DNA of 64,000 bases from Promethearchaeota archaeon (GTDB taxonomy: Archaea > Asgardarchaeota > Lokiarchaeia > Sigyniarchaeales > SOKP01). This document shows, piece after piece, positions 1 through 64,000 of this stretch. How positions within the stretch are numbered: the stretch's first letter is position 1; each line of letters starts with the position of its first letter. The translations under genes were made by a program, and so were the position numbers. The notes beneath the pieces were generated by a model, which was not told where the DNA came from, did not search any database, and saw only the letters and a program-made list of their open reading frames with translations. The stretch lies in contig JAHLWP010000018.1 of NCBI GenBank assembly GCA_019057865.1, positions 1 to 64,000 of the forward strand. Direction: 5' to 3'.

Positions 1-2
1 AA

Positions 3-1342
3 AAACAATTAAAATTTGTGGCTGTAGCTGAACCTATTCAAGCAAGGCGTGAAAAATTTGCAAAATTACATAGTATCCCTTCTGATAGATGTTATAAAAG
101 CTGGGAAGATTTACTTGATGATAGTAAACTGGCTGATATCGCTTTTGTTTGTACTCAAGATCAAATGCATACAGAACCAACAATATTAGCGTTAGAAAAA
201 GGTTATCATGTGCTTTTAGAGAAACCAATGGCTCATAATTTAAAGGATTGCATTAAAATAGTTAAAAAAGTGGAAGAAACTGGAAAAATTTTAGGTGTTA
301 GACACATTTTGCGATACACTGATTTTTTTTCAAAGATATATAAGATAATCCAAAAAGGTCTCATTGGAGATATTATTAACATTAGTCATAGAGAAAATGT
401 TATGTGGTATCATTATGCCCATAGTTACATTAGAGGACCATGGGCAAATGTAGAAAAATCTTCACCAATGATTTTAGCTAAGTGTTGTCATGACCTTGAT
501 TTACTTTATTGGATGGTTGACTCACTTCCTAAAAGGATTAGTTCTTTCGGAGGTTTAATGTACTTCAAACCCGAAAATGCTCCAGAAGGAGCACCTAATT
601 ATTGCTTAGATGGATGTCCAGTAAAAGATACATGTTTATATTATGCCCCACGGATTTATATTGATATTATCCCTATGATTCAAATTATGGAAAAAAGTGA
701 AAATAAATTTTTAAAAATATTAAGTAGATTAAGAAAAAATCATGTGTCCTTTCTAACACACATTTCTAAAATATTTACTCCTTTTAAAGAACTGAGGTAT
801 TATAAAGATTTCCCTATATATTATTTATATACAGGTCAGAAGGAAGATTATTCTGACGAAACAAAAGCTAAGATTTTAAAAAAAAGTCCTTATGGTCGAT
901 GTGTCTATCACTGTGATAATGATGTAGTTGATCATCAAGTAGTAAATATTGAGTTTGAAAATGGAGTTACAGCTAGTTTAACAATGCATGGTTTTAGTGA
1001 ACGAGAAGGTCGCACATTAAGAATTGATGGAACAAGGGCAACTATTATAGGTGAATATCATGTAAGTGGTGAGAAAATTATTTTTTATGATCACTTCTCT
1101 GGAAAAGAAAAATTTTTTATAAGAAAAAACTTAGAATGAAAGCTAGAGAATACGACCAAGGAGATTTTGAATTAGTAGAGGCATTTATTAAATCACTTAT
1201 TAGTAAAGAAATGGCTGAACCTTTAACAAATGCTAAGGCTTCTCTCGAGAGTCATTTAATGGCTTTTGCGGCACATAAGTCTCGCTTGAATAATAGTATA
1301 ATTGATATGAAAAAATTTCGAAAGCAAGCTGAAATATTATAA
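3..1342 (+). pseudogene. Gfo/Idh/MocA oxidoreductase, 5'-truncated by the window, split by a 1-nt frameshift near 1108-1118
   Basis: LLEKPM and KCCHDLDL motifs in ORF 18..1139. The C-terminal helices (GDFELVEAF…ESHLMAFAA) continue in the -1 frame (1136..1342) after an A5T6 homopolymer. Confidence 0.75.
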
Positions 1343-1500
1343 ATTTTTCAAAAATTCTTAATATTCATCGTTTAAACTTACGATTTTTATTTCATCAAAA
1401 ATGATGAAAGTATTAATTTTAAAATTTTTAGATAATTTTATTATAGTAAAGTTAATTAAATTCTTTATATTTAAAATTAAAATTAAAATTGCGAAAAATT

Positions 1501-1731
1501 ATGGAGAAAAAGATTGATACAAGCGACCAATTCATAGAATTCTATAAAAAGAAGGGAGATTATCTTGTATCACTCTCAGAAAATCATTTTAAGAATATAG
1601 AATATCGCAAGTGCCTTGAATTGTTGAATCAAGCATATAGTATGTATATAAAGGGATTTTATACTGAACTTGCTGAAAAAACTAAACAAAGATTTATGGA
1701 GATTAAAGAAAAATATTTTAAAAAAGAATAA
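1501..1731 (+). CDS. small helical hypothetical protein
   Basis: ORF filling an intergenic slot; no recognisable motif. Confidence 0.6.
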   Translation: MEKKIDTSDQFIEFYKKKGDYLVSLSENHFKNIEYRKCLELLNQAYSMYIKGFYTELAEKTKQRFMEIKEKYFKKE

Positions 1732-1743
1732 TGAATAAACATT

Positions 1744-2238
1744 TTAATCAAAGTCTAACTTCTTCTTTAATCTTGATATAATATCTATAATATGAGTCCC
1801 ATACCAATAAATTTTCTTGCATTGTAAATTTATACACTGAAAAAATTCATCATAATGATTAAATGTATTTTTTAATACTAATTCCTTAATTAATTCTTTT
1901 TCTTCAATTTTTTTTAATCGTGAATTACATATAGAACATCTAGCTTTTTCAACTTTAAACTTAAAATCCAAACTTAGCTTTTCTTTAAGTTGGATTAAAT
2001 AATTGTATACTCCTTCTCCTTCTAAATATATACTTTTTTCAAAGAAACTCTTATACAATGGGTAATCTTTTGTAAGAATAATCCTATCGTTTTTCTTAGC
2101 ATAGTCTATTAATTTTTCATCGGGTACGGGATTAACATCAAAAAATTCTTCTAAATCATTCGCATAGATAGTATCATAACCAAAAATTCTAAGAAATCGA
2201 GTTAATTTGCCTAACATTCCATCGGTTAAAAATTTCAT
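1744..2238 (-). CDS. Mut7-C RNase (PIN-like) domain protein with C-terminal Zn ribbon
   Basis: FLTDGMLGKLTRFLRIFGYD, ILTKD, RCSICN…CxxxxC…YWYGTH. Confidence 0.85.
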   Translation of the reverse strand: MKFLTDGMLGKLTRFLRIFGYDTIYANDLEEFFDVNPVPDEKLIDYAKKNDRIILTKDYPLYKSFFEKSIYLEGEGVYNYLIQLKEKLSLDFKFKVEKARCSICNSRLKKIEEKELIKELVLKNTFNHYDEFFQCINLQCKKIYWYGTHIIDIISRLKKKLDFD

Positions 2239-2357
2239 ATTAGTAAAATATGATAATAAATATCACTTAAATCATTCTATAAATTATATAATTAAATCAT
2301 CATTTAAATTATATAATTGAAATTTTTATTTTTCTAAAACTTATAATTTGAGTACAA

Positions 2358-2888
2358 ATGGAAACTAAAGACCTAATGGAAAAAGCCGTTCGGTTTCATG
2401 GGCACATCTGTCCTGGTTTAGCAATGGGTGTTTTAGCGACTAAGTATGTTTTAGAACATGGTTTTAAATATTCGCATGATGAAGAATTAGTTGTTGTAGT
2501 TGAAAATGATAATTGTAGTGTTGATGCACTCCAAGTTATTTTAGGAACTACTTATGGCAAGGGTAATCTTATTCATAATGATTATGGAAAAAATAATTAT
2601 AACTTCTACGATCGAAATAACAAAAAAGCTGTGAAATTAGCACTAAAAGTGAGTATTTTTAAAAATAAAAAGTTAACTAGAGACGAGAAAATTCAAATTT
2701 TGATGAATTCAAAACCTGAAGATATTTTTAATATATATGACATTGAATTTAATCCTCCTGGAATGGCAGAATCGGAAGATTCATCGCCCTGCGAGATCTG
2801 TGGAGAACTAACAATGTCATCACGCCTTATGTTTTATAACAATAGCGATATATGTGTTCCATGTTATAAGAAACTTCGTTCAGAATAA
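2358..2888 (+). CDS. fmdE: FmdE family protein
   Basis: FHGHICPGLAMG, CSVDALQ, GTTYGKGN, C-terminal CEICGE…CVPC. Confidence 0.85.
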   Translation: METKDLMEKAVRFHGHICPGLAMGVLATKYVLEHGFKYSHDEELVVVVENDNCSVDALQVILGTTYGKGNLIHNDYGKNNYNFYDRNNKKAVKLALKVSIFKNKKLTRDEKIQILMNSKPEDIFNIYDIEFNPPGMAESEDSSPCEICGELTMSSRLMFYNNSDICVPCYKKLRSE

Positions 2889-2996
2889 TACGCTAAAATA
2901 CGTTAAATGATCTTTGGAATTTTGCTAATAATCTTAAATGATATCTTTCCTCAATAAGTATTAAATTTAGAATAATCCTTCTTGTTGTGAAGTAAT

Positions 2997-3761
2997 TTGG
3001 AAAAAATTAATTCAAAAATCTTACCTGGTGCTGGACCTTTTTATTTTGATGGAAATAAAATAGGGATTTTAATGATACATGGTGGGGGTGGAGGAACATG
3101 TGCCGATTTGAAACCATTAGCAGAAGACTTGAATAAATCAAAAGGTTACACGATTCATGTTCCTTTATTACCCGGATTTGGAACCTCACCAGAAGAATTA
3201 AGAAAGATCTCAATACGCGCATGGAAGACAGCATTAGAAAAAGAAATAAATAAAATTAAAGAGAAATGCGGAAATATAATCGTTGGTGGTCATAGCATGG
3301 GCGGGATCTTCACATTAATTATGGCGGCTTATCACGATTTTGATGGAATCTTCACAATTTGTGCCCCAACGGGTATTCAAAGATTTGGATTTAAACTTGT
3401 ACCCCTTGCCAAGTTATTCATGAAATATCATTCCATAGCATCTGATAAATTTCGAGAGGAAACAAATAATCATTGGGTGGGTTATGATAAAATTCCAATT
3501 AATATTGCGACAAAGATAAAAAAATTGATGAAGGAGATGAATGAGAATCTATTTAGAATTAATTGTCCTACTATATTATTTCAAGGTAGGTTAGATTCTG
3601 AGATAAAAAAAGATAGTATGGATTATATTTATGACAACATTAAATCCAAGAATAAGAAAAAAATCTGGCTTGAATATAACGCACATTCAATATTAGATAG
3701 TATAGATCATCACATAATTGTTTCGGAACTTCTAAAATTCATTAATGAGTTTTGCCCTTAA
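2997..3761 (+). CDS. alpha/beta hydrolase (carboxylesterase-like)
   Basis: HGGGG oxyanion loop, GHSMGG nucleophile, D and H of the catalytic triad. Confidence 0.85.
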   Translation: MEKINSKILPGAGPFYFDGNKIGILMIHGGGGGTCADLKPLAEDLNKSKGYTIHVPLLPGFGTSPEELRKISIRAWKTALEKEINKIKEKCGNIIVGGHSMGGIFTLIMAAYHDFDGIFTICAPTGIQRFGFKLVPLAKLFMKYHSIASDKFREETNNHWVGYDKIPINIATKIKKLMKEMNENLFRINCPTILFQGRLDSEIKKDSMDYIYDNIKSKNKKKIWLEYNAHSILDSIDHHIIVSELLKFINEFCP

Positions 3762-3826
3762 AATATAAATTATTGTTTTAATTATTAGAATATTATATTT
3801 AAGATACTTTCATTTTTAAAAACTCC

Positions 3827-4273
3827 ATGAATATGATAATTAGAGAATTTACTGAACAAGATATTGATGAAATTACAGCTTTGATGAAATATCTTTGCTC
3901 TTTAAGGAATCAAGAATTTGACGAAGAAGCATGGAGAAGCGACTTGGAATTAAAAATGAAAGAAGTTTTAAATTCAGAAGTAATTGTTGCATTTGAAAAA
4001 ATTACAAATCAAGTTATTGGAATGGGACATTGCTCTATTAAAACTTCAAACAATGGCAGATTCGGATATATTTCTAATTTAATTGTAAAAGAAGAGAAAA
4101 GAAGAACAGGTATTGGCGAAAAATTAATAAGACATATGATTGATTATTTTCGAAGGAATCATATTCAATCAATTAGATTAGCATTAAAACCAAATTTAGA
4201 TGAAGCTGCTAATTTGTTATTTACAAAATTGGGTTTTCAAGAAATCTTACGCTTTTATGAATTAATTATATAA
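3827..4273 (+). CDS. GNAT N-acetyltransferase
   Basis: LIVKEEKRRTGIG acetyl-CoA motif, LFTKLGF. Confidence 0.85.
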   Translation: MNMIIREFTEQDIDEITALMKYLCSLRNQEFDEEAWRSDLELKMKEVLNSEVIVAFEKITNQVIGMGHCSIKTSNNGRFGYISNLIVKEEKRRTGIGEKLIRHMIDYFRRNHIQSIRLALKPNLDEAANLLFTKLGFQEILRFYELII

Positions 4274-4370
4274 TGGATATTAAAGAGAATGAAGTTAAAT
4301 CCTAATTCAATAAAGACTATAATGATAAAACAATATTTTTAAATTATTTAAAACATAAGATGATTAACTT

Positions 4371-5606
4371 ATGATTAAAAAGATAAATAAAGGGCACACG
4401 TTATTAGTAAAAGGACCTACAAGAGTTACCCTATTAGAGGGTAAAATAGATGTTTTTGGAAAGATTTTTCTACCAATAAAAGAAGTTTCTGGTAAAAATA
4501 TGTCATTTAGTGAAGGTCAAAATGTCTTAATAGTACCCAGTGCCCATAATTATCCTCTTTATGCATTAGAGAATTCAAAATTAGAAATATTTACTAATTT
4601 AGAAGAAAATCTTGAATTAATAGAAGAAAATTCAATAAGTAATAAATGGAAAGAAGTCAAAGATTCAATTCTAGATGAATTGAAAAAAAATAATAGAGAA
4701 TCACCCTTAAAAATAATGGTGTTAGGGATTAGTAGTGGTAAAACAACACTCATTAAATATCTAGCAAACAATTTTCTTAAGGAAGGGTTGAAAGGAGGAT
4801 ATCTTGATTCTGATCTAGGACAACAAATTATATATCTTCCAACTACTATTAACATTGGCAAATTAGATGATTATATTATATCAAGTAATAATATCGATTC
4901 TGAGAACACTGCATTTATAGGAAGTACTTTCCCTAAAGGAAATTACAAATTTATCGTTTCCGTATTCTGCAGAGAATTAATTAACAATTATTTAGTAAAT
5001 AATAAAAACACAGATTTTTTATTAATTGATACAGATGGATGGATAAAAACAGAAGCAGGGATTATTTATAAGAATTTTTTTATTAAGGCTGTTGATCCTG
5101 ATGTATTAATCGTATTTCATGATGAAACTATCGAAGAACTAAAGAAGATTGAAAAAATAACATCAAGTCAAAGAAAAGATAGGAAAATATATCTTATCAA
5201 GGAAAAAAACAAATATTTTTATGAAAAAAGTAAAGAAGAAAGAAGATTTTTAAGGCAAAGTCAATTTTCTAAGATATTTGCGAATTTTAGAAAAATGTCA
5301 ATCCCTTTAAATGATATGAAATTTATAAAAACCGATTATGATAAAGATAATGAGAGAATTGTCGAGATAAAAATTAAAGTTAATGATTTAATTAATCTCC
5401 CATACCATTATGTTATTATAGCATTATGTACTGAAAACTCTGAGTTGATAGAAATAGGACTTCTTTTTACTATCAATGTTGAGAAAAATTATATATTATT
5501 ATTTTCCGACTTAACCTATAAGCAACAACTCGATATAAAGAAAATATTTTTAGGAAGTCTTAGACTTAGTACTAAAGGTAATCATCAAGGATATCTTTAT
5601 CTATAA
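4371..5606 (+). CDS. Clp1/Grc3(NOL9)-like polynucleotide 5'-kinase family protein
   Basis: N-terminal KGPTRVTLLEG..VFG beta domain, SGKTT, DSDLGQ, IDTDGW, RRFLR lid. Confidence 0.75.
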   Translation: MIKKINKGHTLLVKGPTRVTLLEGKIDVFGKIFLPIKEVSGKNMSFSEGQNVLIVPSAHNYPLYALENSKLEIFTNLEENLELIEENSISNKWKEVKDSILDELKKNNRESPLKIMVLGISSGKTTLIKYLANNFLKEGLKGGYLDSDLGQQIIYLPTTINIGKLDDYIISSNNIDSENTAFIGSTFPKGNYKFIVSVFCRELINNYLVNNKNTDFLLIDTDGWIKTEAGIIYKNFFIKAVDPDVLIVFHDETIEELKKIEKITSSQRKDRKIYLIKEKNKYFYEKSKEERRFLRQSQFSKIFANFRKMSIPLNDMKFIKTDYDKDNERIVEIKIKVNDLINLPYHYVIIALCTENSELIEIGLLFTINVEKNYILLFSDLTYKQQLDIKKIFLGSLRLSTKGNHQGYLYL

Positions 5607-5730
5607 TGAGATAATAGTTTATCGACAATACCTTGAATAATTTCTTTTACCCATATAAATATATAAAATAAAAAAAGAATTGTTGTATAATTATAATATT
5701 ATATAACTTAATTACTAATAAGGAATCTTT

Positions 5731-7170
5731 ATGGAGACGGATCCACTAACTAAATTTTTAAAATTAATGTCGAAAAGCATTACTAATTCGGATTTAGAAT
5801 TAATAAACTTAGGGAGATCCCTTGGATTAGACTTGATTTCATTTGCAGAATTAAGAGCTTCACAGGAGGATAGATTTGCAGATATAGTAAGAAAAAAAGC
5901 TTTAGATAAAATGGAAAAAGATAAAGATAATTATTTATCTGAAAAAGACTCTTTTTATGCAGGAAGCATTGATTTTATGGTTTCGGACGAACCTGAAGGA
6001 AAAAAGTTTTTTTTACTAGAAACCAATGGAGGATCTCATAGAGGACTCTCAATTATTACAAAAAAGCAACAAGCTATTTTGTATGATGGATACTATGAAG
6101 CTATTATTCAAGCAAGAAAATTAAATAAGAGAAATGATAGTAAAGCCTTAATTTTAATTGGAGTACCAATTAATGATGCTTTAATTCATGAAAAAGTTAT
6201 AATGGTGGAATATTTTAGAAGAAAAGTAAAAGAGCAAGGATATTCAGTTAAAATCTTTAATACAGCTAACTATAATAAGGATTTTAAAGCAGATATTGTG
6301 TTCTTAATAGCTGATTATAAACTACTTTCTACTCATTTAACATTTTCTGATAATTGGGTTAAATACCAAGATGAAAATGCAAGTGTTTTAATAGGGGATG
6401 GAATTGCTCGGCGCCTTAATAATGAAGAGTTTATTAGATTAATTAAGGAAGATTTTCATAAAATAAATACTATAATTGTAAATCCAATTTTTGAAGTTAC
6501 TGACGATAAATCTCTAACATATTTAGCAAGTTATTTTAGTAAAGATATCCTCGAAAAATATAATCTAAGATACCTCTTATTTACTAAAGCATATAATGAA
6601 GAAGATTTAATAAATAAGCTGGTATATGCCATAAGAAGATATAAAAAGTCTTTTATCATTAAACCTAGTGGTGGTTCGGGAGGAGCTGGAGTTATGCCAA
6701 TATCGAAAGATGAAGATCCGGCGAATATAAAAAATATCATTAAAGAGAGTGAAAAAGAGTTTTTTGCTAAATTCATGAAAAGTAGAAATCCTTATCCTTA
6801 TACTATTCAAGAAATAGCAGATTTCAGTTTAATTCAATGGAAAAATGGTAAACATACATTTGATATGAGAATTTATTTAGCTCAGAAAATGGGAAAAATA
6901 ATTCCTATTGGTGGTTTGGCTAGAATTGCTCGAGGAGTATATAGTGGAAGTTTAAATAAGCAAGAATTCGTTGTAAATCTATCTGGGTATAATGGGCAAA
7001 TAGAAGTTGAACGTGGACGAGCTATCTCAAAACAAGATGGTAAACTTTTAAACTTAACTGTTGATGATTTTGTTAATATGTTTTGTATAGGATGTGTTCT
7101 TTTCAAAAGTATTGCTGAAAATTATAAAAAAATTATTAATTTTTCAGATTGGGATAAATTACTTGACTGA
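5731..7170 (+). CDS. circularly permuted ATP-grasp ligase
   Basis: Metal-binding IDFM…FLLETNG lies near the N-terminus; IIKPSGGSGGAGV, IQE, FDMRIY and VVNLS lie in the C-terminal half. Confidence 0.7.
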   Translation: METDPLTKFLKLMSKSITNSDLELINLGRSLGLDLISFAELRASQEDRFADIVRKKALDKMEKDKDNYLSEKDSFYAGSIDFMVSDEPEGKKFFLLETNGGSHRGLSIITKKQQAILYDGYYEAIIQARKLNKRNDSKALILIGVPINDALIHEKVIMVEYFRRKVKEQGYSVKIFNTANYNKDFKADIVFLIADYKLLSTHLTFSDNWVKYQDENASVLIGDGIARRLNNEEFIRLIKEDFHKINTIIVNPIFEVTDDKSLTYLASYFSKDILEKYNLRYLLFTKAYNEEDLINKLVYAIRRYKKSFIIKPSGGSGGAGVMPISKDEDPANIKNIIKESEKEFFAKFMKSRNPYPYTIQEIADFSLIQWKNGKHTFDMRIYLAQKMGKIIPIGGLARIARGVYSGSLNKQEFVVNLSGYNGQIEVERGRAISKQDGKLLNLTVDDFVNMFCIGCVLFKSIAENYKKIINFSDWDKLLD

Positions 7171-7176
7171 AATGAT

Positions 7177-8337
7177 ATGAATCTTGAAACTTTAAAAAAG
7201 TTATTGAATATCTCTGATAGAAAAACATTATATGATGAAATCTTAAAAAAATTGCAGAGTTTTAATAATTTAGAACATGTTCAATATAATAAATATGAAA
7301 TTTCTGGTGGTATAATCCCCGTTTTAACAATCACTAAAAATTTAGATATAAATCAGATTAAAAATGTAAAATTATTCATAGGAGCACAGCATAACGAATA
7401 TAATGGACTATTTGGGATAATAAAATTTTTTAAAAATCTTCAAGAAGGATTAATTAAATCTAGTGATGTTTTACAGAATAAACAAATATTGATTTTTCTA
7501 CCTTTAATGAATCCATATGGGTTTCTGAACCCTCAAAAAAGTAATAAATCGGGATATTATCTGAGAAATGGGGAAAATCTTAATAGATTTTGGCGAAGAG
7601 CTTTTGTACCCGAATTTAAGAATGGAATGGAAGATTTAGATGAATATCCTCCTCCTGAACAAATAAAAATTGTTAAAGATTTACTTGATGATTTTTGGAA
7701 AAACGAGACAATACCAATATATATATTAGATTTTCATGAAACTTCCTTACTTGAGAGATTTCCAATTGAATTAAATAAAAATCTTTCACCATATTATAAA
7801 TTTGATCACTGGCTCAAGGAAGGTATTATATTTAATATTATTAAACTGTACAATATACACTATTCTAGAAAACCTTTATTTTTTAAATGTAATCCTTCAG
7901 CTGATCATACTCATATAAATTTAAACTATAAACAAATAGAAACCGTATCTGAGAAATTGCAAGAGTATCTATCTGAAAATCATGGTGTAGGTAAGTTACC
8001 TTTTTACTTCTGTTATAGCAATAAAAGTAAAGATTATTGCAGAAGATTGGCTAATATGGTTTATGATAAACTAAAAAATAAATTATGGGAAACCTATTTT
8101 CCTGCTTTTGATCATTCTTTCATAAATCATGGTTGCTTTATAAACATGAGCGATGCTACAGCCAGAGAAAAAGTTATTTCTATGGAGTTGGAATCTCAAA
8201 AACAATTCTTTAATATTTTTGATGAAATTGAAAAATCAAAATCAGAGTCAGATTATTTTGAAAAAAAATTGGATCTAATCAATTTGAGTATAGAATTAGC
8301 TCTAGAAACCATAAAAGAAATGATAAATTTAATTTAA
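7177..8337 (+). CDS. M14 family Zn carboxypeptidase/deacylase
   Basis: GAQHNEYNG (HxxE), NPYG, NLNRFW, LDFHE; starts 6 nt after the ATP-grasp gene. Confidence 0.75.
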   Translation: MNLETLKKLLNISDRKTLYDEILKKLQSFNNLEHVQYNKYEISGGIIPVLTITKNLDINQIKNVKLFIGAQHNEYNGLFGIIKFFKNLQEGLIKSSDVLQNKQILIFLPLMNPYGFLNPQKSNKSGYYLRNGENLNRFWRRAFVPEFKNGMEDLDEYPPPEQIKIVKDLLDDFWKNETIPIYILDFHETSLLERFPIELNKNLSPYYKFDHWLKEGIIFNIIKLYNIHYSRKPLFFKCNPSADHTHINLNYKQIETVSEKLQEYLSENHGVGKLPFYFCYSNKSKDYCRRLANMVYDKLKNKLWETYFPAFDHSFINHGCFINMSDATAREKVISMELESQKQFFNIFDEIEKSKSESDYFEKKLDLINLSIELALETIKEMINLI

Positions 8338-8367
8338 TACTTTTATAATTTTATTAATTTCATTCTT

Positions 8368-8550
8368 TTAATTAATTGGAGCTAATAATCCTTGTTTAGA
8401 GTGTTTTTTTCCATTTAGACAATCCACATGGTAATATATAGTCTCATTCCCATAAAATCTTCCATTTATAGTATTTCCTAAGGTAAAGTGAAAGACTTCT
8501 TTTAAATTTTTAATTCCAATTTTAACTCCACAAATTTTACAATTAACCAT
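8368..8550 (-). CDS. small Zn-finger protein (CxxC…HxxC)
   Basis: CKIC … YHVDC. Confidence 0.55.
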   Translation of the reverse strand: MVNCKICGVKIGIKNLKEVFHFTLGNTINGRFYGNETIYYHVDCLNGKKHSKQGLLAPIN

Positions 8551-8624
8551 TTTAATTCCTTTTGATATTAGTTTAAATTGAATTATTTAAACTAAACAAA
8601 TAAAAGAATTAGAGAACTAGTCAT

Positions 8625-9641
8625 TTAAGATTTAAAAAATTTCAATGTTGCTCCAACTAAAGCTAACTCATTCTTTTTCTGAGTATGACCCCCTTTTCTT
8701 AAAATTAATTGATGGTTTTCTAAGGTTTCTAATAGCATTTTATTTTGAGTGAAATTTTTCAATTTAATTATTCTATCATTTCTTGTATGAATTAACATGA
8801 CTTTTTGAGAAAAATTTCTCCATTCTTCAGTTGAAAGTTTATTTTTTACAGCCTCTATAACTAAATACGGAGATAATTTCACGTTTTCATTCTTTTTAGG
8901 AAATAATTTAACTCCTTTAATAAAGTAGCTAAAAATCACTAAAGGATTATATTTTGGGATATTTTGCTTATAGTATGACATTGAAGATATAGCAACAATT
9001 TTCTTAATATTTTGATTAGGAAACCCTCCACATAAAACAGTTATGGCTCCAATGCTAAATCCAACACAGTATATATTCATTTGGGCAAATTTTTTATTTG
9101 ATTGTATCCAATCAATAATTTTTTCAAAATCATCAATTCTTTTTAAAAATTGGCTTCTTTTTCCCGCTCTTTTAGATTTTCCAATCCCTCTTGCATCATA
9201 GGCAAGAATTATATAACCATTATAAGCTAAAGGAAAATAGTAGTATTGGAGCGTTATCTTAGTATCAGAAAAACCGTGAGAAATTATAATAATAGCATTT
9301 TTTGATTTAATTGCTTCTCGGTTTTTCGGAATGATTAAATCAGCAGATAAAAATCTTTTCTTTTTCTTATTTTTCGTATTAACTTCAATTCTTACTTCCG
9401 AAATCTCAAGATCATTGAGATAAAGTGGCATCCACCTTTTAAACCAAATATCTCTAAAGCTAAAATAGATCTCAAATGGTGTAAATATAATTAGAAATGT
9501 TGTTGTTGATAAAATAAGAGATGTTTGAAACGCATTGCCGAAGATATTATCGTTAACGTGCCAGATATAGGCACTAACTATGAAAGATATAATTATTACT
9601 ATTATACGTTTTTGGTTCTTGGACAGTATAGTCTTCCTCAC
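8625..9641 (-). CDS. membrane-anchored alpha/beta hydrolase
   Basis: Two N-terminal hydrophobic helices, SHGF, YDARGIG, GFSIGA, GGH. The true start may be ATA at 9629. Confidence 0.8.
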   Translation of the reverse strand: MRKTILSKNQKRIIVIIISFIVSAYIWHVNDNIFGNAFQTSLILSTTTFLIIFTPFEIYFSFRDIWFKRWMPLYLNDLEISEVRIEVNTKNKKKKRFLSADLIIPKNREAIKSKNAIIIISHGFSDTKITLQYYYFPLAYNGYIILAYDARGIGKSKRAGKRSQFLKRIDDFEKIIDWIQSNKKFAQMNIYCVGFSIGAITVLCGGFPNQNIKKIVAISSMSYYKQNIPKYNPLVIFSYFIKGVKLFPKKNENVKLSPYLVIEAVKNKLSTEEWRNFSQKVMLIHTRNDRIIKLKNFTQNKMLLETLENHQLILRKGGHTQKKNELALVGATLKFFKS

Positions 9642-9740
9642 CTAAAATATGAAATTAGTATTACTAAGATTGAATAAAAAAAATATAAAATAGAGATATT
9701 GAATTTTCCACTTAAAAATCTCTATAGTTTTCGAGATCTT

Positions 9741-10061
9741 TTATTTTTTAGCTTTATCTGGAGGACATCCAAAATCATCCCTGACTTTACACTCATGTTT
9801 ACTTGAACTACCTGGACAAGGTTCACATTTAACTTTTCGTACCATTTTTTCTACTTCATCTATTCCTTGTTCAGTTCTTTCTTCCTCTGACTCATCAGCT
9901 AACATTTCATCTTCAATTTGGCTAAGATTATATTCAAGATCCTCTTCTAAATCATCTTTCTCAGAGTATAAGTCTATAATTTCATCTCCTTCATCGTCTA
10001 CTTTTCCCTCCGGAACTTCATCAATCTCAGATTCTACTGGTGTAATTTTTTTCTTTGCCAT
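9741..10061 (-). CDS. acidic (Asp/Glu-rich) protein with C-terminal four-Cys motif
   Basis: Long D/E tract followed by CEPC…C…C; ATG at 10061 or 10070 (track). Confidence 0.7.
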   Translation of the reverse strand: MAKKKITPVESEIDEVPEGKVDDEGDEIIDLYSEKDDLEEDLEYNLSQIEDEMLADESEEERTEQGIDEVEKMVRKVKCEPCPGSSSKHECKVRDDFGCPPDKAKK

Positions 10062-10173
10062 TTTATACACAAATTACTATATTTGATTTTTAACTTTTCA
10101 TTATCTTAACTATATAATATTTGTTAAAATTTAATTTTATTATATTTTCAATTAAATAATATGCTAAATAATA

Positions 10174-12351
10174 TTAAACTGAAAAAGATCTTTTTATCCT
10201 CTCTAGAGTTAAATTTTTATAAGAAATATTTTCCATCTGATTTAATAATTTATCACTTTGATTCAATTCCTTATAGAAATTATTTATTTTGGAGAATACA
10301 GAATTTAACTCTTCATTCTGGTAAGTTTCAAATTTAGATAAATTAAATCGTGGTAAAATGTATTTGAATTGAATATTTGGAATATGATCCTTACCATAAA
10401 GTAACTCATTTAATAAGTTGAACTGGATATTAGATTTTGAGTAGATATCTTTAAAATATAATGCATTAACTAAAGTGTTGGTTAAATTTTTATAAAATTT
10501 TAAATTTGTATTGATTTCTGCGTAAAATTTATCTTTAAATTGATTTAATTCTGAATTCTTGAATATTTTTAAGTCAATTGAGTTTAATCCGTATTGGAAT
10601 TGTGAAAGAATTTGATTGATCTTCCCTAAATAAGATAACGATAAAGGAAACTCTTTTGGTAAAGGTAATCTCCTAATAAAACTCCCATTAAATCTTAAAT
10701 AGCCACCTGACATGTGTAAAGAACTAAATAAAGATTTAAAGGTTAAATTTATTGTATTTGAATTCATAATTGCTAGTAAACTGAATAACTGATCAGTTGA
10801 AAAAGAAGGAATAGATAAACAATACAATCCTGTAATATTTGTATATAAACCGGGATCATAAACCCAAGTGAGATCTTTAGCAATTTCTCTAAAGATCAAT
10901 TTTTCACTTATGAGAATATTCCAGATATTTTCAAAACCGGGAACAAATTTGAAGTATGAGATTTTTAAATCTTTTTTGGCAATTCTGATACGTTTATCAA
11001 ACTTAATGTGATATTTCCCTACATTTCCAGTTCCAATTAATAAGAGATCATTGTCTGTTTCTTTCATTTCACTGATGTTATCAAAGTACTTGGAATAATT
11101 TAAAAATCCAAATGGCCTATAAACAATTTTTAAATCATCAATCACTATAGCCATTGGTTTAAAATTATCATATAGATAATTTAATAAATCTATTTTACCG
11201 AATATTGGAATTGTTTTAGCAGGAAGGTTTTTTATTAAAAATTGAGGCAAAATTTTTGAATCACTGAGATTATTTTTATGCATATCCTGCAAACTGTCGA
11301 ATTTTTTAATTAAAACTGAATTATCATTACTAGGCTTCTTTTTTAGAAAAGAAATTATGATTGGATACGCCGATATATTTTTGAAGACAGGTAATGAAGA
11401 AATATTGATTATTTCCTTAAGTGTAGTATTATTTACGAGTAATTCTCTAATTTTAATTCCATAATCGGCTGATAGGAATTTGTTTGTAGTCAAAAAAGAA
11501 AGGCAACCTATATTTTGTTTTAATAATTCTAAAGATTTCTCTATAAAAACTATAGAAATATCAAATAATCGATAAGCTGATTTGAATTTCTTAATTAATT
11601 TCTTCTTATAATTACTATTTTTTACTTTTTTATTTTCAATATAGGGTGGGTTTCCAATAATTATATCAAATTGATTTGAATTATATTCAAAAAGAAAATC
11701 CAAATTATAGATATTTAATTTGAGATTAAAGCCATCAATAATTTTATCTAAATTCTCAAACTTTAAATTTTCAATACTTAATTCAGTAGGATTGAAGTTG
11801 TTTATATTTTTTGAAAAAAGCCATAAGATTAATTTCAATTTTGAGATAACATAAGCAGACTTTTCAATCTCAATTCCATAAAGATGTTTCTCAATTATTT
11901 CTCTTCTTAATTCATATTCTCCCTTTTCTGGATTAAGAATTTTATAAATATCATACAATTTATCAGCAACAGAAACTAAAAATCTTCCAGAACCACAGGC
12001 AGGATCCAAAATTTTTATATTTTTAATTCTTTCTATTAATAGTTTCTTTAGATTTTGATTTTTAGTTAAGAAAAAATTCAAAACATCAAGATTAAGTCCA
12101 TTTTGAGCTAAATTTTGAGTATTTATCAATTCTTCAAAATATATTCTTAGAACATTAGAGACAATATAGTCAACAAGTAGGTGTGGTGTGTAAATTATTC
12201 CAAGATTCCGATTAACCTTTTTTTCAAAAATTTTATTATTTTCAAATTTTTGAATTAGTTTTCCTGAAAGTGATAAAAATTTTTGGAGGGACTGTTTTTG
12301 CATTGAACTTTTATTTCCATTTAAACAATTTTCAATTCTTTTTATGTTCAT
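10174..12351 (-). CDS. N6-adenine DNA methyltransferase (gamma class, Eco57I/TaqI-like)
   Basis: YTP, ILDPACGSGRFL, IIGNPPY, TaqI-C-like tail. Confidence 0.85.
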   Translation of the reverse strand: MNIKRIENCLNGNKSSMQKQSLQKFLSLSGKLIQKFENNKIFEKKVNRNLGIIYTPHLLVDYIVSNVLRIYFEELINTQNLAQNGLNLDVLNFFLTKNQNLKKLLIERIKNIKILDPACGSGRFLVSVADKLYDIYKILNPEKGEYELRREIIEKHLYGIEIEKSAYVISKLKLILWLFSKNINNFNPTELSIENLKFENLDKIIDGFNLKLNIYNLDFLFEYNSNQFDIIIGNPPYIENKKVKNSNYKKKLIKKFKSAYRLFDISIVFIEKSLELLKQNIGCLSFLTTNKFLSADYGIKIRELLVNNTTLKEIINISSLPVFKNISAYPIIISFLKKKPSNDNSVLIKKFDSLQDMHKNNLSDSKILPQFLIKNLPAKTIPIFGKIDLLNYLYDNFKPMAIVIDDLKIVYRPFGFLNYSKYFDNISEMKETDNDLLLIGTGNVGKYHIKFDKRIRIAKKDLKISYFKFVPGFENIWNILISEKLIFREIAKDLTWVYDPGLYTNITGLYCLSIPSFSTDQLFSLLAIMNSNTINLTFKSLFSSLHMSGGYLRFNGSFIRRLPLPKEFPLSLSYLGKINQILSQFQYGLNSIDLKIFKNSELNQFKDKFYAEINTNLKFYKNLTNTLVNALYFKDIYSKSNIQFNLLNELLYGKDHIPNIQFKYILPRFNLSKFETYQNEELNSVFSKINNFYKELNQSDKLLNQMENISYKNLTLERIKRSFSV

Positions 12352-12456
12352 TTTTATTTTAGATTTCCTTATTTATAAAAATATTAGGGACATTAATAAA
12401 AATAAGAAAGTTATGATTAGAAAAAATTAAGAATTTTATAAAAATAGAATTAAAAG

Positions 12457-13359
12457 TTGATTGATAATAATTATTTACAAAGTCTAATAGAAAAACCTCA
12501 AAAAATTTCTAATTTAAAATTTGAGGATATTTCACAAATTTTAAAGCAAGCTAAAGACATTTTTAACGAAGAAGAGCTACTATTAGAATTTAAATTACTG
12601 GATAACAAAGAAGAAGTTTATGTTATTGGAGATATCCATGGCAATTTACATAGTTTATTAAATATACTCGAGATTATAAAAAAAGGCAAACCAAAAATTA
12701 TCATTTTTTTAGGAGATATAGTGGATCGTGGAATAAAACAATTAGAGTGTCTAATAATTATTTTAGCATTGAAAATCCTTAACCCAAATAAAGTTTTTCT
12801 ATTGAAAGGGAATCATGAAACCTTGGAAATGAATCAATATTATGGTTTTTTTCAAGAATTTGTTCAGAAATTTAATGATAAAGAAAAATTTACAGAAATT
12901 TTAGATGTTTACCAGGTTCTTCCTTTTTGTGCCATAATAAATAACAAAATTATAAGCTTACATGGCGGGATTCCTGAAGATATTGAAATCTTAAAAAAAT
13001 TAAAAGGTTTAAAACATGAAGATATTAATTCAGTATTTAAATCAGTTGCAGAAGGTTTATATCAAATTATATGGAATGATCCTAAAGAAAGACTTAAAGG
13101 ATTCGCTGAAAGTTTCAGAGGTCCGGGAATTAAATTTTTTGGGGAAGATGTGTTTAATAATTTTTTGAAATCAAATAATCTTAAATATCTTATTAGAGCA
13201 CATGAATGTTTTCCAGAAGGATATAGATGGTTTTTTAATAATCGCTTGCTATCTATATTTTCTTCGGCAAATTATAGAGGATTTTATTCACCAAATCCTG
13301 CCTCATATGCTATAGTTAGAAATGATAAAATATTCCCAATTAATATTGAAGTATCATAA
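12457..13359 (+). CDS. Ser/Thr protein phosphatase (PPP family)
   Basis: GDIHG, GDIVDRG, GNHE, HGG, WNDP, RAHE, SIFSSANY. Confidence 0.92.
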   Translation: MIDNNYLQSLIEKPQKISNLKFEDISQILKQAKDIFNEEELLLEFKLLDNKEEVYVIGDIHGNLHSLLNILEIIKKGKPKIIIFLGDIVDRGIKQLECLIIILALKILNPNKVFLLKGNHETLEMNQYYGFFQEFVQKFNDKEKFTEILDVYQVLPFCAIINNKIISLHGGIPEDIEILKKLKGLKHEDINSVFKSVAEGLYQIIWNDPKERLKGFAESFRGPGIKFFGEDVFNNFLKSNNLKYLIRAHECFPEGYRWFFNNRLLSIFSSANYRGFYSPNPASYAIVRNDKIFPINIEVS

Positions 13360-13411
13360 GGTTAATTATGAAGATATCTTATTCAATTATTGAAATGAGA
13401 TTTATTCTAGT

Positions 13412-13672
13412 TTAAGTAATTTGAGAAGCATCAGGTTTAATAAAGAGAAGATTATTACCACGAATAAATATCTCATTGTATTTAGCCACAGGTGAGCCGT
13501 CCATAATTTCTGTGCAATTTTCTAAGATTAAGTTCATATAAGCATCAATTTCTTTTAATAATCCCTTATATTCTGTCCCATCCTTCAATCTTAATATAAT
13601 CACACTGTTCTGTGCATTCTGAAGTATGGTTAAAGGATTTTTAGATTTTTGTGGGGTGTTATTTCTTGACAT
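13412..13672 (-). CDS. Sm/Lsm RNA-binding protein
   Basis: Sm1 GLLKEIDAYMNLIL, Sm2 IFIRGNN. Confidence 0.92.
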   Translation of the reverse strand: MSRNNTPQKSKNPLTILQNAQNSVIILRLKDGTEYKGLLKEIDAYMNLILENCTEIMDGSPVAKYNEIFIRGNNLLFIKPDASQIT

Positions 13673-13804
13673 TATTTTAGTACCTTAATTAAAAAATATA
13701 ATTTAATATTTGAAAAGATAATTTAAAGATAAATTTTTTTGAATTAAAACCTTTTTATCGGTTATTGAGTATTGGTAGATTAAAATTTTTTTTGGTTATT
13801 TTTT

Positions 13805-14404
13805 TTGAAAAATTTGAATAAGACTATTGGTAAAAAAAAGAAGACTATAAGTAATTATAATAAAACAGCATCTTTTTACGACAATCGATATAGAAAACTC
13901 CAAGAACAAAAATATAAAATTATTTTAAAAAATTATCGCTCCAAATCCAAATTAATTTTAGATGCTGGATGTGGTACTGGTCTCTTTATTGAATTTATTA
14001 TAGCTCTAACAAAGCAAAAAGAATTTATTCCTTTTATTTATGTAGGTACAGATATTTCTTTAAAAATGTTAGAAATATTCAGAACTAAACTCCAAAGATT
14101 AAAAATGAAATATGAATTTAATTTGATCTTATCAGATATAGAGAACCTACCTTTTAGAGAAAATATTTTTCAATCTATATTCTCTCTTACATCCTTTCAA
14201 AATCTACCTAATATCGATGAAGGAGTTAGAAATCTGTATAGAGTAGGAGGAAATAAAGCAGATTTAAACCTTTCAATCTTAAAGAAGAAACATAATTTGA
14301 CAGAATTAATAAACTTGTTAAGACCTTTAGTAAAAAATCTTAAGACAACTAATAAGGAAAATTTAGAAGATATTATTTTTCAAGGTAAAATTCTAAAAAG
14401 ATAA
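13805..14404 (+). CDS. class I SAM-dependent methyltransferase
   Basis: ILDAGCGTG, DIS..ML, DIENLPF. Confidence 0.85.
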   Translation: MKNLNKTIGKKKKTISNYNKTASFYDNRYRKLQEQKYKIILKNYRSKSKLILDAGCGTGLFIEFIIALTKQKEFIPFIYVGTDISLKMLEIFRTKLQRLKMKYEFNLILSDIENLPFRENIFQSIFSLTSFQNLPNIDEGVRNLYRVGGNKADLNLSILKKKHNLTELINLLRPLVKNLKTTNKENLEDIIFQGKILKR

Positions 14405-14414
14405 TATAAAAAAT

Positions 14415-15293
14415 CTATTTCTTATAAAAAGATGCTATTATCTTGTTTGTATCACTTTCAACCTTATATTTTTTTTGAAAGTAATTACATACATTTCTAA
14501 TATCTCTTTCCAAAATTGAAGTTGCATTTGGATGATCACTAGGAATCCACTGCAACCAATCTATTATTAGGATATTTCCTTTCTCATCTAACACAATATT
14601 AAATTCTCCTAAATCTCCATGAATTATATTAGCTTTTTGATAAATTATTTCCATTTGTTTTATGATTCTATTAAAAATTTTATCAGGATTTTTAATACTT
14701 TTATAATAAACTAACTCTTTACCCCTTAAATATGACATTACCACAATGTGTCTATTATATCCTATTGGTTTGGGAGTATTTAAATTAAGCTTATATATCC
14801 TTTTTAAAACTTCAAATTCTTTTTTAGCAGCAAGTCTATTTATATATAACCAAGAAAGATGGCTTCTTTCACCCGTTAGATCTCTGGAACGCTTAATACT
14901 TTTAAAACTCGTTCTTCCCATTCGATAAATTTTTAATGCATATATATTTTCATTATCATCCATACAACTGTATACGTCTGATTCTTTTCCTTTCCCTATA
15001 AGGGGTCCTAACTGACTAACAATATTCTTTTCTACTAATGTATGTAGAGCTAATAAATCATAGGCTATTGAATTGAGTGTATATCCTATTTCATTTTTTG
15101 AGGAATCTCTAATAATTAAATCAAGTTTATGAATTTTGTTCAAGCGAAATAGCGTTTCTTCCATTTTATATCTTGAATAAAATTTAATATTGTTGATTTT
15201 TACATATTCAGATCTTTTCATCCCAATTTCAATTGCCATTAATATTCTTAGGTCCTCTTTTTCAAGGTCAGGGAGAAGTTTTGCTGCTTCCAC
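14415..15293 (-). CDS. rio2: RIO2 protein kinase
   Basis: N-terminal wHTH, GKGKESDVY, IHGDLGEFNI, IIDWLQ. Confidence 0.9.
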   Translation of the reverse strand: MEAAKLLPDLEKEDLRILMAIEIGMKRSEYVKINNIKFYSRYKMEETLFRLNKIHKLDLIIRDSSKNEIGYTLNSIAYDLLALHTLVEKNIVSQLGPLIGKGKESDVYSCMDDNENIYALKIYRMGRTSFKSIKRSRDLTGERSHLSWLYINRLAAKKEFEVLKRIYKLNLNTPKPIGYNRHIVVMSYLRGKELVYYKSIKNPDKIFNRIIKQMEIIYQKANIIHGDLGEFNIVLDEKGNILIIDWLQWIPSDHPNATSILERDIRNVCNYFQKKYKVESDTNKIIASFYKK

Positions 15294-15423
15294 ATACTAA
15301 ATTTCTTTTTTTTAACTTAAAAGATTTATTAATTTACAATAATAAATTGCTTATCTTCTATATTTTGTAATGATAATATGATTTTTTATATAAAACTATA
15401 AAAAAAAATTATTGATTTTAATA

Positions 15424-16326
15424 TTATTCTTGGCTTTCAATTCTTTTCTTTATTTCTTGCCACATATCATCGATATAAGTTTTATACATTTCAATCTCTT
15501 GTTCATTTAGATTTTTAAATCTTTTCTGTGCACTTAGATATTCTTCTATAGGTTTTCTTTTAGAAGGATCTAGATACTTACTACTTGGTTTTGATAAGAT
15601 AAATTTGTCATTAACTACTTCATATAAAGGCCAGAATCCAGTCTGCACGGCAAGTCTACCAATCAATATTGTATCCTTGGGTTCATAACCCCAACCAGGT
15701 GGGCAAGGTGAAAGGATATGGAAATATTTCGTTCCAAATATATCTCTTGCCTTTTTGAATTTTTCAAATAAATCAAGTGGATAAGAGGCAATACCCGTAG
15801 TCACATAAGGAATTCTATGAGCTTCTAAAATCTTTGGCATATCTTTTTTATGCCCTAATTTACCTTCAGGTGTAGTTGTAGTTCTTACTCCTAATGGAGT
15901 TGAACCACTTCGTTGAACACCTGTATTCATATAAGCTTCATTATCATAACATGCAAAGATAAAATTTGTACCTCTTTCAGCAGCACCACTTAATGCTTGT
16001 ATTCCTATATCGGTTGTCCCACCATCGCCTGCGAATGCTAGTACACATATTTCTTCATCCAATCCCTTATCTTCTAGTGAAGCTCTTATTCCAGAGGCAG
16101 AGGCTCCTGTTGTTGCAAAGGGTGTGTGATAAACGGATATTTTTGTTGAACAAAACCCTTGCATCCCATGTAGCACTGTTAGGCAAGAGGCGGGTACTGT
16201 TACTATAGTTTTTGAACCTAGTGCTTTTAGAGCGATTCTGTAAATTAGAGCCATGCCACATCCCGCACAAGCACGTGTACCAGGATAAATATATTCTTCT
16301 TCAGGAAGATCCATAACATTTACCAT
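15424..16326 (-). CDS. porB: pyruvate/2-oxoacid:ferredoxin oxidoreductase beta subunit
   Basis: ACAGCG, GDGG…DIG, DNEAYMNTG TPP motif. Confidence 0.9.
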   Translation of the reverse strand: MVNVMDLPEEEYIYPGTRACAGCGMALIYRIALKALGSKTIVTVPASCLTVLHGMQGFCSTKISVYHTPFATTGASASGIRASLEDKGLDEEICVLAFAGDGGTTDIGIQALSGAAERGTNFIFACYDNEAYMNTGVQRSGSTPLGVRTTTTPEGKLGHKKDMPKILEAHRIPYVTTGIASYPLDLFEKFKKARDIFGTKYFHILSPCPPGWGYEPKDTILIGRLAVQTGFWPLYEVVNDKFILSKPSSKYLDPSKRKPIEEYLSAQKRFKNLNEQEIEMYKTYIDDMWQEIKKRIESQE

Positions 16327-16332
16327 TTTTCC

Positions 16333-17625
16333 TCACCCTCCTTTGAAATAAGTTGATTCATCATAATCTTTTAATTCTTCTAATTTTAAACCTAAAAAGT
16401 CTGTTTTATTGGTAAATATTCCTTTTTTAAATGCATCTAAAGCTTTATGAACACCTGACATAATATGTTCTGTTTTAACGTCTCTTCCTCCCAATCCAAC
16501 AATAAATCCTTTAATATTTGGTCGATTTTTTAATCCATAAAGCGCAGCTTTTAATTCATAAGATAAAACTCCTTCATAACCATATCCAATATCTCTGTCA
16601 AATACAATGATATTTTCTTTATCTTTAAAAAATTCTCTCAAATCTTCCGCAGGATAAGGTCTAAACAATTTTAAACTCATTAAGCCAACTTTAAGTCCTT
16701 CATTTCTAAGTTTTTTAATTGCAATCCTAGCTTGAGATGCCACCGAACCCATAGCAAAGATTATGGTATTTGCATCATTAGTATCAACAGTTTTATAAAT
16801 TCCATTTCCATAAGATCTCCCAAATTTCTTGGAAAATTCATCATGAACTTCTTTTATTATAATAATTGAATTTTCTAAAGCTTTTTGTAATGCATATCGA
16901 TATTCATAATATCCTGGCACAGTTCCTTCTGCTCGTTTAACAATATGAGGAGTTGTAACAGGATCAACTCCCTTTACATTTGAAATATCAGATAAATTGA
17001 TATGATGTTTAAGAGGTGGTAAGAAATTATCAATATCTTCTTGATTCTCTAATTTAACAGGCATCATTGTATGACTAAGTATATATCCATCATATGCAAC
17101 CATGGCGGGTAGAAAAAGACGAGGATCCTCAGCGATTTTAAAAGCTTGGAGATTAGTATCATAGATTTCTTGGTTGTTTTCACACATAAATTGAATCCAT
17201 CCAACATCTCTTATAGTTATGAAATCTTGATGATCCGTCCAAACACTCCAAGGAGCGCCTAAGGATCTAGTTGCTAGATTTATAATTATAGGTAATCTAT
17301 TTCCTGAAGCCCAGGGTAGCAATTCATACATTAATTCTAACCCGTGAGCAGAGGTTGCTGTGCCAACTCTAGAGCCTGTAGCCGAAGCAGCACAACATAC
17401 GGCAAGTGCGGAGTGTTCAGACTCAACTTTTATAAATCTAGCTTTCAATTTTCCTTCTGAAATAAATTCAGCTATTTTTTCAACCACAGGACTTTGAGGT
17501 GTTATTGGATATGCTGAGATAACACCTACTTTAGCTTGTCTAAAAGCATGAGCTGCGGCATGATTTCCTGTTAAAATCATTACATTTTCATCAGTAACCT
17601 TTTCTTTCTCATTAGACACAGTCAC
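16333..17625 (-). CDS. porA: pyruvate/2-oxoacid:ferredoxin oxidoreductase alpha subunit
   Basis: AYPITPQS, ESEHSA, GLGGRD. Confidence 0.9.
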   Translation of the reverse strand: MTVSNEKEKVTDENVMILTGNHAAAHAFRQAKVGVISAYPITPQSPVVEKIAEFISEGKLKARFIKVESEHSALAVCCAASATGSRVGTATSAHGLELMYELLPWASGNRLPIIINLATRSLGAPWSVWTDHQDFITIRDVGWIQFMCENNQEIYDTNLQAFKIAEDPRLFLPAMVAYDGYILSHTMMPVKLENQEDIDNFLPPLKHHINLSDISNVKGVDPVTTPHIVKRAEGTVPGYYEYRYALQKALENSIIIIKEVHDEFSKKFGRSYGNGIYKTVDTNDANTIIFAMGSVASQARIAIKKLRNEGLKVGLMSLKLFRPYPAEDLREFFKDKENIIVFDRDIGYGYEGVLSYELKAALYGLKNRPNIKGFIVGLGGRDVKTEHIMSGVHKALDAFKKGIFTNKTDFLGLKLEELKDYDESTYFKGG

Positions 17626-17921
17626 TCATATTTCACCTCTTCCATTGAAATAGCTTTTACTGGACATTCCTCCATACAGATTCCACATCCCTTACAATAA
17701 TCTAAGTCAATTTTAGGAGGAATTGCTCTTGATATCACAGCTTCAGGGCAATATAACCAACAATTGAAACAACTGGGTTTTCCAGATTTTGCGGGGATAC
17801 ATTTACCTACATCGATTATAGGTATCCATTTTGCCCATGAACCAGTTTTACCAGCTTCTCCTTTAACTGGTTTTTGAACAGAACCAAGAATTTTTTGATA
17901 GTCTTTTTTTGATTCATTCAT
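17622..17921 (-). CDS. porD: 2-oxoacid:ferredoxin oxidoreductase delta subunit
   Basis: KTGSW, CFNCWLYCPE, DYCKGCGICMEECP. Confidence 0.9.
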   Translation of the reverse strand: MNESKKDYQKILGSVQKPVKGEAGKTGSWAKWIPIIDVGKCIPAKSGKPSCFNCWLYCPEAVISRAIPPKIDLDYCKGCGICMEECPVKAISMEEVKYE

Positions 17922-18206
17922 AAAAACACCAAATTTAGATTAAATTTAAAGCCTTGTATAAAATCAAAACAAATAAATTTTTAATTCTTACCATTTAGAA
18001 TAAAAACGAATAAGGCTAAATTTTAATTAAATTATTAGTTTTTAGTTTTATTCGGTTTACATAAGATTAATTTTCTTATGGGAAAAATAAAGACATAAAT
18101 ATTACTTATTTTATTATTCACTTTAGATAAAGTATTAGGCTCCTAAAATAGTAGGATAATTTTTTGAATTTTTAACAAATATAGGAATATTGAAAAATAA
18201 CTGAAG

Positions 18207-20525
18207 TTGAGGTTAAAATTGGACACTTCACCCGATATGTTTAAATTAATTACTGAAATGGAAAAATATAAGAGTATAATTGATAACATAAAAGAATGCT
18301 ACTTCGAGGTTGATTTAAGAGGTAATTTTACATTTTTCAATGATTCTGTATGTAAACTTTTGGGTTATTCACGAGATGAACTCTTAGGATTAAATTATAA
18401 GTACCTTGCAGATGAAGAAACTAAAAATAAAGTCTTTAAAGGGTTTAATCTAGTTTATGAAACTGGTAAGCCACTAACTGATTTTCAATACCAATTTAGA
18501 AACAAAAAGGGGGAGAAAATAATTGGGGAAACCTCTGTATACTTAAAATATGACGCAAAAGGGAATAAAATTGGTTTCTATGGTTTATTTCGCGATATAA
18601 CTAAAAGAAAAAAAGAAGAACAAAGATTTAAAGAAGAATTAGAAAATAAAGTACGATTAAGAACTAAAGAATTAAGAGAATCCGAAGAAAAGTATAGTAA
18701 TCTTTTCCACCATTCTAATGATGCGATCTTTTTACATGATTTGGAAGGAAACATTATAGATGCTAATCAAAAGGTATTGGAACAATTTGGATATACAAGA
18801 TCAGAGATTATAACACTTAAAATTCAAGAGCTTCATCCAATAGAAGAACTTGAATCATCTAAGAGAGCATTTGAAGAAATTTCAAAAAAAGGAGTTATAA
18901 GATTTGAAATAAGTTTTAAAAAGAAAAATGGTGAGAAATTTTTAGCTGAAGTGTCATCTAGTTTATTTAATATAGGTGGTAAGAAAGTTATTCAAGGAAT
19001 TGTAAGAGATATAACCGAACGTAAATTAGCTCAGCAGAAATTAAAGGATTCTGAAGGGAAACACCGAAACATGATTAATAACCTTGATTTAGGATTTTAT
19101 CAGTTAAGTTGGGATGGAATATTATTAAATCATAATCCTGCTTTTAGCAAAATATTAGGGTTCGATCCATCTGAGAATTTAATCAATAAGTCCGTCCATG
19201 ATTTTTGGCAAAAACCTGAAGAACGGATAACTTATTTAGATGAATTGAAAAGGTTAGGCTATGTTAAGAATTATTTAGTTCATGCCAAAAAGAAAAATGG
19301 TGAAAAGATTGTTTTACATCTCAATTCTCATATTTTAGACAACAGGAAAGGGAATCCCAATATAATTCAAGGATTAATAACAGATATCACTGAAAAATTC
19401 GAATTAGAACAGAAATTAAAAGAATCCGAGGAAAGATATCGGAATCTTTATGAATCTATGCCTTTTTCTATAGCACTTCTTGATCAAAAAGGAAGGTTTG
19501 TTTATGTCAATCCTGCAACTGAGAAATTTTTTGGATACAAGATAAAAGATTTAATTGGTGAAGAATTTAGAAACCTTTCAATTATTCATCCTAGTTATTT
19601 ACCTCTAATTTTAAAAAGATTAAAAAAAGTAATTGAAGGTGAAAATTTATCGCCAATAGATATTCAAGTATATAAAAAAAATGGTAATTTAACTTGGATA
19701 AACTATCAGACCTCTTTAGTAAATTTAGGTGATGAATCATTATTGCAAGTAATTATAAATGATATTTCAGAACAAAAAAAAGCGGAAATTCTTATTAAAG
19801 AAGAAATTAAAAAATTAAAAGAATTAGATCAAATCAGGAAAGATCTTATTTCTAGAGTCTCACACGAGTTAAAAACACCACTCGTTTCTGTATGTGGAGG
19901 ATCTGAACTTCTTTTGCAACTATATAAACCGAAATTGGATGCAGATGTTTTAGAGTTATTAGAACTCATAGAAAAGGGTGGAAAAAGGTTAAAGTATTTA
20001 GTTGATAATTTACTTGATATTACTCGCATAGAATATAATAAACTCAAATTAAATAAAGAATTAAAGGATTTAAGCAAAATTATTAAAGATTGCGCGAAAG
20101 AATTACTCTACTTAGCTAGAAATAGAGAATTAGATTTGGATTTAAAATTAGTAGATAACTTATATTTAGAGATAGATAAAATTAGATTAGAACAAGTAGT
20201 TATTAATTTATTATCGAATGCTATAAAGAATACACCACCTAAAGGAAAAATTGAAATTCTTTTACAGAAAAAAGAAGATTGGGCTGAAATTTCAGTCATT
20301 GATACAGGGATTGGATTAACGAAAGGAGAAATGGATATCCTATTCACAAGATTTGGCAAAATTGAAAGATATGGAGAAGGGTTAGAATATATAGATATTC
20401 AAGGTTCTGGATTAGGGTTATATATCTCTAAAGAAATTGTTGATTTACATAGGGGTCAAATAAGGGCTGAATCAGCAGGAAGGAATAAGGGAAGTACATT
20501 TATAGTGAAATTACCAATTAATTGA
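18207..20525 (+). CDS. multi-PAS sensor histidine kinase
   Basis: Four PAS repeats, SHELKTPL H-box, N/G1/F/G2 boxes. The likely start is TTG at 18219, after GAGGT. Confidence 0.92.
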   Translation: MRLKLDTSPDMFKLITEMEKYKSIIDNIKECYFEVDLRGNFTFFNDSVCKLLGYSRDELLGLNYKYLADEETKNKVFKGFNLVYETGKPLTDFQYQFRNKKGEKIIGETSVYLKYDAKGNKIGFYGLFRDITKRKKEEQRFKEELENKVRLRTKELRESEEKYSNLFHHSNDAIFLHDLEGNIIDANQKVLEQFGYTRSEIITLKIQELHPIEELESSKRAFEEISKKGVIRFEISFKKKNGEKFLAEVSSSLFNIGGKKVIQGIVRDITERKLAQQKLKDSEGKHRNMINNLDLGFYQLSWDGILLNHNPAFSKILGFDPSENLINKSVHDFWQKPEERITYLDELKRLGYVKNYLVHAKKKNGEKIVLHLNSHILDNRKGNPNIIQGLITDITEKFELEQKLKESEERYRNLYESMPFSIALLDQKGRFVYVNPATEKFFGYKIKDLIGEEFRNLSIIHPSYLPLILKRLKKVIEGENLSPIDIQVYKKNGNLTWINYQTSLVNLGDESLLQVIINDISEQKKAEILIKEEIKKLKELDQIRKDLISRVSHELKTPLVSVCGGSELLLQLYKPKLDADVLELLELIEKGGKRLKYLVDNLLDITRIEYNKLKLNKELKDLSKIIKDCAKELLYLARNRELDLDLKLVDNLYLEIDKIRLEQVVINLLSNAIKNTPPKGKIEILLQKKEDWAEISVIDTGIGLTKGEMDILFTRFGKIERYGEGLEYIDIQGSGLGLYISKEIVDLHRGQIRAESAGRNKGSTFIVKLPIN

Positions 20526-20577
20526 TTTATAATAAATAATTAAAAATTTTTTTATTTAAGTACAATTTGTAAAAAAA

Positions 20578-23211
20578 ATGAAGTATAATAAGGAAGAAAT
20601 AAGAGAAAAGTATAAGGATCTATTTGAAAATTCTTTAGATTTAATTTATGTTAATGATCTAAAAGGCAATATTCTTGATGCTAATGAGATTGCTTTAAAA
20701 TCTCTTGGATATAATAGAGAAGAAATACCAGACCTTTCTTTCACAGATTTAGTTGATAAAGAGAATTTGTTTAAAGCAATAAAGGTTACCAAAGAAATAA
20801 TGGAAAAAGGAAAGCAAACAGAACGTAGTGAATATAAACTTAGAAAAAAGGAAGGAAAATTTATTTATATTGAAACATATGCAATTCCTTTAAAAAAGAA
20901 TGATAAAATTTATGCTATTTTAGGAATTGGAACTAATATTACTGAACGGAAAATTGCTGAACAAAAACTTAGAGAATCAGAAGAGAAGTATCGACATCTA
21001 TTTGAAAATTCTCCTTATTTTGTAGGATTAGTTGATTTAAAAGGAAATTTAATAGATTGCAATAATCGAGCTGAACATTTTCTTTCAGTCCATAAGAAAG
21101 AGGATTTAATTGGAAAAAATTTTAGAGAAATTTTCTCAATTAATGAAAATAACAAATATATTATACCCACATTTGAAGAAACTTATAAAAATATACTTAA
21201 AGGTGAAATTCCAGAACCTATTGAATTTAAATTATATAGAACAGTAGGGGAATTCTTATGGCTAAATCTCCGAGGTTCCTTAATAGATATTGAAGGAAAA
21301 AAATCAATCCAATTTATAATTCAAGACATTACAGAGAAAAAAGAAGCGGAGCAAAAACTAAAAGAATCTGAAGAAAAGTACAAGAACTTAGTAGAAAATG
21401 CTCAAGAAGGTGTTTGGGCAGTGGATGAAAATGATGATACAATCTTTGTAAATCCAAAATTATGCGAAATGCTTGGATATACTAAAGAAGAAATGATTGG
21501 TACAAATATAAATTTTTTTTTAGAGGACTCAATGATAGAATTGATCAATAGTTATCGAAAACGTCGGGAAAAAGGTTTGAAAGATAGTTATGAACTGGAA
21601 TTTATAAAAAAAGATGGAACTCTATTAAACACGAGTATAAAAGCAGCTCCAATTCTGACAGAAAGTGGAGAGTTTAAGGGTTCATTTGCATACATTAATG
21701 ATATTACAAATAGAAAAATAGCGGAGCAAAAATTAAAAGAATCTGAAAAGAGATATCGAAATCTTTTTGAGTCTATGCCTTATGTTATAGTTTTGATAAA
21801 TCAAAAAGGTACAATTACTGATTGTAACCCTGCAATAGAGAAGCTAATAGGATACGATAAAAAGGAATTAATCGGCAAAGATTTTAAAAACCTACAAATC
21901 ATTCATCCAAAATATTTACCTGTCATTTTAAAACGGTTTAAGAGAGTAATAAAAGGGGAAGTCTTACATCCAATAGAAATACAGATATATAAAAAGGATG
22001 TTAATTTGATTTGGATAAATTATCAATCCTCATTAGTTGACTTGGGTAATGAGTCATTATTACAAATAATTGTTGATGACATTTCAGAACAAAAGAAGGC
22101 AGAACTAGAATTAGTAGAATCTGAAAAAAAATTCAGAACTATTTTTGAAGCGATACCAGATTTCTTTTTTCTCGTCGATCATGATACAACAATCTTAGAT
22201 TATAAAGGGAAAGAGGAAGATTTATATTTACCTCCAGAACTATTTCTTGGAAAAAAATTAACCAAAGTTATGCCTGTAGAAATAAAGGATTTATCACTAA
22301 ATGCTGTAAAGAACACTATAAAAACACAACAACCACAATTGATGGAATATGCTCTTACTATAAAAAATGAAACTCGACATTTTGAAGCTCGCTTTCTTTT
22401 TTTCTCTGAAGAACGTGTTGCTATATTTATACGGGAAATTACAGATCGGAAAAAAACTGATCTTCTCATCAAAGAAGAAATTAATAAATTGAAAGAATTA
22501 GATCAAATTAGAAAAGATCTTATTTCTAGAGTCTCCCATGAGTTAAAAACACCACTTGTTTCTGTTGTCGGCGGATCCGAGCTTCTTCTTAAGAATTTTA
22601 AAGAAAAAATGAAGGATGAAGAATTAGAGCTATTAGAGATTATTCAAAAAGGAGGGAAAAGATTAAAACACCTTATTGAAAATCTACTTGATATTACTCG
22701 AATAGATTATAATAAACTCACATTGAATAAACAACCACATAATATATGTGATATAATTAGAGAGATATCAAATGATATGATTTATTTAATAAAGGAACGA
22801 AAGCTTATATTAAACATAGAACAGCCTGAGAGCTTGCGTTTAAATATAGATAGAATTAGAATTGAACAAGTTATTGCAAACTTATTATTAAATGCTATAA
22901 AGAATACACCACCTATGGGAAATATAACGTTAAAATTACAAAAAAAGGAAGACTGGGCAGAATTTTCGGTCAGTGATACAGGAGTAGGTTTAACTAAAGA
23001 AGAAATGAATATTATCTTCACTAGATTTGGAAAGATAGAGAGATATGGACAAGGTTTAGAATATATTGATATTCAAGGTTCTGGACTGGGATTATTTATA
23101 TCTAAAGAAATAGTTGATTTACATAGTGGTTATATTAGAGCAGAATCAGAAGGTAGAAATAAAGGAAGCACATTTATAGTACAACTGCCAATTCAAAATA
23201 GAGATAAGTGA
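20578..23211 (+). CDS. multi-PAS sensor histidine kinase (paralog of the upstream gene)
   Basis: Five PAS repeats, SHELKTPL, kinase core closely matching 18207..20525. Confidence 0.92.
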   Translation: MKYNKEEIREKYKDLFENSLDLIYVNDLKGNILDANEIALKSLGYNREEIPDLSFTDLVDKENLFKAIKVTKEIMEKGKQTERSEYKLRKKEGKFIYIETYAIPLKKNDKIYAILGIGTNITERKIAEQKLRESEEKYRHLFENSPYFVGLVDLKGNLIDCNNRAEHFLSVHKKEDLIGKNFREIFSINENNKYIIPTFEETYKNILKGEIPEPIEFKLYRTVGEFLWLNLRGSLIDIEGKKSIQFIIQDITEKKEAEQKLKESEEKYKNLVENAQEGVWAVDENDDTIFVNPKLCEMLGYTKEEMIGTNINFFLEDSMIELINSYRKRREKGLKDSYELEFIKKDGTLLNTSIKAAPILTESGEFKGSFAYINDITNRKIAEQKLKESEKRYRNLFESMPYVIVLINQKGTITDCNPAIEKLIGYDKKELIGKDFKNLQIIHPKYLPVILKRFKRVIKGEVLHPIEIQIYKKDVNLIWINYQSSLVDLGNESLLQIIVDDISEQKKAELELVESEKKFRTIFEAIPDFFFLVDHDTTILDYKGKEEDLYLPPELFLGKKLTKVMPVEIKDLSLNAVKNTIKTQQPQLMEYALTIKNETRHFEARFLFFSEERVAIFIREITDRKKTDLLIKEEINKLKELDQIRKDLISRVSHELKTPLVSVVGGSELLLKNFKEKMKDEELELLEIIQKGGKRLKHLIENLLDITRIDYNKLTLNKQPHNICDIIREISNDMIYLIKERKLILNIEQPESLRLNIDRIRIEQVIANLLLNAIKNTPPMGNITLKLQKKEDWAEFSVSDTGVGLTKEEMNIIFTRFGKIERYGQGLEYIDIQGSGLGLFISKEIVDLHSGYIRAESEGRNKGSTFIVQLPIQNRDK

Positions 23212-23223
23212 ATTTTTTATTCG

Positions 23224-23808
23224 TTATAAAATCTTAGCAAGATTAAATCCTTGTTCAATCAGTTCAATATTTTGATGTGCTAAATTCTCCCCCATTTTTT
23301 TTGAAATTACTCTTTTAAGGTTTTCTAAACTTAATTCTGGAAGAGCTTTTGATAGTAAACCTAAGATTGGAGTATTTATTACAGGAACTCCATCAATGGT
23401 AAGATTTTTTTCTAGAGCTAATTTACTTATATCAGCTACAACTAATTTAACATTTTTAAAGGTAAATTTACTAACGAAATAATCGGGATCCTTTTCGGAG
23501 TTTATTATAAAAATTCCTCCTTTTTTAAGAGATGAAGCAATTTCTTGATTTAGAACTGTCTCATCAAAAATAATTAAAACATTTGGGTTTTCGATCTGCG
23601 CACGATCCCATATTGTTTCGGTTCTAGAGAGTTTAGCGTATGCCTGAACAGGCGCTCCTCTTCTTTCTGCCCCAAAGGAAGGATAGGCATGAACATCAAC
23701 AAAATTACCACTCATATATGCTGCTTCTGCAATTATTTCCGCACATGTAACTACTCCCATTCCCCCTCTACCATGTATAGTGATATCTACATTCTCTTTT
23801 TCAATCAT
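23224..23808 (-). CDS. porG: 2-oxoacid:ferredoxin oxidoreductase gamma subunit
   Basis: HGRGGMG, FGAERRGAPV; ATG at 23808 is more plausible than 23874. Confidence 0.9.
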   Translation of the reverse strand: MIEKENVDITIHGRGGMGVVTCAEIIAEAAYMSGNFVDVHAYPSFGAERRGAPVQAYAKLSRTETIWDRAQIENPNVLIIFDETVLNQEIASSLKKGGIFIINSEKDPDYFVSKFTFKNVKLVVADISKLALEKNLTIDGVPVINTPILGLLSKALPELSLENLKRVISKKMGENLAHQNIELIEQGFNLAKIL

Positions 23809-24029
23809 AGAAAAACCTAAAAATTGATTACTAGAATAACAGAATTGATATTTTTTAATATGAATTATATGCAAAAATTAAAAACTTTACCTTGTTTTGA
23901 ATAATCTGTACTAAATTTTTTTTCCCTATTTATTCTTCGAAATTTTTGACTAAATATTAATAATGATAAAAAATCAAATGATATTATAATTAATTTATAT
24001 AAAAAACAAAACATCACATTGTGATAAAC

Positions 24030-24878
24030 ATGAAAAATGATACTGGTTATTTTGAAGGAAGGGAAACTAAAAAATTATTCTACCAATATTGGTTACCAGA
24101 TTCGGGAGGAATTAAAGCATATATCGTAGCTATCCACGGATGGGGGACACATTCAGATAGAATGATGATTCCTGCGGAATATTTCACAGATAAAGGATAT
24201 GCCATTTATTCCTTTGATTTAAGAGGACATTGGAGGAATGCTGGTGATATTCCTGGGCATATTGATAGTATGGATCATATACAAAAAGATATAATGCTTT
24301 TTATGGATCTTATCCGAGAAGTAGCAGATGATAAAAAAATCTTTCTTATGGGACACTCATTTGGAGGATTAATAAGTTTAATTTATGCTATAAATCATCC
24401 TGGTTTACCAAGTGTGCTTGTTTCCTCACCATTATTAGGTGTATTTTTGAAACTATCAATTGGTAAAAAAGTTATTAAAACAGTATCAAAAACAATAGCA
24501 AAATTATCACCTAATAAAATTTTAAATAGCAATATTGACCAAAACCAATTAACTAGCGATTTGAAAATATTAAAACAGTATATTGCAGATAAGAAGAAAA
24601 TAGATGTAATTTCAGTTAAATCAACGTCAGAAATTGATAAGTACTCTAAATGGGCTATGGAGAATGCTTCCAGCTTAATATGCCCTACATTCATCATGCA
24701 AGCGGGTAATGATAAAATAATTGATAAAAATAAAACTAAAGATTTCTTTAATAAAGTAAAAAGTGAAGATAAAATGTATAAAGAGTACCCTGGCTTTTTG
24801 CATGAGTTATGGAATGAAAAAGGAAGAGCTCAAGTATATCAAGATATGTTTGTATGGATTGAAAAGCATTTAAAATAA
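24030..24878 (+). CDS. lysophospholipase / monoglyceride lipase-like hydrolase
   Basis: HGWGTH, FDLRGH, GHSFGG, HELWNE. Confidence 0.85.
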   Translation: MKNDTGYFEGRETKKLFYQYWLPDSGGIKAYIVAIHGWGTHSDRMMIPAEYFTDKGYAIYSFDLRGHWRNAGDIPGHIDSMDHIQKDIMLFMDLIREVADDKKIFLMGHSFGGLISLIYAINHPGLPSVLVSSPLLGVFLKLSIGKKVIKTVSKTIAKLSPNKILNSNIDQNQLTSDLKILKQYIADKKKIDVISVKSTSEIDKYSKWAMENASSLICPTFIMQAGNDKIIDKNKTKDFFNKVKSEDKMYKEYPGFLHELWNEKGRAQVYQDMFVWIEKHLK

Positions 24879-25090
24879 ACATTTATGAAAAAATACAATC
24901 TTGATGAGTTCCTCAAAAATTTTATCCAGAGTTATTTGATTTACCTGAACCGTGGATAGAAACTTTAGATATAACCCCTTGGATTTGAAAACTAATAATT
25001 AATTATTAAAAATGTAATAAATATAATTAATTTCTATTAAAAACTAATAGACTTGTAGCATTTAATTCTAAATTATAACTTAATTTCTTA

Positions 25091-27970
25091 ATGCTTGATA
25101 AAATGTCTTTTAAAGATATTAAATTTAAAGATCTAACCCCAATGTTAAAACATTGGTATTCAGTGAAAAAGAAGTACCCCGAAATTATCGTTGCCTATCG
25201 AATGGGCGATTTTTACGAATTCTTCTACGATGACGCAGAAAAAATTTCAAAACTTTTAGGGATAACATTAACAAAAAGAGGAAATGTTCCTCTAGCAGGA
25301 ATTCCTCATCATTCTGGTCATAATTACTTTAACAATCTCATGAAGCTTGGTGAGACTTTAGTAATAGTTGATCAATTAGAAGATCCCGCGACCGTGAAGG
25401 GTAGAATTGTGAAACGAGGAGTTACTCGGATACTTTCACCAGGAACAATTATAGAGCCAAATTTATTAAAATCCAATGAGAATAATTATATTGCATCGAT
25501 TGTTAAAGAAAGAAATGGATTTGGTGTTGCTTTCGCTGATATATCTACAGGAGAATTTGTCGCAACAGAATTCTCAAATAAAAGGCAAGATCCACAGGAA
25601 AAATTGCTAAGCTTATTTTCTCAATTTGATCCTGTTGAATTGATTATCCCTCCTGAATTAAAAAAAGATGAAAGACTTTTTATACTTTTAACAGATCTAA
25701 CAAAAGCAATCATAAAATCCTATGAAGAACATGTCTTTTTATTTGATGAGGCTTATATGTTAATTACTCGTCATTTTAAAATTTCAAATTTAAAGAGCTT
25801 TGGTCTAGAAGAGAAAGAGATGGCAGTTCAAGCTACAGGGGGACTATTAGCTTTTTTAAAAGACACCCAGAGAGATCTAATTCCGAATATTTTTAAAATC
25901 AATATTATCCAAGAAAATAATATACTCCACTTGGATTATATTACACAAAGGAATTTAGAATTAATTAATCCTTTATGGGAAAGAGGAAAGGATGCTACAT
26001 TGTACTCTATTTTTAACCACACTCAAACACCTATGGGAGCTCGTTTATTAAGAAAATTTATTCTCCAACCACTAACAAATATTGGGGAAATAAATCAAAG
26101 ATTAAATCTAGTCCAAAAATTTAAGAATGATATTTTTCTAAGATCTGATTTAAGGGAAGAATTAGGAGTTATAGGCGATCTAGAAAGATTTATTAATAGA
26201 ATTAATTATACCGGTCGCACTAATGCTCGCGATTTAATAAATATCAAAAATTCTTTAGAAAAAATTCCAATAATTAAAAAATTATTAGAAAAGGCAAATA
26301 TTCCAGAAATTTCAAATTTTATTAAAAAAATTAAAACTTTCAATGAAATAAAAGACCTTATAGATATATCAATTAAAGATACTCCCCCAACTACTGTTAG
26401 GGAAGGCAATATTATTAAAGATGATTTTAACGATGATGTAGATGAACTTAGAGATATTATTCATAATGGAAAGAAGTATGTATTAGAATATGAACAAGAA
26501 CAAAAGAAAAAGTGGAACTTAACAACAGGATTGAAAGTTGGATATAACAATATTCTCGGTTATTATATCGAAATAACATTAAGAACCCTCAAAAACATAA
26601 GGACTATTCCTGAAGAATATGTTGAGAGAGCAACTCTTAAAAATGCTAAAAGATATACAACAAAACGATTAAAACAACTTGAAGAGAAAATCCTTAATGC
26701 TGAAGAAAAAATCAATGATTTAGAATATGAAATTTTTAATACTATTCGTGAAAGTGTCGAAAAAGAGACTAAAAATATCCTTGAAACCGCAAAAAATATT
26801 GCTATAGTTGATGTTCTCGCATGTTTTGCTGAAATCGCAGAACAATACAATTATTGTAGACCAATTATTAATAATGACAACAAAATCATAATTAAAGAAG
26901 GTAGGCATCCTGTAGTTGAACAGATAAACATAGATGAGCAATTTATTCCAAATGATTGTTATTTAGATAATGAAAATGACCAATTATTAATTATAACTGG
27001 TCCTAATATGGCTGGAAAAAGTACATATCTAAGACAAGTGGCTTTAATATGCATTATTGCTCAAATGGGATGTTTTGTTCCAGCAAAATCTGCCACTCTT
27101 GGAATAATTGATCAAATTTTCACTCGAATCGGTGCCTCAGATGACCTTGCTAGAAAATTAAGTACCTTTATGATAGAAATGACAGAAACTGCAAAAATTC
27201 TTAATTATGCTACACCATATAGTCTTGTTATAATAGATGAGTTAGGTAGAGGTACCAGTACCAGTGATGGTCAAAGTATAGCAATGGCAACTTTAGAAAA
27301 ACTTCATGAATTACAAGTTAAAACTCTTTTTAGTACTCATTATCATCAATTAACAGAAATTAGTTTACCGCGAGTAAAAAATTATCATTTAGATATTATC
27401 GAAAATGATGATGGAAGTATTAATTTTGTTAGAAAATTAAGACCCGGAAGCACAGATAAATCTTATGGAATTCATGTTGCTAAGTTAGCAGGAATTCCGG
27501 ATGATGTAATTATAAGAGCATTTGAGATTTTAGAACAAATAGAAGAAAAGGATCCTTTTAAAAAAACAGTTAAAGAAAATGGGAATAATTTTGTATCTAT
27601 AAAACACCATGATAAGATAATCAGCGAAAAAAGAAAAACATTAGAAAAATTAAACGTGCAATTAGAGAATAAGAAGGACAAATTAACTAAATGTGAAGCC
27701 GTGATAAGTGAAAAAGAAAAAGTAATCAAAAATAAGAGTTTTGAAATAAAGAAGCTGAAAACAAACCTAGAGAAATATACAGATAAAAAACAAGGTACTA
27801 AGAAAAAACTTGTTCAGACTACTTTCTTTAAACCAACAGTTTTAAAAGAAGAAGTAATAGATGACAATTTAAAAGAGTTAATGGATTTATTAAGAGAACT
27901 TGATATAAATTCTCTTACTCCTGTTGAAGCACTTAAAAAATTAAGTGATCTTAAAGATAAGTTAATGTAA
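25091..27970 (+). CDS. mutS: DNA mismatch repair protein MutS
   Basis: GDFYEFF, GPNMAGKST, STFMIEM, IIDELGRGT, SYGIHVA. Confidence 0.95.
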   Translation: MLDKMSFKDIKFKDLTPMLKHWYSVKKKYPEIIVAYRMGDFYEFFYDDAEKISKLLGITLTKRGNVPLAGIPHHSGHNYFNNLMKLGETLVIVDQLEDPATVKGRIVKRGVTRILSPGTIIEPNLLKSNENNYIASIVKERNGFGVAFADISTGEFVATEFSNKRQDPQEKLLSLFSQFDPVELIIPPELKKDERLFILLTDLTKAIIKSYEEHVFLFDEAYMLITRHFKISNLKSFGLEEKEMAVQATGGLLAFLKDTQRDLIPNIFKINIIQENNILHLDYITQRNLELINPLWERGKDATLYSIFNHTQTPMGARLLRKFILQPLTNIGEINQRLNLVQKFKNDIFLRSDLREELGVIGDLERFINRINYTGRTNARDLINIKNSLEKIPIIKKLLEKANIPEISNFIKKIKTFNEIKDLIDISIKDTPPTTVREGNIIKDDFNDDVDELRDIIHNGKKYVLEYEQEQKKKWNLTTGLKVGYNNILGYYIEITLRTLKNIRTIPEEYVERATLKNAKRYTTKRLKQLEEKILNAEEKINDLEYEIFNTIRESVEKETKNILETAKNIAIVDVLACFAEIAEQYNYCRPIINNDNKIIIKEGRHPVVEQINIDEQFIPNDCYLDNENDQLLIITGPNMAGKSTYLRQVALICIIAQMGCFVPAKSATLGIIDQIFTRIGASDDLARKLSTFMIEMTETAKILNYATPYSLVIIDELGRGTSTSDGQSIAMATLEKLHELQVKTLFSTHYHQLTEISLPRVKNYHLDIIENDDGSINFVRKLRPGSTDKSYGIHVAKLAGIPDDVIIRAFEILEQIEEKDPFKKTVKENGNNFVSIKHHDKIISEKRKTLEKLNVQLENKKDKLTKCEAVISEKEKVIKNKSFEIKKLKTNLEKYTDKKQGTKKKLVQTTFFKPTVLKEEVIDDNLKELMDLLRELDINSLTPVEALKKLSDLKDKLM

Positions 27971-27976
27971 TTTAAA

Positions 27977-28882
27977 TCAAGCGAAGACAACAGGTATAAT
28001 AAAAACTATTATAGTGAGATAAACATAATAAATAGTTGTTATTGATACAAGAATGATTCTATAAACGTTTTTCCTCTTTCCATCTTTAATATTATCAATA
28101 AATATTATTAATAACAATCCTATGAACATTAAATGAGATGGTTGTAAAGCCTTCCATAAAATTGAATCGATTATTAATAAACCTTGTATTTCAACATCAC
28201 TGTGACCCCAATTCTTTACCATTTGAAAAAGGTAATCCGGGAAGATCATATAAGGAATACAAATAATAGCGAAAGGAATTAAAAAATATATAAGATCCTT
28301 AAATCTTAGCTTTTTAACTATAAGTAATAAAGGAAGAAATAATATAGCAGTTATTTTAAATGTCGCAAGTATGAATAAAATTCCTGCATTCCATTTTTTA
28401 TCTTTTTCTAGGGAATAGTATGACATAAACAAGAAAAAAGCTATTAAAAAATTTACATTATGGTAGTAAGCATCTATACTATACCCAATTGTGCCTAGTA
28501 TGTAAAAAATTAGTAAATCCTTTTTTTCCTTGAATAATTTCGGGGATTCTTTTATTATTACTATTGATAATATAAGCCTTAATATATCCCATACATACAC
28601 CCCAACAATTAAAGGAAACAAATAAATGGGGAAAAATAGAAAATACCAAAAATAAAGATAATAAGGAGGCCAATCAGAAATTTCAACTGGATCATAAAAA
28701 TTAATCAATCCATTATCCATTCCTTCTAAAAGAATTTTGAAATCGATATCCTTTGTCTCTTTAATCCAAGCAGAAATATCAACAAAGTATAACAGAATTC
28801 TTAAAATGATTAGCGAACATGTAATAATTATTAGGATATAAATGAAATATGTATGTAATGAATAGCTTTTCTGGTTATTCAT
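27977..28882 (-). CDS. polytopic membrane protein, GT-C/GT87 (DUF2029)-like
   Basis: Multiple TM segments, DF motif after TM1, PPYYLY, FK motif. Confidence 0.55.
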   Translation of the reverse strand: MNNQKSYSLHTYFIYILIIITCSLIILRILLYFVDISAWIKETKDIDFKILLEGMDNGLINFYDPVEISDWPPYYLYFWYFLFFPIYLFPLIVGVYVWDILRLILSIVIIKESPKLFKEKKDLLIFYILGTIGYSIDAYYHNVNFLIAFFLFMSYYSLEKDKKWNAGILFILATFKITAILFLPLLLIVKKLRFKDLIYFLIPFAIICIPYMIFPDYLFQMVKNWGHSDVEIQGLLIIDSILWKALQPSHLMFIGLLLIIFIDNIKDGKRKNVYRIILVSITTIYYVYLTIIVFIIPVVFA

Positions 28883-29196
28883 TGTAATGGTTCATAATTC
28901 ACATTATAAAATAGATTAATATTAAGTATTAAAGGAACTTTAAAAGAGTTACTTAGGTAAAATTAAATAAAAGTTAAATGAATAAGCTTTTTTTAAAAAT
29001 CTACTAAAATAAAATTTAATATAAGATTAATAATAATTTTCAAAATTTTAGCAATTATTTTTAATTTTTAATTGAAAATTTAATTATTAGAACTATACTT
29101 TTAAAATTATATTTTTATATGACGGAGTTATAATTTTTAAATTCAAGTTGATGAAAAATATATATATTTTATAAAACTATGAAGTTTTGAAAAGAA

Positions 29197-31086
29197 TTGA
29201 AAAGAGACAACGAAAAAATCAATAAAATTAAGGATTATGAAAAAATAGCTGCTGGAGAGGTTATTGAAAGACCTGCGAATGTTGTGAAAGAGTTAATAGA
29301 AAATAGTATAGATGCTGGAGCTAAAGAAATAAGAATTATCATTAAAAAAGCAGGAAAAACATTAATTCAAGTTATAGATGATGGTAAAGGTATTTCTCCT
29401 GATGATATGGAACTTGCCTTTGAAAGATATACTAGTAGTAAAATTCATAGTTTTGATGACTTGGAGAAGCTTTCAACTTTAGGATTTAGAGGAGAAGCAT
29501 TAGCTAGTATATCAGCAGTAAGTCAAGTTGAAATTATTTCAAGAATTAAAGAGAATGAGAGAGGATTACAATTATTTATAGAAGGTGGGAAAGTTTTAAG
29601 AAAGAAAGAAATATCATGTCCCATTGGAACAAATATTAAAGTTAAGAATTTATTCTATAATATTCCAGCTAGGAAAAAATTCCTTAAAAAAGATTACACA
29701 GAGTTAGGACATATCACAGATATTATACAAAGATATTCATTAGCTTATCCTGATTTTCAATTTATTTATCAACATAATGAGTTAACCATTTTAAATTGCC
29801 CTGCATCTAATGATTTAAAAACGACTGTTTTCCATATTTATGGGAAAAATATTGCTAAATTTATGGAATATATTGATTATTCTGAAAAAGGAGAACTATT
29901 TAAAATATATGGATTAGTAGGTCAACCTCAAATTTCTAAAAAAGATAGAACAGCATCTAGTTTTTTTCTTAATCGTAGATATGTTATTAGTGATATTATA
30001 TTTCGAGCAATTAAAGAAGCATATAAAGGAACTTTGATGATAAATAAGCATCCATTTTTCATATTATTCTTAGAGTTAAATCCATCATCCATAGATTTTA
30101 ATATTCATCCGAAAAAGCTTTATATTAAGTTTGAAAGAGAAGATTATGTGAATAATAAGGTTTATACCATTATCCGAGATTTTGTTGAAGAAAAGTTTAT
30201 GAAACAGGAGCCGAAGTATTTAGATATTGAACTTGAAGATTTCATTCCTAAAGAAGAATTAATTGAGGAACTAAGTTCCAAAACTCAACAATCAGAAACA
30301 GGAAATCTTGAAACTGAAAAAGCTATATTAAAAACTGATGGAATAGTAGAGACTGAAGAAAGTATTATTGATGAGTCTGTACAATTACATCTTTCTGAAG
30401 ATATCATTAATCATAAAACCTTTAAAAAACAAATACCAGAAACATTTTTACGAGAAAAATTTATAAAAAAGGAAAATTTTCCTAAAGTTCGCCTAATCTC
30501 TTCAACTGGCCAATTAAGTAATAAGATATATATTATATTAGAAGGTTTTAATGAAACTAATGAACCTGGTTTATATATTCTAGATCAGCATGCTGCTTCT
30601 GAAAGAATAAATAAAGAAAAGCTACTAGAATCATATGAATCTTTAAAAACTAGCAAACAAAAACTTATCTCTCCATTGAAAATTGATGTTTCTCATAGTG
30701 AAAAATTCTTTTTGAGTGCCCATTTAGGTGAAATTAAAAAACTTGGATTTGATTTTGAGCATTTTGGTGGAAATGCTTTCATTTTGCGAGAAATACCTAC
30801 AATTATGGGAAAAGTTCCAGATATAAATGTAATAAAAGAGATAATTGCAGATATAACAAAAATAGGTAAAGATAAAAGTTTTTCAGAGGTAAAAGAAGAG
30901 ATCATTAATTATTTGGCTTGTCATAAAAGTATTCGAGGAGGAGATGATCTTTCTTTAGAAAATATTAGGGATCTCATAATTGAATTAGCTGATTGTAAGG
31001 ATTCCTACCATTGTGCACATGGAAGACCTACATTGAGATTTCTCTCATTCAAAGAATTAGATAAGCTGTTTAAAAGAATAGTTTAA
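29197..31086 (+). CDS. mutL: DNA mismatch repair endonuclease MutL
   Basis: IAAGEVIERP, ENSIDAG, GFRGEALASI, DQHAASERINKE, ACH, CAHGRP. Confidence 0.95.
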   Translation: MKRDNEKINKIKDYEKIAAGEVIERPANVVKELIENSIDAGAKEIRIIIKKAGKTLIQVIDDGKGISPDDMELAFERYTSSKIHSFDDLEKLSTLGFRGEALASISAVSQVEIISRIKENERGLQLFIEGGKVLRKKEISCPIGTNIKVKNLFYNIPARKKFLKKDYTELGHITDIIQRYSLAYPDFQFIYQHNELTILNCPASNDLKTTVFHIYGKNIAKFMEYIDYSEKGELFKIYGLVGQPQISKKDRTASSFFLNRRYVISDIIFRAIKEAYKGTLMINKHPFFILFLELNPSSIDFNIHPKKLYIKFEREDYVNNKVYTIIRDFVEEKFMKQEPKYLDIELEDFIPKEELIEELSSKTQQSETGNLETEKAILKTDGIVETEESIIDESVQLHLSEDIINHKTFKKQIPETFLREKFIKKENFPKVRLISSTGQLSNKIYIILEGFNETNEPGLYILDQHAASERINKEKLLESYESLKTSKQKLISPLKIDVSHSEKFFLSAHLGEIKKLGFDFEHFGGNAFILREIPTIMGKVPDINVIKEIIADITKIGKDKSFSEVKEEIINYLACHKSIRGGDDLSLENIRDLIIELADCKDSYHCAHGRPTLRFLSFKELDKLFKRIV

Positions 31087-31116
31087 TGCATAAAAACAAG
31101 AAATTTTATTATTCAT

Positions 31117-31392
31117 TTATGCTTTTGAAAAAGCAATACCCTCAATTCCTTGTAAACCATCAACTTGTCCAAACAGTTCTTCAATTCTATCTGTACCACC
31201 CCATTCTTCTGGATATCGGACTCGAACTCTTGCTTTTTCTAGACCAAAAGCAACGGGTAAAACTTCATACATCTCAATTGAACATGTGTTTGGTAAAACA
31301 TTTCTTAAATCTTTGATTAATTTTTCAAAATCTGCATCTGTATCTTCTGGAATAACATCTACTAAAGCAATAAACTCTCCCACATTAATCAC
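31117..31392 (-). CDS. ef1b: translation elongation factor 1-beta
   Basis: PVAFGL, GGTDRIEE; likely start GTG at 31383. Confidence 0.88.
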   Translation of the reverse strand: MINVGEFIALVDVIPEDTDADFEKLIKDLRNVLPNTCSIEMYEVLPVAFGLEKARVRVRYPEEWGGTDRIEELFGQVDGLQGIEGIAFSKA

Positions 31393-31413
31393 TTAATTTT
31401 TTTCTAAGAACTT

Positions 31414-31590
31414 TTAAGGTCCCTCAAATTCACATTTTAAACATCTATAGGTTTTTCCCATCACTCTACAGCGTTCACATCTCCAAATTGTTACATCTCC
31501 ACACTCTGGACATGGAAAATGTACTGCTGCTTCGAATGGGACAATTGGTCGCCCACATCCAGAACAAGTATTTTTCCTTAAACTTGACAT
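31414..31590 (-). CDS. Zn-ribbon protein (DUF1610-like), 58 aa, absent from the ORF track
   Basis: MSSLRKNTCSGCGRPIVPFEAAVHFPCPECGDVTIWRCERCRVMGKTYRCLKCEFEGP*; four CxxC motifs; usual position upstream of EF-1beta. Confidence 0.9.
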   Translation of the reverse strand: MSSLRKNTCSGCGRPIVPFEAAVHFPCPECGDVTIWRCERCRVMGKTYRCLKCEFEGP

Positions 31591-31857
31591 CGTAATTTAT
31601 TATAAGCCTTGTAAAATATAATGGCTAAGAAAATAACTTATAACTTTAATTGTTTTCGGTTTTAAAACCTAGCTTTAAACTAATTAAATTATGATTTTTT
31701 CAATAAATCTCTCAATTATTTTAAGTAAAACATTTTAATCTTGCATAGTTAATTAAAATTTAAATTGAAAAACAACATAATTTACATATAAATTATCTAA
31801 TTAATTTTAAAATAATCATTAAAAAATTGGCTTAAATATTGTAAAAGGTGAAAAGCG

Positions 31858-32385
31858 ATACCAGAAAACAAGGTAAAGAAGTATTTCTCATTAATAGAGG
31901 CGTGGGCGTGGTGTGATATATGTGAGGATATGGTTGCTTTAAAGCTTGACAAGAAGGAAATTATTAATGGACTTCAAATGGGAATATATACAAAAGAATT
32001 TAAACATGCTAACCAATATCCTGATACTGAAGATCCAGATGATTTATCTGGACAAGAACATAAGATTTATGTCTATATTAATGATAATTATGATATAACG
32101 GGTGTAAAGAGTTTCTTTGGAGAATCTCCGAGTACAGAGGAAATCGGAGCCGCAGTGCAAGCAGGAGGTGAAGTGAGGATACCTGTTGTTGTTAAAGATA
32201 TTCCTCCAATGAGTGTACAGTTAGGGATGCTTACTAAAGAGGAGTTTAAAGTTTTAAAAATTTGTGATGGGATGAATACAATTGAAACAGTCGCAGAGAT
32301 TGCTCAGAAAAGTGTAGAAAAAATAGAAAAAATGATGGAGAAGCTCAGAAGTAAAGGATTGGTAAAGGTTATAAAAAGAACGTAA
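31858..32385 (+). CDS. putative metal-binding domain + C-terminal wHTH protein; probable ATA start
   Basis: Frame is open from ATA 31858 (GGTGA 6 nt upstream) and includes WCDICED; C-terminal HTH TIETVAEIAQKS…LRSKGLV. Confidence 0.7.
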   Translation: MPENKVKKYFSLIEAWAWCDICEDMVALKLDKKEIINGLQMGIYTKEFKHANQYPDTEDPDDLSGQEHKIYVYINDNYDITGVKSFFGESPSTEEIGAAVQAGGEVRIPVVVKDIPPMSVQLGMLTKEEFKVLKICDGMNTIETVAEIAQKSVEKIEKMMEKLRSKGLVKVIKRT

Positions 32386-32449
32386 AGAAATACATTCAAC
32401 CTTATGTTATTTTTAGATAGAAATTTTACTATTCAATTTTCTCTTAATT

Positions 32450-33217
32450 TTATAATTTTTCCCCATATAAGACTAAGTGTCGTGATAACCCTTTAATTGA
32501 CGGTTCTTTACTCAATTTTAAGACCATCTTTATTGTTTGCTTAAAGAATTTTTCATCCCAGGTATGAGAATCTAGAATTTTTTTTGGAATATGGAGCACA
32601 TCTGTCCAGACACAAACTCCATATATATCAATAACTTTAATTCCTTCTTCCTCAAACCAATTTTTTACTTCTTCAGGGCTTAAAACTATATAACTTCCTT
32701 CTGGATCTTCTAAGCAACTTGGTATAGACTCGATTGAAGATAATAATTTATCTGGATTTTTATAAAAGCTATTTATAACTGCAGTCCATTTATTTACAAG
32801 GAATATTGAGATTATACCACCTTTTTTAGTTACTCGCATTAGTTCTTTTGCTGCTAACCCTTCTATATCATCAATATTTCCGTCCCAAGAAATAACAAAA
32901 TCAAACATTTCATCTTTAAAATGGAGACTACGAGTATCGCACTTACAAAATTTTACTTTATCTAATACTCCTTCTCTTTGCATTTTTAGTTCTGCCACCT
33001 CCAACATTTTAGGAGAAATATCGCATAAAGTCACTGAATACCCCATCTTGACTAATGGTAAGGTTATTCTTCCCGTTCCTCCCGCGGCATCTAAAATTTG
33101 TGTTTTTCTATTTTCAGGTAAAAAGTTCTTTAAGATCTCCCAATCAACATAATGTTCAATAGCACCCTGAAAGGTCTTATAATACTCATCATATCTACAA
33201 GCACGATTATTCCACAT
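32450..33217 (-). CDS. class I SAM-dependent methyltransferase
   Basis: ILDAAGGTGR, DISPKML. Confidence 0.85.
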   Translation of the reverse strand: MWNNRACRYDEYYKTFQGAIEHYVDWEILKNFLPENRKTQILDAAGGTGRITLPLVKMGYSVTLCDISPKMLEVAELKMQREGVLDKVKFCKCDTRSLHFKDEMFDFVISWDGNIDDIEGLAAKELMRVTKKGGIISIFLVNKWTAVINSFYKNPDKLLSSIESIPSCLEDPEGSYIVLSPEEVKNWFEEEGIKVIDIYGVCVWTDVLHIPKKILDSHTWDEKFFKQTIKMVLKLSKEPSIKGLSRHLVLYGEKL

Positions 33218-33357
33218 TAAATTAATCCTTTCACCCTTTTTTAATTAAGTTTCAAATCAAAAAATTATTCCAAAAGACATTTTTAAAATTAATCTATAAA
33301 TAAAAAACTAAATAAAAAGAAAAGAGTTATGAATGTTAAGTTGAAAATTTTGATAAA

Positions 33358-33891
33358 TTAAACCTTTCCTGCATTTTCTATCATTTTACGTGTAATAAGT
33401 TCAAATACCTCATCAACATTATCACCAGTTCTGGATGAACACTCAATATATCCATGTAAGTTGTGAGATTTTGATACCTCAATAGCATCTTCAGCAGGTA
33501 CAGAACGTTTTTCATTTAAATCTAATTTTCCCCCCACCATAATAAGTGGTATCTGAAGTTGTGTTTTCGATGCGCTATGCTTAAAAAAAGAGAGCCAATC
33601 ATCTATATTTTTCATACTGGTATATCTTGTTATGTCAAACATAAAAATACCTCCATCTGCTCCCTTAGCAAAACTAGGTAAAAGAATTCTAAAGCGATCT
33701 TCTCCAGCAAAATCCCATATACGAAGAACAGCTGTCTTTCCTTCAATTTCTAATTCTTTAACACTAAAGTCTGCTCCTATTGTCATCTTTAAATCCTCAT
33801 TGAATACTCGAGTAAGAAATCTATTTGTTAATGTGGTCTTTCCGACTCCACCATCACCGAAGAGGCACAATTTAAATTTAATTTTTCCCAT
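33358..33891 (-). CDS. Rab-like small GTPase
   Basis: GDGGVGKT, TIGADF, WDFAGE, GKLD, ECSS. Confidence 0.9.
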   Translation of the reverse strand: MGKIKFKLCLFGDGGVGKTTLTNRFLTRVFNEDLKMTIGADFSVKELEIEGKTAVLRIWDFAGEDRFRILLPSFAKGADGGIFMFDITRYTSMKNIDDWLSFFKHSASKTQLQIPLIMVGGKLDLNEKRSVPAEDAIEVSKSHNLHGYIECSSRTGDNVDEVFELITRKMIENAGKV

Positions 33892-34004
33892 TGCTATAAC
33901 ACCGTATTAATCTAGAAAACTTATAAAATAAATAATTATCATTAATCTTATTTAAACTAAATATATAATAAATTTTTAAAAAGTCACATTCAACTTTAAT
34001 CTAA

Positions 34005-34436
34005 TTATTTAATGATATCCGTTATAAAACAAGTTTCTATTATCTTAATTCCTTGGATTTGTGAAATTTTATCTTCAATAAGTGGATTAAACTCTTCAAT
34101 TGATGGAATGTCAACTTTCAATAAGAGTCCACAATCTCCTGATAACCGCCAAATATTAGTAATTTCATCAACTTTGGATAATTCTCTCAAGATTCTTTTA
34201 ACCTCCTTAAAATCGGGAATAATTTTTACGGTAGCACTAATTTTTTGTTTTGTATCTATGTTATACTCAACTGTAAAGCGTTTTATAATACCCTCATCAA
34301 GGAGTTTCTTAACACGCCTTCGTACAGTAGCCTCTGTTTTATCTATCTTTTTACTGATATCATTGAATGAAATTCTACTATTACTTTTTAATTCTTCTAA
34401 AATTTTAAGATCGATTAAATCTATTTTTTTCGACAA
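34005..34436 (-). CDS. Lrp/AsnC transcriptional regulator
   Basis: DLKILEEL…TVRRRVKKLLDEGII HTH plus RAM domain. Confidence 0.9.
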   Translation of the reverse strand: MSKKIDLIDLKILEELKSNSRISFNDISKKIDKTEATVRRRVKKLLDEGIIKRFTVEYNIDTKQKISATVKIIPDFKEVKRILRELSKVDEITNIWRLSGDCGLLLKVDIPSIEEFNPLIEDKISQIQGIKIIETCFITDIIK

Positions 34437-34602
34437 TTTTTAAACTTTTTTTGTTGAATTCTTACAACTTAGTTATAAATTGTGATAAATTATTTAATAA
34501 ATTATGTCTTTTTCAGAAAAGAATTAAATTTAACTACTTTAATTGAAAAAACAAGAGAAAAAACAATATTTGAATTATTAAAAATTGTTATACAAGAACT
34601 GA

Positions 34603-35649
34603 TCAGTACGAGATACTTAGTCCTTTTTTTATATTCTTTTTTATATATACATATATCTCTTCTTCACTAATAATATTATTCCTCAAATCTAAAGAACGTA
34701 GATCCTTTAAACATTCAATTCCTTCAATTCTTTCTAGTGTAGCAATTTGATTTTTGTAGAGATATAAAGTTCTAAGGTTATTTAAGGTTTCAAGCCCTTC
34801 AATTTTAGAAATTTGATTTTCACCAAGATTTAATTCATGCAGATTTTCTAAATTCTCAAGACCTTCTATTTCAGCAATATTATTGCCCTGAAGAGCAAGA
34901 TAACTAAGATTAAATAAAGAAATAAGCCCTATTATTTTGGATACATTGTTTTCGCTGAGATCCAAGATTATTAAGTTCTTTAATTTGTCAAGTCCTTTTA
35001 TCTCAGCAATTTGATTATTGCATAAATACAATTCAGTAAGGTTGGTTAGTTTATCAAGCCCTTTTATCTCTTTTATTTGATTTTCTTCAAGATGCAAACG
35101 TTCTAACTTAGAAAAATTCTCCATGAAATCTATTTCCTCAATTTGATTACCACGAAGATCCAGATATTTTAGTTCAGTTAGATCTCCTAAACCGATAAAA
35201 TCACTTACTTTTTTTACGTCTAACCCTATTATTGCAATTTTTACTAATTCTTCATCTTCTATTACATAATCCAAGAAATTGCGTCCACATCTATTTTTAA
35301 AAAATAAAATAGTCTTACATTTAACATAGATCTCTATGAGCCAATCAACACTTTGCGGTAAATTCACTCAATCATAAAAATGATTAAGAATCTGTGGATG
35401 CTTTTTTTTAATTTTTTCTAATTCCTTTCTCAAAAATTCCAGCAGGAAATCTGAGATTTTATGCTGTTTTGAACCAATTTCTCCTAATATTTCAACACTT
35501 TTGATTCTATTATCTTCATTCTTATCATTCTCTATAATAGAGATTAATCGTTCAGAGGCTATTTCTTCATCCAATTTTCCATTTTTATAAGAATCATAAA
35601 TTAATTCTGGATTTAAATTTGATTTCACATTAAATAAAGAGTAATCCAT
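34603..35649 (-). pseudogene. HEAT-like + leucine-rich-repeat protein interrupted by one in-frame TGA (35368-35370)
   Basis: ORFs 35368..35649 and 34603..35367 are contiguous and in the same frame; SDS22-like LRRs LxxLxLxxNxIxxIxGL. Confidence 0.7.
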
Positions 35650-36029
35650 CTATTTAAACTTATCTTAAAGGTTACAAGAATATAAGATTGACTTTTGACC
35701 TCATGTAATTTTTGACTTTTAAATTTTTAATTACATCAATTGGATTTACTATAATTAGTATTTTTGTTAGATTTATCACTTTTTTTGTTATATTTTGATA
35801 ATAATAGGTGATTCAGATCATAAATTTGTCTTAAGAAATGGTAAATATTATTATCGATCAATTATCATGTTGGATTCGTATATTCCTTCCTTTCTCGATT
35901 ATTTTTTTGTTTGATAATGTGCAAAATGATCATATTTAAATATAAAATTATCTAATTATAATAATAGATATAAAATTATGATTTTAACATCACAATTAAA
36001 AAATTATATAAAAAGTGAGGAATGATAAA

Positions 36030-36299
36030 ATGTGTAATAATTGTAATTGCGATGCTTTTGACCAATGTTCAATAGTGGGATATATGCCTGTTGGATTTTG
36101 TTGTTCAAAGTGTGTGTTATACGATCAAGTCCATACTTGTTTATCTTTTAAATCAAAACCTAAAATGGGTGTAGGAGAATCAGAAAGAATCGAACCAGTA
36201 TCTATAACAATAGAAGATGGGTTACTAAAAGTGGTTCTTAAAAAGGAAAAAAAGGAGTTTCCAATTTATATAGACCTTCAAAAGCAATTTGAAAAATAA
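36030..36299 (+). CDS. small Cys-rich protein
   Basis: MCNNCNCDAFDQC…FCCSKC…HTC; GTGAGG SD upstream. Confidence 0.7.
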   Translation: MCNNCNCDAFDQCSIVGYMPVGFCCSKCVLYDQVHTCLSFKSKPKMGVGESERIEPVSITIEDGLLKVVLKKEKKEFPIYIDLQKQFEK

Positions 36300-36492
36300 A
36301 AACTATATTTTATTTTTTTTGGATTTGGTACTTAATTCATTTACTTTTTTAGCAATTTCCATATTTTTAAAGGAGATTGTGATAATTTATACCAAATTTG
36401 TAAATATTTCTTTTCTGAATTATGTAAAAAATTTAATAAATTTAAAATATTAAAGTAGAATAAAAATAGAAGAATTAATAGTGTACATTGAC

Positions 36493-36993
36493 ATGAGTGT
36501 CATAAATTTTGATTTTAGAAATCAGGTTATTAAGCATAATGCTTCTTTGAGTTATTGTTATCAATGTTCAACTTGCTCAGGGGGGTGCCCGGTTGCTTTA
36601 TTGACAAATGGAGAGTATAATCCAAGAAAGATAATAGAAGAAGCGATTTTAGGGCTTCAAGATAAATTAGTCAGAGTTCAAGATCCAAATCCATGGTTAT
36701 GTTCAACATGTCAGAAATGTGTTGAGTTATGTCCTCAAAAAGTGGAGTTAACAGAGATTTTTACTTTGATAAAAAACAAATGCTTCGAGGAGGGAAAGTA
36801 TCCTGAAGCATTTCATGCACAAGGTCAAGCAGTACTAGAAAACGGTATTGCTATTCCTTATTCAAAAGCAGTACTTTCAAGAAGAGAAAAGTTAGGACTT
36901 CCAATAATAACAACAGCCCCAATTGAGGAGATAAAAACTCTTTTAAGAGAAACAAATTTTGAACAAAATATTATAAAAAGGGAGGCTGAATAA
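36493..36993 (+). CDS. hdrC: heterodisulfide reductase subunit C
   Basis: CYQCSTCSGGCP, CSTCQKCVELCP. Confidence 0.9.
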   Translation: MSVINFDFRNQVIKHNASLSYCYQCSTCSGGCPVALLTNGEYNPRKIIEEAILGLQDKLVRVQDPNPWLCSTCQKCVELCPQKVELTEIFTLIKNKCFEEGKYPEAFHAQGQAVLENGIAIPYSKAVLSRREKLGLPIITTAPIEEIKTLLRETNFEQNIIKREAE

Positions 36994-36995
36994 AA

Positions 36996-37865
36996 ATGTC
37001 TTATGATTTATTTTTAGGGTGTGTAATTCCGGCAAGATTACCTTTTTTAGAGGCCTCTTCCAGAAAGGTTTTTGAAAAACTTGGAATTAAACTGAATGAT
37101 GTAGAGGGGTTTAGCTGCTGTCCTGATCCAACAGGAATCGAACAAATAGATCGTACAACCTGGTTAACTTTAGGAGCAAGAAATCTGAGTTTATGTAAAA
37201 ATAACGGTGGAGTCATTTCATTTTGTTCAGGGTGTGTCGAGACCTTGAAAGGAGTAAACTATTTTATCAATAAAGATCTTACTACGAAAAAAGAAATCAA
37301 TAGACATCTGCAAAAAGTTGGAAAAGTTTATGAAGGCAAAACGGAAGTGAAACATTTTGCGGAGATACTTTATGAAAATCTTGAGAATATAAAAAAAAGT
37401 GTTGAAAAACCGTTAGAAGGTTTTAAAGTTGCTGTTCATTATGGTTGTCACTATTTAAGGCCTTCAGAAATTATAGAATGGGATGATCCATTTGAACCAA
37501 TTACAATTGATGAAATTGTAAAGGCACTTGGAGCAGAATCAGTAGAATATGATTTGAAAATGGAGTGTTGTGGAAATCCTGTTGAAAAATCTGATAGAGA
37601 TTTGTCTCTCTTAATGATTGATAATAAATTAAAAGCTATAGAAAATGCCGGAGCTAACTGTGTTGCTGTGGTTTGTCCTGCATGCTATCAGCAGTATGAA
37701 TTTAATCAAAGAGAACTAAATAAGAGAAACAATACAGAGTATAATTTACCAATTTTTTATCTTTCGGAGCTTGTTGCTTTGGCTTTTGGATTCTCTCCTG
37801 AAGATATTGGTTTAAATTTTCACAGAATTAAGCCAAATGAGTTATTTGAGAGTATTCACTTTTAA
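36996..37865 (+). CDS. hdrB: heterodisulfide reductase subunit B
   Basis: FLGC, SCCP, HYGCH, CCG, CPAC. Confidence 0.92.
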   Translation: MSYDLFLGCVIPARLPFLEASSRKVFEKLGIKLNDVEGFSCCPDPTGIEQIDRTTWLTLGARNLSLCKNNGGVISFCSGCVETLKGVNYFINKDLTTKKEINRHLQKVGKVYEGKTEVKHFAEILYENLENIKKSVEKPLEGFKVAVHYGCHYLRPSEIIEWDDPFEPITIDEIVKALGAESVEYDLKMECCGNPVEKSDRDLSLLMIDNKLKAIENAGANCVAVVCPACYQQYEFNQRELNKRNNTEYNLPIFYLSELVALAFGFSPEDIGLNFHRIKPNELFESIHF

Positions 37866-37920
37866 TTAGAAATTTTTTAAAGTTTAAAATTCAAAAATAT
37901 AAAAATTTAAGGAGTTTGTT

Positions 37921-39228
37921 ATGGAAAAGGTTTCTAAAAGCGCATTAGTTATAGGAGGAGGAATAGCTGGAATTCAAGCAGCTTTAGATCTAGCAGATAT
38001 GGGCATTCATGTAGATATGGTGGAAAAAAAACCTTGCATAGGAGGAAGGATGGCCCAATTAGATAAAACTTTTCCTACTAATGATTGTTCAATTTGTATA
38101 TTAGCACCAAAATTATCAGAATGCTATAGACATCCAAATATTACTCTTTATTCTTATTCTGAAGTTCAAAAGGTTGAAGGGTCAGCAGGTAATTTTTCAG
38201 CAGAAATTCTTAAGCGTGCCCGTTATATTAAAGAAGAGGAATGTATAAATTGTGGTCTCTGCGTTGAAAAATGCCCTATGAGAGTAGAGGATGAATTTGA
38301 TAGAGAACTTAGGAAAAGAAGGGCTATTTATATGTATTATCTTCAAGGTGTTCCTGCGATTATGACAATAGATAAGGAGAAATGTTTATGGTTTACCAAG
38401 AATGCTTGTAGGATTTGTGAAAAAACGTGTGAGAGAGAAGCAATTGATTTTGAACAAGAAGATCAAATAATTAGGTTAGAAAATATTGGTTCTATTATTA
38501 TAGCCACTGGATATAATTTAATCGAAGATATAGATAATGAAATATTAAAAAATTACGGATATCAAAAATATAGAAATGTCGTTACTGCTTTAGAATTTGA
38601 AAGAATGTTAAGTGCATCTGGTCCTCAAGATGGTCATATAAAAAGATTTTCTGATAATGAAGAGCCTGAAAAAATAGCATATCTTCAATGTATTGGTTCT
38701 CGCACAGATAGAGCAGGGCAATATTGTTCTGCGATTTGCTGTATGTATACCACTAAAGAAGCAATGATTGCGTATGAACATAATAATGATTTGGAATCTT
38801 ATGTTTTTTATATAGATATGAGAGCTGGAGGGAAAGGCTTTCAATCATTTCTTCGAAGAGGAGAAGCAGAATATAATATTAAATATGTTAAAAGTAAGGT
38901 TGCTCAAATTACAATTGATGATCAAGAAAATCCAATTATTATATATGAGGATTTAGATAAGGGAGAGATAAAACTATTAAAAGTAGGTTTAGTTGTTTTA
39001 GCCACTTGCATAGTTCCTCCTGAGGGGATTAAAAATTTGGCAGAAATATTAGGAATTGAATTAAACGAATATAATTTTATTAAAACACAGCCATTTGTTC
39101 CTGTCGAAACCAGTCGTGATGGTATATTTACGTGTGGGTGCGTACACGAACCGATGGACATTCCGCGCTCTGTTGCTGAGGGGAGTGGTGCTGCAGCAAG
39201 AGCAGCAGAAGTTATTAGAGGAGGATAA
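37921..39228 (+). CDS. hdrA: HdrA-type flavoprotein (N-terminal-half type)
   Basis: GGGIAG, LDKTFPTNDC, ferredoxin insert, QCIGSR…CSAICC. Confidence 0.9.
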   Translation: MEKVSKSALVIGGGIAGIQAALDLADMGIHVDMVEKKPCIGGRMAQLDKTFPTNDCSICILAPKLSECYRHPNITLYSYSEVQKVEGSAGNFSAEILKRARYIKEEECINCGLCVEKCPMRVEDEFDRELRKRRAIYMYYLQGVPAIMTIDKEKCLWFTKNACRICEKTCEREAIDFEQEDQIIRLENIGSIIIATGYNLIEDIDNEILKNYGYQKYRNVVTALEFERMLSASGPQDGHIKRFSDNEEPEKIAYLQCIGSRTDRAGQYCSAICCMYTTKEAMIAYEHNNDLESYVFYIDMRAGGKGFQSFLRRGEAEYNIKYVKSKVAQITIDDQENPIIIYEDLDKGEIKLLKVGLVVLATCIVPPEGIKNLAEILGIELNEYNFIKTQPFVPVETSRDGIFTCGCVHEPMDIPRSVAEGSGAAARAAEVIRGG

Positions 39229-39234
39229 ATTAAA

Positions 39235-40917
39235 GTGTCGGAACAAGAAGTTATAAGAGTAGGAGTATTTGTCTGTCATTGTGGTTCAAATATTGGAGGG
39301 CTTATTGATTGTAAAGCACTCGCAGAATATGCTAAAACATTACCTAATGTTGTATTTACTGAAGATAATCTTTATACATGCTCTGAAAATGGATTAGCTA
39401 GTATTAAAAATGCGATAAAAGAACACAATTTAAACCGAGTAGTTGTAGCTTCATGTACACCTAGAACACACGAACCTTTATTTCGCGAATGTATTTCAGA
39501 AGAAGGTTTGAATCCTTATCTTTTTAACTTTGTAAACATTAGAGACCAATGTACATGGGTTCATATGAAACATCCTAAGGAGGCATTCGAAAAGGCAAAA
39601 GATCTTATTAGAATGGGAGCTGCAAAAGCGGTAAAACAGGAACCTTTAGATATGATTATGATCCAGATTAATCCTAGCGCTTTAGTGATTGGTGGTGGGG
39701 TTACTGGAATGAGTGCAGCACTCAGTTTGAGTCGACAGGGATTTAAGACCTATTTAGTTGAAAAAGAAGATAAATTGGGTGGCCGGTTGAATACACTTTA
39801 TAAGCTATTTCCATACGATTTAGAAGCATCGGAATTTGTAGAAAAAATAATAACTAATGTTAATATCGCTCAAAATTTAGAGGTTTTGACCTCATCAAGA
39901 GTGAAAAACATAGATGGTTTTATCGGCAATTATGAAGTTGAAGTTGATCAGAATGGTAATATTATTAATTTAACAGTAGGAGCAATTATAGTGGCTGTAG
40001 GTTCTTCGACACTTACACCTGAAGGCATGTTTGGATATGATGGCATAAAAAGAATAACTCAGTATGAGTTAGAAACTAAATTAAAAAATAATGATCTAAG
40101 GGCAAAGGAAATTGTAATGATACAATGTGTGGGATCTCGGAATGATGAGAGACCTTATTGTTCAAGCATTTGCTGCATGACAGCTATAAAGAATGCGCTT
40201 ATTATTAAAGAAAAATTTCCTTACGCGAATATTACGATATTATTTAGGGACCTGTATACGCCAGGGACTGAGTATGAAGAATATTATAGGAGGGCAAGAG
40301 AGACAGGTCTGCTTTTCATTAAGTATGATCTTGATAGAATACCTGTTGTTGAGGAAAATCAAATAAGAGTTTATAATGAATATATTGGAGAAGAAATGAT
40401 CTTGCCGTATGATCTTCTTGTCTTATCTAGTCCTTTAATTGCGAATAAAGATAACAAGGAGCTTGCTCAGTTATTGAAAGTTCCCTTGGAAAGCAATAAA
40501 TTTTTTTTAGAAGCCCATGTAAAATTACGGCCAAGCGACTTTGCAACTGATGGAGTTTTTATTGGGGGCTCAGCAAAGTGGCCCGTGGATATCACAGAAG
40601 CTATAACACAAGGTTATGCTGCAGCCTCACGAGCGAGTACTATTTTATCTCATGAGACCGTAAAAGTAGAGGGTGCTACATCAAGCTTACCAGAATATAA
40701 TAAGAATTTATGTACAGGTTGTGAAGTTTGCATTAAGGTTTGTCCATATCATGCAATAAGGAAAACAGAAGAAGATGAAATTGAAATTATTGAAGCATTA
40801 TGTAAAGGTTGTGGTGTATGTGGTGCAACGTGTACAAATCAGGCCATTGTGATAAAACACTTTACAGATCCACAAATTTTAGCTGAAATTTTTGTGTTTG
40901 GAGGTAAAGAAACATAA
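39235..40917 (+). CDS. hdrA: HdrA-type flavoprotein (C-terminal-half type)
   Basis: CHCG, SCTP, QCVGSR, EAHVKLRP, C-terminal ferredoxin. Confidence 0.9.
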   Translation: MSEQEVIRVGVFVCHCGSNIGGLIDCKALAEYAKTLPNVVFTEDNLYTCSENGLASIKNAIKEHNLNRVVVASCTPRTHEPLFRECISEEGLNPYLFNFVNIRDQCTWVHMKHPKEAFEKAKDLIRMGAAKAVKQEPLDMIMIQINPSALVIGGGVTGMSAALSLSRQGFKTYLVEKEDKLGGRLNTLYKLFPYDLEASEFVEKIITNVNIAQNLEVLTSSRVKNIDGFIGNYEVEVDQNGNIINLTVGAIIVAVGSSTLTPEGMFGYDGIKRITQYELETKLKNNDLRAKEIVMIQCVGSRNDERPYCSSICCMTAIKNALIIKEKFPYANITILFRDLYTPGTEYEEYYRRARETGLLFIKYDLDRIPVVEENQIRVYNEYIGEEMILPYDLLVLSSPLIANKDNKELAQLLKVPLESNKFFLEAHVKLRPSDFATDGVFIGGSAKWPVDITEAITQGYAAASRASTILSHETVKVEGATSSLPEYNKNLCTGCEVCIKVCPYHAIRKTEEDEIEIIEALCKGCGVCGATCTNQAIVIKHFTDPQILAEIFVFGGKET

Positions 40918-41678
40918 TGAGTTTTGAACCTAGAATATTAGGATTTTTATGTAATTGGTGTTCTTATGCGGGGGCAGATTTGGCAGGAGTAAGTAGAATT
41001 CAATATCCCCCAAATATTAGAGTAATTAGGGTTATGTGTAGCGGTCGAGTTGATCCTATATTTATATTTAATGCTCTTCAAATCGGAATTGATGGAGTAA
41101 TAGTTATGGGATGTCACCCCGGTGATTGTCATTATCTTGAAGGGAATTATGAAGCTGAAAAGAAATATGAAATGGTTAAGGAATTCCTTAAAATCGCTGA
41201 TTTTGATAGGAGGATAAGATTAGAATGGGTATCTGCTTCTGAAGGTGTTAGATTCGGTCAAGTTGTTGCAGAATTTACTAATTCAATCCGAGAACTTGGA
41301 CCCTCTCCACTTAGCGGAGAAAATATTGATAATGAATTACTAGAAAAGTTAAAGGCGATGGAAGCAGCAGCTGCAAGTAATAGGATGAGAGCATTAGTCG
41401 GAAGACAAAGAAAAATTACCGAAGAAGAAAATGTATATGGAGAAAAAGTATCGGAGGAAAAATTTAATAAAATATTTTACTCAGCTATTAATGTCGAATA
41501 TGAGCGGCATCGAGTTTTATTTGCTTTAGAAAAAGATCCCAAATCAGTAAAGGATTTAGCTGTTGAATTAGGATTAGATCCAAGTGTAGTTTTAGAGCAC
41601 ATGTTAATTTTAAAAGGTCGAAGTCAAGTAGACTTTCAACAGATTATAGGAAATACACCAATTTTTATGAGAATATAG
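40917..41678 (+). CDS. mvhD: MvhD [2Fe-2S] subunit with C-terminal wHTH extension
   Basis: CNWCSY, MCSGR, GCHPGDCHY; tail SVKDLAVELGLDPSVVLEHM. Confidence 0.88.
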   Translation: MSFEPRILGFLCNWCSYAGADLAGVSRIQYPPNIRVIRVMCSGRVDPIFIFNALQIGIDGVIVMGCHPGDCHYLEGNYEAEKKYEMVKEFLKIADFDRRIRLEWVSASEGVRFGQVVAEFTNSIRELGPSPLSGENIDNELLEKLKAMEAAAASNRMRALVGRQRKITEEENVYGEKVSEEKFNKIFYSAINVEYERHRVLFALEKDPKSVKDLAVELGLDPSVVLEHMLILKGRSQVDFQQIIGNTPIFMRI

Positions 41679-41690
41679 CGGGGAAAAAGA

Positions 41691-44600
41691 ATGGAAAAAG
41701 TGGGAGCTGTTATGGTTATAGGTGCTGGAATTGGTGGGTCTCAAGCCGCTTTAGATCTAGCTGATTCCGGTTATAAAGTCTATTTAATTGAATCTACAAC
41801 AAGTATTGGAGGAGTAATGGCACAGTTAGATAAAACATTCCCTACAAACGACTGTGCTATGTGTATAGTAAGTCCAAAGCTAGTTGAGACAGGACGTCAC
41901 CAGAATATAGATTTAAGTATTAATTGTAAAATTTTAGATGTATCAGGAGAAGCTGGTAATTTTAATGTAAAAGTATTAAAGAAAACACTATATATAAACC
42001 TTGAAAAATGTACTGGATGTGGAGTCTGTGGTCGCGAATGTCCTGTGGAAGCAATTGATATATTCAATGAAGGATTAGCAAAATATGCTGCAACATCAGT
42101 TAAATATCCGCAAGCAGTACCTCTTGTTTTCGCTATTAATAAAGATTATTGTATCGGCTGTGGAATATGCCAAGGAGTTTGTAAAGCCAAAGCAGTAGAA
42201 TATGACCGAGAAGATGAAGAAGTTGATATTAATGTTGGAGCAATAATTTTAGCTCCTGGTTTTGATGAATATATTCCACCAGAAGCTAATTTATATGGAT
42301 ATGGAAAGTATAAGAATGTAGTAACTAGTATAGAGTTTGAACGTATTTTAAGTGCTAGTGGTCCATATGCAGGTAGGGTTTTACGTCCTTCAGATGGGGA
42401 TATTCCTGAAAAATTAGCTTTTCTCCAATGTATTGGTTCTCGTGATTATACAGGAAATGGACAACCATATTGTTCTTCAGTTTGTTGTATGTATACAGCT
42501 AAAGAGGCAGTAATTGCCCATGAGCATATGCATCAAATAAAACCGACGATCTTTAGTATGGACGTAAGAGCTTATGGAAAAGATTTTGATAAATATATTA
42601 TTAGAGCCCAAGAGGAATATGGGGTTCAATATATAAGAAGTCGTATCTCATCTATAAAAGAAGTACCAGAAACTAAAGATTTAAGGATAAGATATGAAAC
42701 TGAAGATGGAAAAGTAATGGAAGAAGATTTTCAAATGGTAGTCCTTGCTGTTGGGTTAAATCCTCCTAATGATAATAAATATCTCGCAGAAAAGTATGGT
42801 ATTGAATTAAATGAATTTGGGTTTGCTAATACTGACAAATTTAACCCAGTTCAAACATCAAGATCAGGAATCTATGCATGTGGAGCTTTCTCATCTCCTA
42901 AAGATATTCCTGATACAGTAACCCAAGCTAGCGCGGCTGCAGGTTGTGTTAATCAACTTTTATATGAAAAAAGAGGGACATTAATTACAGAAAAAACTCT
43001 ACCTCCTGAAATTTATGTAAATGGACAACCACCTAGAATTGGTGTATTTATCTGTCATTGTGGAATTAATATTGGTGGCTATGTGGATGTTCCAGAAGTG
43101 ACAAAATATGCCACTACTCTCCCTAATGTAGTTATGGCAGATCGTAATCTATATACTTGTTCAGCAGATACTCAGACGATAATAAAAGATAAGGTAAAGG
43201 AATATTATCTTAATCGTGTTATTGTTGCATCATGTACTCCTAGAACACATGAACCTTTATTTCAAGAGACCATTAGAGAAGCAGGATTAAATAGGTATTT
43301 ATTTCAAATGGCAAATATTAGAGATCAATGTTCTTGGGTACATATGAACGAGCCAGAAAAGGCTACAGAAAAGGCTAAAGACTTAGTAAGAATGGCAGTA
43401 AATAAAGCGAGAGAAATAGAGCCTATTGAAAGGATAAAATTACCAGTTACTCCTAAAGCACTGGTTGTTGGAGGAGGAATAAGTGGTATGGTTGCCGCTC
43501 TTAATTTTGCTAGCCAAGAATATGATACATTTTTAGTTGAAAAGCAAGGAGAATTAGGAGGGTTTGCTAGACATATATATCATACACTTGAAGGAGGCAA
43601 TGTTCAAGAATTTTTAGCTGATTTAATAGAAAAAGTAAAATCGAATAAATTTATTCATGCATATACAGATGCAGAAATAGAAAATATTGAGGGATATATT
43701 GGCAATTTCAAGACTTCAATTATCCATGGAAAGAATAAAGAGCAAGTAGAATTCGAACATGGAGTGGTTATTGTTGCAACAGGCGCAAAAGAATATCAAC
43801 CTAAAGAATATCTATATGGGCATAATGATAAAGTAATACTCCAATCTGAATTCGAAGAGATGTTAAACATGGATAAGGGGAAGAATAAAAAATCAGTTGT
43901 AATGATTCAATGTGTAGGGTCAAGAAACGATGATCATCCTTATTGTAGTAAAATGTGCTGTGCTGAAGCAATTAAAAATGCGCTATTAGCCAAAGAAAAA
44001 AATCCAGATGTAGAAATAACAGTATTGTTCCGAGACATCCGCACTTATGGATTTAAAGAAAAATATTATCGTAAAGCACGCGAAAAGGGAGTTATTTTCC
44101 TACAATATGATGAAAATAATCCTCCAGAAATAATTCCAGAAGATTCACAATTAAGAATTGAAGTTTCTACACCAAGAAAAGAAAAAATATATATTAATTC
44201 TGATTTATTAGTTTTAAGTGCTGGAATATATGCAAACCGAGAGGAAAACGAAGATCTTGCCAAGATGTTGAAAGTTCCTCTTAATGATGATAATTTCTTT
44301 TTAGAAGCTCATGTTAAGCTACGCCCTGTTGATTTTGCCACCGAAGGCGTATTTGTAGCAGGTTTAGCACATTGTCCAAAGACAATCGAAGATTCTATTG
44401 CCCAGGCAAATGCTGCAGTTTCAAGAGCTTGTACTATACTGTCTAAAGATGAAATAGAAGCTGAAGGTAAGACTGCCATGGTTATTCCAGAAAGATGTAT
44501 TGGGTGTGGTATGTGTGTAGAGAATTGTGCATATAACGCAATAGAGTTAATTGATGACCGAAGGTTTGGAAGAATTGCCCAAATTAACCAAGTGTTATGT

Positions 44601-44702
44601 AAAGGCTGTGGGGCTTGCTCAGGAAATTGTAGATGTGCTGCGATAGATGTTCTAGGCTTCTCGGGTGAACAAATATTTGCGATGATAACTGGGAGGTGCT
44701 AA
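41691..44702 (+). CDS. hdrA: large tandem HdrA (two FAD modules)
   Basis: Two GxG FAD motifs, LDKTFPTNDC, CHCG, ferredoxin domains. Confidence 0.92.
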   Translation: MEKVGAVMVIGAGIGGSQAALDLADSGYKVYLIESTTSIGGVMAQLDKTFPTNDCAMCIVSPKLVETGRHQNIDLSINCKILDVSGEAGNFNVKVLKKTLYINLEKCTGCGVCGRECPVEAIDIFNEGLAKYAATSVKYPQAVPLVFAINKDYCIGCGICQGVCKAKAVEYDREDEEVDINVGAIILAPGFDEYIPPEANLYGYGKYKNVVTSIEFERILSASGPYAGRVLRPSDGDIPEKLAFLQCIGSRDYTGNGQPYCSSVCCMYTAKEAVIAHEHMHQIKPTIFSMDVRAYGKDFDKYIIRAQEEYGVQYIRSRISSIKEVPETKDLRIRYETEDGKVMEEDFQMVVLAVGLNPPNDNKYLAEKYGIELNEFGFANTDKFNPVQTSRSGIYACGAFSSPKDIPDTVTQASAAAGCVNQLLYEKRGTLITEKTLPPEIYVNGQPPRIGVFICHCGINIGGYVDVPEVTKYATTLPNVVMADRNLYTCSADTQTIIKDKVKEYYLNRVIVASCTPRTHEPLFQETIREAGLNRYLFQMANIRDQCSWVHMNEPEKATEKAKDLVRMAVNKAREIEPIERIKLPVTPKALVVGGGISGMVAALNFASQEYDTFLVEKQGELGGFARHIYHTLEGGNVQEFLADLIEKVKSNKFIHAYTDAEIENIEGYIGNFKTSIIHGKNKEQVEFEHGVVIVATGAKEYQPKEYLYGHNDKVILQSEFEEMLNMDKGKNKKSVVMIQCVGSRNDDHPYCSKMCCAEAIKNALLAKEKNPDVEITVLFRDIRTYGFKEKYYRKAREKGVIFLQYDENNPPEIIPEDSQLRIEVSTPRKEKIYINSDLLVLSAGIYANREENEDLAKMLKVPLNDDNFFLEAHVKLRPVDFATEGVFVAGLAHCPKTIEDSIAQANAAVSRACTILSKDEIEAEGKTAMVIPERCIGCGMCVENCAYNAIELIDDRRFGRIAQINQVLCKGCGACSGNCRCAAIDVLGFSGEQIFAMITGRC

Positions 44703-44706
44703 AAAG

Positions 44707-45159
44707 ATGACTTTACAAACAAAACAAGAAGAAAATATAAATGAAGAATGGGAACCAAAAATTATAGCATTTTTATGTAATTGGTGTTCCTATGCCGGAG
44801 CAGATTTAGCGGGAGTTAGTAGAATTCAATATCCTCCTACTATTAGAGTTGTGAGGGTTCCATGTTCGGGTAGAGTAAACCCATACTTTATTATTAAGAG
44901 TTTGATGGATGGGTGGGATGGAATTGTTGTTTCAGGTTGCCATCCTGGAGATTGTCATTATCTGACAGGAAATTTAGTAGCAAGAAGGCGATTTGCTATT
45001 TTAAAAGAATTATTAGAATTTTTCGGTATAGAGCCAGGAAGAGTTAATTTTATGTGGGCTTCTGCTGCTGAGGGTGAACGTTTTGCTACTTTAATTAAGA
45101 AAGCTACAAATATAGTTAAAAAATTAGGACCAAATAAAAAATTTGAAAAGAAGTGGTGA
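44707..45159 (+). CDS. mvhD: MvhD/FlxD [2Fe-2S] subunit
   Basis: CNWCSY, PCSGR, GCHPGDCHY. Confidence 0.9.
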   Translation: MTLQTKQEENINEEWEPKIIAFLCNWCSYAGADLAGVSRIQYPPTIRVVRVPCSGRVNPYFIIKSLMDGWDGIVVSGCHPGDCHYLTGNLVARRRFAILKELLEFFGIEPGRVNFMWASAAEGERFATLIKKATNIVKKLGPNKKFEKKW

Positions 45160-45164
45160 TGATT

Positions 45165-46184
45165 ATGGGAATTGAGGCCGAAAATCAGGAAATCGAAAAT
45201 TCAGTCAGGGAAATAGCAAGAAAACTACTTAAAGAGAAAGAAGTAGATGTTATAATTGGGTATACGAAGGGGACAGTTCCCTTAAGCTCTGCACCAATAA
45301 TGATAACTAAAGAGGAAGAGGTTGATAAATTAATTTGGAATAATCTATGCTATGTAAATTTAGCTAAATATCTAGTGCCTAGAATACCTCAACTCATTGA
45401 TCCTGAAAAAGGAGATTTGAAAGTAGGAATAGTGTCAAAGGGTTGTGTTGGACGAGCATTAATTCATTTATCAGTGGAAAATCAAATTAATCTAGAAAAT
45501 ATTAAGATGATTGGAATCCCGTGTAATGGTATAATAAATCGAAGAAGAATCGAAAAGGAGATTGGTGAAAAAGAGATTTTAGAAGTTTTTACATCTGAGA
45601 ATGATATAGTTGTAAAAGGAAAGGATTTTGAACATAAATTTTCTTATGACGATTATATCAATGAATTATGTAAGGTTTGTAAAATTAAGTCTCCTCCAAC
45701 ATTAGCAGAATTAGCAGAAACATGTATTGGTGAATGTAAAGAAATAAGTTCTGTAGATGATGATTTTGAGGATTTAACAGAATTTGAATCAAAATCATCT
45801 GAAGAGAAATGGGAATATATTAAAGATTCATTAGAGACATGCACTAAATGCTATGCTTGTAGAGAGGCATGTCCAATGTGTTATTGTAATTTATGTTTTG
45901 TTGATCAGAATAAACCAATTTGGTTTGGAAAAACAACAGATTTATCTGATATAATTGTATTTCATTTAGTTAGAGCTATGCATTTAGCGGGTCGATGTGT
46001 AGCATGTGGCGCGTGTAGTAGTGTTTGCCCTATGGGAATTGATTTAAATTTAATTACAAGGAAATTAGAAAAAATAGTAAAAGAAAGATTTAATTTTACA
46101 TCTGGTATAGATTACAAGAAAGTTCCACCCATGATGGATTTTAGGATGGATGATGCAGAAGAATTTATGCTAGAAGAAGATTAA
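45165..46184 (+). CDS. Fe-S protein, FdhB/FlxC-like
   Basis: CTKCYACREACPMCYCNLC, HLAGRCVACGACSSVCP; GGTGATG SD. Confidence 0.8.
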   Translation: MGIEAENQEIENSVREIARKLLKEKEVDVIIGYTKGTVPLSSAPIMITKEEEVDKLIWNNLCYVNLAKYLVPRIPQLIDPEKGDLKVGIVSKGCVGRALIHLSVENQINLENIKMIGIPCNGIINRRRIEKEIGEKEILEVFTSENDIVVKGKDFEHKFSYDDYINELCKVCKIKSPPTLAELAETCIGECKEISSVDDDFEDLTEFESKSSEEKWEYIKDSLETCTKCYACREACPMCYCNLCFVDQNKPIWFGKTTDLSDIIVFHLVRAMHLAGRCVACGACSSVCPMGIDLNLITRKLEKIVKERFNFTSGIDYKKVPPMMDFRMDDAEEFMLEED

Positions 46185-46198
46185 AAAGGTGATAAAGA

Positions 46199-47260
46199 AT
46201 AAACCAAAAATTATTAATGAAAAATGAAATAGGGAAGCTTTATATTGAATTGGGGGAAGAATATAGTTTCTATGCTCCAATAAAGGAAAAGGGAAATTTA
46301 GTGTTTAAAAAAATCTTAAATCCTGATGATATTATATTAGATTACTTTAATTCAAAAGTTCCACCAAAAGAAATCTTGTTTCCAAAAACGGAAGTATTAT
46401 TCGAATATAAAACTGATGGAAAAGAGGTAACGGAGATTATTGAAAGAAAAGATTTAGACAAGAAGAACATCATTTTTGGAATTAGACCATGTGATGCTCA
46501 TGCATTTGTGCTTATGGAAAACTTTTTTGCATTGGGGGATTATCAAGATGAGATCTTTTTGAAGAAAAGAGAAAATTCTATCATAATTGGAGTTGGTTGT
46601 AATAATCCGAAGAACACCTGTTTTTGCACCTCAGTAGAAGGTCACCCTTTTCAAAAAGATGATATGGATATCTTTTTGGTAGATTTAGGTGAAAAATATT
46701 TAGTTGAGGCAATAAGTGAAAAAGGTAGAGATTTAATGAATAAATTACCATGGCTGAAGAATGCTACTAAAAAGGATATTCAAAAAGCCACAGAATTATC
46801 TAAACAAGCAGAAGAATCCATTGTAACTAAATTAGATTTAAAAGATATTGAAAAAGTTCTTGATCCTAATTTTGATCATCCAATATGGAGAGAAGTCAGT
46901 GAAATTTGTATAGGATGCGGTACATGTTCTTTCTTATGTCCAACATGTACCTGTTTTGATGTTATTGATGATAATGATCAATACAATAATCGAGGTAGAA
47001 GAATTAGAATTTGGGATACTTGCCAATTCTGTCTATATTCACTTCATACAAGTGGTCATAATCCTCGAGATAGCTGTATTGAACGCTGTAGAAATCGAAT
47101 TTTACATAAATTTTGCTATTATCCTGAGAATTATAACACATTAGGTTGTGTTGGATGTGGTCGGTGTATTCAACTGTGCCCTGTTAATAATGATCTTAGA
47201 ACAATTATTGAAAAAATTAAGAAAATTGAACAAAAAAAGGAGGAGAAAATAAGTGCCTAA
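46199..47260 (+). CDS. Fe-S protein, AsrA/FlxB-like; probable ATA start
   Basis: RPCD, CFC, CIGCGTCSFLCPTCTC, CVGCGRCIQLCP; GGTGA-N6-ATA. Confidence 0.8.
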   Translation: MNQKLLMKNEIGKLYIELGEEYSFYAPIKEKGNLVFKKILNPDDIILDYFNSKVPPKEILFPKTEVLFEYKTDGKEVTEIIERKDLDKKNIIFGIRPCDAHAFVLMENFFALGDYQDEIFLKKRENSIIIGVGCNNPKNTCFCTSVEGHPFQKDDMDIFLVDLGEKYLVEAISEKGRDLMNKLPWLKNATKKDIQKATELSKQAEESIVTKLDLKDIEKVLDPNFDHPIWREVSEICIGCGTCSFLCPTCTCFDVIDDNDQYNNRGRRIRIWDTCQFCLYSLHTSGHNPRDSCIERCRNRILHKFCYYPENYNTLGCVGCGRCIQLCPVNNDLRTIIEKIKKIEQKKEEKISA

Positions 47261-48092
47261 TCCGTATATCCCCTTGCTTACCGAAGTTAAAAATATTGTT
47301 TCGGAAAATGAAGTAAATGACATAAAAACTCTTGAATTGATATTTAAGAAAGAAGAAGATTTAAAAAGTTTTAAATACATTCCAGGACAATTTGCTGAAA
47401 TAAGCTTAATAGGAAAGGGGGAATGTCCTATTGGTATAGCCTCTTCGCCAACAGAAACAGGCTCAATCATGTTTACAATAAAAAAGATGGGAACTGTAAC
47501 TACAGGATTTCACTATTGTGATATGGGAGATATTGTAGGAGTAAGAGGTCCTTTAGGTAATGGCTGGCCAATTGAAGAAATGGAAGGCAAAAATATCATG
47601 GTCATCGGGGGCGGATTTGCATTTTCAACTTTGCGATCTCTAGTCGTGTATTTGCTAGATGAAAAATATAGAAACAATTATAAAGATATTACTGTGATTT
47701 ATGGCAATCGTGATTCTGGTGAAGTATTATATAGAGATATCCTTGAAGAATGGGAACAAAGAGAAGATATTAAAGTAGTTCTAACAATTGATCGCGAAGA
47801 GGAGGGATGGACCCGCGAAGTTGGATTTGTTGCGGCAATAGTTAAGAAGGTTGCTCCATCTCCTGATAACGCTATGGCGGTAGTCTGTGGGCCGCCCATA
47901 ATGATTAGGACTGCCGTGGCTGAATTGGTAAATCTAGGTTGGAAGGACGAGCAAATTTTAAATTCATTAGAGATGAGAATGAAGTGCGGAATTGGCAAAT
48001 GTGGAAGATGTAATATCGGTAATAAATTCGTCTGTATTGATGGACCAGTGTTCTCTCTGGCAGAGCTTAAAAAAATGCCAAATGAATATTAA
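47253..48092 (+). CDS. FAD/NAD-binding oxidoreductase, AsrB/FlxA-like
   Basis: PGQF, GPLGNG, VCGPP, MKCGIGKCGRC. Confidence 0.88.
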   Translation: MPNPYIPLLTEVKNIVSENEVNDIKTLELIFKKEEDLKSFKYIPGQFAEISLIGKGECPIGIASSPTETGSIMFTIKKMGTVTTGFHYCDMGDIVGVRGPLGNGWPIEEMEGKNIMVIGGGFAFSTLRSLVVYLLDEKYRNNYKDITVIYGNRDSGEVLYRDILEEWEQREDIKVVLTIDREEEGWTREVGFVAAIVKKVAPSPDNAMAVVCGPPIMIRTAVAELVNLGWKDEQILNSLEMRMKCGIGKCGRCNIGNKFVCIDGPVFSLAELKKMPNEY

Positions 48093-48134
48093 ACTAATTG
48101 ATTAAAGAGGAAAAAGAAAAGAGGTTAAAAAAAA

Positions 48135-49244
48135 ATGGTTGAAGAAGTTCTACCTAAATCTTTTGAAGATTTAATAAAAGATGTCCATGAACCAGGTATT
48201 TGTGGAGAATGTGGGGGATGTGTTAGCTTTTGCTCGGCTCATGAGATAAAAGCAATTGAGATGTCCGAAACAGGACCTCCAAGATATTATAATAAAGATA
48301 ATTGCCTAAAATGTGGGATTTGTTATTTAGTATGCCCTCAAACTCACATCTTAGATAATGAATTAAATGATAAGTATCATTATAAAGTATCTATTGGTAA
48401 TTGGACAAAAATTGCATCAAGTCAAGCCGCTTCAGAGGAAATTAGGAGAAATGCAACAGATGGTGGTGTTGTAACTGCGATTTTAATGTATTTATTAGAT
48501 AAGAACTTAATAAACGGAGCTATTGTCTCAAAAAGAGAAGGTCCATTTAATAGAGTTCCTTTCTTCGCTACAACGAAAGAGGAATTAATAGAAGCTGCAG
48601 GATCTCACTATGAAATCTCACAGGGAGTTGTAAGCTTAGAGAAATATAATTCATTTGTACCCTCGATCACAAAACTAAAAACAGTTGTGAGTTCTGATGC
48701 AATGAGCATTGCTGTTGTTGGTACACCATGTCAGATAAATTCTATTAGAAAGATGCAAGAATTAAGCATTTTACCTGCTCATATAGTAAAATATACATTT
48801 GGCTTATTTTGTAATTTAAATTTCTCATTTAACGCTGAAGCTCGTAAAAAATTAGAAAAGCGGTTTGATTTTTCTTTTGATGATGTAGAAAAATTAAATA
48901 TTAAGGAAAATTTGATCGTGCAGCTTAATGACGGTAAAACAAAAGATATTGATTTTAAGGATGTTCACGAATTTGCAAGACCTGCATGTTTTGCATGCCG
49001 GGACTTTTCTAATGTATACGCAGATATATCATTTGGAGGTTTAGGATCTAATGATGGATACACAACCGCGATAATTAGGACAAAAACAGGTGAAGAAATA
49101 TATAATAATGCTCTTAGAGAAGGATATATACAAGAACCTCCTGATCTAAATACTTCTGTTAAAAAATCAGAGATGCTTGCTAAAGTTATTAGTTTCGGAA
49201 AAAGAAAGTTCCAAAGGTATAAAGAAGCTTTAAAAGAAAGGTAA
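48135..49244 (+). CDS. frhB: F420 hydrogenase/dehydrogenase beta subunit family protein with N-terminal ferredoxin
   Basis: CGECGGC, TDGGVVTA, VGTPCQ, GLFC, CFAC, ADISFG. Confidence 0.85.
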   Translation: MVEEVLPKSFEDLIKDVHEPGICGECGGCVSFCSAHEIKAIEMSETGPPRYYNKDNCLKCGICYLVCPQTHILDNELNDKYHYKVSIGNWTKIASSQAASEEIRRNATDGGVVTAILMYLLDKNLINGAIVSKREGPFNRVPFFATTKEELIEAAGSHYEISQGVVSLEKYNSFVPSITKLKTVVSSDAMSIAVVGTPCQINSIRKMQELSILPAHIVKYTFGLFCNLNFSFNAEARKKLEKRFDFSFDDVEKLNIKENLIVQLNDGKTKDIDFKDVHEFARPACFACRDFSNVYADISFGGLGSNDGYTTAIIRTKTGEEIYNNALREGYIQEPPDLNTSVKKSEMLAKVISFGKRKFQRYKEALKER

Positions 49245-49673
49245 TAATCTAATTTTTTTTTTATTTAGATGATTGTTTCTATAAAAATTCGTATTCTAAA
49301 TTGAGATTAAGGAAATAAAATTGATAGGTTTTGTTCAAAAGGCAACTAATTTCAGATAAGATCGATTTTTTTTATACAATTTTGTAACCTTATAATTATT
49401 CTGATATATTAAATCTTAGATTTTTTATGTTATCTGTCGGATATATTACAAATTTCATTATCACAATTTTGTTTTAGATAAAATTTGTACATTATTGTCT
49501 ATCGGAAAGGATGATTTTTTCATAATTTTTTTTTATTTTCGATAATATAATTTTAATTTATGGTCGCTTTTGAGCATTTTGTTCCTTTGTGATCGCCTTT
49601 TTCATACAAGTTTCTCGGATGCAGCATTTTTTGGATTAAAAACGTTCGATTCTGAAAATTGAATAGTGTATTT

Positions 49674-49703
49674 ATGATCGAGATCGATCATTTCATTTAA
49701 ATA
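49674..49703. promoter_or_regulatory. perfect palindrome ATGATCGA-GA-TCGATCAT just upstream of a TATA-like TTTAAATA
   Basis: Read directly; about 110-135 nt upstream of the second Hdr cluster. Confidence 0.45.
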
Positions 49704-49808
49704 GGTAATTTTCTTATAAAATTACAGTATAAAAAAAAAAAAAATTACATTAGAATTTATTTTTGAGGATTATTTTTAGCGATAATGAAAGTTTTAAGGT
49801 GATATATT

Positions 49809-51065
49809 ATATCAGGAAATGAAATCGAAAAGTTAATCAAGAGTTCTGATTTAGATAGATCCTTTATTAAATCTCTATCCAAAATTGAGGGAGCAAAAAG
49901 TATATTAGCTTGTTTTCAATGTGGAATGTGCTCATCAAGCTGTCCTATTGAAGAGCAATTTCCTTTAAGTCCAGATGATTTAACTAAAATAGCTGCAATT
50001 GGTGCGAAAAACAAGATTTTAAGAGAAAATGTCCTTAGATATTGCTTAACTTGCCGAACTTGTCAAGAATATTGCCCACAAGGTGTTGATTTTATTGAAT
50101 TCATTAAAGCAGCTAGAAGGTTATTAGTAGACAAGGGTATGAAATATGAGGAGACTCATGATGGGATATTAACTCTTCTAAATGAAATACAAGCAAAACA
50201 ATCATCAGGCTTAATATTACCCTCTGATTTAATACCAGAGGGATCTCAAATATCTAGAAAGGGTAAGATAGCATATTTTATTGGATGCTTACCAATTCTG
50301 GATGTTGTTTTTAATAATTTAGACTTAAATTTGCAAGGAATTGCGCAAAATGGAATAAAGATCATGAATGAGGTACTCGAAAAGCCACCAATAATTCTTG
50401 GAAATATGAAATGTTGTGGACATGATGCCCTTTGGAAGGGACATTTTGAGACTTTTAAAAAATTGGCAGAATATAATGTGAACGAAATCAATAAGTTAGG
50501 TATTGAAACTATCATTACAACATGTGCAGAATGTTATAGAACGTTAAAATTAGATTATCCGAAATATATTGAAAATGCCAATTTTAAGGTCATTCACCTT
50601 ACAGAATTGATTGCTGATGAAGTTGAAAGTGGTCAATTTGAATTTTTAGACTCTCCTAATCGGGCAGTTACATATCATGATCCTTGCAGATTAGGAAGGC
50701 ACATGAAAGTTTATTCACCTCCTAGAAAAATCCTTAATTCAATGGAAGAACACGGGATCATATTTAATGAAATGCCAAGATCCAAGGAAAATTCTGTTTG
50801 CTGTGGAGTAAGTTGCTTTATAAATTGTAATGATCTATCAAAGGCTTTACAGCTCGATAGAATAAAAGAAGCAAAAAAGGTTGCAGATTTATTAGTAACC
50901 TCTTGTCCAAAATGCCAAATTCATTATAATTGTATGCTTCAAGAGAAAAAAGAAAAAATTTCTGATGAAATAAAGTTAGAAATTACAGATATAACAAATT
51001 TAATAGCTAATATGATGGGTTTTTCAGAAGAGAAAAAAGATGAAGTATTATTAGCCTCCCCTTAA
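49809..51065 (+). CDS. HdrD/GlpC-like Fe-S + CCG-domain oxidoreductase; probable ATA start
   Basis: CFQCGMCSSSCP begins upstream of the first ATG; CLTCRTCQEYCP, CCG twice, YHDPC. Confidence 0.85.
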   Translation: MSGNEIEKLIKSSDLDRSFIKSLSKIEGAKSILACFQCGMCSSSCPIEEQFPLSPDDLTKIAAIGAKNKILRENVLRYCLTCRTCQEYCPQGVDFIEFIKAARRLLVDKGMKYEETHDGILTLLNEIQAKQSSGLILPSDLIPEGSQISRKGKIAYFIGCLPILDVVFNNLDLNLQGIAQNGIKIMNEVLEKPPIILGNMKCCGHDALWKGHFETFKKLAEYNVNEINKLGIETIITTCAECYRTLKLDYPKYIENANFKVIHLTELIADEVESGQFEFLDSPNRAVTYHDPCRLGRHMKVYSPPRKILNSMEEHGIIFNEMPRSKENSVCCGVSCFINCNDLSKALQLDRIKEAKKVADLLVTSCPKCQIHYNCMLQEKKEKISDEIKLEITDITNLIANMMGFSEEKKDEVLLASP

Positions 51066-51089
51066 AGTACTTAAGAAGGTTGTAATTAA

Positions 51090-52820
51090 ATGTCTAATAA
51101 AGAAGAAAATAAAGAAGAATCTGTAAGGATTGGAACTTTTATTTGTCTATGTGGCTCAAAAATAGGAAGTGTCATAGATTGTAAATTACTCGCGGATTTT
51201 GCGAAGACATTTCCTGATGTAATATATTCTGAAGATAATTTATTTGCTTGCTCAGAATCAGGGTTAGCTAGTATTAAAAACGCAATTGAAAAATATAATT
51301 TAGAGAGAGTTGTAATAGCAGCCTGTACTCCAAGCACACATGAAAGTCTTTTTCAGAATACAATCCGAGAATCAGGAATAAATCCATATTTATTTGCATT
51401 AGTAAATATTCGTGACCAATGTGCTTGGGCGCATATGTCTGAACCTGAAAAAGCGATGGAAAAAGCAAAAGAGTTAATCGCATTAAACGTTTCAAGAGTT
51501 AAGCTTCTGGAACCTATCTATGAAACAACTGTAGATATCTGCCATTCTGCGTTAGTAATAGGTGGGGGAATAGCCGGACTAACAGCGGCACTTAGTTTAG
51601 GTAACCAGGGATTTAACTCATGTATTATTGAAAGAGAAAAAGAACTTGGGGGATTAGTTAGAAAGATTCACTATATTTTAGGAACTGGAGATCCTCAAGA
51701 ATATCTTAAAAGTCTAATTGAACAGGTTAAAAATCATAAAAGGATTAAAATTTTTACAAATGTTAAGATAGAAGAAATAAATGGATTCATCGGAAATTTC
51801 TCAACATTAATAAAATATAATGGTCGAAAAAAAGAACTTGAGTCTGGAGTAATTATAGTTGCAACCGGAGGAAGAGAGTACAAGCCGAGAGAATTTTTAT
51901 ATGGTACGGATGAAAGAATCATAACACAGTTGGAATTAGAACAAAAAATTGTAGCCGATCAAGTAAAAGGACAAACAATAGCAATGATACAGTGTGTCGG
52001 ATCTAGAAATGAAGAAAGACCAAATTGTAGCAGAATTTGTTGTGTAGAAGCAATTAAAAATGCTTTAAAATTAAAAGAAAAAAACCCTAGACTAAATGTT
52101 TGCATTTTAAATAGAGATATTCATACCTATGGTTTTAAAGAAGATTATTATAACGAAGCAAGAGAAAAAGGAGTAATTTTTATTCAATTTGATGAAAATT
52201 TTGAACCAATAGTTAATATCAAAACTAATAAATTGACGATTACTGTAAAAGATGTGTTATTAAATGAGCGTGTAACCCTTAAAACAGATCTTATTGCTTT
52301 AAGCTCTGCTTTTCTTCCCTCAGAAAATATGGAGCTTTCTAAAATGTTAAAAGTACCACTTGATAAAAACGGATTTTTCTTAGAAGCTCATGTTAAACTA
52401 CGTCCACTTGATTTCGCAACTAGCGGAATATTCTTATGTGGCGCAGCACAATGGCCAAAATTCATTGATGAAACAATTTCACAAGCATTAGGAGCTGCCT
52501 CTAGAGCGGGCACTATTTTATCAAAAGAAAAAATAAATATTGTCGGCTCTGTTGCAGAAATCGATGAGGATATGTGCATTGGTTGCGGTAATTGTAGGGA
52601 TTTATGCGCCTATAATGCAATAGAAATTGGTGAAAGGCAATCAGAGTATAAAGCAGAAGATATAATACAAGAACCTATAGTAGAGTTAACTTGGTATAAA
52701 TCTAAGGTTCTTCAAGCTTTTTGTAAAGGCTGTGGAGCGTGTATTGACGTATGTCCTGTTGGAGCCTTGTCTTTAAAGCATTTTACTTTTCAACAAATTT
52801 CAAATAATTTTACTAAATAA
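51090..52820 (+). CDS. hdrA: HdrA-type flavoprotein (C-terminal-half type)
   Basis: CLCG, ACTP, GGGIAG, QCVGSR, EAHVKLRP. Confidence 0.88.
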   Translation: MSNKEENKEESVRIGTFICLCGSKIGSVIDCKLLADFAKTFPDVIYSEDNLFACSESGLASIKNAIEKYNLERVVIAACTPSTHESLFQNTIRESGINPYLFALVNIRDQCAWAHMSEPEKAMEKAKELIALNVSRVKLLEPIYETTVDICHSALVIGGGIAGLTAALSLGNQGFNSCIIEREKELGGLVRKIHYILGTGDPQEYLKSLIEQVKNHKRIKIFTNVKIEEINGFIGNFSTLIKYNGRKKELESGVIIVATGGREYKPREFLYGTDERIITQLELEQKIVADQVKGQTIAMIQCVGSRNEERPNCSRICCVEAIKNALKLKEKNPRLNVCILNRDIHTYGFKEDYYNEAREKGVIFIQFDENFEPIVNIKTNKLTITVKDVLLNERVTLKTDLIALSSAFLPSENMELSKMLKVPLDKNGFFLEAHVKLRPLDFATSGIFLCGAAQWPKFIDETISQALGAASRAGTILSKEKINIVGSVAEIDEDMCIGCGNCRDLCAYNAIEIGERQSEYKAEDIIQEPIVELTWYKSKVLQAFCKGCGACIDVCPVGALSLKHFTFQQISNNFTK

Positions 52821-52841
52821 AAAAAAGAGGATAAGCTTAAA

Positions 52842-54527
52842 ATGTTAGAAGAAGGAAAGAATGAAAAAGAGATTAGAGTAGGAGTATTTGTTTGTCATTG
52901 TGGTTCTAATATCGGCGGAGTGATTGATTGTAAGAAACTCGCTAAATATGCGAAGAAATTACCTAATGTGGTTTATACTGAAGATAATCTTTACACATGC
53001 TCTGAAAATGGATTAGCCAGCATTAAGAAGGCAATAAAAGAGTATAATTTAAATCGGATAGTTGTAGCATCATGTACTCCAAGAACTCATGAACCTTTGT
53101 TTCGCGAATGTATCTCAGAAGCAGGATTAAATCCCTACCTTTTCAATTTTGTCAATATTAGAGAACAATGTTCATGGGTTCATAGGCAATATCCTAATGA
53201 AGCCTATGAGAAGGCAAAAGATCTAATTAGCATGGGAGTGGCTAAAGCCACAAAATTAGAACCTTTGGAAATGATTACAATAAAAATTAATCCTAATGCT
53301 TTAGTAATTGGTGGTGGAATTTGCGGAATGAGTGCTGCACTTAATTTAAGTAGACAGGGATTTAAAACTTATCTTATTGAAAAGGAGAATGAATTAGGTG
53401 GAAGGTTAAATACACTTTATAAACTATTTCCACATGACACCGAGGCTTTAGAGCTAATAAAGGATATTAAAAATAAAGTTCAAAAAGCTAGGAATTTAGA
53501 AGTTTATACAACAACAAGAATAAAAAATATTGATGGATTTGTGGGGAATTACGATATAGAAATTGTACAGAATGGTAAAATTATCAATTTAACAGTAGGA
53601 GCGATAATCGTTGCTGTAGGTTCTTCGACACTTACACCTGAAGGCATGTTTGGATATGATGGCAAAATAAGAATAACTCAGTACGAATTGGAAGCAAAAC
53701 TAAGAAGAAATGAAATAGATGCAAATAATGTTATAATGATACAATGCGTGGGATCTCGGAATGATGAGAGACCTTATTGTTCAAGCATTTGCTGCATGAC
53801 AGCTATAAAGAATGCGCTAATTATCAAAGAAAGAAATCCAATTTCAAATATTACGATATTATTTAGAGATTTATACTCTCCCGGGACTAATTATGAAAAA
53901 TATTATAGAAACGCAAGAGAAAAAGGAATACTCTTTATAAAATACAAACCTGATAAATTGCCTTCTGTAGAAGAAAATCAAATAAAGGTATTTAATGAAT
54001 ACATTGGAGATCATATAATAATTCCTTATGATTTATTGGTATTATCAACTCCATTAGTTGCCAATGAAGATAATAAGGAACTTGCGCAAAAATTAAAAGT
54101 ACCATTGGAAGCCAACAATTTCTTCTTAGAAGCCCACGTAAAGTTACGCCCTAATGATTTTGCGACAGATGGAGTATATGTAGGTGGCTCAGCAAAATGG
54201 CCTGTGGACGTCTCAGAAACTATAACTCAAGGTTATGCAGCAGCAGCTAGGGCGAGTACGATTTTGTCTCATGAGACGATTAAAGTAGAGGGTGCTATTG
54301 CTACTGTAGATCCTGAAAAATGCATAGGATGCGGATCCTGCGAAATGATCTGTCCATTTAATGCTATACAAATAGAAAGGATGGAATTGGGGTTAAAAGC
54401 CACCATTTTTTCAGCTGTTTGTAAGGGCTGTGGAGTTTGTGGTGCAAGTTGTCCTTTAAATGCAATTTCTATGAAACATTTTATGGACCTTCAAATATAT
54501 GAACAAATATATGCATTATCAGAATGA
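52842..54527 (+). CDS. hdrA: HdrA-type flavoprotein, close paralog of 39235..40917
   Basis: CHCG, SCTP, QCVGSR; identical DNA tracts shared with the 39235 gene. Confidence 0.9.
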   Translation: MLEEGKNEKEIRVGVFVCHCGSNIGGVIDCKKLAKYAKKLPNVVYTEDNLYTCSENGLASIKKAIKEYNLNRIVVASCTPRTHEPLFRECISEAGLNPYLFNFVNIREQCSWVHRQYPNEAYEKAKDLISMGVAKATKLEPLEMITIKINPNALVIGGGICGMSAALNLSRQGFKTYLIEKENELGGRLNTLYKLFPHDTEALELIKDIKNKVQKARNLEVYTTTRIKNIDGFVGNYDIEIVQNGKIINLTVGAIIVAVGSSTLTPEGMFGYDGKIRITQYELEAKLRRNEIDANNVIMIQCVGSRNDERPYCSSICCMTAIKNALIIKERNPISNITILFRDLYSPGTNYEKYYRNAREKGILFIKYKPDKLPSVEENQIKVFNEYIGDHIIIPYDLLVLSTPLVANEDNKELAQKLKVPLEANNFFLEAHVKLRPNDFATDGVYVGGSAKWPVDVSETITQGYAAAARASTILSHETIKVEGAIATVDPEKCIGCGSCEMICPFNAIQIERMELGLKATIFSAVCKGCGVCGASCPLNAISMKHFMDLQIYEQIYALSE

Positions 54528-54548
54528 TTATTGGAGAAAGGTGTTCAA

Positions 54549-55313
54549 ATGTATAACCCAAAAATTTTAGGATTTTTATGTAATTGGTGCTCATATGCGG
54601 GTGCAGATCTTGCCGGTGTTTCGCGATTCAATTATCCACCAAATTTAAGGATAATTAGAGTAATGTGCAGCGGAAGAATTGATCCAAATTTTATTTTGAC
54701 AGCATTCGAAAAAGGTTTAGACGGAGTATTGGTAGCAGGATGTCACCTTGGAGATTGCCATTATCTTACAGGAAATTATCATACAAAATATAAGATTTTA
54801 ATGATGAAAAAGATACTTGAAAAACTTGGGTTTGAAACAAAGAGATTACGACTTGAATGGGTATCTGCTGCCGAAGGGAAAATATTTGCAGATTTAATAA
54901 CTGAATTTACTGAAGAACTGATAAAACTAGGACCTTTATCTGTTAAATTTGACAAAATTTTGATAAAGAATTTGTTTTTTGCCAAACAAATCTGTTCTGA
55001 CTTTAGACTTAGATGGTTAATTAGTAGAGAAAGGGATTTAGTTGAAAGTGAAAATGCTTATGGTGAAAAAATTCCCGAGGAGAAATTTGAAAAATTATTA
55101 GACCATATAATAGAAACAGAATTGATTAAAATTAAAATTCAAAATCTTATTGAAGAAAAGGGTTTATCTGCAGAAGAGATTTCAAGTAAATTAAAAATTC
55201 CATCAGAAAAAGTTATGGAACATCTTATTACAATGAATGATGACCATAAAATAACATTTAATATCAAAAACAAAATGGCAATATTTGCTAAAGAGGGAGG
55301 AATGGTTAAATGA
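54549..55313 (+). CDS. mvhD: MvhD with C-terminal wHTH extension
   Basis: CNWCSY, MCSGR, GCHLGDCHY; tail LSAEEISSKLKIPSEKVMEHL. Confidence 0.88.
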   Translation: MYNPKILGFLCNWCSYAGADLAGVSRFNYPPNLRIIRVMCSGRIDPNFILTAFEKGLDGVLVAGCHLGDCHYLTGNYHTKYKILMMKKILEKLGFETKRLRLEWVSAAEGKIFADLITEFTEELIKLGPLSVKFDKILIKNLFFAKQICSDFRLRWLISRERDLVESENAYGEKIPEEKFEKLLDHIIETELIKIKIQNLIEEKGLSAEEISSKLKIPSEKVMEHLITMNDDHKITFNIKNKMAIFAKEGGMVK

Positions 55314-58300
55314 GTAAACTTGAATCTAAAATTAAAATAGGAGCAGTATTAGTAGTCGGAGGTGGAATTGCCGGGATACAAACATCATTAGATCTCGCAG
55401 AGTTAGGATTTAAAGTCTTTATAGTAGAGAGTTCTCCCGCAATAGGTGGTATCATGAGCCAATTAGATAAAACATTTCCTACAAATGACTGTGCAATGTG
55501 CATTTTAAGCCCTAAATTAGTAGAGGTGGGTAGACATCAAAACATTCAAATAATTACTCACGCTGAAGTTGAGAATCTAGAGGGTTCGGCTGGAAATTTT
55601 AATGTTATATTAAAAAAGTATCCAAGATATATCAATGAAGATAAATGTACAGGTTGTGGACTTTGTTCAGAGTGGTGCCCGATCGAAACTTCAAATGAAT
55701 ATGATGAGGGATTACGAAAAAGAAAAAGTATTTTTATTAAATATCCACAAGCAATTCCAAAATTACCATCTATAGATAGAACAATTTGTATCGGTTGCCG
55801 GTTATGTGAATATATATGTGAAGCAAAAGCCATTGATTTTACTCAAAAAGAAGAAATGATTGAATTGAAAGTCGGTTCTATAATTGTCGCTCAAGGATCT
55901 ACTCCCTATAATCCGTTACCTCTAAAAATGTATGGATATGGGCGTTTTTCGAACGTGATAGCAAGTACCGAATTTGAACGAATATTGAGTGCATCTGGAC
56001 CTTTCATGGGTCATGTTTTACGACCTTCCGACGGAAAAATACCAGAAAAAATAGTATGGATACAATGTATTGGTTCAAGAGATCGAAGAATAGGTAATAA
56101 TTATTGTTCAGCAGTTTGTTGCATGTACGCAATTAAAGAAGCAATAATTGCAAAGGAGCATGAACCAGAAATTGACTGTTACATTTTTTTTATAGATATA
56201 AGAGCTTATGGAAAAGGATTCGAGGATTATTATCTGAGAGCTCAAGAATTAGGAATCAAATTCTTAAGAGGAAAAATTGCCTTAATTAATGAAGATCCAC
56301 AAACGAAAAGTTTAATTATAGCCCATGAAAATAGTGAAACAGGGGAGGTAATAGAAGAACATTTTGATATGGTTGTTCTCTCTATAGGTTTGCAACCTTC
56401 TAATTCTGGTATTGATTTGAGTAAAAAATTGGGAGTTAATCTTAATAAATATAATTTTATTGACACAAATATATTTTCTCCTTTAGAAACTAATAAGCCC
56501 GGGATTTTTGTATGTGGGACTTGTTCTGGTCCTAAAGATATTCCTGAAACAGTAGCAGAAGCAAGTGGCGTGGCTGGAAAAGTCTCTTCATTTCTTTCTA
56601 CTGAAAGAAATACATTAACATCTATAAAAGAATATCCTCCTGAACTTTCAATTGAAGATCAAGAAGCTAGGATTGGAGTATTTATTTGCCACTGTGGAAT
56701 AAACATCGGTGGAATTGTAAATATCCCTGAAGTAGTTAAATTTGCTAAAACTCTTCCTAACGTTGCTTATGCTGAAGAAAATTTGTATACCTGTTCCCAA
56801 GATACCCAAGATAAAATGAAACAAATAATAGAAGAATATAAATTAAATAGGGTTGTTGTAGCCTCTTGTACTCCTCGGACACACGAATCATTGTTCCACA
56901 ATACCATTAGAGAAGCAGGATTGAATCCTTATTTATTTGAATTAGTAAATATTAGAGAACAGTGTTCCTGGGTTCATATGTCCATCCCTGAAGAAGCTAC
57001 AGAAAAAGCAAAAGACCTAGTAGCAATGAATGTTGCCAAAGCTAAACTTTTAGAACCAATATATGAAACATCTGTAGATATTACGCACTCCGGTCTAGTA
57101 ATAGGCGGTGGAATAGCAGGAATGAATGCTGCATTAGAATTAGCAAATCAAGGTTTTGAAGTTTATTTGATTGAAAAAGAAAAAGAGTTAGGTGGTTTTG
57201 TAAGAAATATACATTATGTTCTAGAAGATGGGGATCCTCAAGAATATCTCGAGCAAATTGTTAATCAAGTATTAAATCATGATAAAATTAAAGTATTCAC
57301 TAGCACAAAGATTAAAGATGTACAGGGATTCGTCGGAAATTTTCTAGTTACAGTGAATTATAATAGTAAGAAAAAAGAACTTGATACTGGAGTAATTATT
57401 GTTGCTACAGGTGGAACAGAATATAAACCAATGGAATACATGTATGGAACTGATGAAAGAATATTAACTCAGCAAGAATTGGAACAAAAGATTGTTTTAA
57501 ATGAAATAGATGCAGAAACAGTTGTAATGATTCAATGCGTTGGTTCGAGAAATGAAGAACGTCCTAATTGTAATAGAATATGTTGTTCTCTTGCATTAAA
57601 AAATGCTTTAAAGTTAAAAGAGAAAAACCCTAAGAGGAATATTTGTATTCTATATAGAGATATTCGAACTTATGGTTTTAAGGAGAATTACTACGGGGAA
57701 GCAAGAGAAAAAGGGATTATTTTTATCCGATATGATGAAAAACTCGAACCCGAGGTTAGCATTAAAGAGAATAAGTTGATTGTCTCTGTAAATGATTCAT
57801 TATTAAATGAACAAATAGTTATTAAGCCTGATCTTATAGTATTGAGTGCTGGCTTTTTACCAACAGAAAATAAAGAATTATCCCAAATGTTAAAAGTTCC
57901 CCTTGAACAGAATGGATTTTTCCTAGAAGCACATGTGAAGCTTCGTCCACTTGATTTTGCTACTGATGGAATTTTCGTATGTGGAACGGCACAATGGCCA
58001 AAATTTATTAATGAGACAATTCCACAAGCAAAAGGAGCAGCGGCGAGAGCTGCTACAATTTTATCTAAAGAAAAAATGAAAATTATAGGTTCAACTGCAG
58101 AAATCGAAGAAAATAAATGTATGGGTTGCGGTGAATGTAGGGATATATGTATTTATGATGCAATTGAGCCAATTGAGACCATAATTAATTTTAAAGGTAT
58201 CCTGGATTCAGAAATTCCATATGTAAGTTTAATCCGATATAAATCTAGAGTCCTTCCGGCTGTATGTAAAGGATGTGGAGCTTGTGAAGGTGTTTGTCCA

Positions 58301-58372
58301 GTTGGGGCTATAAGTTTAAAGCATTTCACAAATCAACAATTAATTGCTATGATTCAATCTTATTTAGGATAA
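55310..58372 (+). CDS. hdrA: large tandem HdrA
   Basis: Two FAD modules, LDKTFPTNDC, CHCG. Confidence 0.92.
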   Translation: MSKLESKIKIGAVLVVGGGIAGIQTSLDLAELGFKVFIVESSPAIGGIMSQLDKTFPTNDCAMCILSPKLVEVGRHQNIQIITHAEVENLEGSAGNFNVILKKYPRYINEDKCTGCGLCSEWCPIETSNEYDEGLRKRKSIFIKYPQAIPKLPSIDRTICIGCRLCEYICEAKAIDFTQKEEMIELKVGSIIVAQGSTPYNPLPLKMYGYGRFSNVIASTEFERILSASGPFMGHVLRPSDGKIPEKIVWIQCIGSRDRRIGNNYCSAVCCMYAIKEAIIAKEHEPEIDCYIFFIDIRAYGKGFEDYYLRAQELGIKFLRGKIALINEDPQTKSLIIAHENSETGEVIEEHFDMVVLSIGLQPSNSGIDLSKKLGVNLNKYNFIDTNIFSPLETNKPGIFVCGTCSGPKDIPETVAEASGVAGKVSSFLSTERNTLTSIKEYPPELSIEDQEARIGVFICHCGINIGGIVNIPEVVKFAKTLPNVAYAEENLYTCSQDTQDKMKQIIEEYKLNRVVVASCTPRTHESLFHNTIREAGLNPYLFELVNIREQCSWVHMSIPEEATEKAKDLVAMNVAKAKLLEPIYETSVDITHSGLVIGGGIAGMNAALELANQGFEVYLIEKEKELGGFVRNIHYVLEDGDPQEYLEQIVNQVLNHDKIKVFTSTKIKDVQGFVGNFLVTVNYNSKKKELDTGVIIVATGGTEYKPMEYMYGTDERILTQQELEQKIVLNEIDAETVVMIQCVGSRNEERPNCNRICCSLALKNALKLKEKNPKRNICILYRDIRTYGFKENYYGEAREKGIIFIRYDEKLEPEVSIKENKLIVSVNDSLLNEQIVIKPDLIVLSAGFLPTENKELSQMLKVPLEQNGFFLEAHVKLRPLDFATDGIFVCGTAQWPKFINETIPQAKGAAARAATILSKEKMKIIGSTAEIEENKCMGCGECRDICIYDAIEPIETIINFKGILDSEIPYVSLIRYKSRVLPAVCKGCGACEGVCPVGAISLKHFTNQQLIAMIQSYLG

Positions 58373-58386
58373 TGAGGTGTATAAAT

Positions 58387-58818
58387 ATGGAAAAAGATAA
58401 AAAAGGGTTTAATCCAAAAATAATTACATTTTTATGTAATTGGTGTGGTTATGCTGGAGCTGATTTAGCAGGAGTAAGTCGTTTTCAATATCCTCCTACC
58501 ATTAGAATAATAAGGGTAATGTGTTCTGGAAGAATCCAACCCTCTTTAATACTTAATGCATTTAATCGTGGAAGTGATGGAGTTTTAGTATGTGGATGCC
58601 ATTTAGGGGATTGCCATTATATTTCGGGAAATGAAAAAGCTGAGGAAGGAATTAAGATAACTCAAAAATTACTTGATTTTTTAAGAATTGAACCAGAAAG
58701 ACTTAGATTGGAATGGGTATCAGCAGCGGAAGGGGCTAAGTTTGCAGATGTAGTAAAAAATTTTACCGAGCATCTTATTTCAATCGGACCAATTAATATA
58801 GAAAGCGAGAGTGTGTAA
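58387..58818 (+). CDS. mvhD: MvhD [2Fe-2S] subunit
   Basis: CNWCGY, MCSGR, GCHLGDCHY; GAGGTG SD before ATG 58387. Confidence 0.9.
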   Translation: MEKDKKGFNPKIITFLCNWCGYAGADLAGVSRFQYPPTIRIIRVMCSGRIQPSLILNAFNRGSDGVLVCGCHLGDCHYISGNEKAEEGIKITQKLLDFLRIEPERLRLEWVSAAEGAKFADVVKNFTEHLISIGPINIESESV

Positions 58819-58823
58819 GAAAT

Positions 58824-61800
58824 ATGGTAGAGAGTAATAATTCTGAAAAACAAGTATTGGTAATAGGGGGTGGTGTAGCTGGGATTTCTGCTGCCCTAGA
58901 CCTAGCAGATCAAGGTCATCTTGTCTATTTAGTTGAAAAAAGCCCCTCAATTGGAGGGAAAATGGCTCAATTGGATAAAACTTTTCCGACTTTGGATTGT
59001 TCAATATGTATTTTAGCACCTAAAATGGTCGAATGTGCTCGTCACCCTCGAATTGAACTTTTAACTTATTCAGAAGTGAAAAGAGTTGACCGAATTCGTA
59101 ATGGATCTACCTTCAAGGTAAGAATTCTACTTAAACCTAGATATATTGATAGTTCAAAATGCACTTCATGTGGAACATGTGCGCAAAAATGCCCCTATAA
59201 AAATTTTCCCTCTGAATTTGAACAAGGGTTAAGTAAAAGAGGTGCTGCGTATATTCCTTTCCTTCAAGCAGTTCCAGCTGTATATCTTATTGATTCAGAA
59301 AATTGTACTTACTTTAAAAATGGTACATGCAAGGTATGTGAAAAATTTTGTCCGGCCCACGCAGTAGATTTTGAACAAAAACCAAAAGAAATAGAAATTG
59401 AAGTCGCTTCCATTATAGTAGCCACTGGTTTTGATCTAATGGATGTTAGTTCCTTAGAGAGGTACGGATATGGAAAATATTCCAATGTAACTGTATCCTT
59501 GGAATATGAAAGAATTATGTGTGCATCAGGTCCAACTAAAGGCGAAATTTTACGCCCTTCCGATAATAAACACCCCCACAAGATAGGATTTATTCTATGT
59601 GTTGGATCGAGAAATGTTAATTTAAAGCCTTATTGTTCTAAAATTTGTTGTATGTATGCTACAAAAGAAGCAATTATGACGATGGAACACCATTCTGATG
59701 CAGAAATTTTGGTTTTTTATAATGATTTACGCACGATTGGAAAGAATCATAATGAATTTATTGATAGAGCTAAATCAGATTATAAGGTTCAATATGTCAG
59801 AGGTTTACCTAATAAGATTTATGAAAATACAGAAACAAAAGATCTTATAATAAGACATAAAGACTTTGACACAGGTGAAATTAAATTTGATACAGTAGAT
59901 ATGGTTGTTTTATTTCCAGCAGTTATACCTAGCAGAGGAGCAGAGGAATTTAATGATATATTAGGGGTCGAAATGGACGAATATGGTTTTATAAAGCCAG
60001 TATCATCAACAAATAATATTGAAACTAATATTCCTGGAATTTATGTATGTGGATGTGTTCATGGTCCAGAAGATATTTCAACCTCTGTTGCTGAGGCTAG
60101 CGGTGCTGCTAGTAAAGCAGCTTCTAGAACTTCAATAACTACTATAGATGAAATAAAAGAAGATATTGTTGAAAGAAAAGTATCTAAAAGCGATCCTCCT
60201 CGAATCGGTGTTTTTATCTGTCATTGTGGTTCTAATATTGCAGGCTTTGTGGATGTTAAAAAGGTAGCGGAAGAAATTAAAACTGTTCCTGATGTAGCTT
60301 ATGTTGAAAGAAATTTATATACTTGTTCGGAAGAATCTCAGAATAGTATAAAGGCGGCAATTGAAAAATATGATTTAAATAGGGTTGTAATTGCTGCGTG
60401 TACTCCTAGAACCCATCTTCCATTATTTCAGGGCACTTGTCATGAAGTAGGTCTTAATCCATATTTAGTCCTATTTGCAAGTATTAGAGAATTAGTGAGT
60501 TGGGTTCACATGTCAGAACCTGAAAAAGCTACACAAAAAGCAAAGGAACAGATTTTAATGTGTATCGCAAAATCTCGGCTTGTAGAACCATTACACGATA
60601 TTGAAGTTAATGTATTACCTGCTTCATTAGTTATTGGAGGGGGAATTGCAGGCATGACTGCAGCATTGGCTATGGCAAAAAAAGGATTTAAAGTATACAT
60701 CGTAGAGCGGAGTGAAAATCTTGGTGGATTCATTCGGAACTTAAATGAAATTAATACTGAGGGAACCTCTTCAGAACAAGTACTAACTCCAATATTGCAA
60801 GCAATAAAGACAAATCCTAATATAGAAGTTTTCATATCCTCAACAATAAAAGCTGTAAATGGTTCAATTGGCAACTTTCTAATAGTTATTGAACAAAACA
60901 GTGAAGAAAAAGAAATTAAAACTGGCACTATTATTGTTGCTGTGGGAGGAAAAGAATTTAAACCAAATGGATATTACCATTATGAAGAATATGAAAATAT
61001 CTTTACAAATTTAGAACTTGAAGGTTTAATTCGAAATGAGCAATTACAAGATGGTGAATCTATTGCTTTTATTCAATGCGTTGGTTCCCGTGAAGAACAA
61101 GGAAGAACTTATTGTTCATTGACTTGTTGTGAAGAATCTATAAAAAATGCTTTAACTGTCAAGAAGCGGTATCCTAATTCTCAGATTTTCATATTTTATC
61201 GAGACATAAGAGTATCTTATAAAGAAGAGATTGAATATAGAAAAGCAAGAGAAAAAGGCATTAATTTTATACAATATAAACCGGAAAATCCCCCAATGTT
61301 GAAAAATAAGGATGACAAATTAATATTAAATGTGTCTGATGCTTTAACAAGAATGAAATTCGAATTATCTTTAGATAAAGTAGTGCTTGCTACTCCTTTA
61401 ATAGCATGGGAAGAAAATAAAAAGCTATCTGAAATGTTAAAAGTCCCCCTTGATAAAAACGGTTTCTTTTTTGAAGCACATCCTAAATTAAGACCTGTTG
61501 ATTTTGCTACGGATGGAATCTTCACATGTGGAACTGCTCAATGTCCTAAAAATATAAAAGAATCTTTAAGTCAAGCTCTGGGCGCGGCATCTAGAGCTTT
61601 AATCCCCTTAATGAATAGTAAAGCATCGGTCGAGGGTGCTACATCAAGTTTACCTGAATTTAATAAAAAATTATGTACAGGCTGTGAAGTCTGTCTAACT
61701 GTATGTCCTTATAATGCCATCTCTAAGAACGAATTAGATGAGATTGAAATAAATCAAGTTCTTTGTAAAGGCTGTGGAGTATGTGGGGCTACGTGTACTA

Positions 61801-61895
61801 ATCAAGCTCTTGTAATAAAACATTTCACAAATGAGCAAATTATTTCTCAAATCAATTCTTGTAAAGAAGAAAAACTGGTTGAACTAAAGTTATAA
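58824..61895 (+). CDS. hdrA: large tandem HdrA
   Basis: Two FAD modules, LDKTFPTLDC, CHCG, EAHPKLRP. Confidence 0.92.
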   Translation: MVESNNSEKQVLVIGGGVAGISAALDLADQGHLVYLVEKSPSIGGKMAQLDKTFPTLDCSICILAPKMVECARHPRIELLTYSEVKRVDRIRNGSTFKVRILLKPRYIDSSKCTSCGTCAQKCPYKNFPSEFEQGLSKRGAAYIPFLQAVPAVYLIDSENCTYFKNGTCKVCEKFCPAHAVDFEQKPKEIEIEVASIIVATGFDLMDVSSLERYGYGKYSNVTVSLEYERIMCASGPTKGEILRPSDNKHPHKIGFILCVGSRNVNLKPYCSKICCMYATKEAIMTMEHHSDAEILVFYNDLRTIGKNHNEFIDRAKSDYKVQYVRGLPNKIYENTETKDLIIRHKDFDTGEIKFDTVDMVVLFPAVIPSRGAEEFNDILGVEMDEYGFIKPVSSTNNIETNIPGIYVCGCVHGPEDISTSVAEASGAASKAASRTSITTIDEIKEDIVERKVSKSDPPRIGVFICHCGSNIAGFVDVKKVAEEIKTVPDVAYVERNLYTCSEESQNSIKAAIEKYDLNRVVIAACTPRTHLPLFQGTCHEVGLNPYLVLFASIRELVSWVHMSEPEKATQKAKEQILMCIAKSRLVEPLHDIEVNVLPASLVIGGGIAGMTAALAMAKKGFKVYIVERSENLGGFIRNLNEINTEGTSSEQVLTPILQAIKTNPNIEVFISSTIKAVNGSIGNFLIVIEQNSEEKEIKTGTIIVAVGGKEFKPNGYYHYEEYENIFTNLELEGLIRNEQLQDGESIAFIQCVGSREEQGRTYCSLTCCEESIKNALTVKKRYPNSQIFIFYRDIRVSYKEEIEYRKAREKGINFIQYKPENPPMLKNKDDKLILNVSDALTRMKFELSLDKVVLATPLIAWEENKKLSEMLKVPLDKNGFFFEAHPKLRPVDFATDGIFTCGTAQCPKNIKESLSQALGAASRALIPLMNSKASVEGATSSLPEFNKKLCTGCEVCLTVCPYNAISKNELDEIEINQVLCKGCGVCGATCTNQALVIKHFTNEQIISQINSCKEEKLVELKL

Positions 61896-62124
61896 GTTCT
61901 GGTAAGAGGAGATTTTACCTATATAAGTAGACATTAAAGGAAGGAAATAAGTAAAATTACTTTTAAAAAATTTTTATATCCTTTTATTTTGTGTTTGTTA
62001 TTTGAAAAAAATCAATAATGAATCTAATTCAATAGATAGAGTCAATAATACCTTCAAATATTCTTTTTCTCCATACTTGTTTTTAAAATAGACATCTAAT
62101 ACACCAGTAATCGTAAAAAAGACT

Positions 62125-62310
62125 CCAAGTCTAATTAATCTTGAAGAATTAGAAATCTCAGTCCATAATATACAAAGATTGCCGTTGTTCATAAAAAATC
62201 TTAAAAACCTTAAAATCTTGAGAGTTTACTCTTCAGAGAATCTGAAGAATAAAGAAAGACCAAAATGGTTAAAGGAGATGCCTAACTTAGTAAAAATTCA
62301 ATTTTATTAA
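62125..62310 (+). pseudogene. orphan 3' fragment of an LRR gene
   Basis: PSLINLEELEISVHNIQRLPLFIKNLKNLKILRVY…PKWLKEMPNLVKIQFY*; no 5' part. Confidence 0.6.
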
Positions 62311-62358
62311 CCATTAACAAGACTGAAATTATTTTAAAAGTTATAATGATACAAGTAT

Positions 62359-62455
62359 AAAAAGAAAAGAAAAATAAAAAACTTGTTTAAAAAAATGGAT
62401 TTTTGAATTGTACTTAGGAGATTGCCCTGTTAGAAACATCGGTGGATTACCTGCG
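62359..62455 (-). repeat. orphan actin 3' end (QVIHRCF*, 62430-62453) with its 3' UTR; copy of 63849-63944
   Basis: Shared blocks aaaagaaaagaaaaataaaaaac and aaaaaaatggatttttga, plus synonymously recoded terminal codons. Confidence 0.85.
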
Positions 62456-62467
62456 TAATCCTCTAAA

Positions 62468-62569
62468 CTTAATACATCAGTAAAGAAATCAGAAATGCTA
62501 GCTAAAATTATAAGCTTTGGGAAAAGAAAATTTGAGAGATACAATAAAGCATTAAAAAAAAGGAAATAG
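62468..62569 (+). pseudogene. orphan 3' end of an frhB-family gene (copy of 49146-49244)
   Basis: LNTSVKKSEMLAKIISFGKRKFERYNKALKKRK* vs resident LNTSVKKSEMLAKVISFGKRKFQRYKEALKER*; 27/32 aa identical. Confidence 0.9.
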
Positions 62570-62794
62570 GTAAAATTATTTATTTTTTTATTTCTTCTTT
62601 TATTTCGTAAGATTCTGCTAGATGTGGTATTAATAATAAACAACAAGCTAAAAATAACTATAAATCTTTAATGCTTCTCGTCTAGCCGATCCCTTCAGGT
62701 AAGTCTGACTCTGATGTGCGAAATTATATCGATTTCATGGCAATGGATTATTACTTCTCCCAATATCCAAGATTAGTAGTTTTCTTTTTTTGGA

Positions 62795-62947
62795 TTATAT
62801 TTTATTTATTTTTAAGAATTGGCTTTTTTTACGATTTCTTTGTTGTTTAATTTTATTAATAGATTTTATTGATTTGAGAAAAAGCATTCGAATTTCGGCT
62901 TTTTTGACATGGTAAAGACGATATTTATCATCAATTTTTTGACTCAT
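62795..62947 (-). CDS. possible 50-aa basic protein
   Basis: MSQKIDDKYRLYHVKKAEIRMLFLKSIKSINKIKQQRNRKKSQFLKINKI*; ORF evidence only. Confidence 0.3.
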   Translation of the reverse strand: MSQKIDDKYRLYHVKKAEIRMLFLKSIKSINKIKQQRNRKKSQFLKINKI

Positions 62948-63023
62948 TTAAGAAAAAATAATCATGAGAAAAAAGAATAAAAAAATAAATGAAAAAATAA
63001 AAAACTTGAAGAGGTTTACCTCT

Positions 63024-63086
63024 TTAGAAACATCGGTGTATTACTTGTGGACCCATTTCTTTGTATTCTCGCCTCGTGACCCACAT
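63024..63086 (-). pseudogene. orphan actin 3' end, or 20-aa ORF MWVTRREYKEMGPQVIHRCF
   Basis: Peptide identical to 63919-63981 with 11 synonymous third-position changes; followed by a hairpin (63009-63024) and a T-rich tract. Confidence 0.88.
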
Positions 63087-63309
63087 ACGATATAATACAA
63101 TCTAATACAATCTGAAATATGAGATAGAATTTATTGTTTTTTGTTGATATCTATTGAATTTTAACATAAATTGAATTAATGAGATAATAATTTTCATTCA
63201 ATTCTATTTTTATTCAAGATTTTAAGAATAAAAAAGGAAAATAAAAAAAATTAAATAAAGAGATAAAAGTAGAATCTAAAAATATATTAATTTATGGTTT
63301 TTTCATTAT

Positions 63310-63651
63310 TTATTTTGCAATATATTCGTCTGGATCGCCACCATCTTCGAGATGTTCAATGAAATTTTTCAATCCATTTAAAATAGTTGTAAGAGAACGC
63401 TTTTTTATTTTTTCATGCTTTAAAATTTTATAATCAACCCAATACGATAATTCTGTCATGTCGCCTTTCTCTTTTAATATATAGCCATATCCATTAAAAT
63501 CAGGGTGGTTTACTTTCAATGAAAGACTTTCATTTTCTATTCGATCTGTAATAGTGATATTCAATTTAGAAGCGAGAGTTATGTTTTCTAAAACCTCCCA
63601 AATTTTTTTTGGAGGAGCTCTAATTTCGATATTTGATTCAAACTTAGGCAT
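63310..63651 (-). CDS. SRPBCC/START-like protein, short and possibly internally deleted
   Basis: ESNIEIRAPPKKIWEVL start, LNGLKNFIE terminal helix. Confidence 0.7.
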   Translation of the reverse strand: MPKFESNIEIRAPPKKIWEVLENITLASKLNITITDRIENESLSLKVNHPDFNGYGYILKEKGDMTELSYWVDYKILKHEKIKKRSLTTILNGLKNFIEHLEDGGDPDEYIAK

Positions 63652-63918
63652 AAAATCACTTCATAAATTTTTGAACTATCTTAAGTCATTTTGATTTTTA
63701 TACTTTTGCTCCAAATTTAAAAATTCATATAAAAATAGCTTTAAAAATGATGCCTATAAGGAGCTTGGAAAGAAAATCTATCTCTTTACTTATAGTAATT
63801 TTTATTGTTCAGATACTAAAATTAAGAATTAAGATTTGAAGTCTTGAAAAAAAGAAAAGAAAAATAAAAAACGGGTTAAAAAAATGGATTTTTGATTTAC
63901 GTTGAGGAGATTTCCCCA

Positions 63919-64000
63919 TTAGAAGCATCGGTGAATTACTTGCGGTCCCATCTCCTTATATTCGCGTCTGGTTACCCACATGCGATGGAAAGTTTTAAGT
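63919..64000 (-). CDS. actin homolog (Lokiactin-type), 3' end only; continues beyond the window
   Basis: LKTFHRMWVTRREYKEMGPQVIHRCF* aligns with the eukaryotic actin C-terminus [27 protein letters not shown]. Confidence 0.85.
   Translation of the reverse strand, partial: LKTFHRMWVTRREYKEMGPQVIHRCF

What the first reader, a model, noticed from the sequence alone, without database searches (positions are those of the whole stretch)
49146..62569. Second Hdr cluster is bracketed by two versions of the frhB 3' end, with an actin-tail|frhB-tail fusion junction
Seen: the last 32 codons of frhB (49146-49244) reappear at 62468-62569 with 27/32 identical residues, 16 of them using a different synonymous codon. 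This orphan abuts the orphan actin tail back-to-back at about 62455-62467. Layout: frhB> [Hdr cluster 2] <actin'|'frhB> [cargo] <actin' [cargo] <actin. Inference: a whole frhB-to-actin interval from a diverged relative, including both flanking gene tails, was added in tandem. That fits circle integration or homology-facilitated illegitimate recombination, and makes the 13-kb electron-bifurcation cluster a swappable cassette between two conserved anchor genes.
Basis: partly seen in the sequence, partly recalled or inferred. Interest (0 to 1): 0.8.

Follow-up and report, generated by a model that had tools for sequence, protein, structure and literature searches.

The report
Spliced alleles around Asgard Hdr cassette
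In a Loki-type Asgard archaeon, a 13-kb block of energy-metabolism genes moves between strains in the slot between two conserved genes (frhB-like and actin), and this genome holds a 'full' and an 'empty' version of the slot joined end to end, a known kind of recombination scar for which both parent versions and three other independent joints could be found.

Summary
Observation confirmed exactly (27/32 residues, 16 synonymous codons). The junction is real: an independent short-read assembly is 100% identical across it; no read-level test was possible. Both parents exist in the same species: a 'full' allele (Hdr cluster 2 then intact actin, 99% identical up to 62455) and an 'empty' allele (frhB, spacer, actin; 95% over 62457-63091). 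The orphan frhB tail is the native one (103/104 nt to a sister species). The in-gene 3' end (48858-49244) is foreign and groups with another genus. The same cassette shows four different right-hand joints among conspecific contigs, with 0-5 nt microhomology and no integrase or nuclease. Best reading: one-sided homologous anchoring plus illegitimate joining (HFIR-like), not circle integration. The immediate partner was conspecific, not a diverged relative; which allele was incoming cannot be decided. About 25 genes in this genome carry such displaced tails, and this scan reported the pattern before in other Asgard genomes. Known mechanism, unusually complete natural allele series.

The parts
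48135..48857 (+). frhB/fdhB-like gene, native 5' part
   Evidence: 99% nt to sister species G012 and 98% to L091; tree groups it with G012/L091/L090, support 100; Pfam FrhB_FdhB_N and _C, below the curated frhB cut-off
48858..49244 (+). foreign 3' part of frhB-like gene (tail A), in frame
   Evidence: 74-77% nt to G012/L091, 84-85% to G108/G105 of another genus, tree support 79-87; same border in L250, L252, L255, L262
49809..51065 (+). HdrD-like (HdrC+HdrB-type fusion), first gene of cluster 2; probably starts at ATA 49809, first ATG 49926
   Evidence: Pfam CCG x2 and Fer4; frame open for 420 codons; start codon taken from an earlier scan note, not tested
51090..54527 (+). two HdrA-like genes (576 and 561 aa)
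54549..55313 (+). MvhD/FlpD-like protein with C-terminal extension
55310..58372 (+). double-length HdrA-like gene (1020 aa)
   Evidence: 1011.6 bits on HdrA2 model, cut-off 1100
58387..58818 (+). MvhD/FlpD-like gene
58824..61895 (+). double-length HdrA-like gene (1023 aa), last gene of cluster 2; its stop codon lies inside tail C
61884..61992 (+). third, decayed frhB 3' end with 3' UTR (tail C), scar of an older entry of cluster 2
   Evidence: nhmmer E 2.4e-4 genome-wide, best match native-type tails (71-72% over 112 nt); shared with another species, L254
62040..62310 (+). remnant of a leucine-rich-repeat-type gene
   Evidence: translation; 70% nt to an LRR-like gene in L126; identical in L255-L260
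62359..62455 (-). actin 3' UTR, stop and last 7 codons: cut end of the 'full' allele
   Evidence: continues into an intact actin gene in L260
62455..62457 (.). illegitimate joint between full allele (left) and empty allele (right); one base (62456) matches neither parent
   Evidence: present in L251
62457..62569 (+). displaced native frhB tail (tail B), about 36 codons and stop
   Evidence: 103/104 nt to G012, 98% to L091
62570..63023 (.). native frhB-actin spacer of the empty allele
   Evidence: 62457-63091 is 95.4% identical to L091, where it joins frhB directly to actin
63024..63091 (-). displaced actin tail, 22 codons (separate event anchored in actin)
   Evidence: shared with L252
63310..63651 (-). 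113-aa SRPBCC/START-like cargo gene of the actin-anchored insert
   Evidence: Atlas hits 0.92-0.93, weak Pfam Polyketide_cyc2
63919..64000 (-). 3' end of the live actin gene (381 aa, runs to C31:65064)
   Evidence: Pfam Actin

Best explanation
The frhB-actin interval is a flexible slot with at least two allele classes in this species: 'empty' (frhB, short spacer, actin) and 'full' (frhB with a foreign 3' end, Hdr cluster 2, a decayed frhB tail, an LRR remnant, actin). This chromosome is a recombinant: full allele on the left up to 62455, empty allele on the right from 62457 (shown). It most likely arose when chromosomal DNA from one allele paired with the other by homology on one side only and its free end was joined without homology on the other side, so that both gene tails survive back to back (inferred; homology-facilitated illegitimate recombination or one-sided break repair). 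I favour, about 60:40, the full allele as the incoming DNA, anchored in frhB or upstream, with loss of 277 nt of native frhB; the alternative is a short empty-allele piece anchored in actin. The cluster itself reached this lineage earlier from other genera of the family by the same kind of event at frhB, which left tail C (inferred). The scars have no function; the cargo adds HdrA/MvhD/HdrD-like flavo-iron-sulfur proteins beside an Hdr-Flx-like operon, probably for electron bifurcation (inferred from family only).
For: Both parents found: L260 99.1% to 58132-62455 then intact actin; L091 95.4% to 62457-63091, contiguous frhB-actin. Mosaic frhB with discordant trees. Four different joints of the same cassette in conspecific contigs, variable on both sides: 62455|49135 (this genome, L251), 62165|48078 (L252, L253, L263; whole second frhB), 61966|48837 (L261, L262), 62429|unknown gene (L255-L259); microhomology 0-1, 3 (CCA) and about 5 nt (TTTAA). 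The L261/L262 joint lies 21 nt from the homology border at 48858, as expected if the full allele is the incoming DNA. Cluster 2 follows frhB in G090 and G091 and lies, in the same 7-gene order at 77-84% nt, ahead of actin in G145. No integrase, transposase or nuclease ORF in the cassette or its two intergenic stretches or in nine cargo ORFs of the alleles. Genome-wide polarity: 25 genes with an orphan tail downstream on the same strand against 5 upstream and 1 opposite; 11 orphan heads upstream against 4 downstream.
Against: This joint has almost no microhomology, whereas laboratory HFIR involves 3-10 bp stretches (PMC6382021). Laboratory HFIR is 100-1000 times rarer than homologous transformation, yet joined alleles outnumber the clean one here (4 types to 1), which needs selection or an unusual repair bias. 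No ComEC in 21 genomes searched, so the DNA entry route is unknown; DprA is present in this genome but patchy. Direction is not decidable: two of four left-side ends lie within 26 nt of the actin stop, as in actin-anchored inserts. The clean full allele rests on one 4.9-kb contig. The G012 comparison at other loci showed the native-tail-displaced pattern clearly in only 3-4 of 12 cases; the rest were shared or ambiguous.
Confidence: 0.72

Rival explanations
1. Nuclease-initiated homing, as with yeast WHO elements at FBA1: an endonuclease (now lost or acting in trans) cuts frhB or actin, and repair from a resistant allele replaces the 3' end and displaces the old one.
For: Same anatomy as WHO/FBA1 (99% upstream, about 85% downstream, 3' fragments; PMC7282813). 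Actin 3' 446 nt differ by 47-96 nt among conspecific alleles while the 5' 560 nt differ by 0-6. Earlier scan notes report nuclease cassettes at other genes of this genome (not re-tested). Orphan starts pair loosely: 49135 and about 49142 (L099); 49180 (tail C) and a similar codon in a paralog.
Against: No nuclease gene or remnant found in the cassette or in cargo ORFs tested. Native-side joints range over 48078, 48837, 49135 and beyond the stop, so no single cut site. WHO homing uses a second homology and gives clean right ends; here the right ends are non-homologous.
Confidence: 0.12
2. Two-step circle model proposed for rhs C-terminal displacement and by the first reader: an excised circle carrying the frhB 3' end, the cluster and the actin tail integrates by a single crossover.
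For: The L261/L262 allele has a 21-22 nt direct repeat (48837-48857) at both ends of the insert, compatible with a single crossover. The model is published for rhs (PMC2935791).
Against: In this genome native frhB 48858-49134 is absent and the downstream copy is native from its first base; a single crossover loses nothing, so an extra deletion is needed. Four different closing joints would be needed for one cassette.
Confidence: 0.08
3. Assembly chimera of two co-occurring strains.
Against: The joint shares no k-mer with either parent, so graph assemblers would not make it; a second assembly is identical over 3104 nt; sister joints recur across several assemblies.
Confidence: 0.04
4. Local tandem duplication of the frhB-actin interval followed by decay and divergence in place.
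For: Copies are tandem and in the same orientation.
Against: The orphan is 99% identical to relatives' live tail while the in-gene tail groups with another genus; differences are mostly synonymous, which decay does not give.
Confidence: 0.02

Closest known systems
Homology-facilitated illegitimate recombination (HFIR) in Acinetobacter baylyi, Streptococcus pneumoniae, Pseudomonas stutzeri (as summarised in PMC6382021 and PMC5361080; the original papers were not held)
   Same: One homologous anchor, one non-homologous joint, no integrase, variable joint positions, loss of recipient DNA.
   Different: Seen here as natural alleles in an Asgard archaeon with no ComEC found; 13-kb cargo; joints with 0-5 nt microhomology; joined alleles outnumber the clean one.
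C-terminal displacement arrays of rhs genes and Vibrio cholerae T6SS effector-immunity modules (PMC2935791, PMC5361080)
   Same: Incoming DNA supplies a new 3' end and shunts the old one downstream; arrays then move between strains by ordinary homologous recombination.
   Different: Anchors are housekeeping-type genes whose protein barely changes (actin not at all); cargo is metabolic, not toxin-immunity; two convergent anchors are used from both sides.
Flexible genomic islands, replacement and additive types (Alteromonas, PMC5217437); deletion-coupled insertions in Haloquadratum walsbyi (PMC3119063)
   Same: A fixed chromosomal slot with alternative contents exchanged between close relatives using conserved flanks.
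   Different: Replacement islands and deletion-coupled insertions leave no duplicated gene ends; additive islands use site-directed recombination at tRNA ends. This slot shows both clean swaps and one-sided additions.
WHO homing elements at yeast FBA1 (PMC7282813)
   Same: Host gene with conserved 5' and highly polymorphic 3' part, 3' fragments downstream.
   Different: No endonuclease gene found and no single breakpoint.
HdrABC-FlxABCD / HdrA-MvhD modules (own knowledge, family hits)
   Same: Cluster 1 has HdrC, HdrB, HdrA, MvhD, AsrA-like and FAD/NAD-binding subunits; cluster 2 has HdrD-like, four HdrA-like and two MvhD-like genes.
   Different: No cluster 2 protein reaches a curated NCBIfam cut-off, and it has no electron-input subunit of its own.

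Membership tests
HFIR product | One side joined by homologous recombination (mosaic anchor, no scar) | tested here: met
   Left side is continuous with the full allele and right side with the empty allele; frhB and actin are in-frame mosaics
HFIR product | Other side joined without extended homology, at variable positions | tested here: met
   Four joints, variable on both sides
HFIR product | 3-10 bp microhomology at the illegitimate joint | tested here: inconclusive
   0-1 nt plus one unmatched base at this joint; 3 nt and about 5 nt at two others; partner unknown for the fourth
HFIR product | Loss of recipient DNA next to the anchor | tested here: met
   277 nt of native frhB missing if the full allele came in; most of the recipient actin 3' tract if the empty allele came in
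HFIR product | RecA/RadA-dependent, single-strand uptake by natural transformation | not testable with these tools
   No ComEC found in 21 genomes; DprA in this genome; no experiment possible
Integrase-borne island (att site in a gene 3' end) | Integrase gene in or next to the island | tested here: not met
   All cassette ORFs are Hdr/Mvh-like; intergenic stretches hold no such frame
Integrase-borne island (att site in a gene 3' end) | Fixed att core repeated at both ends | tested here: not met
   Joint positions differ among alleles
WHO-like homing element | Endonuclease gene downstream of the replaced 3' end | tested here: not met
WHO-like homing element | Common breakpoint in the host gene | tested here: not met
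   Foreign-tract borders at 48858, about 48330 (L257) and about 49150-49200 (L254); native-side joints 48078-beyond stop
WHO-like homing element | Host gene 5' conserved, 3' hyper-polymorphic within species | tested here: met
Replacement-type flexible genomic island | Same slot, conserved flanks, alternative contents within a species | tested here: met
   L091 empty, L260 full, plus other cargo in L252, L255, L261
Electron-bifurcating Hdr complex | Complete HdrABC with an electron-input partner and shown bifurcation | not testable with these tools
   Family hits only, below curated cut-offs; no input subunit inside cluster 2

The most novel reading that the evidence does not exclude
Loki-type Asgard archaea have an efficient, ComEC-independent route that couples one-sided homologous pairing to near-blunt end joining, so that additive insertion is about as common as clean allele replacement; gene ends such as those of actin and frhB serve as general landing sites, and this is a main way these genomes gain genes, while silently scrambling the actin 3' end among strains.
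Probability: 0.3. Interest if true: 0.7.

Novelty: new member of a known kind. Interest (0 to 1): 0.45.

Why it matters
The mechanism class is known from bacteria and this scan has already noted displaced gene ends in several Asgard genomes, so the locus alone is not surprising. Its value is as a worked case: both parent alleles and four independent joints of one 13-kb energy-metabolism cassette are on record, which makes the frequency and rules of one-sided integration in Asgard archaea measurable from population data. It also shows that Hdr gene content differs between strains of one species and that single-gene trees from frhB or actin DNA of these archaea mix lineages: the actin protein is unchanged while its last 446 nt differ by 10-21% between conspecific strains.

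Tried and rejected
Composition: GC 0.330 vs 0.338 and GC3 0.19-0.23 in both clusters, no signal; tetranucleotide profile not run. A better-matching frhB paralog: none. Exact donor of the foreign frhB tract: best only 84-85% nt. Direction test by diversity: the last cassette gene differs by 1-17 of 3072 nt among most alleles (34-39 for L261), no clearer sweep than the actin 5' part, uninformative. Direction test by leftover L260-type patches in the right-hand actin: none found, uninformative because crossovers would fall in the identical part. Survey of orphan actin tails by a 26-aa query listed mostly full genes. Genome-wide test against G012: 4 of 12 searches found no usable ortholog or only a distant one, others mixed. 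The 150-aa zinc-finger ORF often next to the actin end has no nuclease-family hit. Original HFIR papers not held. Literature searches found no paper on this locus or on such scars in Asgard archaea; most subscription papers are not searched.
Full report
Setting. The window is bases 1-64000 of contig C31 (73,051 nt) of a 4.26-Mb metagenome-assembled genome; near-identical proteins are labelled Promethearchaeota. Cluster 1 (36481-49244) holds HdrC, HdrB, HdrA, MvhD, AsrA-like and FAD/NAD-binding genes and ends in an FrhB/FdhB-like gene; cluster 2 (49809-61895) holds one HdrD-like, four HdrA-like and two MvhD-like genes. None reaches a curated cut-off, so 'electron bifurcation' is an inference from family, and cluster 2 has no electron-input subunit of its own.

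Observation. The duplicated frhB tail is as described: 27/32 residues, 16 synonymous codons, 74/96 nt. The actin tails at 63024-63091 and 62430-62455 are real; the second is only a stop, 7 codons and about 70 nt of UTR. A Logan contig of SRR14803095 is identical to 61335-64438.

Which tail is native. The sister species G012 (about 95% nt) and the conspecific contig L091 have frhB, a short spacer and actin, without cluster 2. Their frhB matches the window at 98-99% up to 48857 and at 74-77% after it, while their tail matches the orphan at 103/104 nt. Trees agree: codons 11-240 group with G012/L091/L090 (100), codons 243-360 with two genomes of another genus (79-87). So the orphan is the native end, the live end is foreign, and 277 nt of native gene (48858-49134) are gone. 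That excludes decay of a local duplicate and, without an extra deletion, single-crossover circle integration.

Synteny and origin. Actin lies 1.3-4 kb behind this frhB in 11 of 11 same-genus genomes with long enough contigs (inverted in 7) and in five genomes of another genus, with changing genes between; it was not found behind frhB in the two genomes closest to the foreign tract. A shorter cluster 2 follows frhB in G090 and G091, and G145 has the same seven genes at 77-84% nt upstream of a convergent actin. Good orthologs of the first cassette gene (62-75% aa) were found in only nine other genomes of 161 searched. GC and GC3 do not separate the clusters.

Allele series. Exact look-ups of close cluster members gave contigs of the same species (cassette 98.6-99.6% identical). 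L260 is identical to the window up to 62455 and runs on into an intact actin gene: the left parent. L091 is the right parent. Three other joints of the same cassette exist: 62165 joined to 57 nt upstream of a complete second frhB (L252, L253, L263; microhomology CCA), 61966 joined to frhB position 48837 (L261, L262; about 5 nt), and 62429 joined inside an unknown gene (L255-L259). Several recur in more than one assembly. This genome's joint has 0-1 nt of microhomology and one unmatched base. L254, another species, carries the cassette at 95% with the same tail C and only the last 50-100 nt of the foreign frhB end, so the unit has also crossed species with different crossover points. The immediate partner at this joint was therefore conspecific; the divergence between the tails comes from older transfers, of which tail C, best matched by native-type tails, is the scar.

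Mechanism. Shown: a full and an empty allele joined at a non-homologous point, with joints variable on both sides and no integrase or nuclease gene in the cassette or in nine cargo ORFs. Inferred: pairing on one side and illegitimate joining on the other, as in HFIR (PMC6382021) and as proposed for displaced T6SS and rhs ends (PMC5361080, PMC2935791). Either allele could have been incoming. For the cassette as incoming DNA: it offers a selectable gain, and the L261/L262 joint sits 21 nt from the homology border. For the empty piece: two of four left ends lie within 26 nt of the actin stop, like actin-anchored inserts such as the 113-aa SRPBCC-like gene. Diversity tests did not decide; I put it at 60:40. 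The entry route is open: no ComEC in 21 genomes, DprA in this one.

Generality. In this genome 25 genes have an orphan tail downstream on the same strand (5 upstream, 1 opposite) and 11 have an orphan head upstream (4 downstream); some are paralog remnants. Against G012 the native-end-displaced pattern was clear in 3-4 of 12 cases. Earlier notes of this scan report the same pattern in this and other Asgard genomes, some with nucleases; these are leads, not support. The WHO/FBA1 parallel (PMC7282813) is anatomical only: two defining features were not met here.

Verdict. Real, and a new instance of a known kind: a flexible slot (compare PMC5217437, PMC3119063) with HFIR-like scars. Interest 0.45 for the complete allele series and the high share of joined alleles; if that share reflects a dedicated pathway (probability 0.3) it would deserve about 0.7.

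Noticed in passing
window 63919-64000 and C31:63919-64470; L252, L255, L260, L261, L263, L091: The last 446 nt of actin differ by 47-96 nt between conspecific alleles (seven allele types) while the first 560 nt differ by 0-6 and the protein is unchanged except two residues in L263.
   Followed up: partly
window 38500-41500: A 3-kb tract inside cluster 1 is only 68-86% identical to G012 while its flanks are 90-100%: another replaced segment, without visible scars.
   Followed up: no
L252:13394-14506 and L263:3940-5052: Some strains carry two complete frhB-like genes, the mosaic one before cluster 2 and the native one after it; they differ at about 30 of the last 128 residues.
   Followed up: partly
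L257:4986-6719: An allele lacks two cassette genes; a 577-aa hybrid hdrA suggests deletion between hdrA paralogs, or a collapsed assembly.
   Followed up: no
L255:13951-14406, L031:14905-15711, also beside actin in G003, G016, L118, L126: A 128-268 aa family with two CxxC pairs recurs next to the actin 3' end, also where actin is inverted; no family hit.
   Followed up: partly
same-genus genomes G031, G016, G003, G024, G029, G005, G001: Actin is inverted in place relative to frhB and the downstream genes.
   Followed up: no
window 49796-49928: The HdrD-like frame is open 420 codons and its first ATG lies inside the first iron-sulfur motif; relatives have longer N-termini, consistent with an ATA start.
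   Followed up: partly
L099:5133-5250 and L045:18571-18610: Orphan frhB tails in unrelated genomes, behind different cargo, starting near codons -33 and -22.
   Followed up: partly
G000 C60:19654-19784 and C60:22896-23001: Reciprocal case: this genome's orphan tail matches G012's live tail (95%) and its live tail matches G012's orphan (95%).
   Followed up: partly
L130:1-1760: A conspecific contig joins frhB position 48319 directly to the spacer (62654), deleting most of frhB.
   Followed up: no
window 48135-48857: The native frhB of this genome and G012 nests among genomes of another GTDB genus rather than with the other same-genus frhB genes: an older transfer of cluster 1 or a loose genus.
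   Followed up: no

What the first reader, a model, noticed from the sequence alone, without database searches (positions are those of the whole stretch)
62359..64000. Three copies of the actin C-terminus: the actin 3' end as a probable integration/replacement hotspot
Seen: on the minus strand the edge ORF ends LKTFHRMWVTRREYKEMGPQVIHRCF* (stop 63919-63921). The same 20 residues recur at 63024-63086 with 11 nucleotide differences, all synonymous third positions and none changing an amino acid. QVIHRCF* recurs at 62430-62453, again recoded, with about 70 nt of matching 3' UTR. Unrelated cargo lies between the copies (SRPBCC gene, small ORF, gene fragments). Established: elements such as e14 and phage 21 integrate inside icd, supply a synonymous replacement 3' end and leave the old tail downstream. 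Inference: the actin gene of this Asgard-like archaeon has repeatedly received DNA that brings its own actin tail. The purely silent divergence means the tails evolved as functional actin ends, probably in other lineages. No integrase is visible, and the two tails differ in length (about 26 vs about 66-69 nt), so the mechanism is open.
Basis: partly seen in the sequence, partly recalled or inferred. Interest (0 to 1): 0.9.

Follow-up and report, generated by a model that had tools for sequence, protein, structure and literature searches.

The report
Displaced actin gene ends from recombination
Downstream of the actin gene of a Loki-type Asgard archaeon lie two leftover actin 3' ends and two leftover ends of the facing frhB-like gene, best read as scars of repeated integrase-free recombination with diverged relatives that added genes, including a 13-kb Hdr operon, between the two conserved genes.

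Summary
The edge ORF is the end of a full 381-aa actin (contig runs past the window). Orphan tail B differs from the live tail at 12 codons, all synonymous. Tail C (26 nt) carries about 70 nt of actin-type 3' UTR.

B came from a different, functional actin allele, and actin's 3' end has been replaced. But nothing resembles an e14/phage-21-type integrase element:
- There is no recombinase on the contig and no tRNA nearby.
- Cargo is ordinary cellular genes.
- Orphan start points vary (-147 to -26 nt) across species.
- The tail C junction is a blunt join, with one extra base, to a truncated frhB-like 3' end.

The convergent frhB-like neighbour shows the same pattern, with two orphan tails. Both the live frhB and actin are mosaics relative to the closest relative (about 100% falling to about 75%, and 95% to about 79%).

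The best reading is at least three events of homologous crossover inside a conserved gene plus an illegitimate join (HFIR-like), as proposed for Rhs/T6SS C-terminal displacement. One event captured the 13-kb second Hdr operon.

Orphan gene ends with the same polarity occur genome-wide. Earlier notes of this scan on this same locus reached a similar integrase-free reading. Interest is moderate.

The parts
48135..49244 (+). Live frhB-like gene (369 aa), a mosaic: G012-like 5' part and a foreign last ~400 nt. The homologous crossover lies at about 48780-48840.
   Evidence: Pfam FrhB_FdhB_N/C on the G012 orthologue. Sliding identity to G012 is ~100% over 48120-48780 and 67-78% over 48840-49259. 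The same mosaic is present in an independent ENA scaffold at 99.4% identity.
49245..61895 (+). Second Hdr operon (HdrD-like, several HdrA-like, MvhD/FlpD-like genes): cargo inserted between frhB and the first fossil junction.
   Evidence: ORFs and clusters. Gene calls and Pfam families on L178. Absent from this position in G012, where frhB faces actin.
61860..61975 (+). frhB'' : a decayed orphan 3' end of an frhB-like gene (about the last 29 codons plus flank). The last 11 codons of the final HdrA are read from it in another frame.
   Evidence: 71% identity to G012's frhB 3' end (E 5.6e-8; alignment). Frame 2 reads KVISSGKRRFYLYK*, compared with KVISFGKRKFQRYK in frhB.
61976..62358 (.). Spacer with gene scraps, origin unclear. 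62132-62320 resembles (71%) DNA 1.8 kb downstream of actin in G059 but inverted. 62048-62138 is 88% identical to a G063 contig.
62359..62429 (-). Actin-type 3' UTR belonging to tail C.
   Evidence: Aligns with the live actin UTR. nhmmer profile positions 75-173, E 5e-11.
62430..62455 (-). Orphan actin tail C: the last 26 nt of an actin CDS including the stop (QVIHRCF*).
62456..62456 (.). A single non-templated base (A on the minus strand) at the blunt junction between tail C and frhB'. The flanking 7-nt inverted repeat GGATTAC/GTAATCC spans the joint.
   Evidence: Three-way comparison of OWN, G012 frhB and live actin.
62457..62656 (+). frhB' : orphan 3' end of a G012-type frhB (coding to 62569, about 37 codons) plus its downstream spacer.
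   Evidence: 96% identical to G012. 27 of 32 residues shared with the live frhB tail.
62657..62779 (.). Remnant of the flank of a small gene ('cluster 12') that G012 and G023 carry here. The gene itself is absent.
   Evidence: 81% to G023 2060844-2060912
62780..63023 (-). 3' UTR and spacer that follow tail B. Orthologous to the DNA directly downstream of G012's live actin.
   Evidence: The 313-nt alignment including tail B is 85.6% identical to G012.
63024..63092 (-). Orphan actin tail B: the last 22 codons plus stop of a different functional actin allele.
   Evidence: 12 synonymous and 0 non-synonymous differences from R to F, with H->Y at the edge. p<5e-7. No sampled species has this allele at >=90%.
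63093..63246 (.). About 155 nt of unknown origin next to the tail B breakpoint. Contains the tandem GATTGTATTA x2 right at the joint.
   Evidence: No match in 54 genus genomes.
63247..63751 (-). Fragment of a small-protein locus (113-aa gene at 63310-63651 plus its own upstream region). In relatives this locus lies elsewhere in the genome.
   Evidence: 71-83% nt matches to G016, G023 (at 652 kb), G001 and others. Only a sub-threshold Polyketide_cyc2 hint.
63847..63918 (-). 3' UTR of the live actin, of the type conserved across the genus.
   Evidence: Alignment of 20 species. 72-79% matches over tail plus UTR in many genomes.
63919..64000 (-). 3' end of the live actin gene (continues to C31 65064). 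The gene is mosaic against G012.
   Evidence: The same gene and cargo are in an independent JGI contig at 98.6%.

Best explanation
The gap between two convergent conserved genes, frhB-like (+) and actin (-), is a patchwork left by at least three recombination events with DNA from diverged Promethearchaeota lineages.

Each event paired incoming DNA with the resident chromosome by homologous crossover inside the conserved gene. That gene acts as the anchor because its nucleotide sequence stays 77-95% alike across species. The far, non-homologous end of the incoming fragment was then closed by an illegitimate join a few hundred nt downstream in the resident copy, still inside the gene's last 26-110 nt. 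This is the geometry of homology-facilitated illegitimate recombination (HFIR). The live gene acquires a foreign 3' part, new DNA is added behind it, and the resident's old tail is pushed downstream as an orphan.

The layout, left to right on the + strand, is:
frhB(mosaic)> [Hdr operon 2] frhB''> spacer <tailC | frhB'> spacer <tailB [small-gene fragment] <actin(mosaic)

- Event 1, anchored in frhB: crossover near 48,800, join near 61,860. It brought about 13 kb including the second Hdr operon and displaced frhB''.
- Event 2: joined the two fossil junction units at tail C | frhB'. The anchor side is undetermined.
- Event 3, anchored in actin: crossover around nt 650-800, join 69 nt before the resident stop. 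It brought tail A, its UTR and the 113-aa gene fragment, and displaced tail B.

What is shown: the copies, the silent-only divergence, both mosaics, the blunt junction, the absence of recombinase genes, and the recurrence in other species.

What is inferred: the HFIR mechanism, the donor and recipient roles, and the order of events.
For: 1. Tail B differs from the live tail only at synonymous sites (12 of 12; p<5e-7). It therefore evolved inside a working actin elsewhere.
2. Tail B plus 244 nt of flank is orthologous to the DNA directly behind G012's live actin. frhB' is 96% identical to G012's frhB end. Together they form a fossil of the uninterrupted frhB> <actin junction that G012 still has.
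3. The live frhB steps from ~100% to 67-78% identity with G012 about 415 nt before its stop, next to the Hdr2 insert. The live actin steps from 95% (nt 1-650) to ~79% (nt 800-1077), which equals the between-species background. The flanks on both outer sides are collinear with G012 at 88.7% and 95.5%.
4. The tail C | frhB' junction is blunt with one extra base and no shared core. The tail B joint has a tandem 10-mer.
5. There is no tyrosine recombinase on the contig, no tRNA, and no mobile-element genes in the variable region of this genome or of 20 relatives.
6. Orphan starts vary: -147, -69, about -63, -61, -50, -27, -26.
7. The frhB-actin gap ranges from 94 nt to 3.9 kb in 22 species, against 14.7 kb here.
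8. Genome-wide, displaced gene ends show strict polarity. C-terminal orphans: 21 downstream against 2 upstream on the same strand. N-terminal orphans: 7 upstream against 1 downstream. Their cargo is cellular genes with no recombinase.
9. Independent assemblies carry the structures: an ENA scaffold at 99.4% across the frhB mosaic and the Hdr2 junction, a JGI contig at 98.6% across mosaic actin, UTR and cargo gene, and a single-run Logan contig at 100% across all three tails.
10. HFIR has been proposed for the analogous strings of orphaned 3' regions at Rhs/T6SS loci (PMC5361080).
Against: - If tail B were the resident's old tail on a G012-like backbone, it should resemble G012's tail. It differs at 12 of 69 nt, whereas live tail A differs at only 3. 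So either G012's tail was itself converted, or the donor and recipient roles are reversed.
- Which of OWN or G012 is the recombinant in actin nt 800-1077 could not be decided.
- No donor genome with a B-type actin, or with Hdr2 between frhB and actin, was found.
- The central 62.3-63.3 kb is covered only by a contig that may come from the source sample. Read-level support could not be obtained.
- HFIR has, to my knowledge, been demonstrated experimentally only in bacteria.
- Why the joins cluster within the last ~150 nt of the gene is not explained.
- Some other orphan arrays in this genome (C5) look more like decaying in-situ duplications of a target (mostly non-synonymous differences), so the genome-wide pattern may have mixed causes.
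Confidence: 0.55

Rival explanations
1. Campbell-type single-crossover integration of circular DNA, without a dedicated integrase. The circles could be circularised fragments of a relative's chromosome, or circles popped out of similar arrays, each carrying a truncated 'frhB-tail> spacer <actin-tail' unit. Unequal exchange between non-identical chromosome copies in one cell is a variant.
For: - It gives the same topology: a live gene, then cargo, then a 5'-truncated tail.
- The two fossil units (frhB''> <C and frhB'> <B) are exactly what such circles would carry.
- The C5 array repeats a 190-nt 'tail> <tail' unit three times with cargo between copies, where G012 has a single unit.
Against: With only 26-110 nt of homology on the circle, the foreign part of the live gene should be no longer than the orphan. 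Instead the foreign tracts in frhB (~415 nt) and actin (~300-450 nt) are several times longer than the orphans. No circular form has been observed.
Confidence: 0.2
2. Remnants of site-specific integrative elements (e14/phage-21-like, or archaeal integrase elements) that target the actin 3' end, bring a replacement tail, and have since lost their integrase and most of their genes.
For: The topology matches, with a replacement tail on the gene and the old tail downstream. The orphans are direct repeats. Protein-gene 3' ends are known attachment sites for some elements (established knowledge).
Against: - No integrase on the contig or in any of 100 related loci inspected for gene content or orphans.
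- Breakpoints vary from -147 to -26.
- The junction partner of tail C is a chromosomal frhB end, blunt-joined.
- All identifiable 'cargo' is chromosomal DNA of relatives.
- The facing gene shows the same scars.
Confidence: 0.08
3. Assembly artefact: a chimeric contig stitched from co-occurring related populations.
For: The genome is a MAG with 5% contamination. Mosaic identity to a sister species is what strain-switching would produce. My read-mapping attempt failed.
Against: - A single-run Logan contig reproduces 61335-64438 exactly.
- Two other assemblies from other records carry the two outer halves at 98.6-99.4% identity, which means different populations with the same structure.
- The A/B copies share no exact word long enough to mislead a k-mer assembler.
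- The tail C | frhB' junction joins non-homologous sequence and must exist in reads.
Confidence: 0.05
4. Local tandem duplication of the actin end within this lineage, followed by divergence.
For: Partial tandem duplications also place a 5'-truncated tail downstream on the same strand. G024's orphan shares synonymous states with its live tail and differs mostly by non-synonymous changes.
Against: An unselected copy cannot accumulate 12 silent and no replacement changes. The DNA after tail B is not a copy of the DNA after tail A.
Confidence: 0.03

Closest known systems
C-terminal displacement at Rhs / CDI / T6SS effector loci, attributed to homology-facilitated illegitimate recombination (Kirchberger et al. 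2017, PMC5361080; Jackson et al. 2009, cited there)
   Same: A conserved 5' part serves as the homology anchor. Incoming DNA supplies a new 3' end plus extra genes. The old 3' ends pile up downstream as strings of orphans. No integrase is involved.
   Different: In those loci the displaced ends are variable toxin domains with immunity genes, and the turnover is thought to be selected. Here the replaced ends encode the identical protein (actin) or nearly so (frhB), so the displacement is a neutral by-product of gene capture. It happens from both sides of a convergent gene pair, and in an archaeon.
Homology-facilitated illegitimate recombination in naturally transformable bacteria (de Vries & Wackernagel 2002; Prudhomme et al. 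2002; Meier & Wackernagel 2003, as cited in PMC5361080)
   Same: One homologous anchor plus one illegitimate join close to the anchor. A short stretch of recipient DNA is lost between crossover and join. The joins are blunt or have microhomology or filler.
   Different: Those are laboratory events in bacteria with RecA and known DNA uptake. Here the process is inferred from natural footprints in an uncultured Asgard archaeon whose route of DNA entry is unknown.
e14 and phage 21 integration into icd of E. coli
   Same: The inserted DNA carries an alternative 3' end of the target gene with mostly silent differences, and the old end stays downstream.
   Different: Those elements encode an integrase and use a fixed attachment core. 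Here no integrase is present, the breakpoints vary, and the inserted DNA is chromosomal DNA of relatives.
Recombination hotspots for accessory genes flanked by conserved core genes in bacterial pangenomes (established concept, from my own knowledge)
   Same: A variable gap sits between two conserved genes. Its content differs between species, and exchange is driven by homology in the flanks (gap of 94 nt to 14.7 kb).
   Different: Ordinary double-crossover replacement leaves no scars. This locus preserves the scars of the rarer one-sided events, which lets individual events be read.

Membership tests
Site-specific integrative element targeting a protein-gene 3' end (e14 / phage 21 type) | An integrase (tyrosine or serine recombinase) encoded within or next to the insert | tested here: not met
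   PF00589 hits occur only on C27, C79, C82 and C87, none on C31. Pfam scans of ORFs in the variable regions of this and 20 related loci found none.
Site-specific integrative element targeting a protein-gene 3' end (e14 / phage 21 type) | A fixed attachment core, so that repeats start at the same position in independent insertions | tested here: not met
   Orphan starts are at -147, -69, about -63, -61, -50, -27 and -26 nt from the stop.
Site-specific integrative element targeting a protein-gene 3' end (e14 / phage 21 type) | Insert made of element genes (replication, structural, regulatory), not host chromosome | tested here: not met
   The identifiable pieces are chromosomal DNA of relatives: the actin-downstream spacer and frhB end of G012 type, a small-gene locus found elsewhere in relatives, and an Hdr operon.
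Site-specific integrative element targeting a protein-gene 3' end (e14 / phage 21 type) | A replacement 3' end keeps the target gene intact, and the old end remains downstream as a direct repeat | tested here: met
   The actin is intact, with tails B and C on the same strand downstream.
HFIR-type end displacement (as proposed for Rhs/T6SS loci) | Homologous crossover inside the conserved part of the gene, visible as a mosaic live gene | tested here: met
   frhB goes from 100% to 67-78% identity to G012. Actin goes from 95% to ~79%. Which sister genome is the recombinant for actin is not resolved.
HFIR-type end displacement (as proposed for Rhs/T6SS loci) | An illegitimate join (blunt, microhomology or filler) at the other end of the insert, close to the anchor | tested here: met
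   Tail C | frhB' is blunt with 1 extra nt. The joins lie 26-110 nt before the stops, about 300-350 nt downstream of the crossovers. The partner sequence at the tail B joint is of unknown origin, so that joint is only partly characterised.
HFIR-type end displacement (as proposed for Rhs/T6SS loci) | Displaced ends derive from other lineages' functional alleles, not from local duplication | tested here: met
HFIR-type end displacement (as proposed for Rhs/T6SS loci) | Dependence on strand-exchange protein and uptake of linear foreign DNA | not testable with these tools
   Requires genetics in a cultivable relative.
Integron-like cassette array | An IntI-type integrase with attI, and cassettes each ending in an attC hairpin | tested here: not met
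   No integrase. The repeats are gene ends plus UTR, not attC-like. No Rfam or structured-repeat signal.

The most novel reading that the evidence does not exclude
Promethearchaeota may turn over their accessory genes mainly by a systematic, integrase-free 'end-displacement' process. DNA from diverged relatives, possibly entering by cell-cell contact or fusion, is captured next to any sufficiently conserved gene. This leaves dozens of displaced gene ends per genome and makes even hallmark eukaryote-like genes such as actin inter-species mosaics. If it is general and frequent, it would be a distinctive mode of gene flow at the base of the eukaryotic lineage and a ready-made record of individual transfer events.
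Probability: 0.25. Interest if true: 0.65.

Novelty: new member of a known kind. Interest (0 to 1): 0.42.

Why it matters
The locus gives a readable, event-by-event record of how an Asgard archaeon gains genes without mobile elements. A whole 13-kb electron-bifurcation (Hdr) operon and a small gene were captured beside actin and frhB using those genes as homology anchors. It also shows that the Asgard actin gene, widely used as a marker, is an inter-lineage mosaic at the nucleotide level. That matters for gene trees and for inferring recombination among uncultured lineages. Displaced gene ends with strict polarity, seen genome-wide, could serve as a simple computational marker for such events in other archaeal genomes. 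Natural footprints of HFIR-type recombination are, to my knowledge, scarcely documented in archaea: a full-text search found no paper focused on it.

Tried and rejected
- The look-up of sequencing runs lists 11 runs from several studies holding at least half of the sampled words. Without laying them I cannot say which junctions they hold, so they are not used as evidence.
- An exact-pattern scan of JGI metagenome contigs for the tail C | frhB' junction found nothing. This is uninformative.
- Look-ups of the 113-aa and 50-aa ORFs returned only one Logan contig.
- Aloposons (Wu et al. 2022, PMC8813620) were considered and rejected. They integrate at tRNA genes and carry giant genes.
- A paralogue origin for tail B was rejected: the own-genome actin paralogues are at most 41% identical.
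- Rfam and tRNA scans of the region were empty.
- G023's apparent 'fusion' of an unrelated N-terminus to an actin C-terminus is a run of N in the scaffold, not biology.
- The weak nhmmer hits covering only the T-rich end of the UTR (E>1e-4) were set aside as generic terminator-like sequence.
- I could not find a genome carrying a B-type actin allele or the donor arrangement frhB-Hdr2-actin.
Full report
**What is there**

The window is C31:1-64000 of a 73-kb contig in a 4.26-Mb, 87-contig MAG. Related records are titled Promethearchaeota/Promethearchaeia, the Loki-type Asgard archaea. The edge ORF continues beyond the window into a complete 381-aa actin at C31 63919-65064, minus strand.

- Tail A is the live end of actin.
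- Tail B (63024-63092) matches it from the Arg codon to the stop, with 12 codon differences, all silent. The next codon upstream is H->Y, and beyond that the sequences are unrelated.
- Tail C (62430-62455) is the last 26 nt of an actin CDS followed by about 70 nt of actin-type UTR, 84.5% identical to A over 97 nt.

Only 19.6% of single substitutions in this stretch are silent, and 0 of 2,000,000 simulated sets of 12 substitutions were all silent. Tail B therefore diverged while it was part of a working actin. It did not come from a paralogue, because the genome's other actins are at most 41% identical.

**The neighbour tells the story**

G012 has the closest actin (99.7% aa, 91% nt). It is collinear with this genome on both outer sides of the locus: 95.5% over 3.8 kb upstream of actin and 88.7% over 10.7 kb from the first Hdr cluster to frhB. 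In G012 an frhB-like gene faces actin, with one small gene between them.

Tail B plus the next 244 nt is orthologous to G012's live actin end and the DNA just behind it (85.6%). A 200-nt piece ending one base from tail C is 96% identical to G012's frhB 3' end and flank.

So 62457-63092 is a miniature fossil of the uninterrupted 'frhB> spacer <actin' junction, truncated inside both genes. Earlier notes of this scan on this same locus had pointed to the frhB remnant, and I verified it.

I also found a second, decayed frhB-like tail at about 61860-61975, directly after the last HdrA of the second Hdr operon. That gene's final 11 codons are read from the remnant in another frame. Together with tail C it forms a second fossil unit.

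The full layout is:
frhB> [Hdr operon 2, ~12.6 kb] frhB''> spacer <tailC | frhB'> spacer <tailB [small-gene fragment] <actin

**How the joints look**

At tail C | frhB', the frhB homology ends at ...GAGGATT, one extra A follows, and the actin homology begins at CGCAGG. This is a blunt illegitimate join with no shared core. A 7-nt inverted repeat happens to span it. At the tail B joint there is a tandem GATTGTATTA x2. The partner sequence there (155 nt) matches nothing in 54 genus genomes.

**The live genes are mosaics**

The live frhB is ~100% identical to G012 over 48120-48780. It then drops to 67-78% for its last ~400 nt, which adjoin the Hdr2 insert.

The live actin is 95% identical to G012 over nt 1-650, ~79% over nt 800-1077 (no closer than to any of 95 other species), and 95.7% over the last 69 nt.

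A homologous crossover inside the conserved gene, a foreign 3' part continuous with new DNA, and an illegitimate join a few hundred nt further on in the resident copy, leaving that copy's tail as an orphan, is the geometry of homology-facilitated illegitimate recombination. The same mechanism has been proposed for strings of orphaned 3' regions at Rhs and T6SS loci (PMC5361080).

I infer at least three events:
1. An frhB-anchored event that captured the Hdr2 operon (about 13 kb).
2. An event that joined the two fossil units.
3. An actin-anchored event that brought tail A, its UTR and a fragment of a small-gene locus. In relatives that locus lies elsewhere; in G023 it is at 652 kb while actin is at 2,060 kb.

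**Why not an integrase element**

- No tyrosine recombinase is on this contig.
- No tRNA lies within 19 kb, and there is no Rfam family.
- ORFs in the variable DNA behind actin in this and 20 related genomes are cellular genes: LRR protein, Ras-like GTPases, Alba, MFS transporter, oxidoreductases, RimK and others.
- Orphan start points differ between events and species: -147, -69, about -63, -61, -50, -27, -26.

**Recurrence**

Among 80 further species' actin loci, 5-6 carry an extra tail or UTR fragment, always downstream and on the same strand. One (L134) again differs from its live tail only by silent changes. Others (G024, L149/L156) are decaying. G022 has an inverted one upstream. The frhB-actin gap ranges from 94 nt to 3.9 kb in 22 species, and gene content behind actin differs widely within the genus.

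**Not specific to actin**

I ran a blastx of all intergenic DNA of this genome against its own ORFs. Among orphan gene ends lying 0.1-20 kb from their parent gene, there is a strict polarity:
- C-terminal orphans: 21 downstream against 2 upstream on the same strand.
- N-terminal orphans: 7 upstream against 1 downstream.

Several are enriched in silent differences (for example C66 at 32:10 and C75 at 6:1). The DNA between parent and orphan encodes glycosyltransferases, an R-M methylase, radical SAM, subtilase, CoA transferase, VapBC and similar genes, and no recombinase.

Some arrays (C5) show mostly non-synonymous differences, and G012 has a single copy of the repeated unit there. The causes may therefore be mixed.

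**Is the assembly real?**

Three assemblies support the structure:
- A single-run Logan contig is 100% identical over 61335-64438 and covers all three tails.
- An ENA scaffold is 99.4% identical over 43135-54238 and covers the frhB mosaic and the Hdr2 junction.
- A JGI contig is 98.6% identical over 63307-65449 and covers the mosaic actin, UTR and cargo gene.

The middle kilobase still lacks support that is clearly independent of the source sample.

**Open points**

- Tail B is not G012-like (12 of 69 differences), although its flank is. Donor and recipient roles at actin are therefore not settled.
- No donor genome was identified.
- The clustering of joins in the last ~150 nt of the genes is unexplained.
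- A Campbell-type insertion of circularised fragments remains a serious alternative. It predicts foreign tracts no longer than the orphans, which is not what is seen.

**Verdict**

This is a new, well-preserved instance of a known kind of process (HFIR-type end displacement) in an Asgard archaeon, and is of moderate interest.

Noticed in passing
G000 contig C5:1-4500 (locus L080): Between a convergent M29 peptidase gene and a small bPH-like gene, the ~190-nt 'tail> <tail' unit occurs three times. A VapBC toxin-antitoxin pair lies in one interval and SCP2 + GDPD genes in the other. G012 has a single unit with the two genes abutting. The copies differ mostly by non-synonymous changes.
   Followed up: partly
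G000 contig C13:3900-7700 (locus L071): Another convergent pair with orphan 3' ends of both genes between and beyond them: 4872-4967(-), 5731-5835(+), 6753-6857(+).
   Followed up: no
G000 genome-wide (for example C66:74649-74855, C75:41804-41947, C6:4543-4740, C34:34257-34544): About 30 displaced gene ends with strict polarity relative to their parent genes. Several have a large excess of synonymous differences, and the cargo includes an Eco57I-type R-M methylase, glycosyltransferases and a subtilase.
   Followed up: partly
window 63847-63918 and the equivalent in ~20 species (alignment): The actin 3' UTR is conserved across the genus: a short hairpin after the stop, a middle block, then AAGTTTTTTATTTTTC...TTTTTTATTG. 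No Rfam family matches. It may be a terminator or an mRNA-stability element.
   Followed up: no
G067:C48:3613-6490; also G018, G044, G046, G062, G066, G007, G024 and others: Many genomes of the genus carry a second actin with an 82-98% identical tail. In G067 (also L102) two full-length actins lie 2.7 kb apart in tandem. This genome has only one.
   Followed up: no
window 61860-61895: The last 11 codons and the stop of the final HdrA-like gene (58824-61895) are read, in a shifted frame, from the remnant of an frhB-like 3' end. This protein's C-terminus was therefore created by the recombination joint.
   Followed up: partly
window 46800-49260 against G012: Identity between the two sister genomes is itself patchy (98-100% blocks beside 82-90% blocks). 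This suggests frequent, recent homologous exchange between these species.
   Followed up: partly
G023:C1:2059350-2060684 (locus L180 2851-4185): An apparent 444-aa fusion of a KH/metallo-beta-lactamase (CPSF-like) N-terminus to the actin C-terminus is bridged by a run of N. It is a scaffold gap in a genome listed as one contig.
   Followed up: yes
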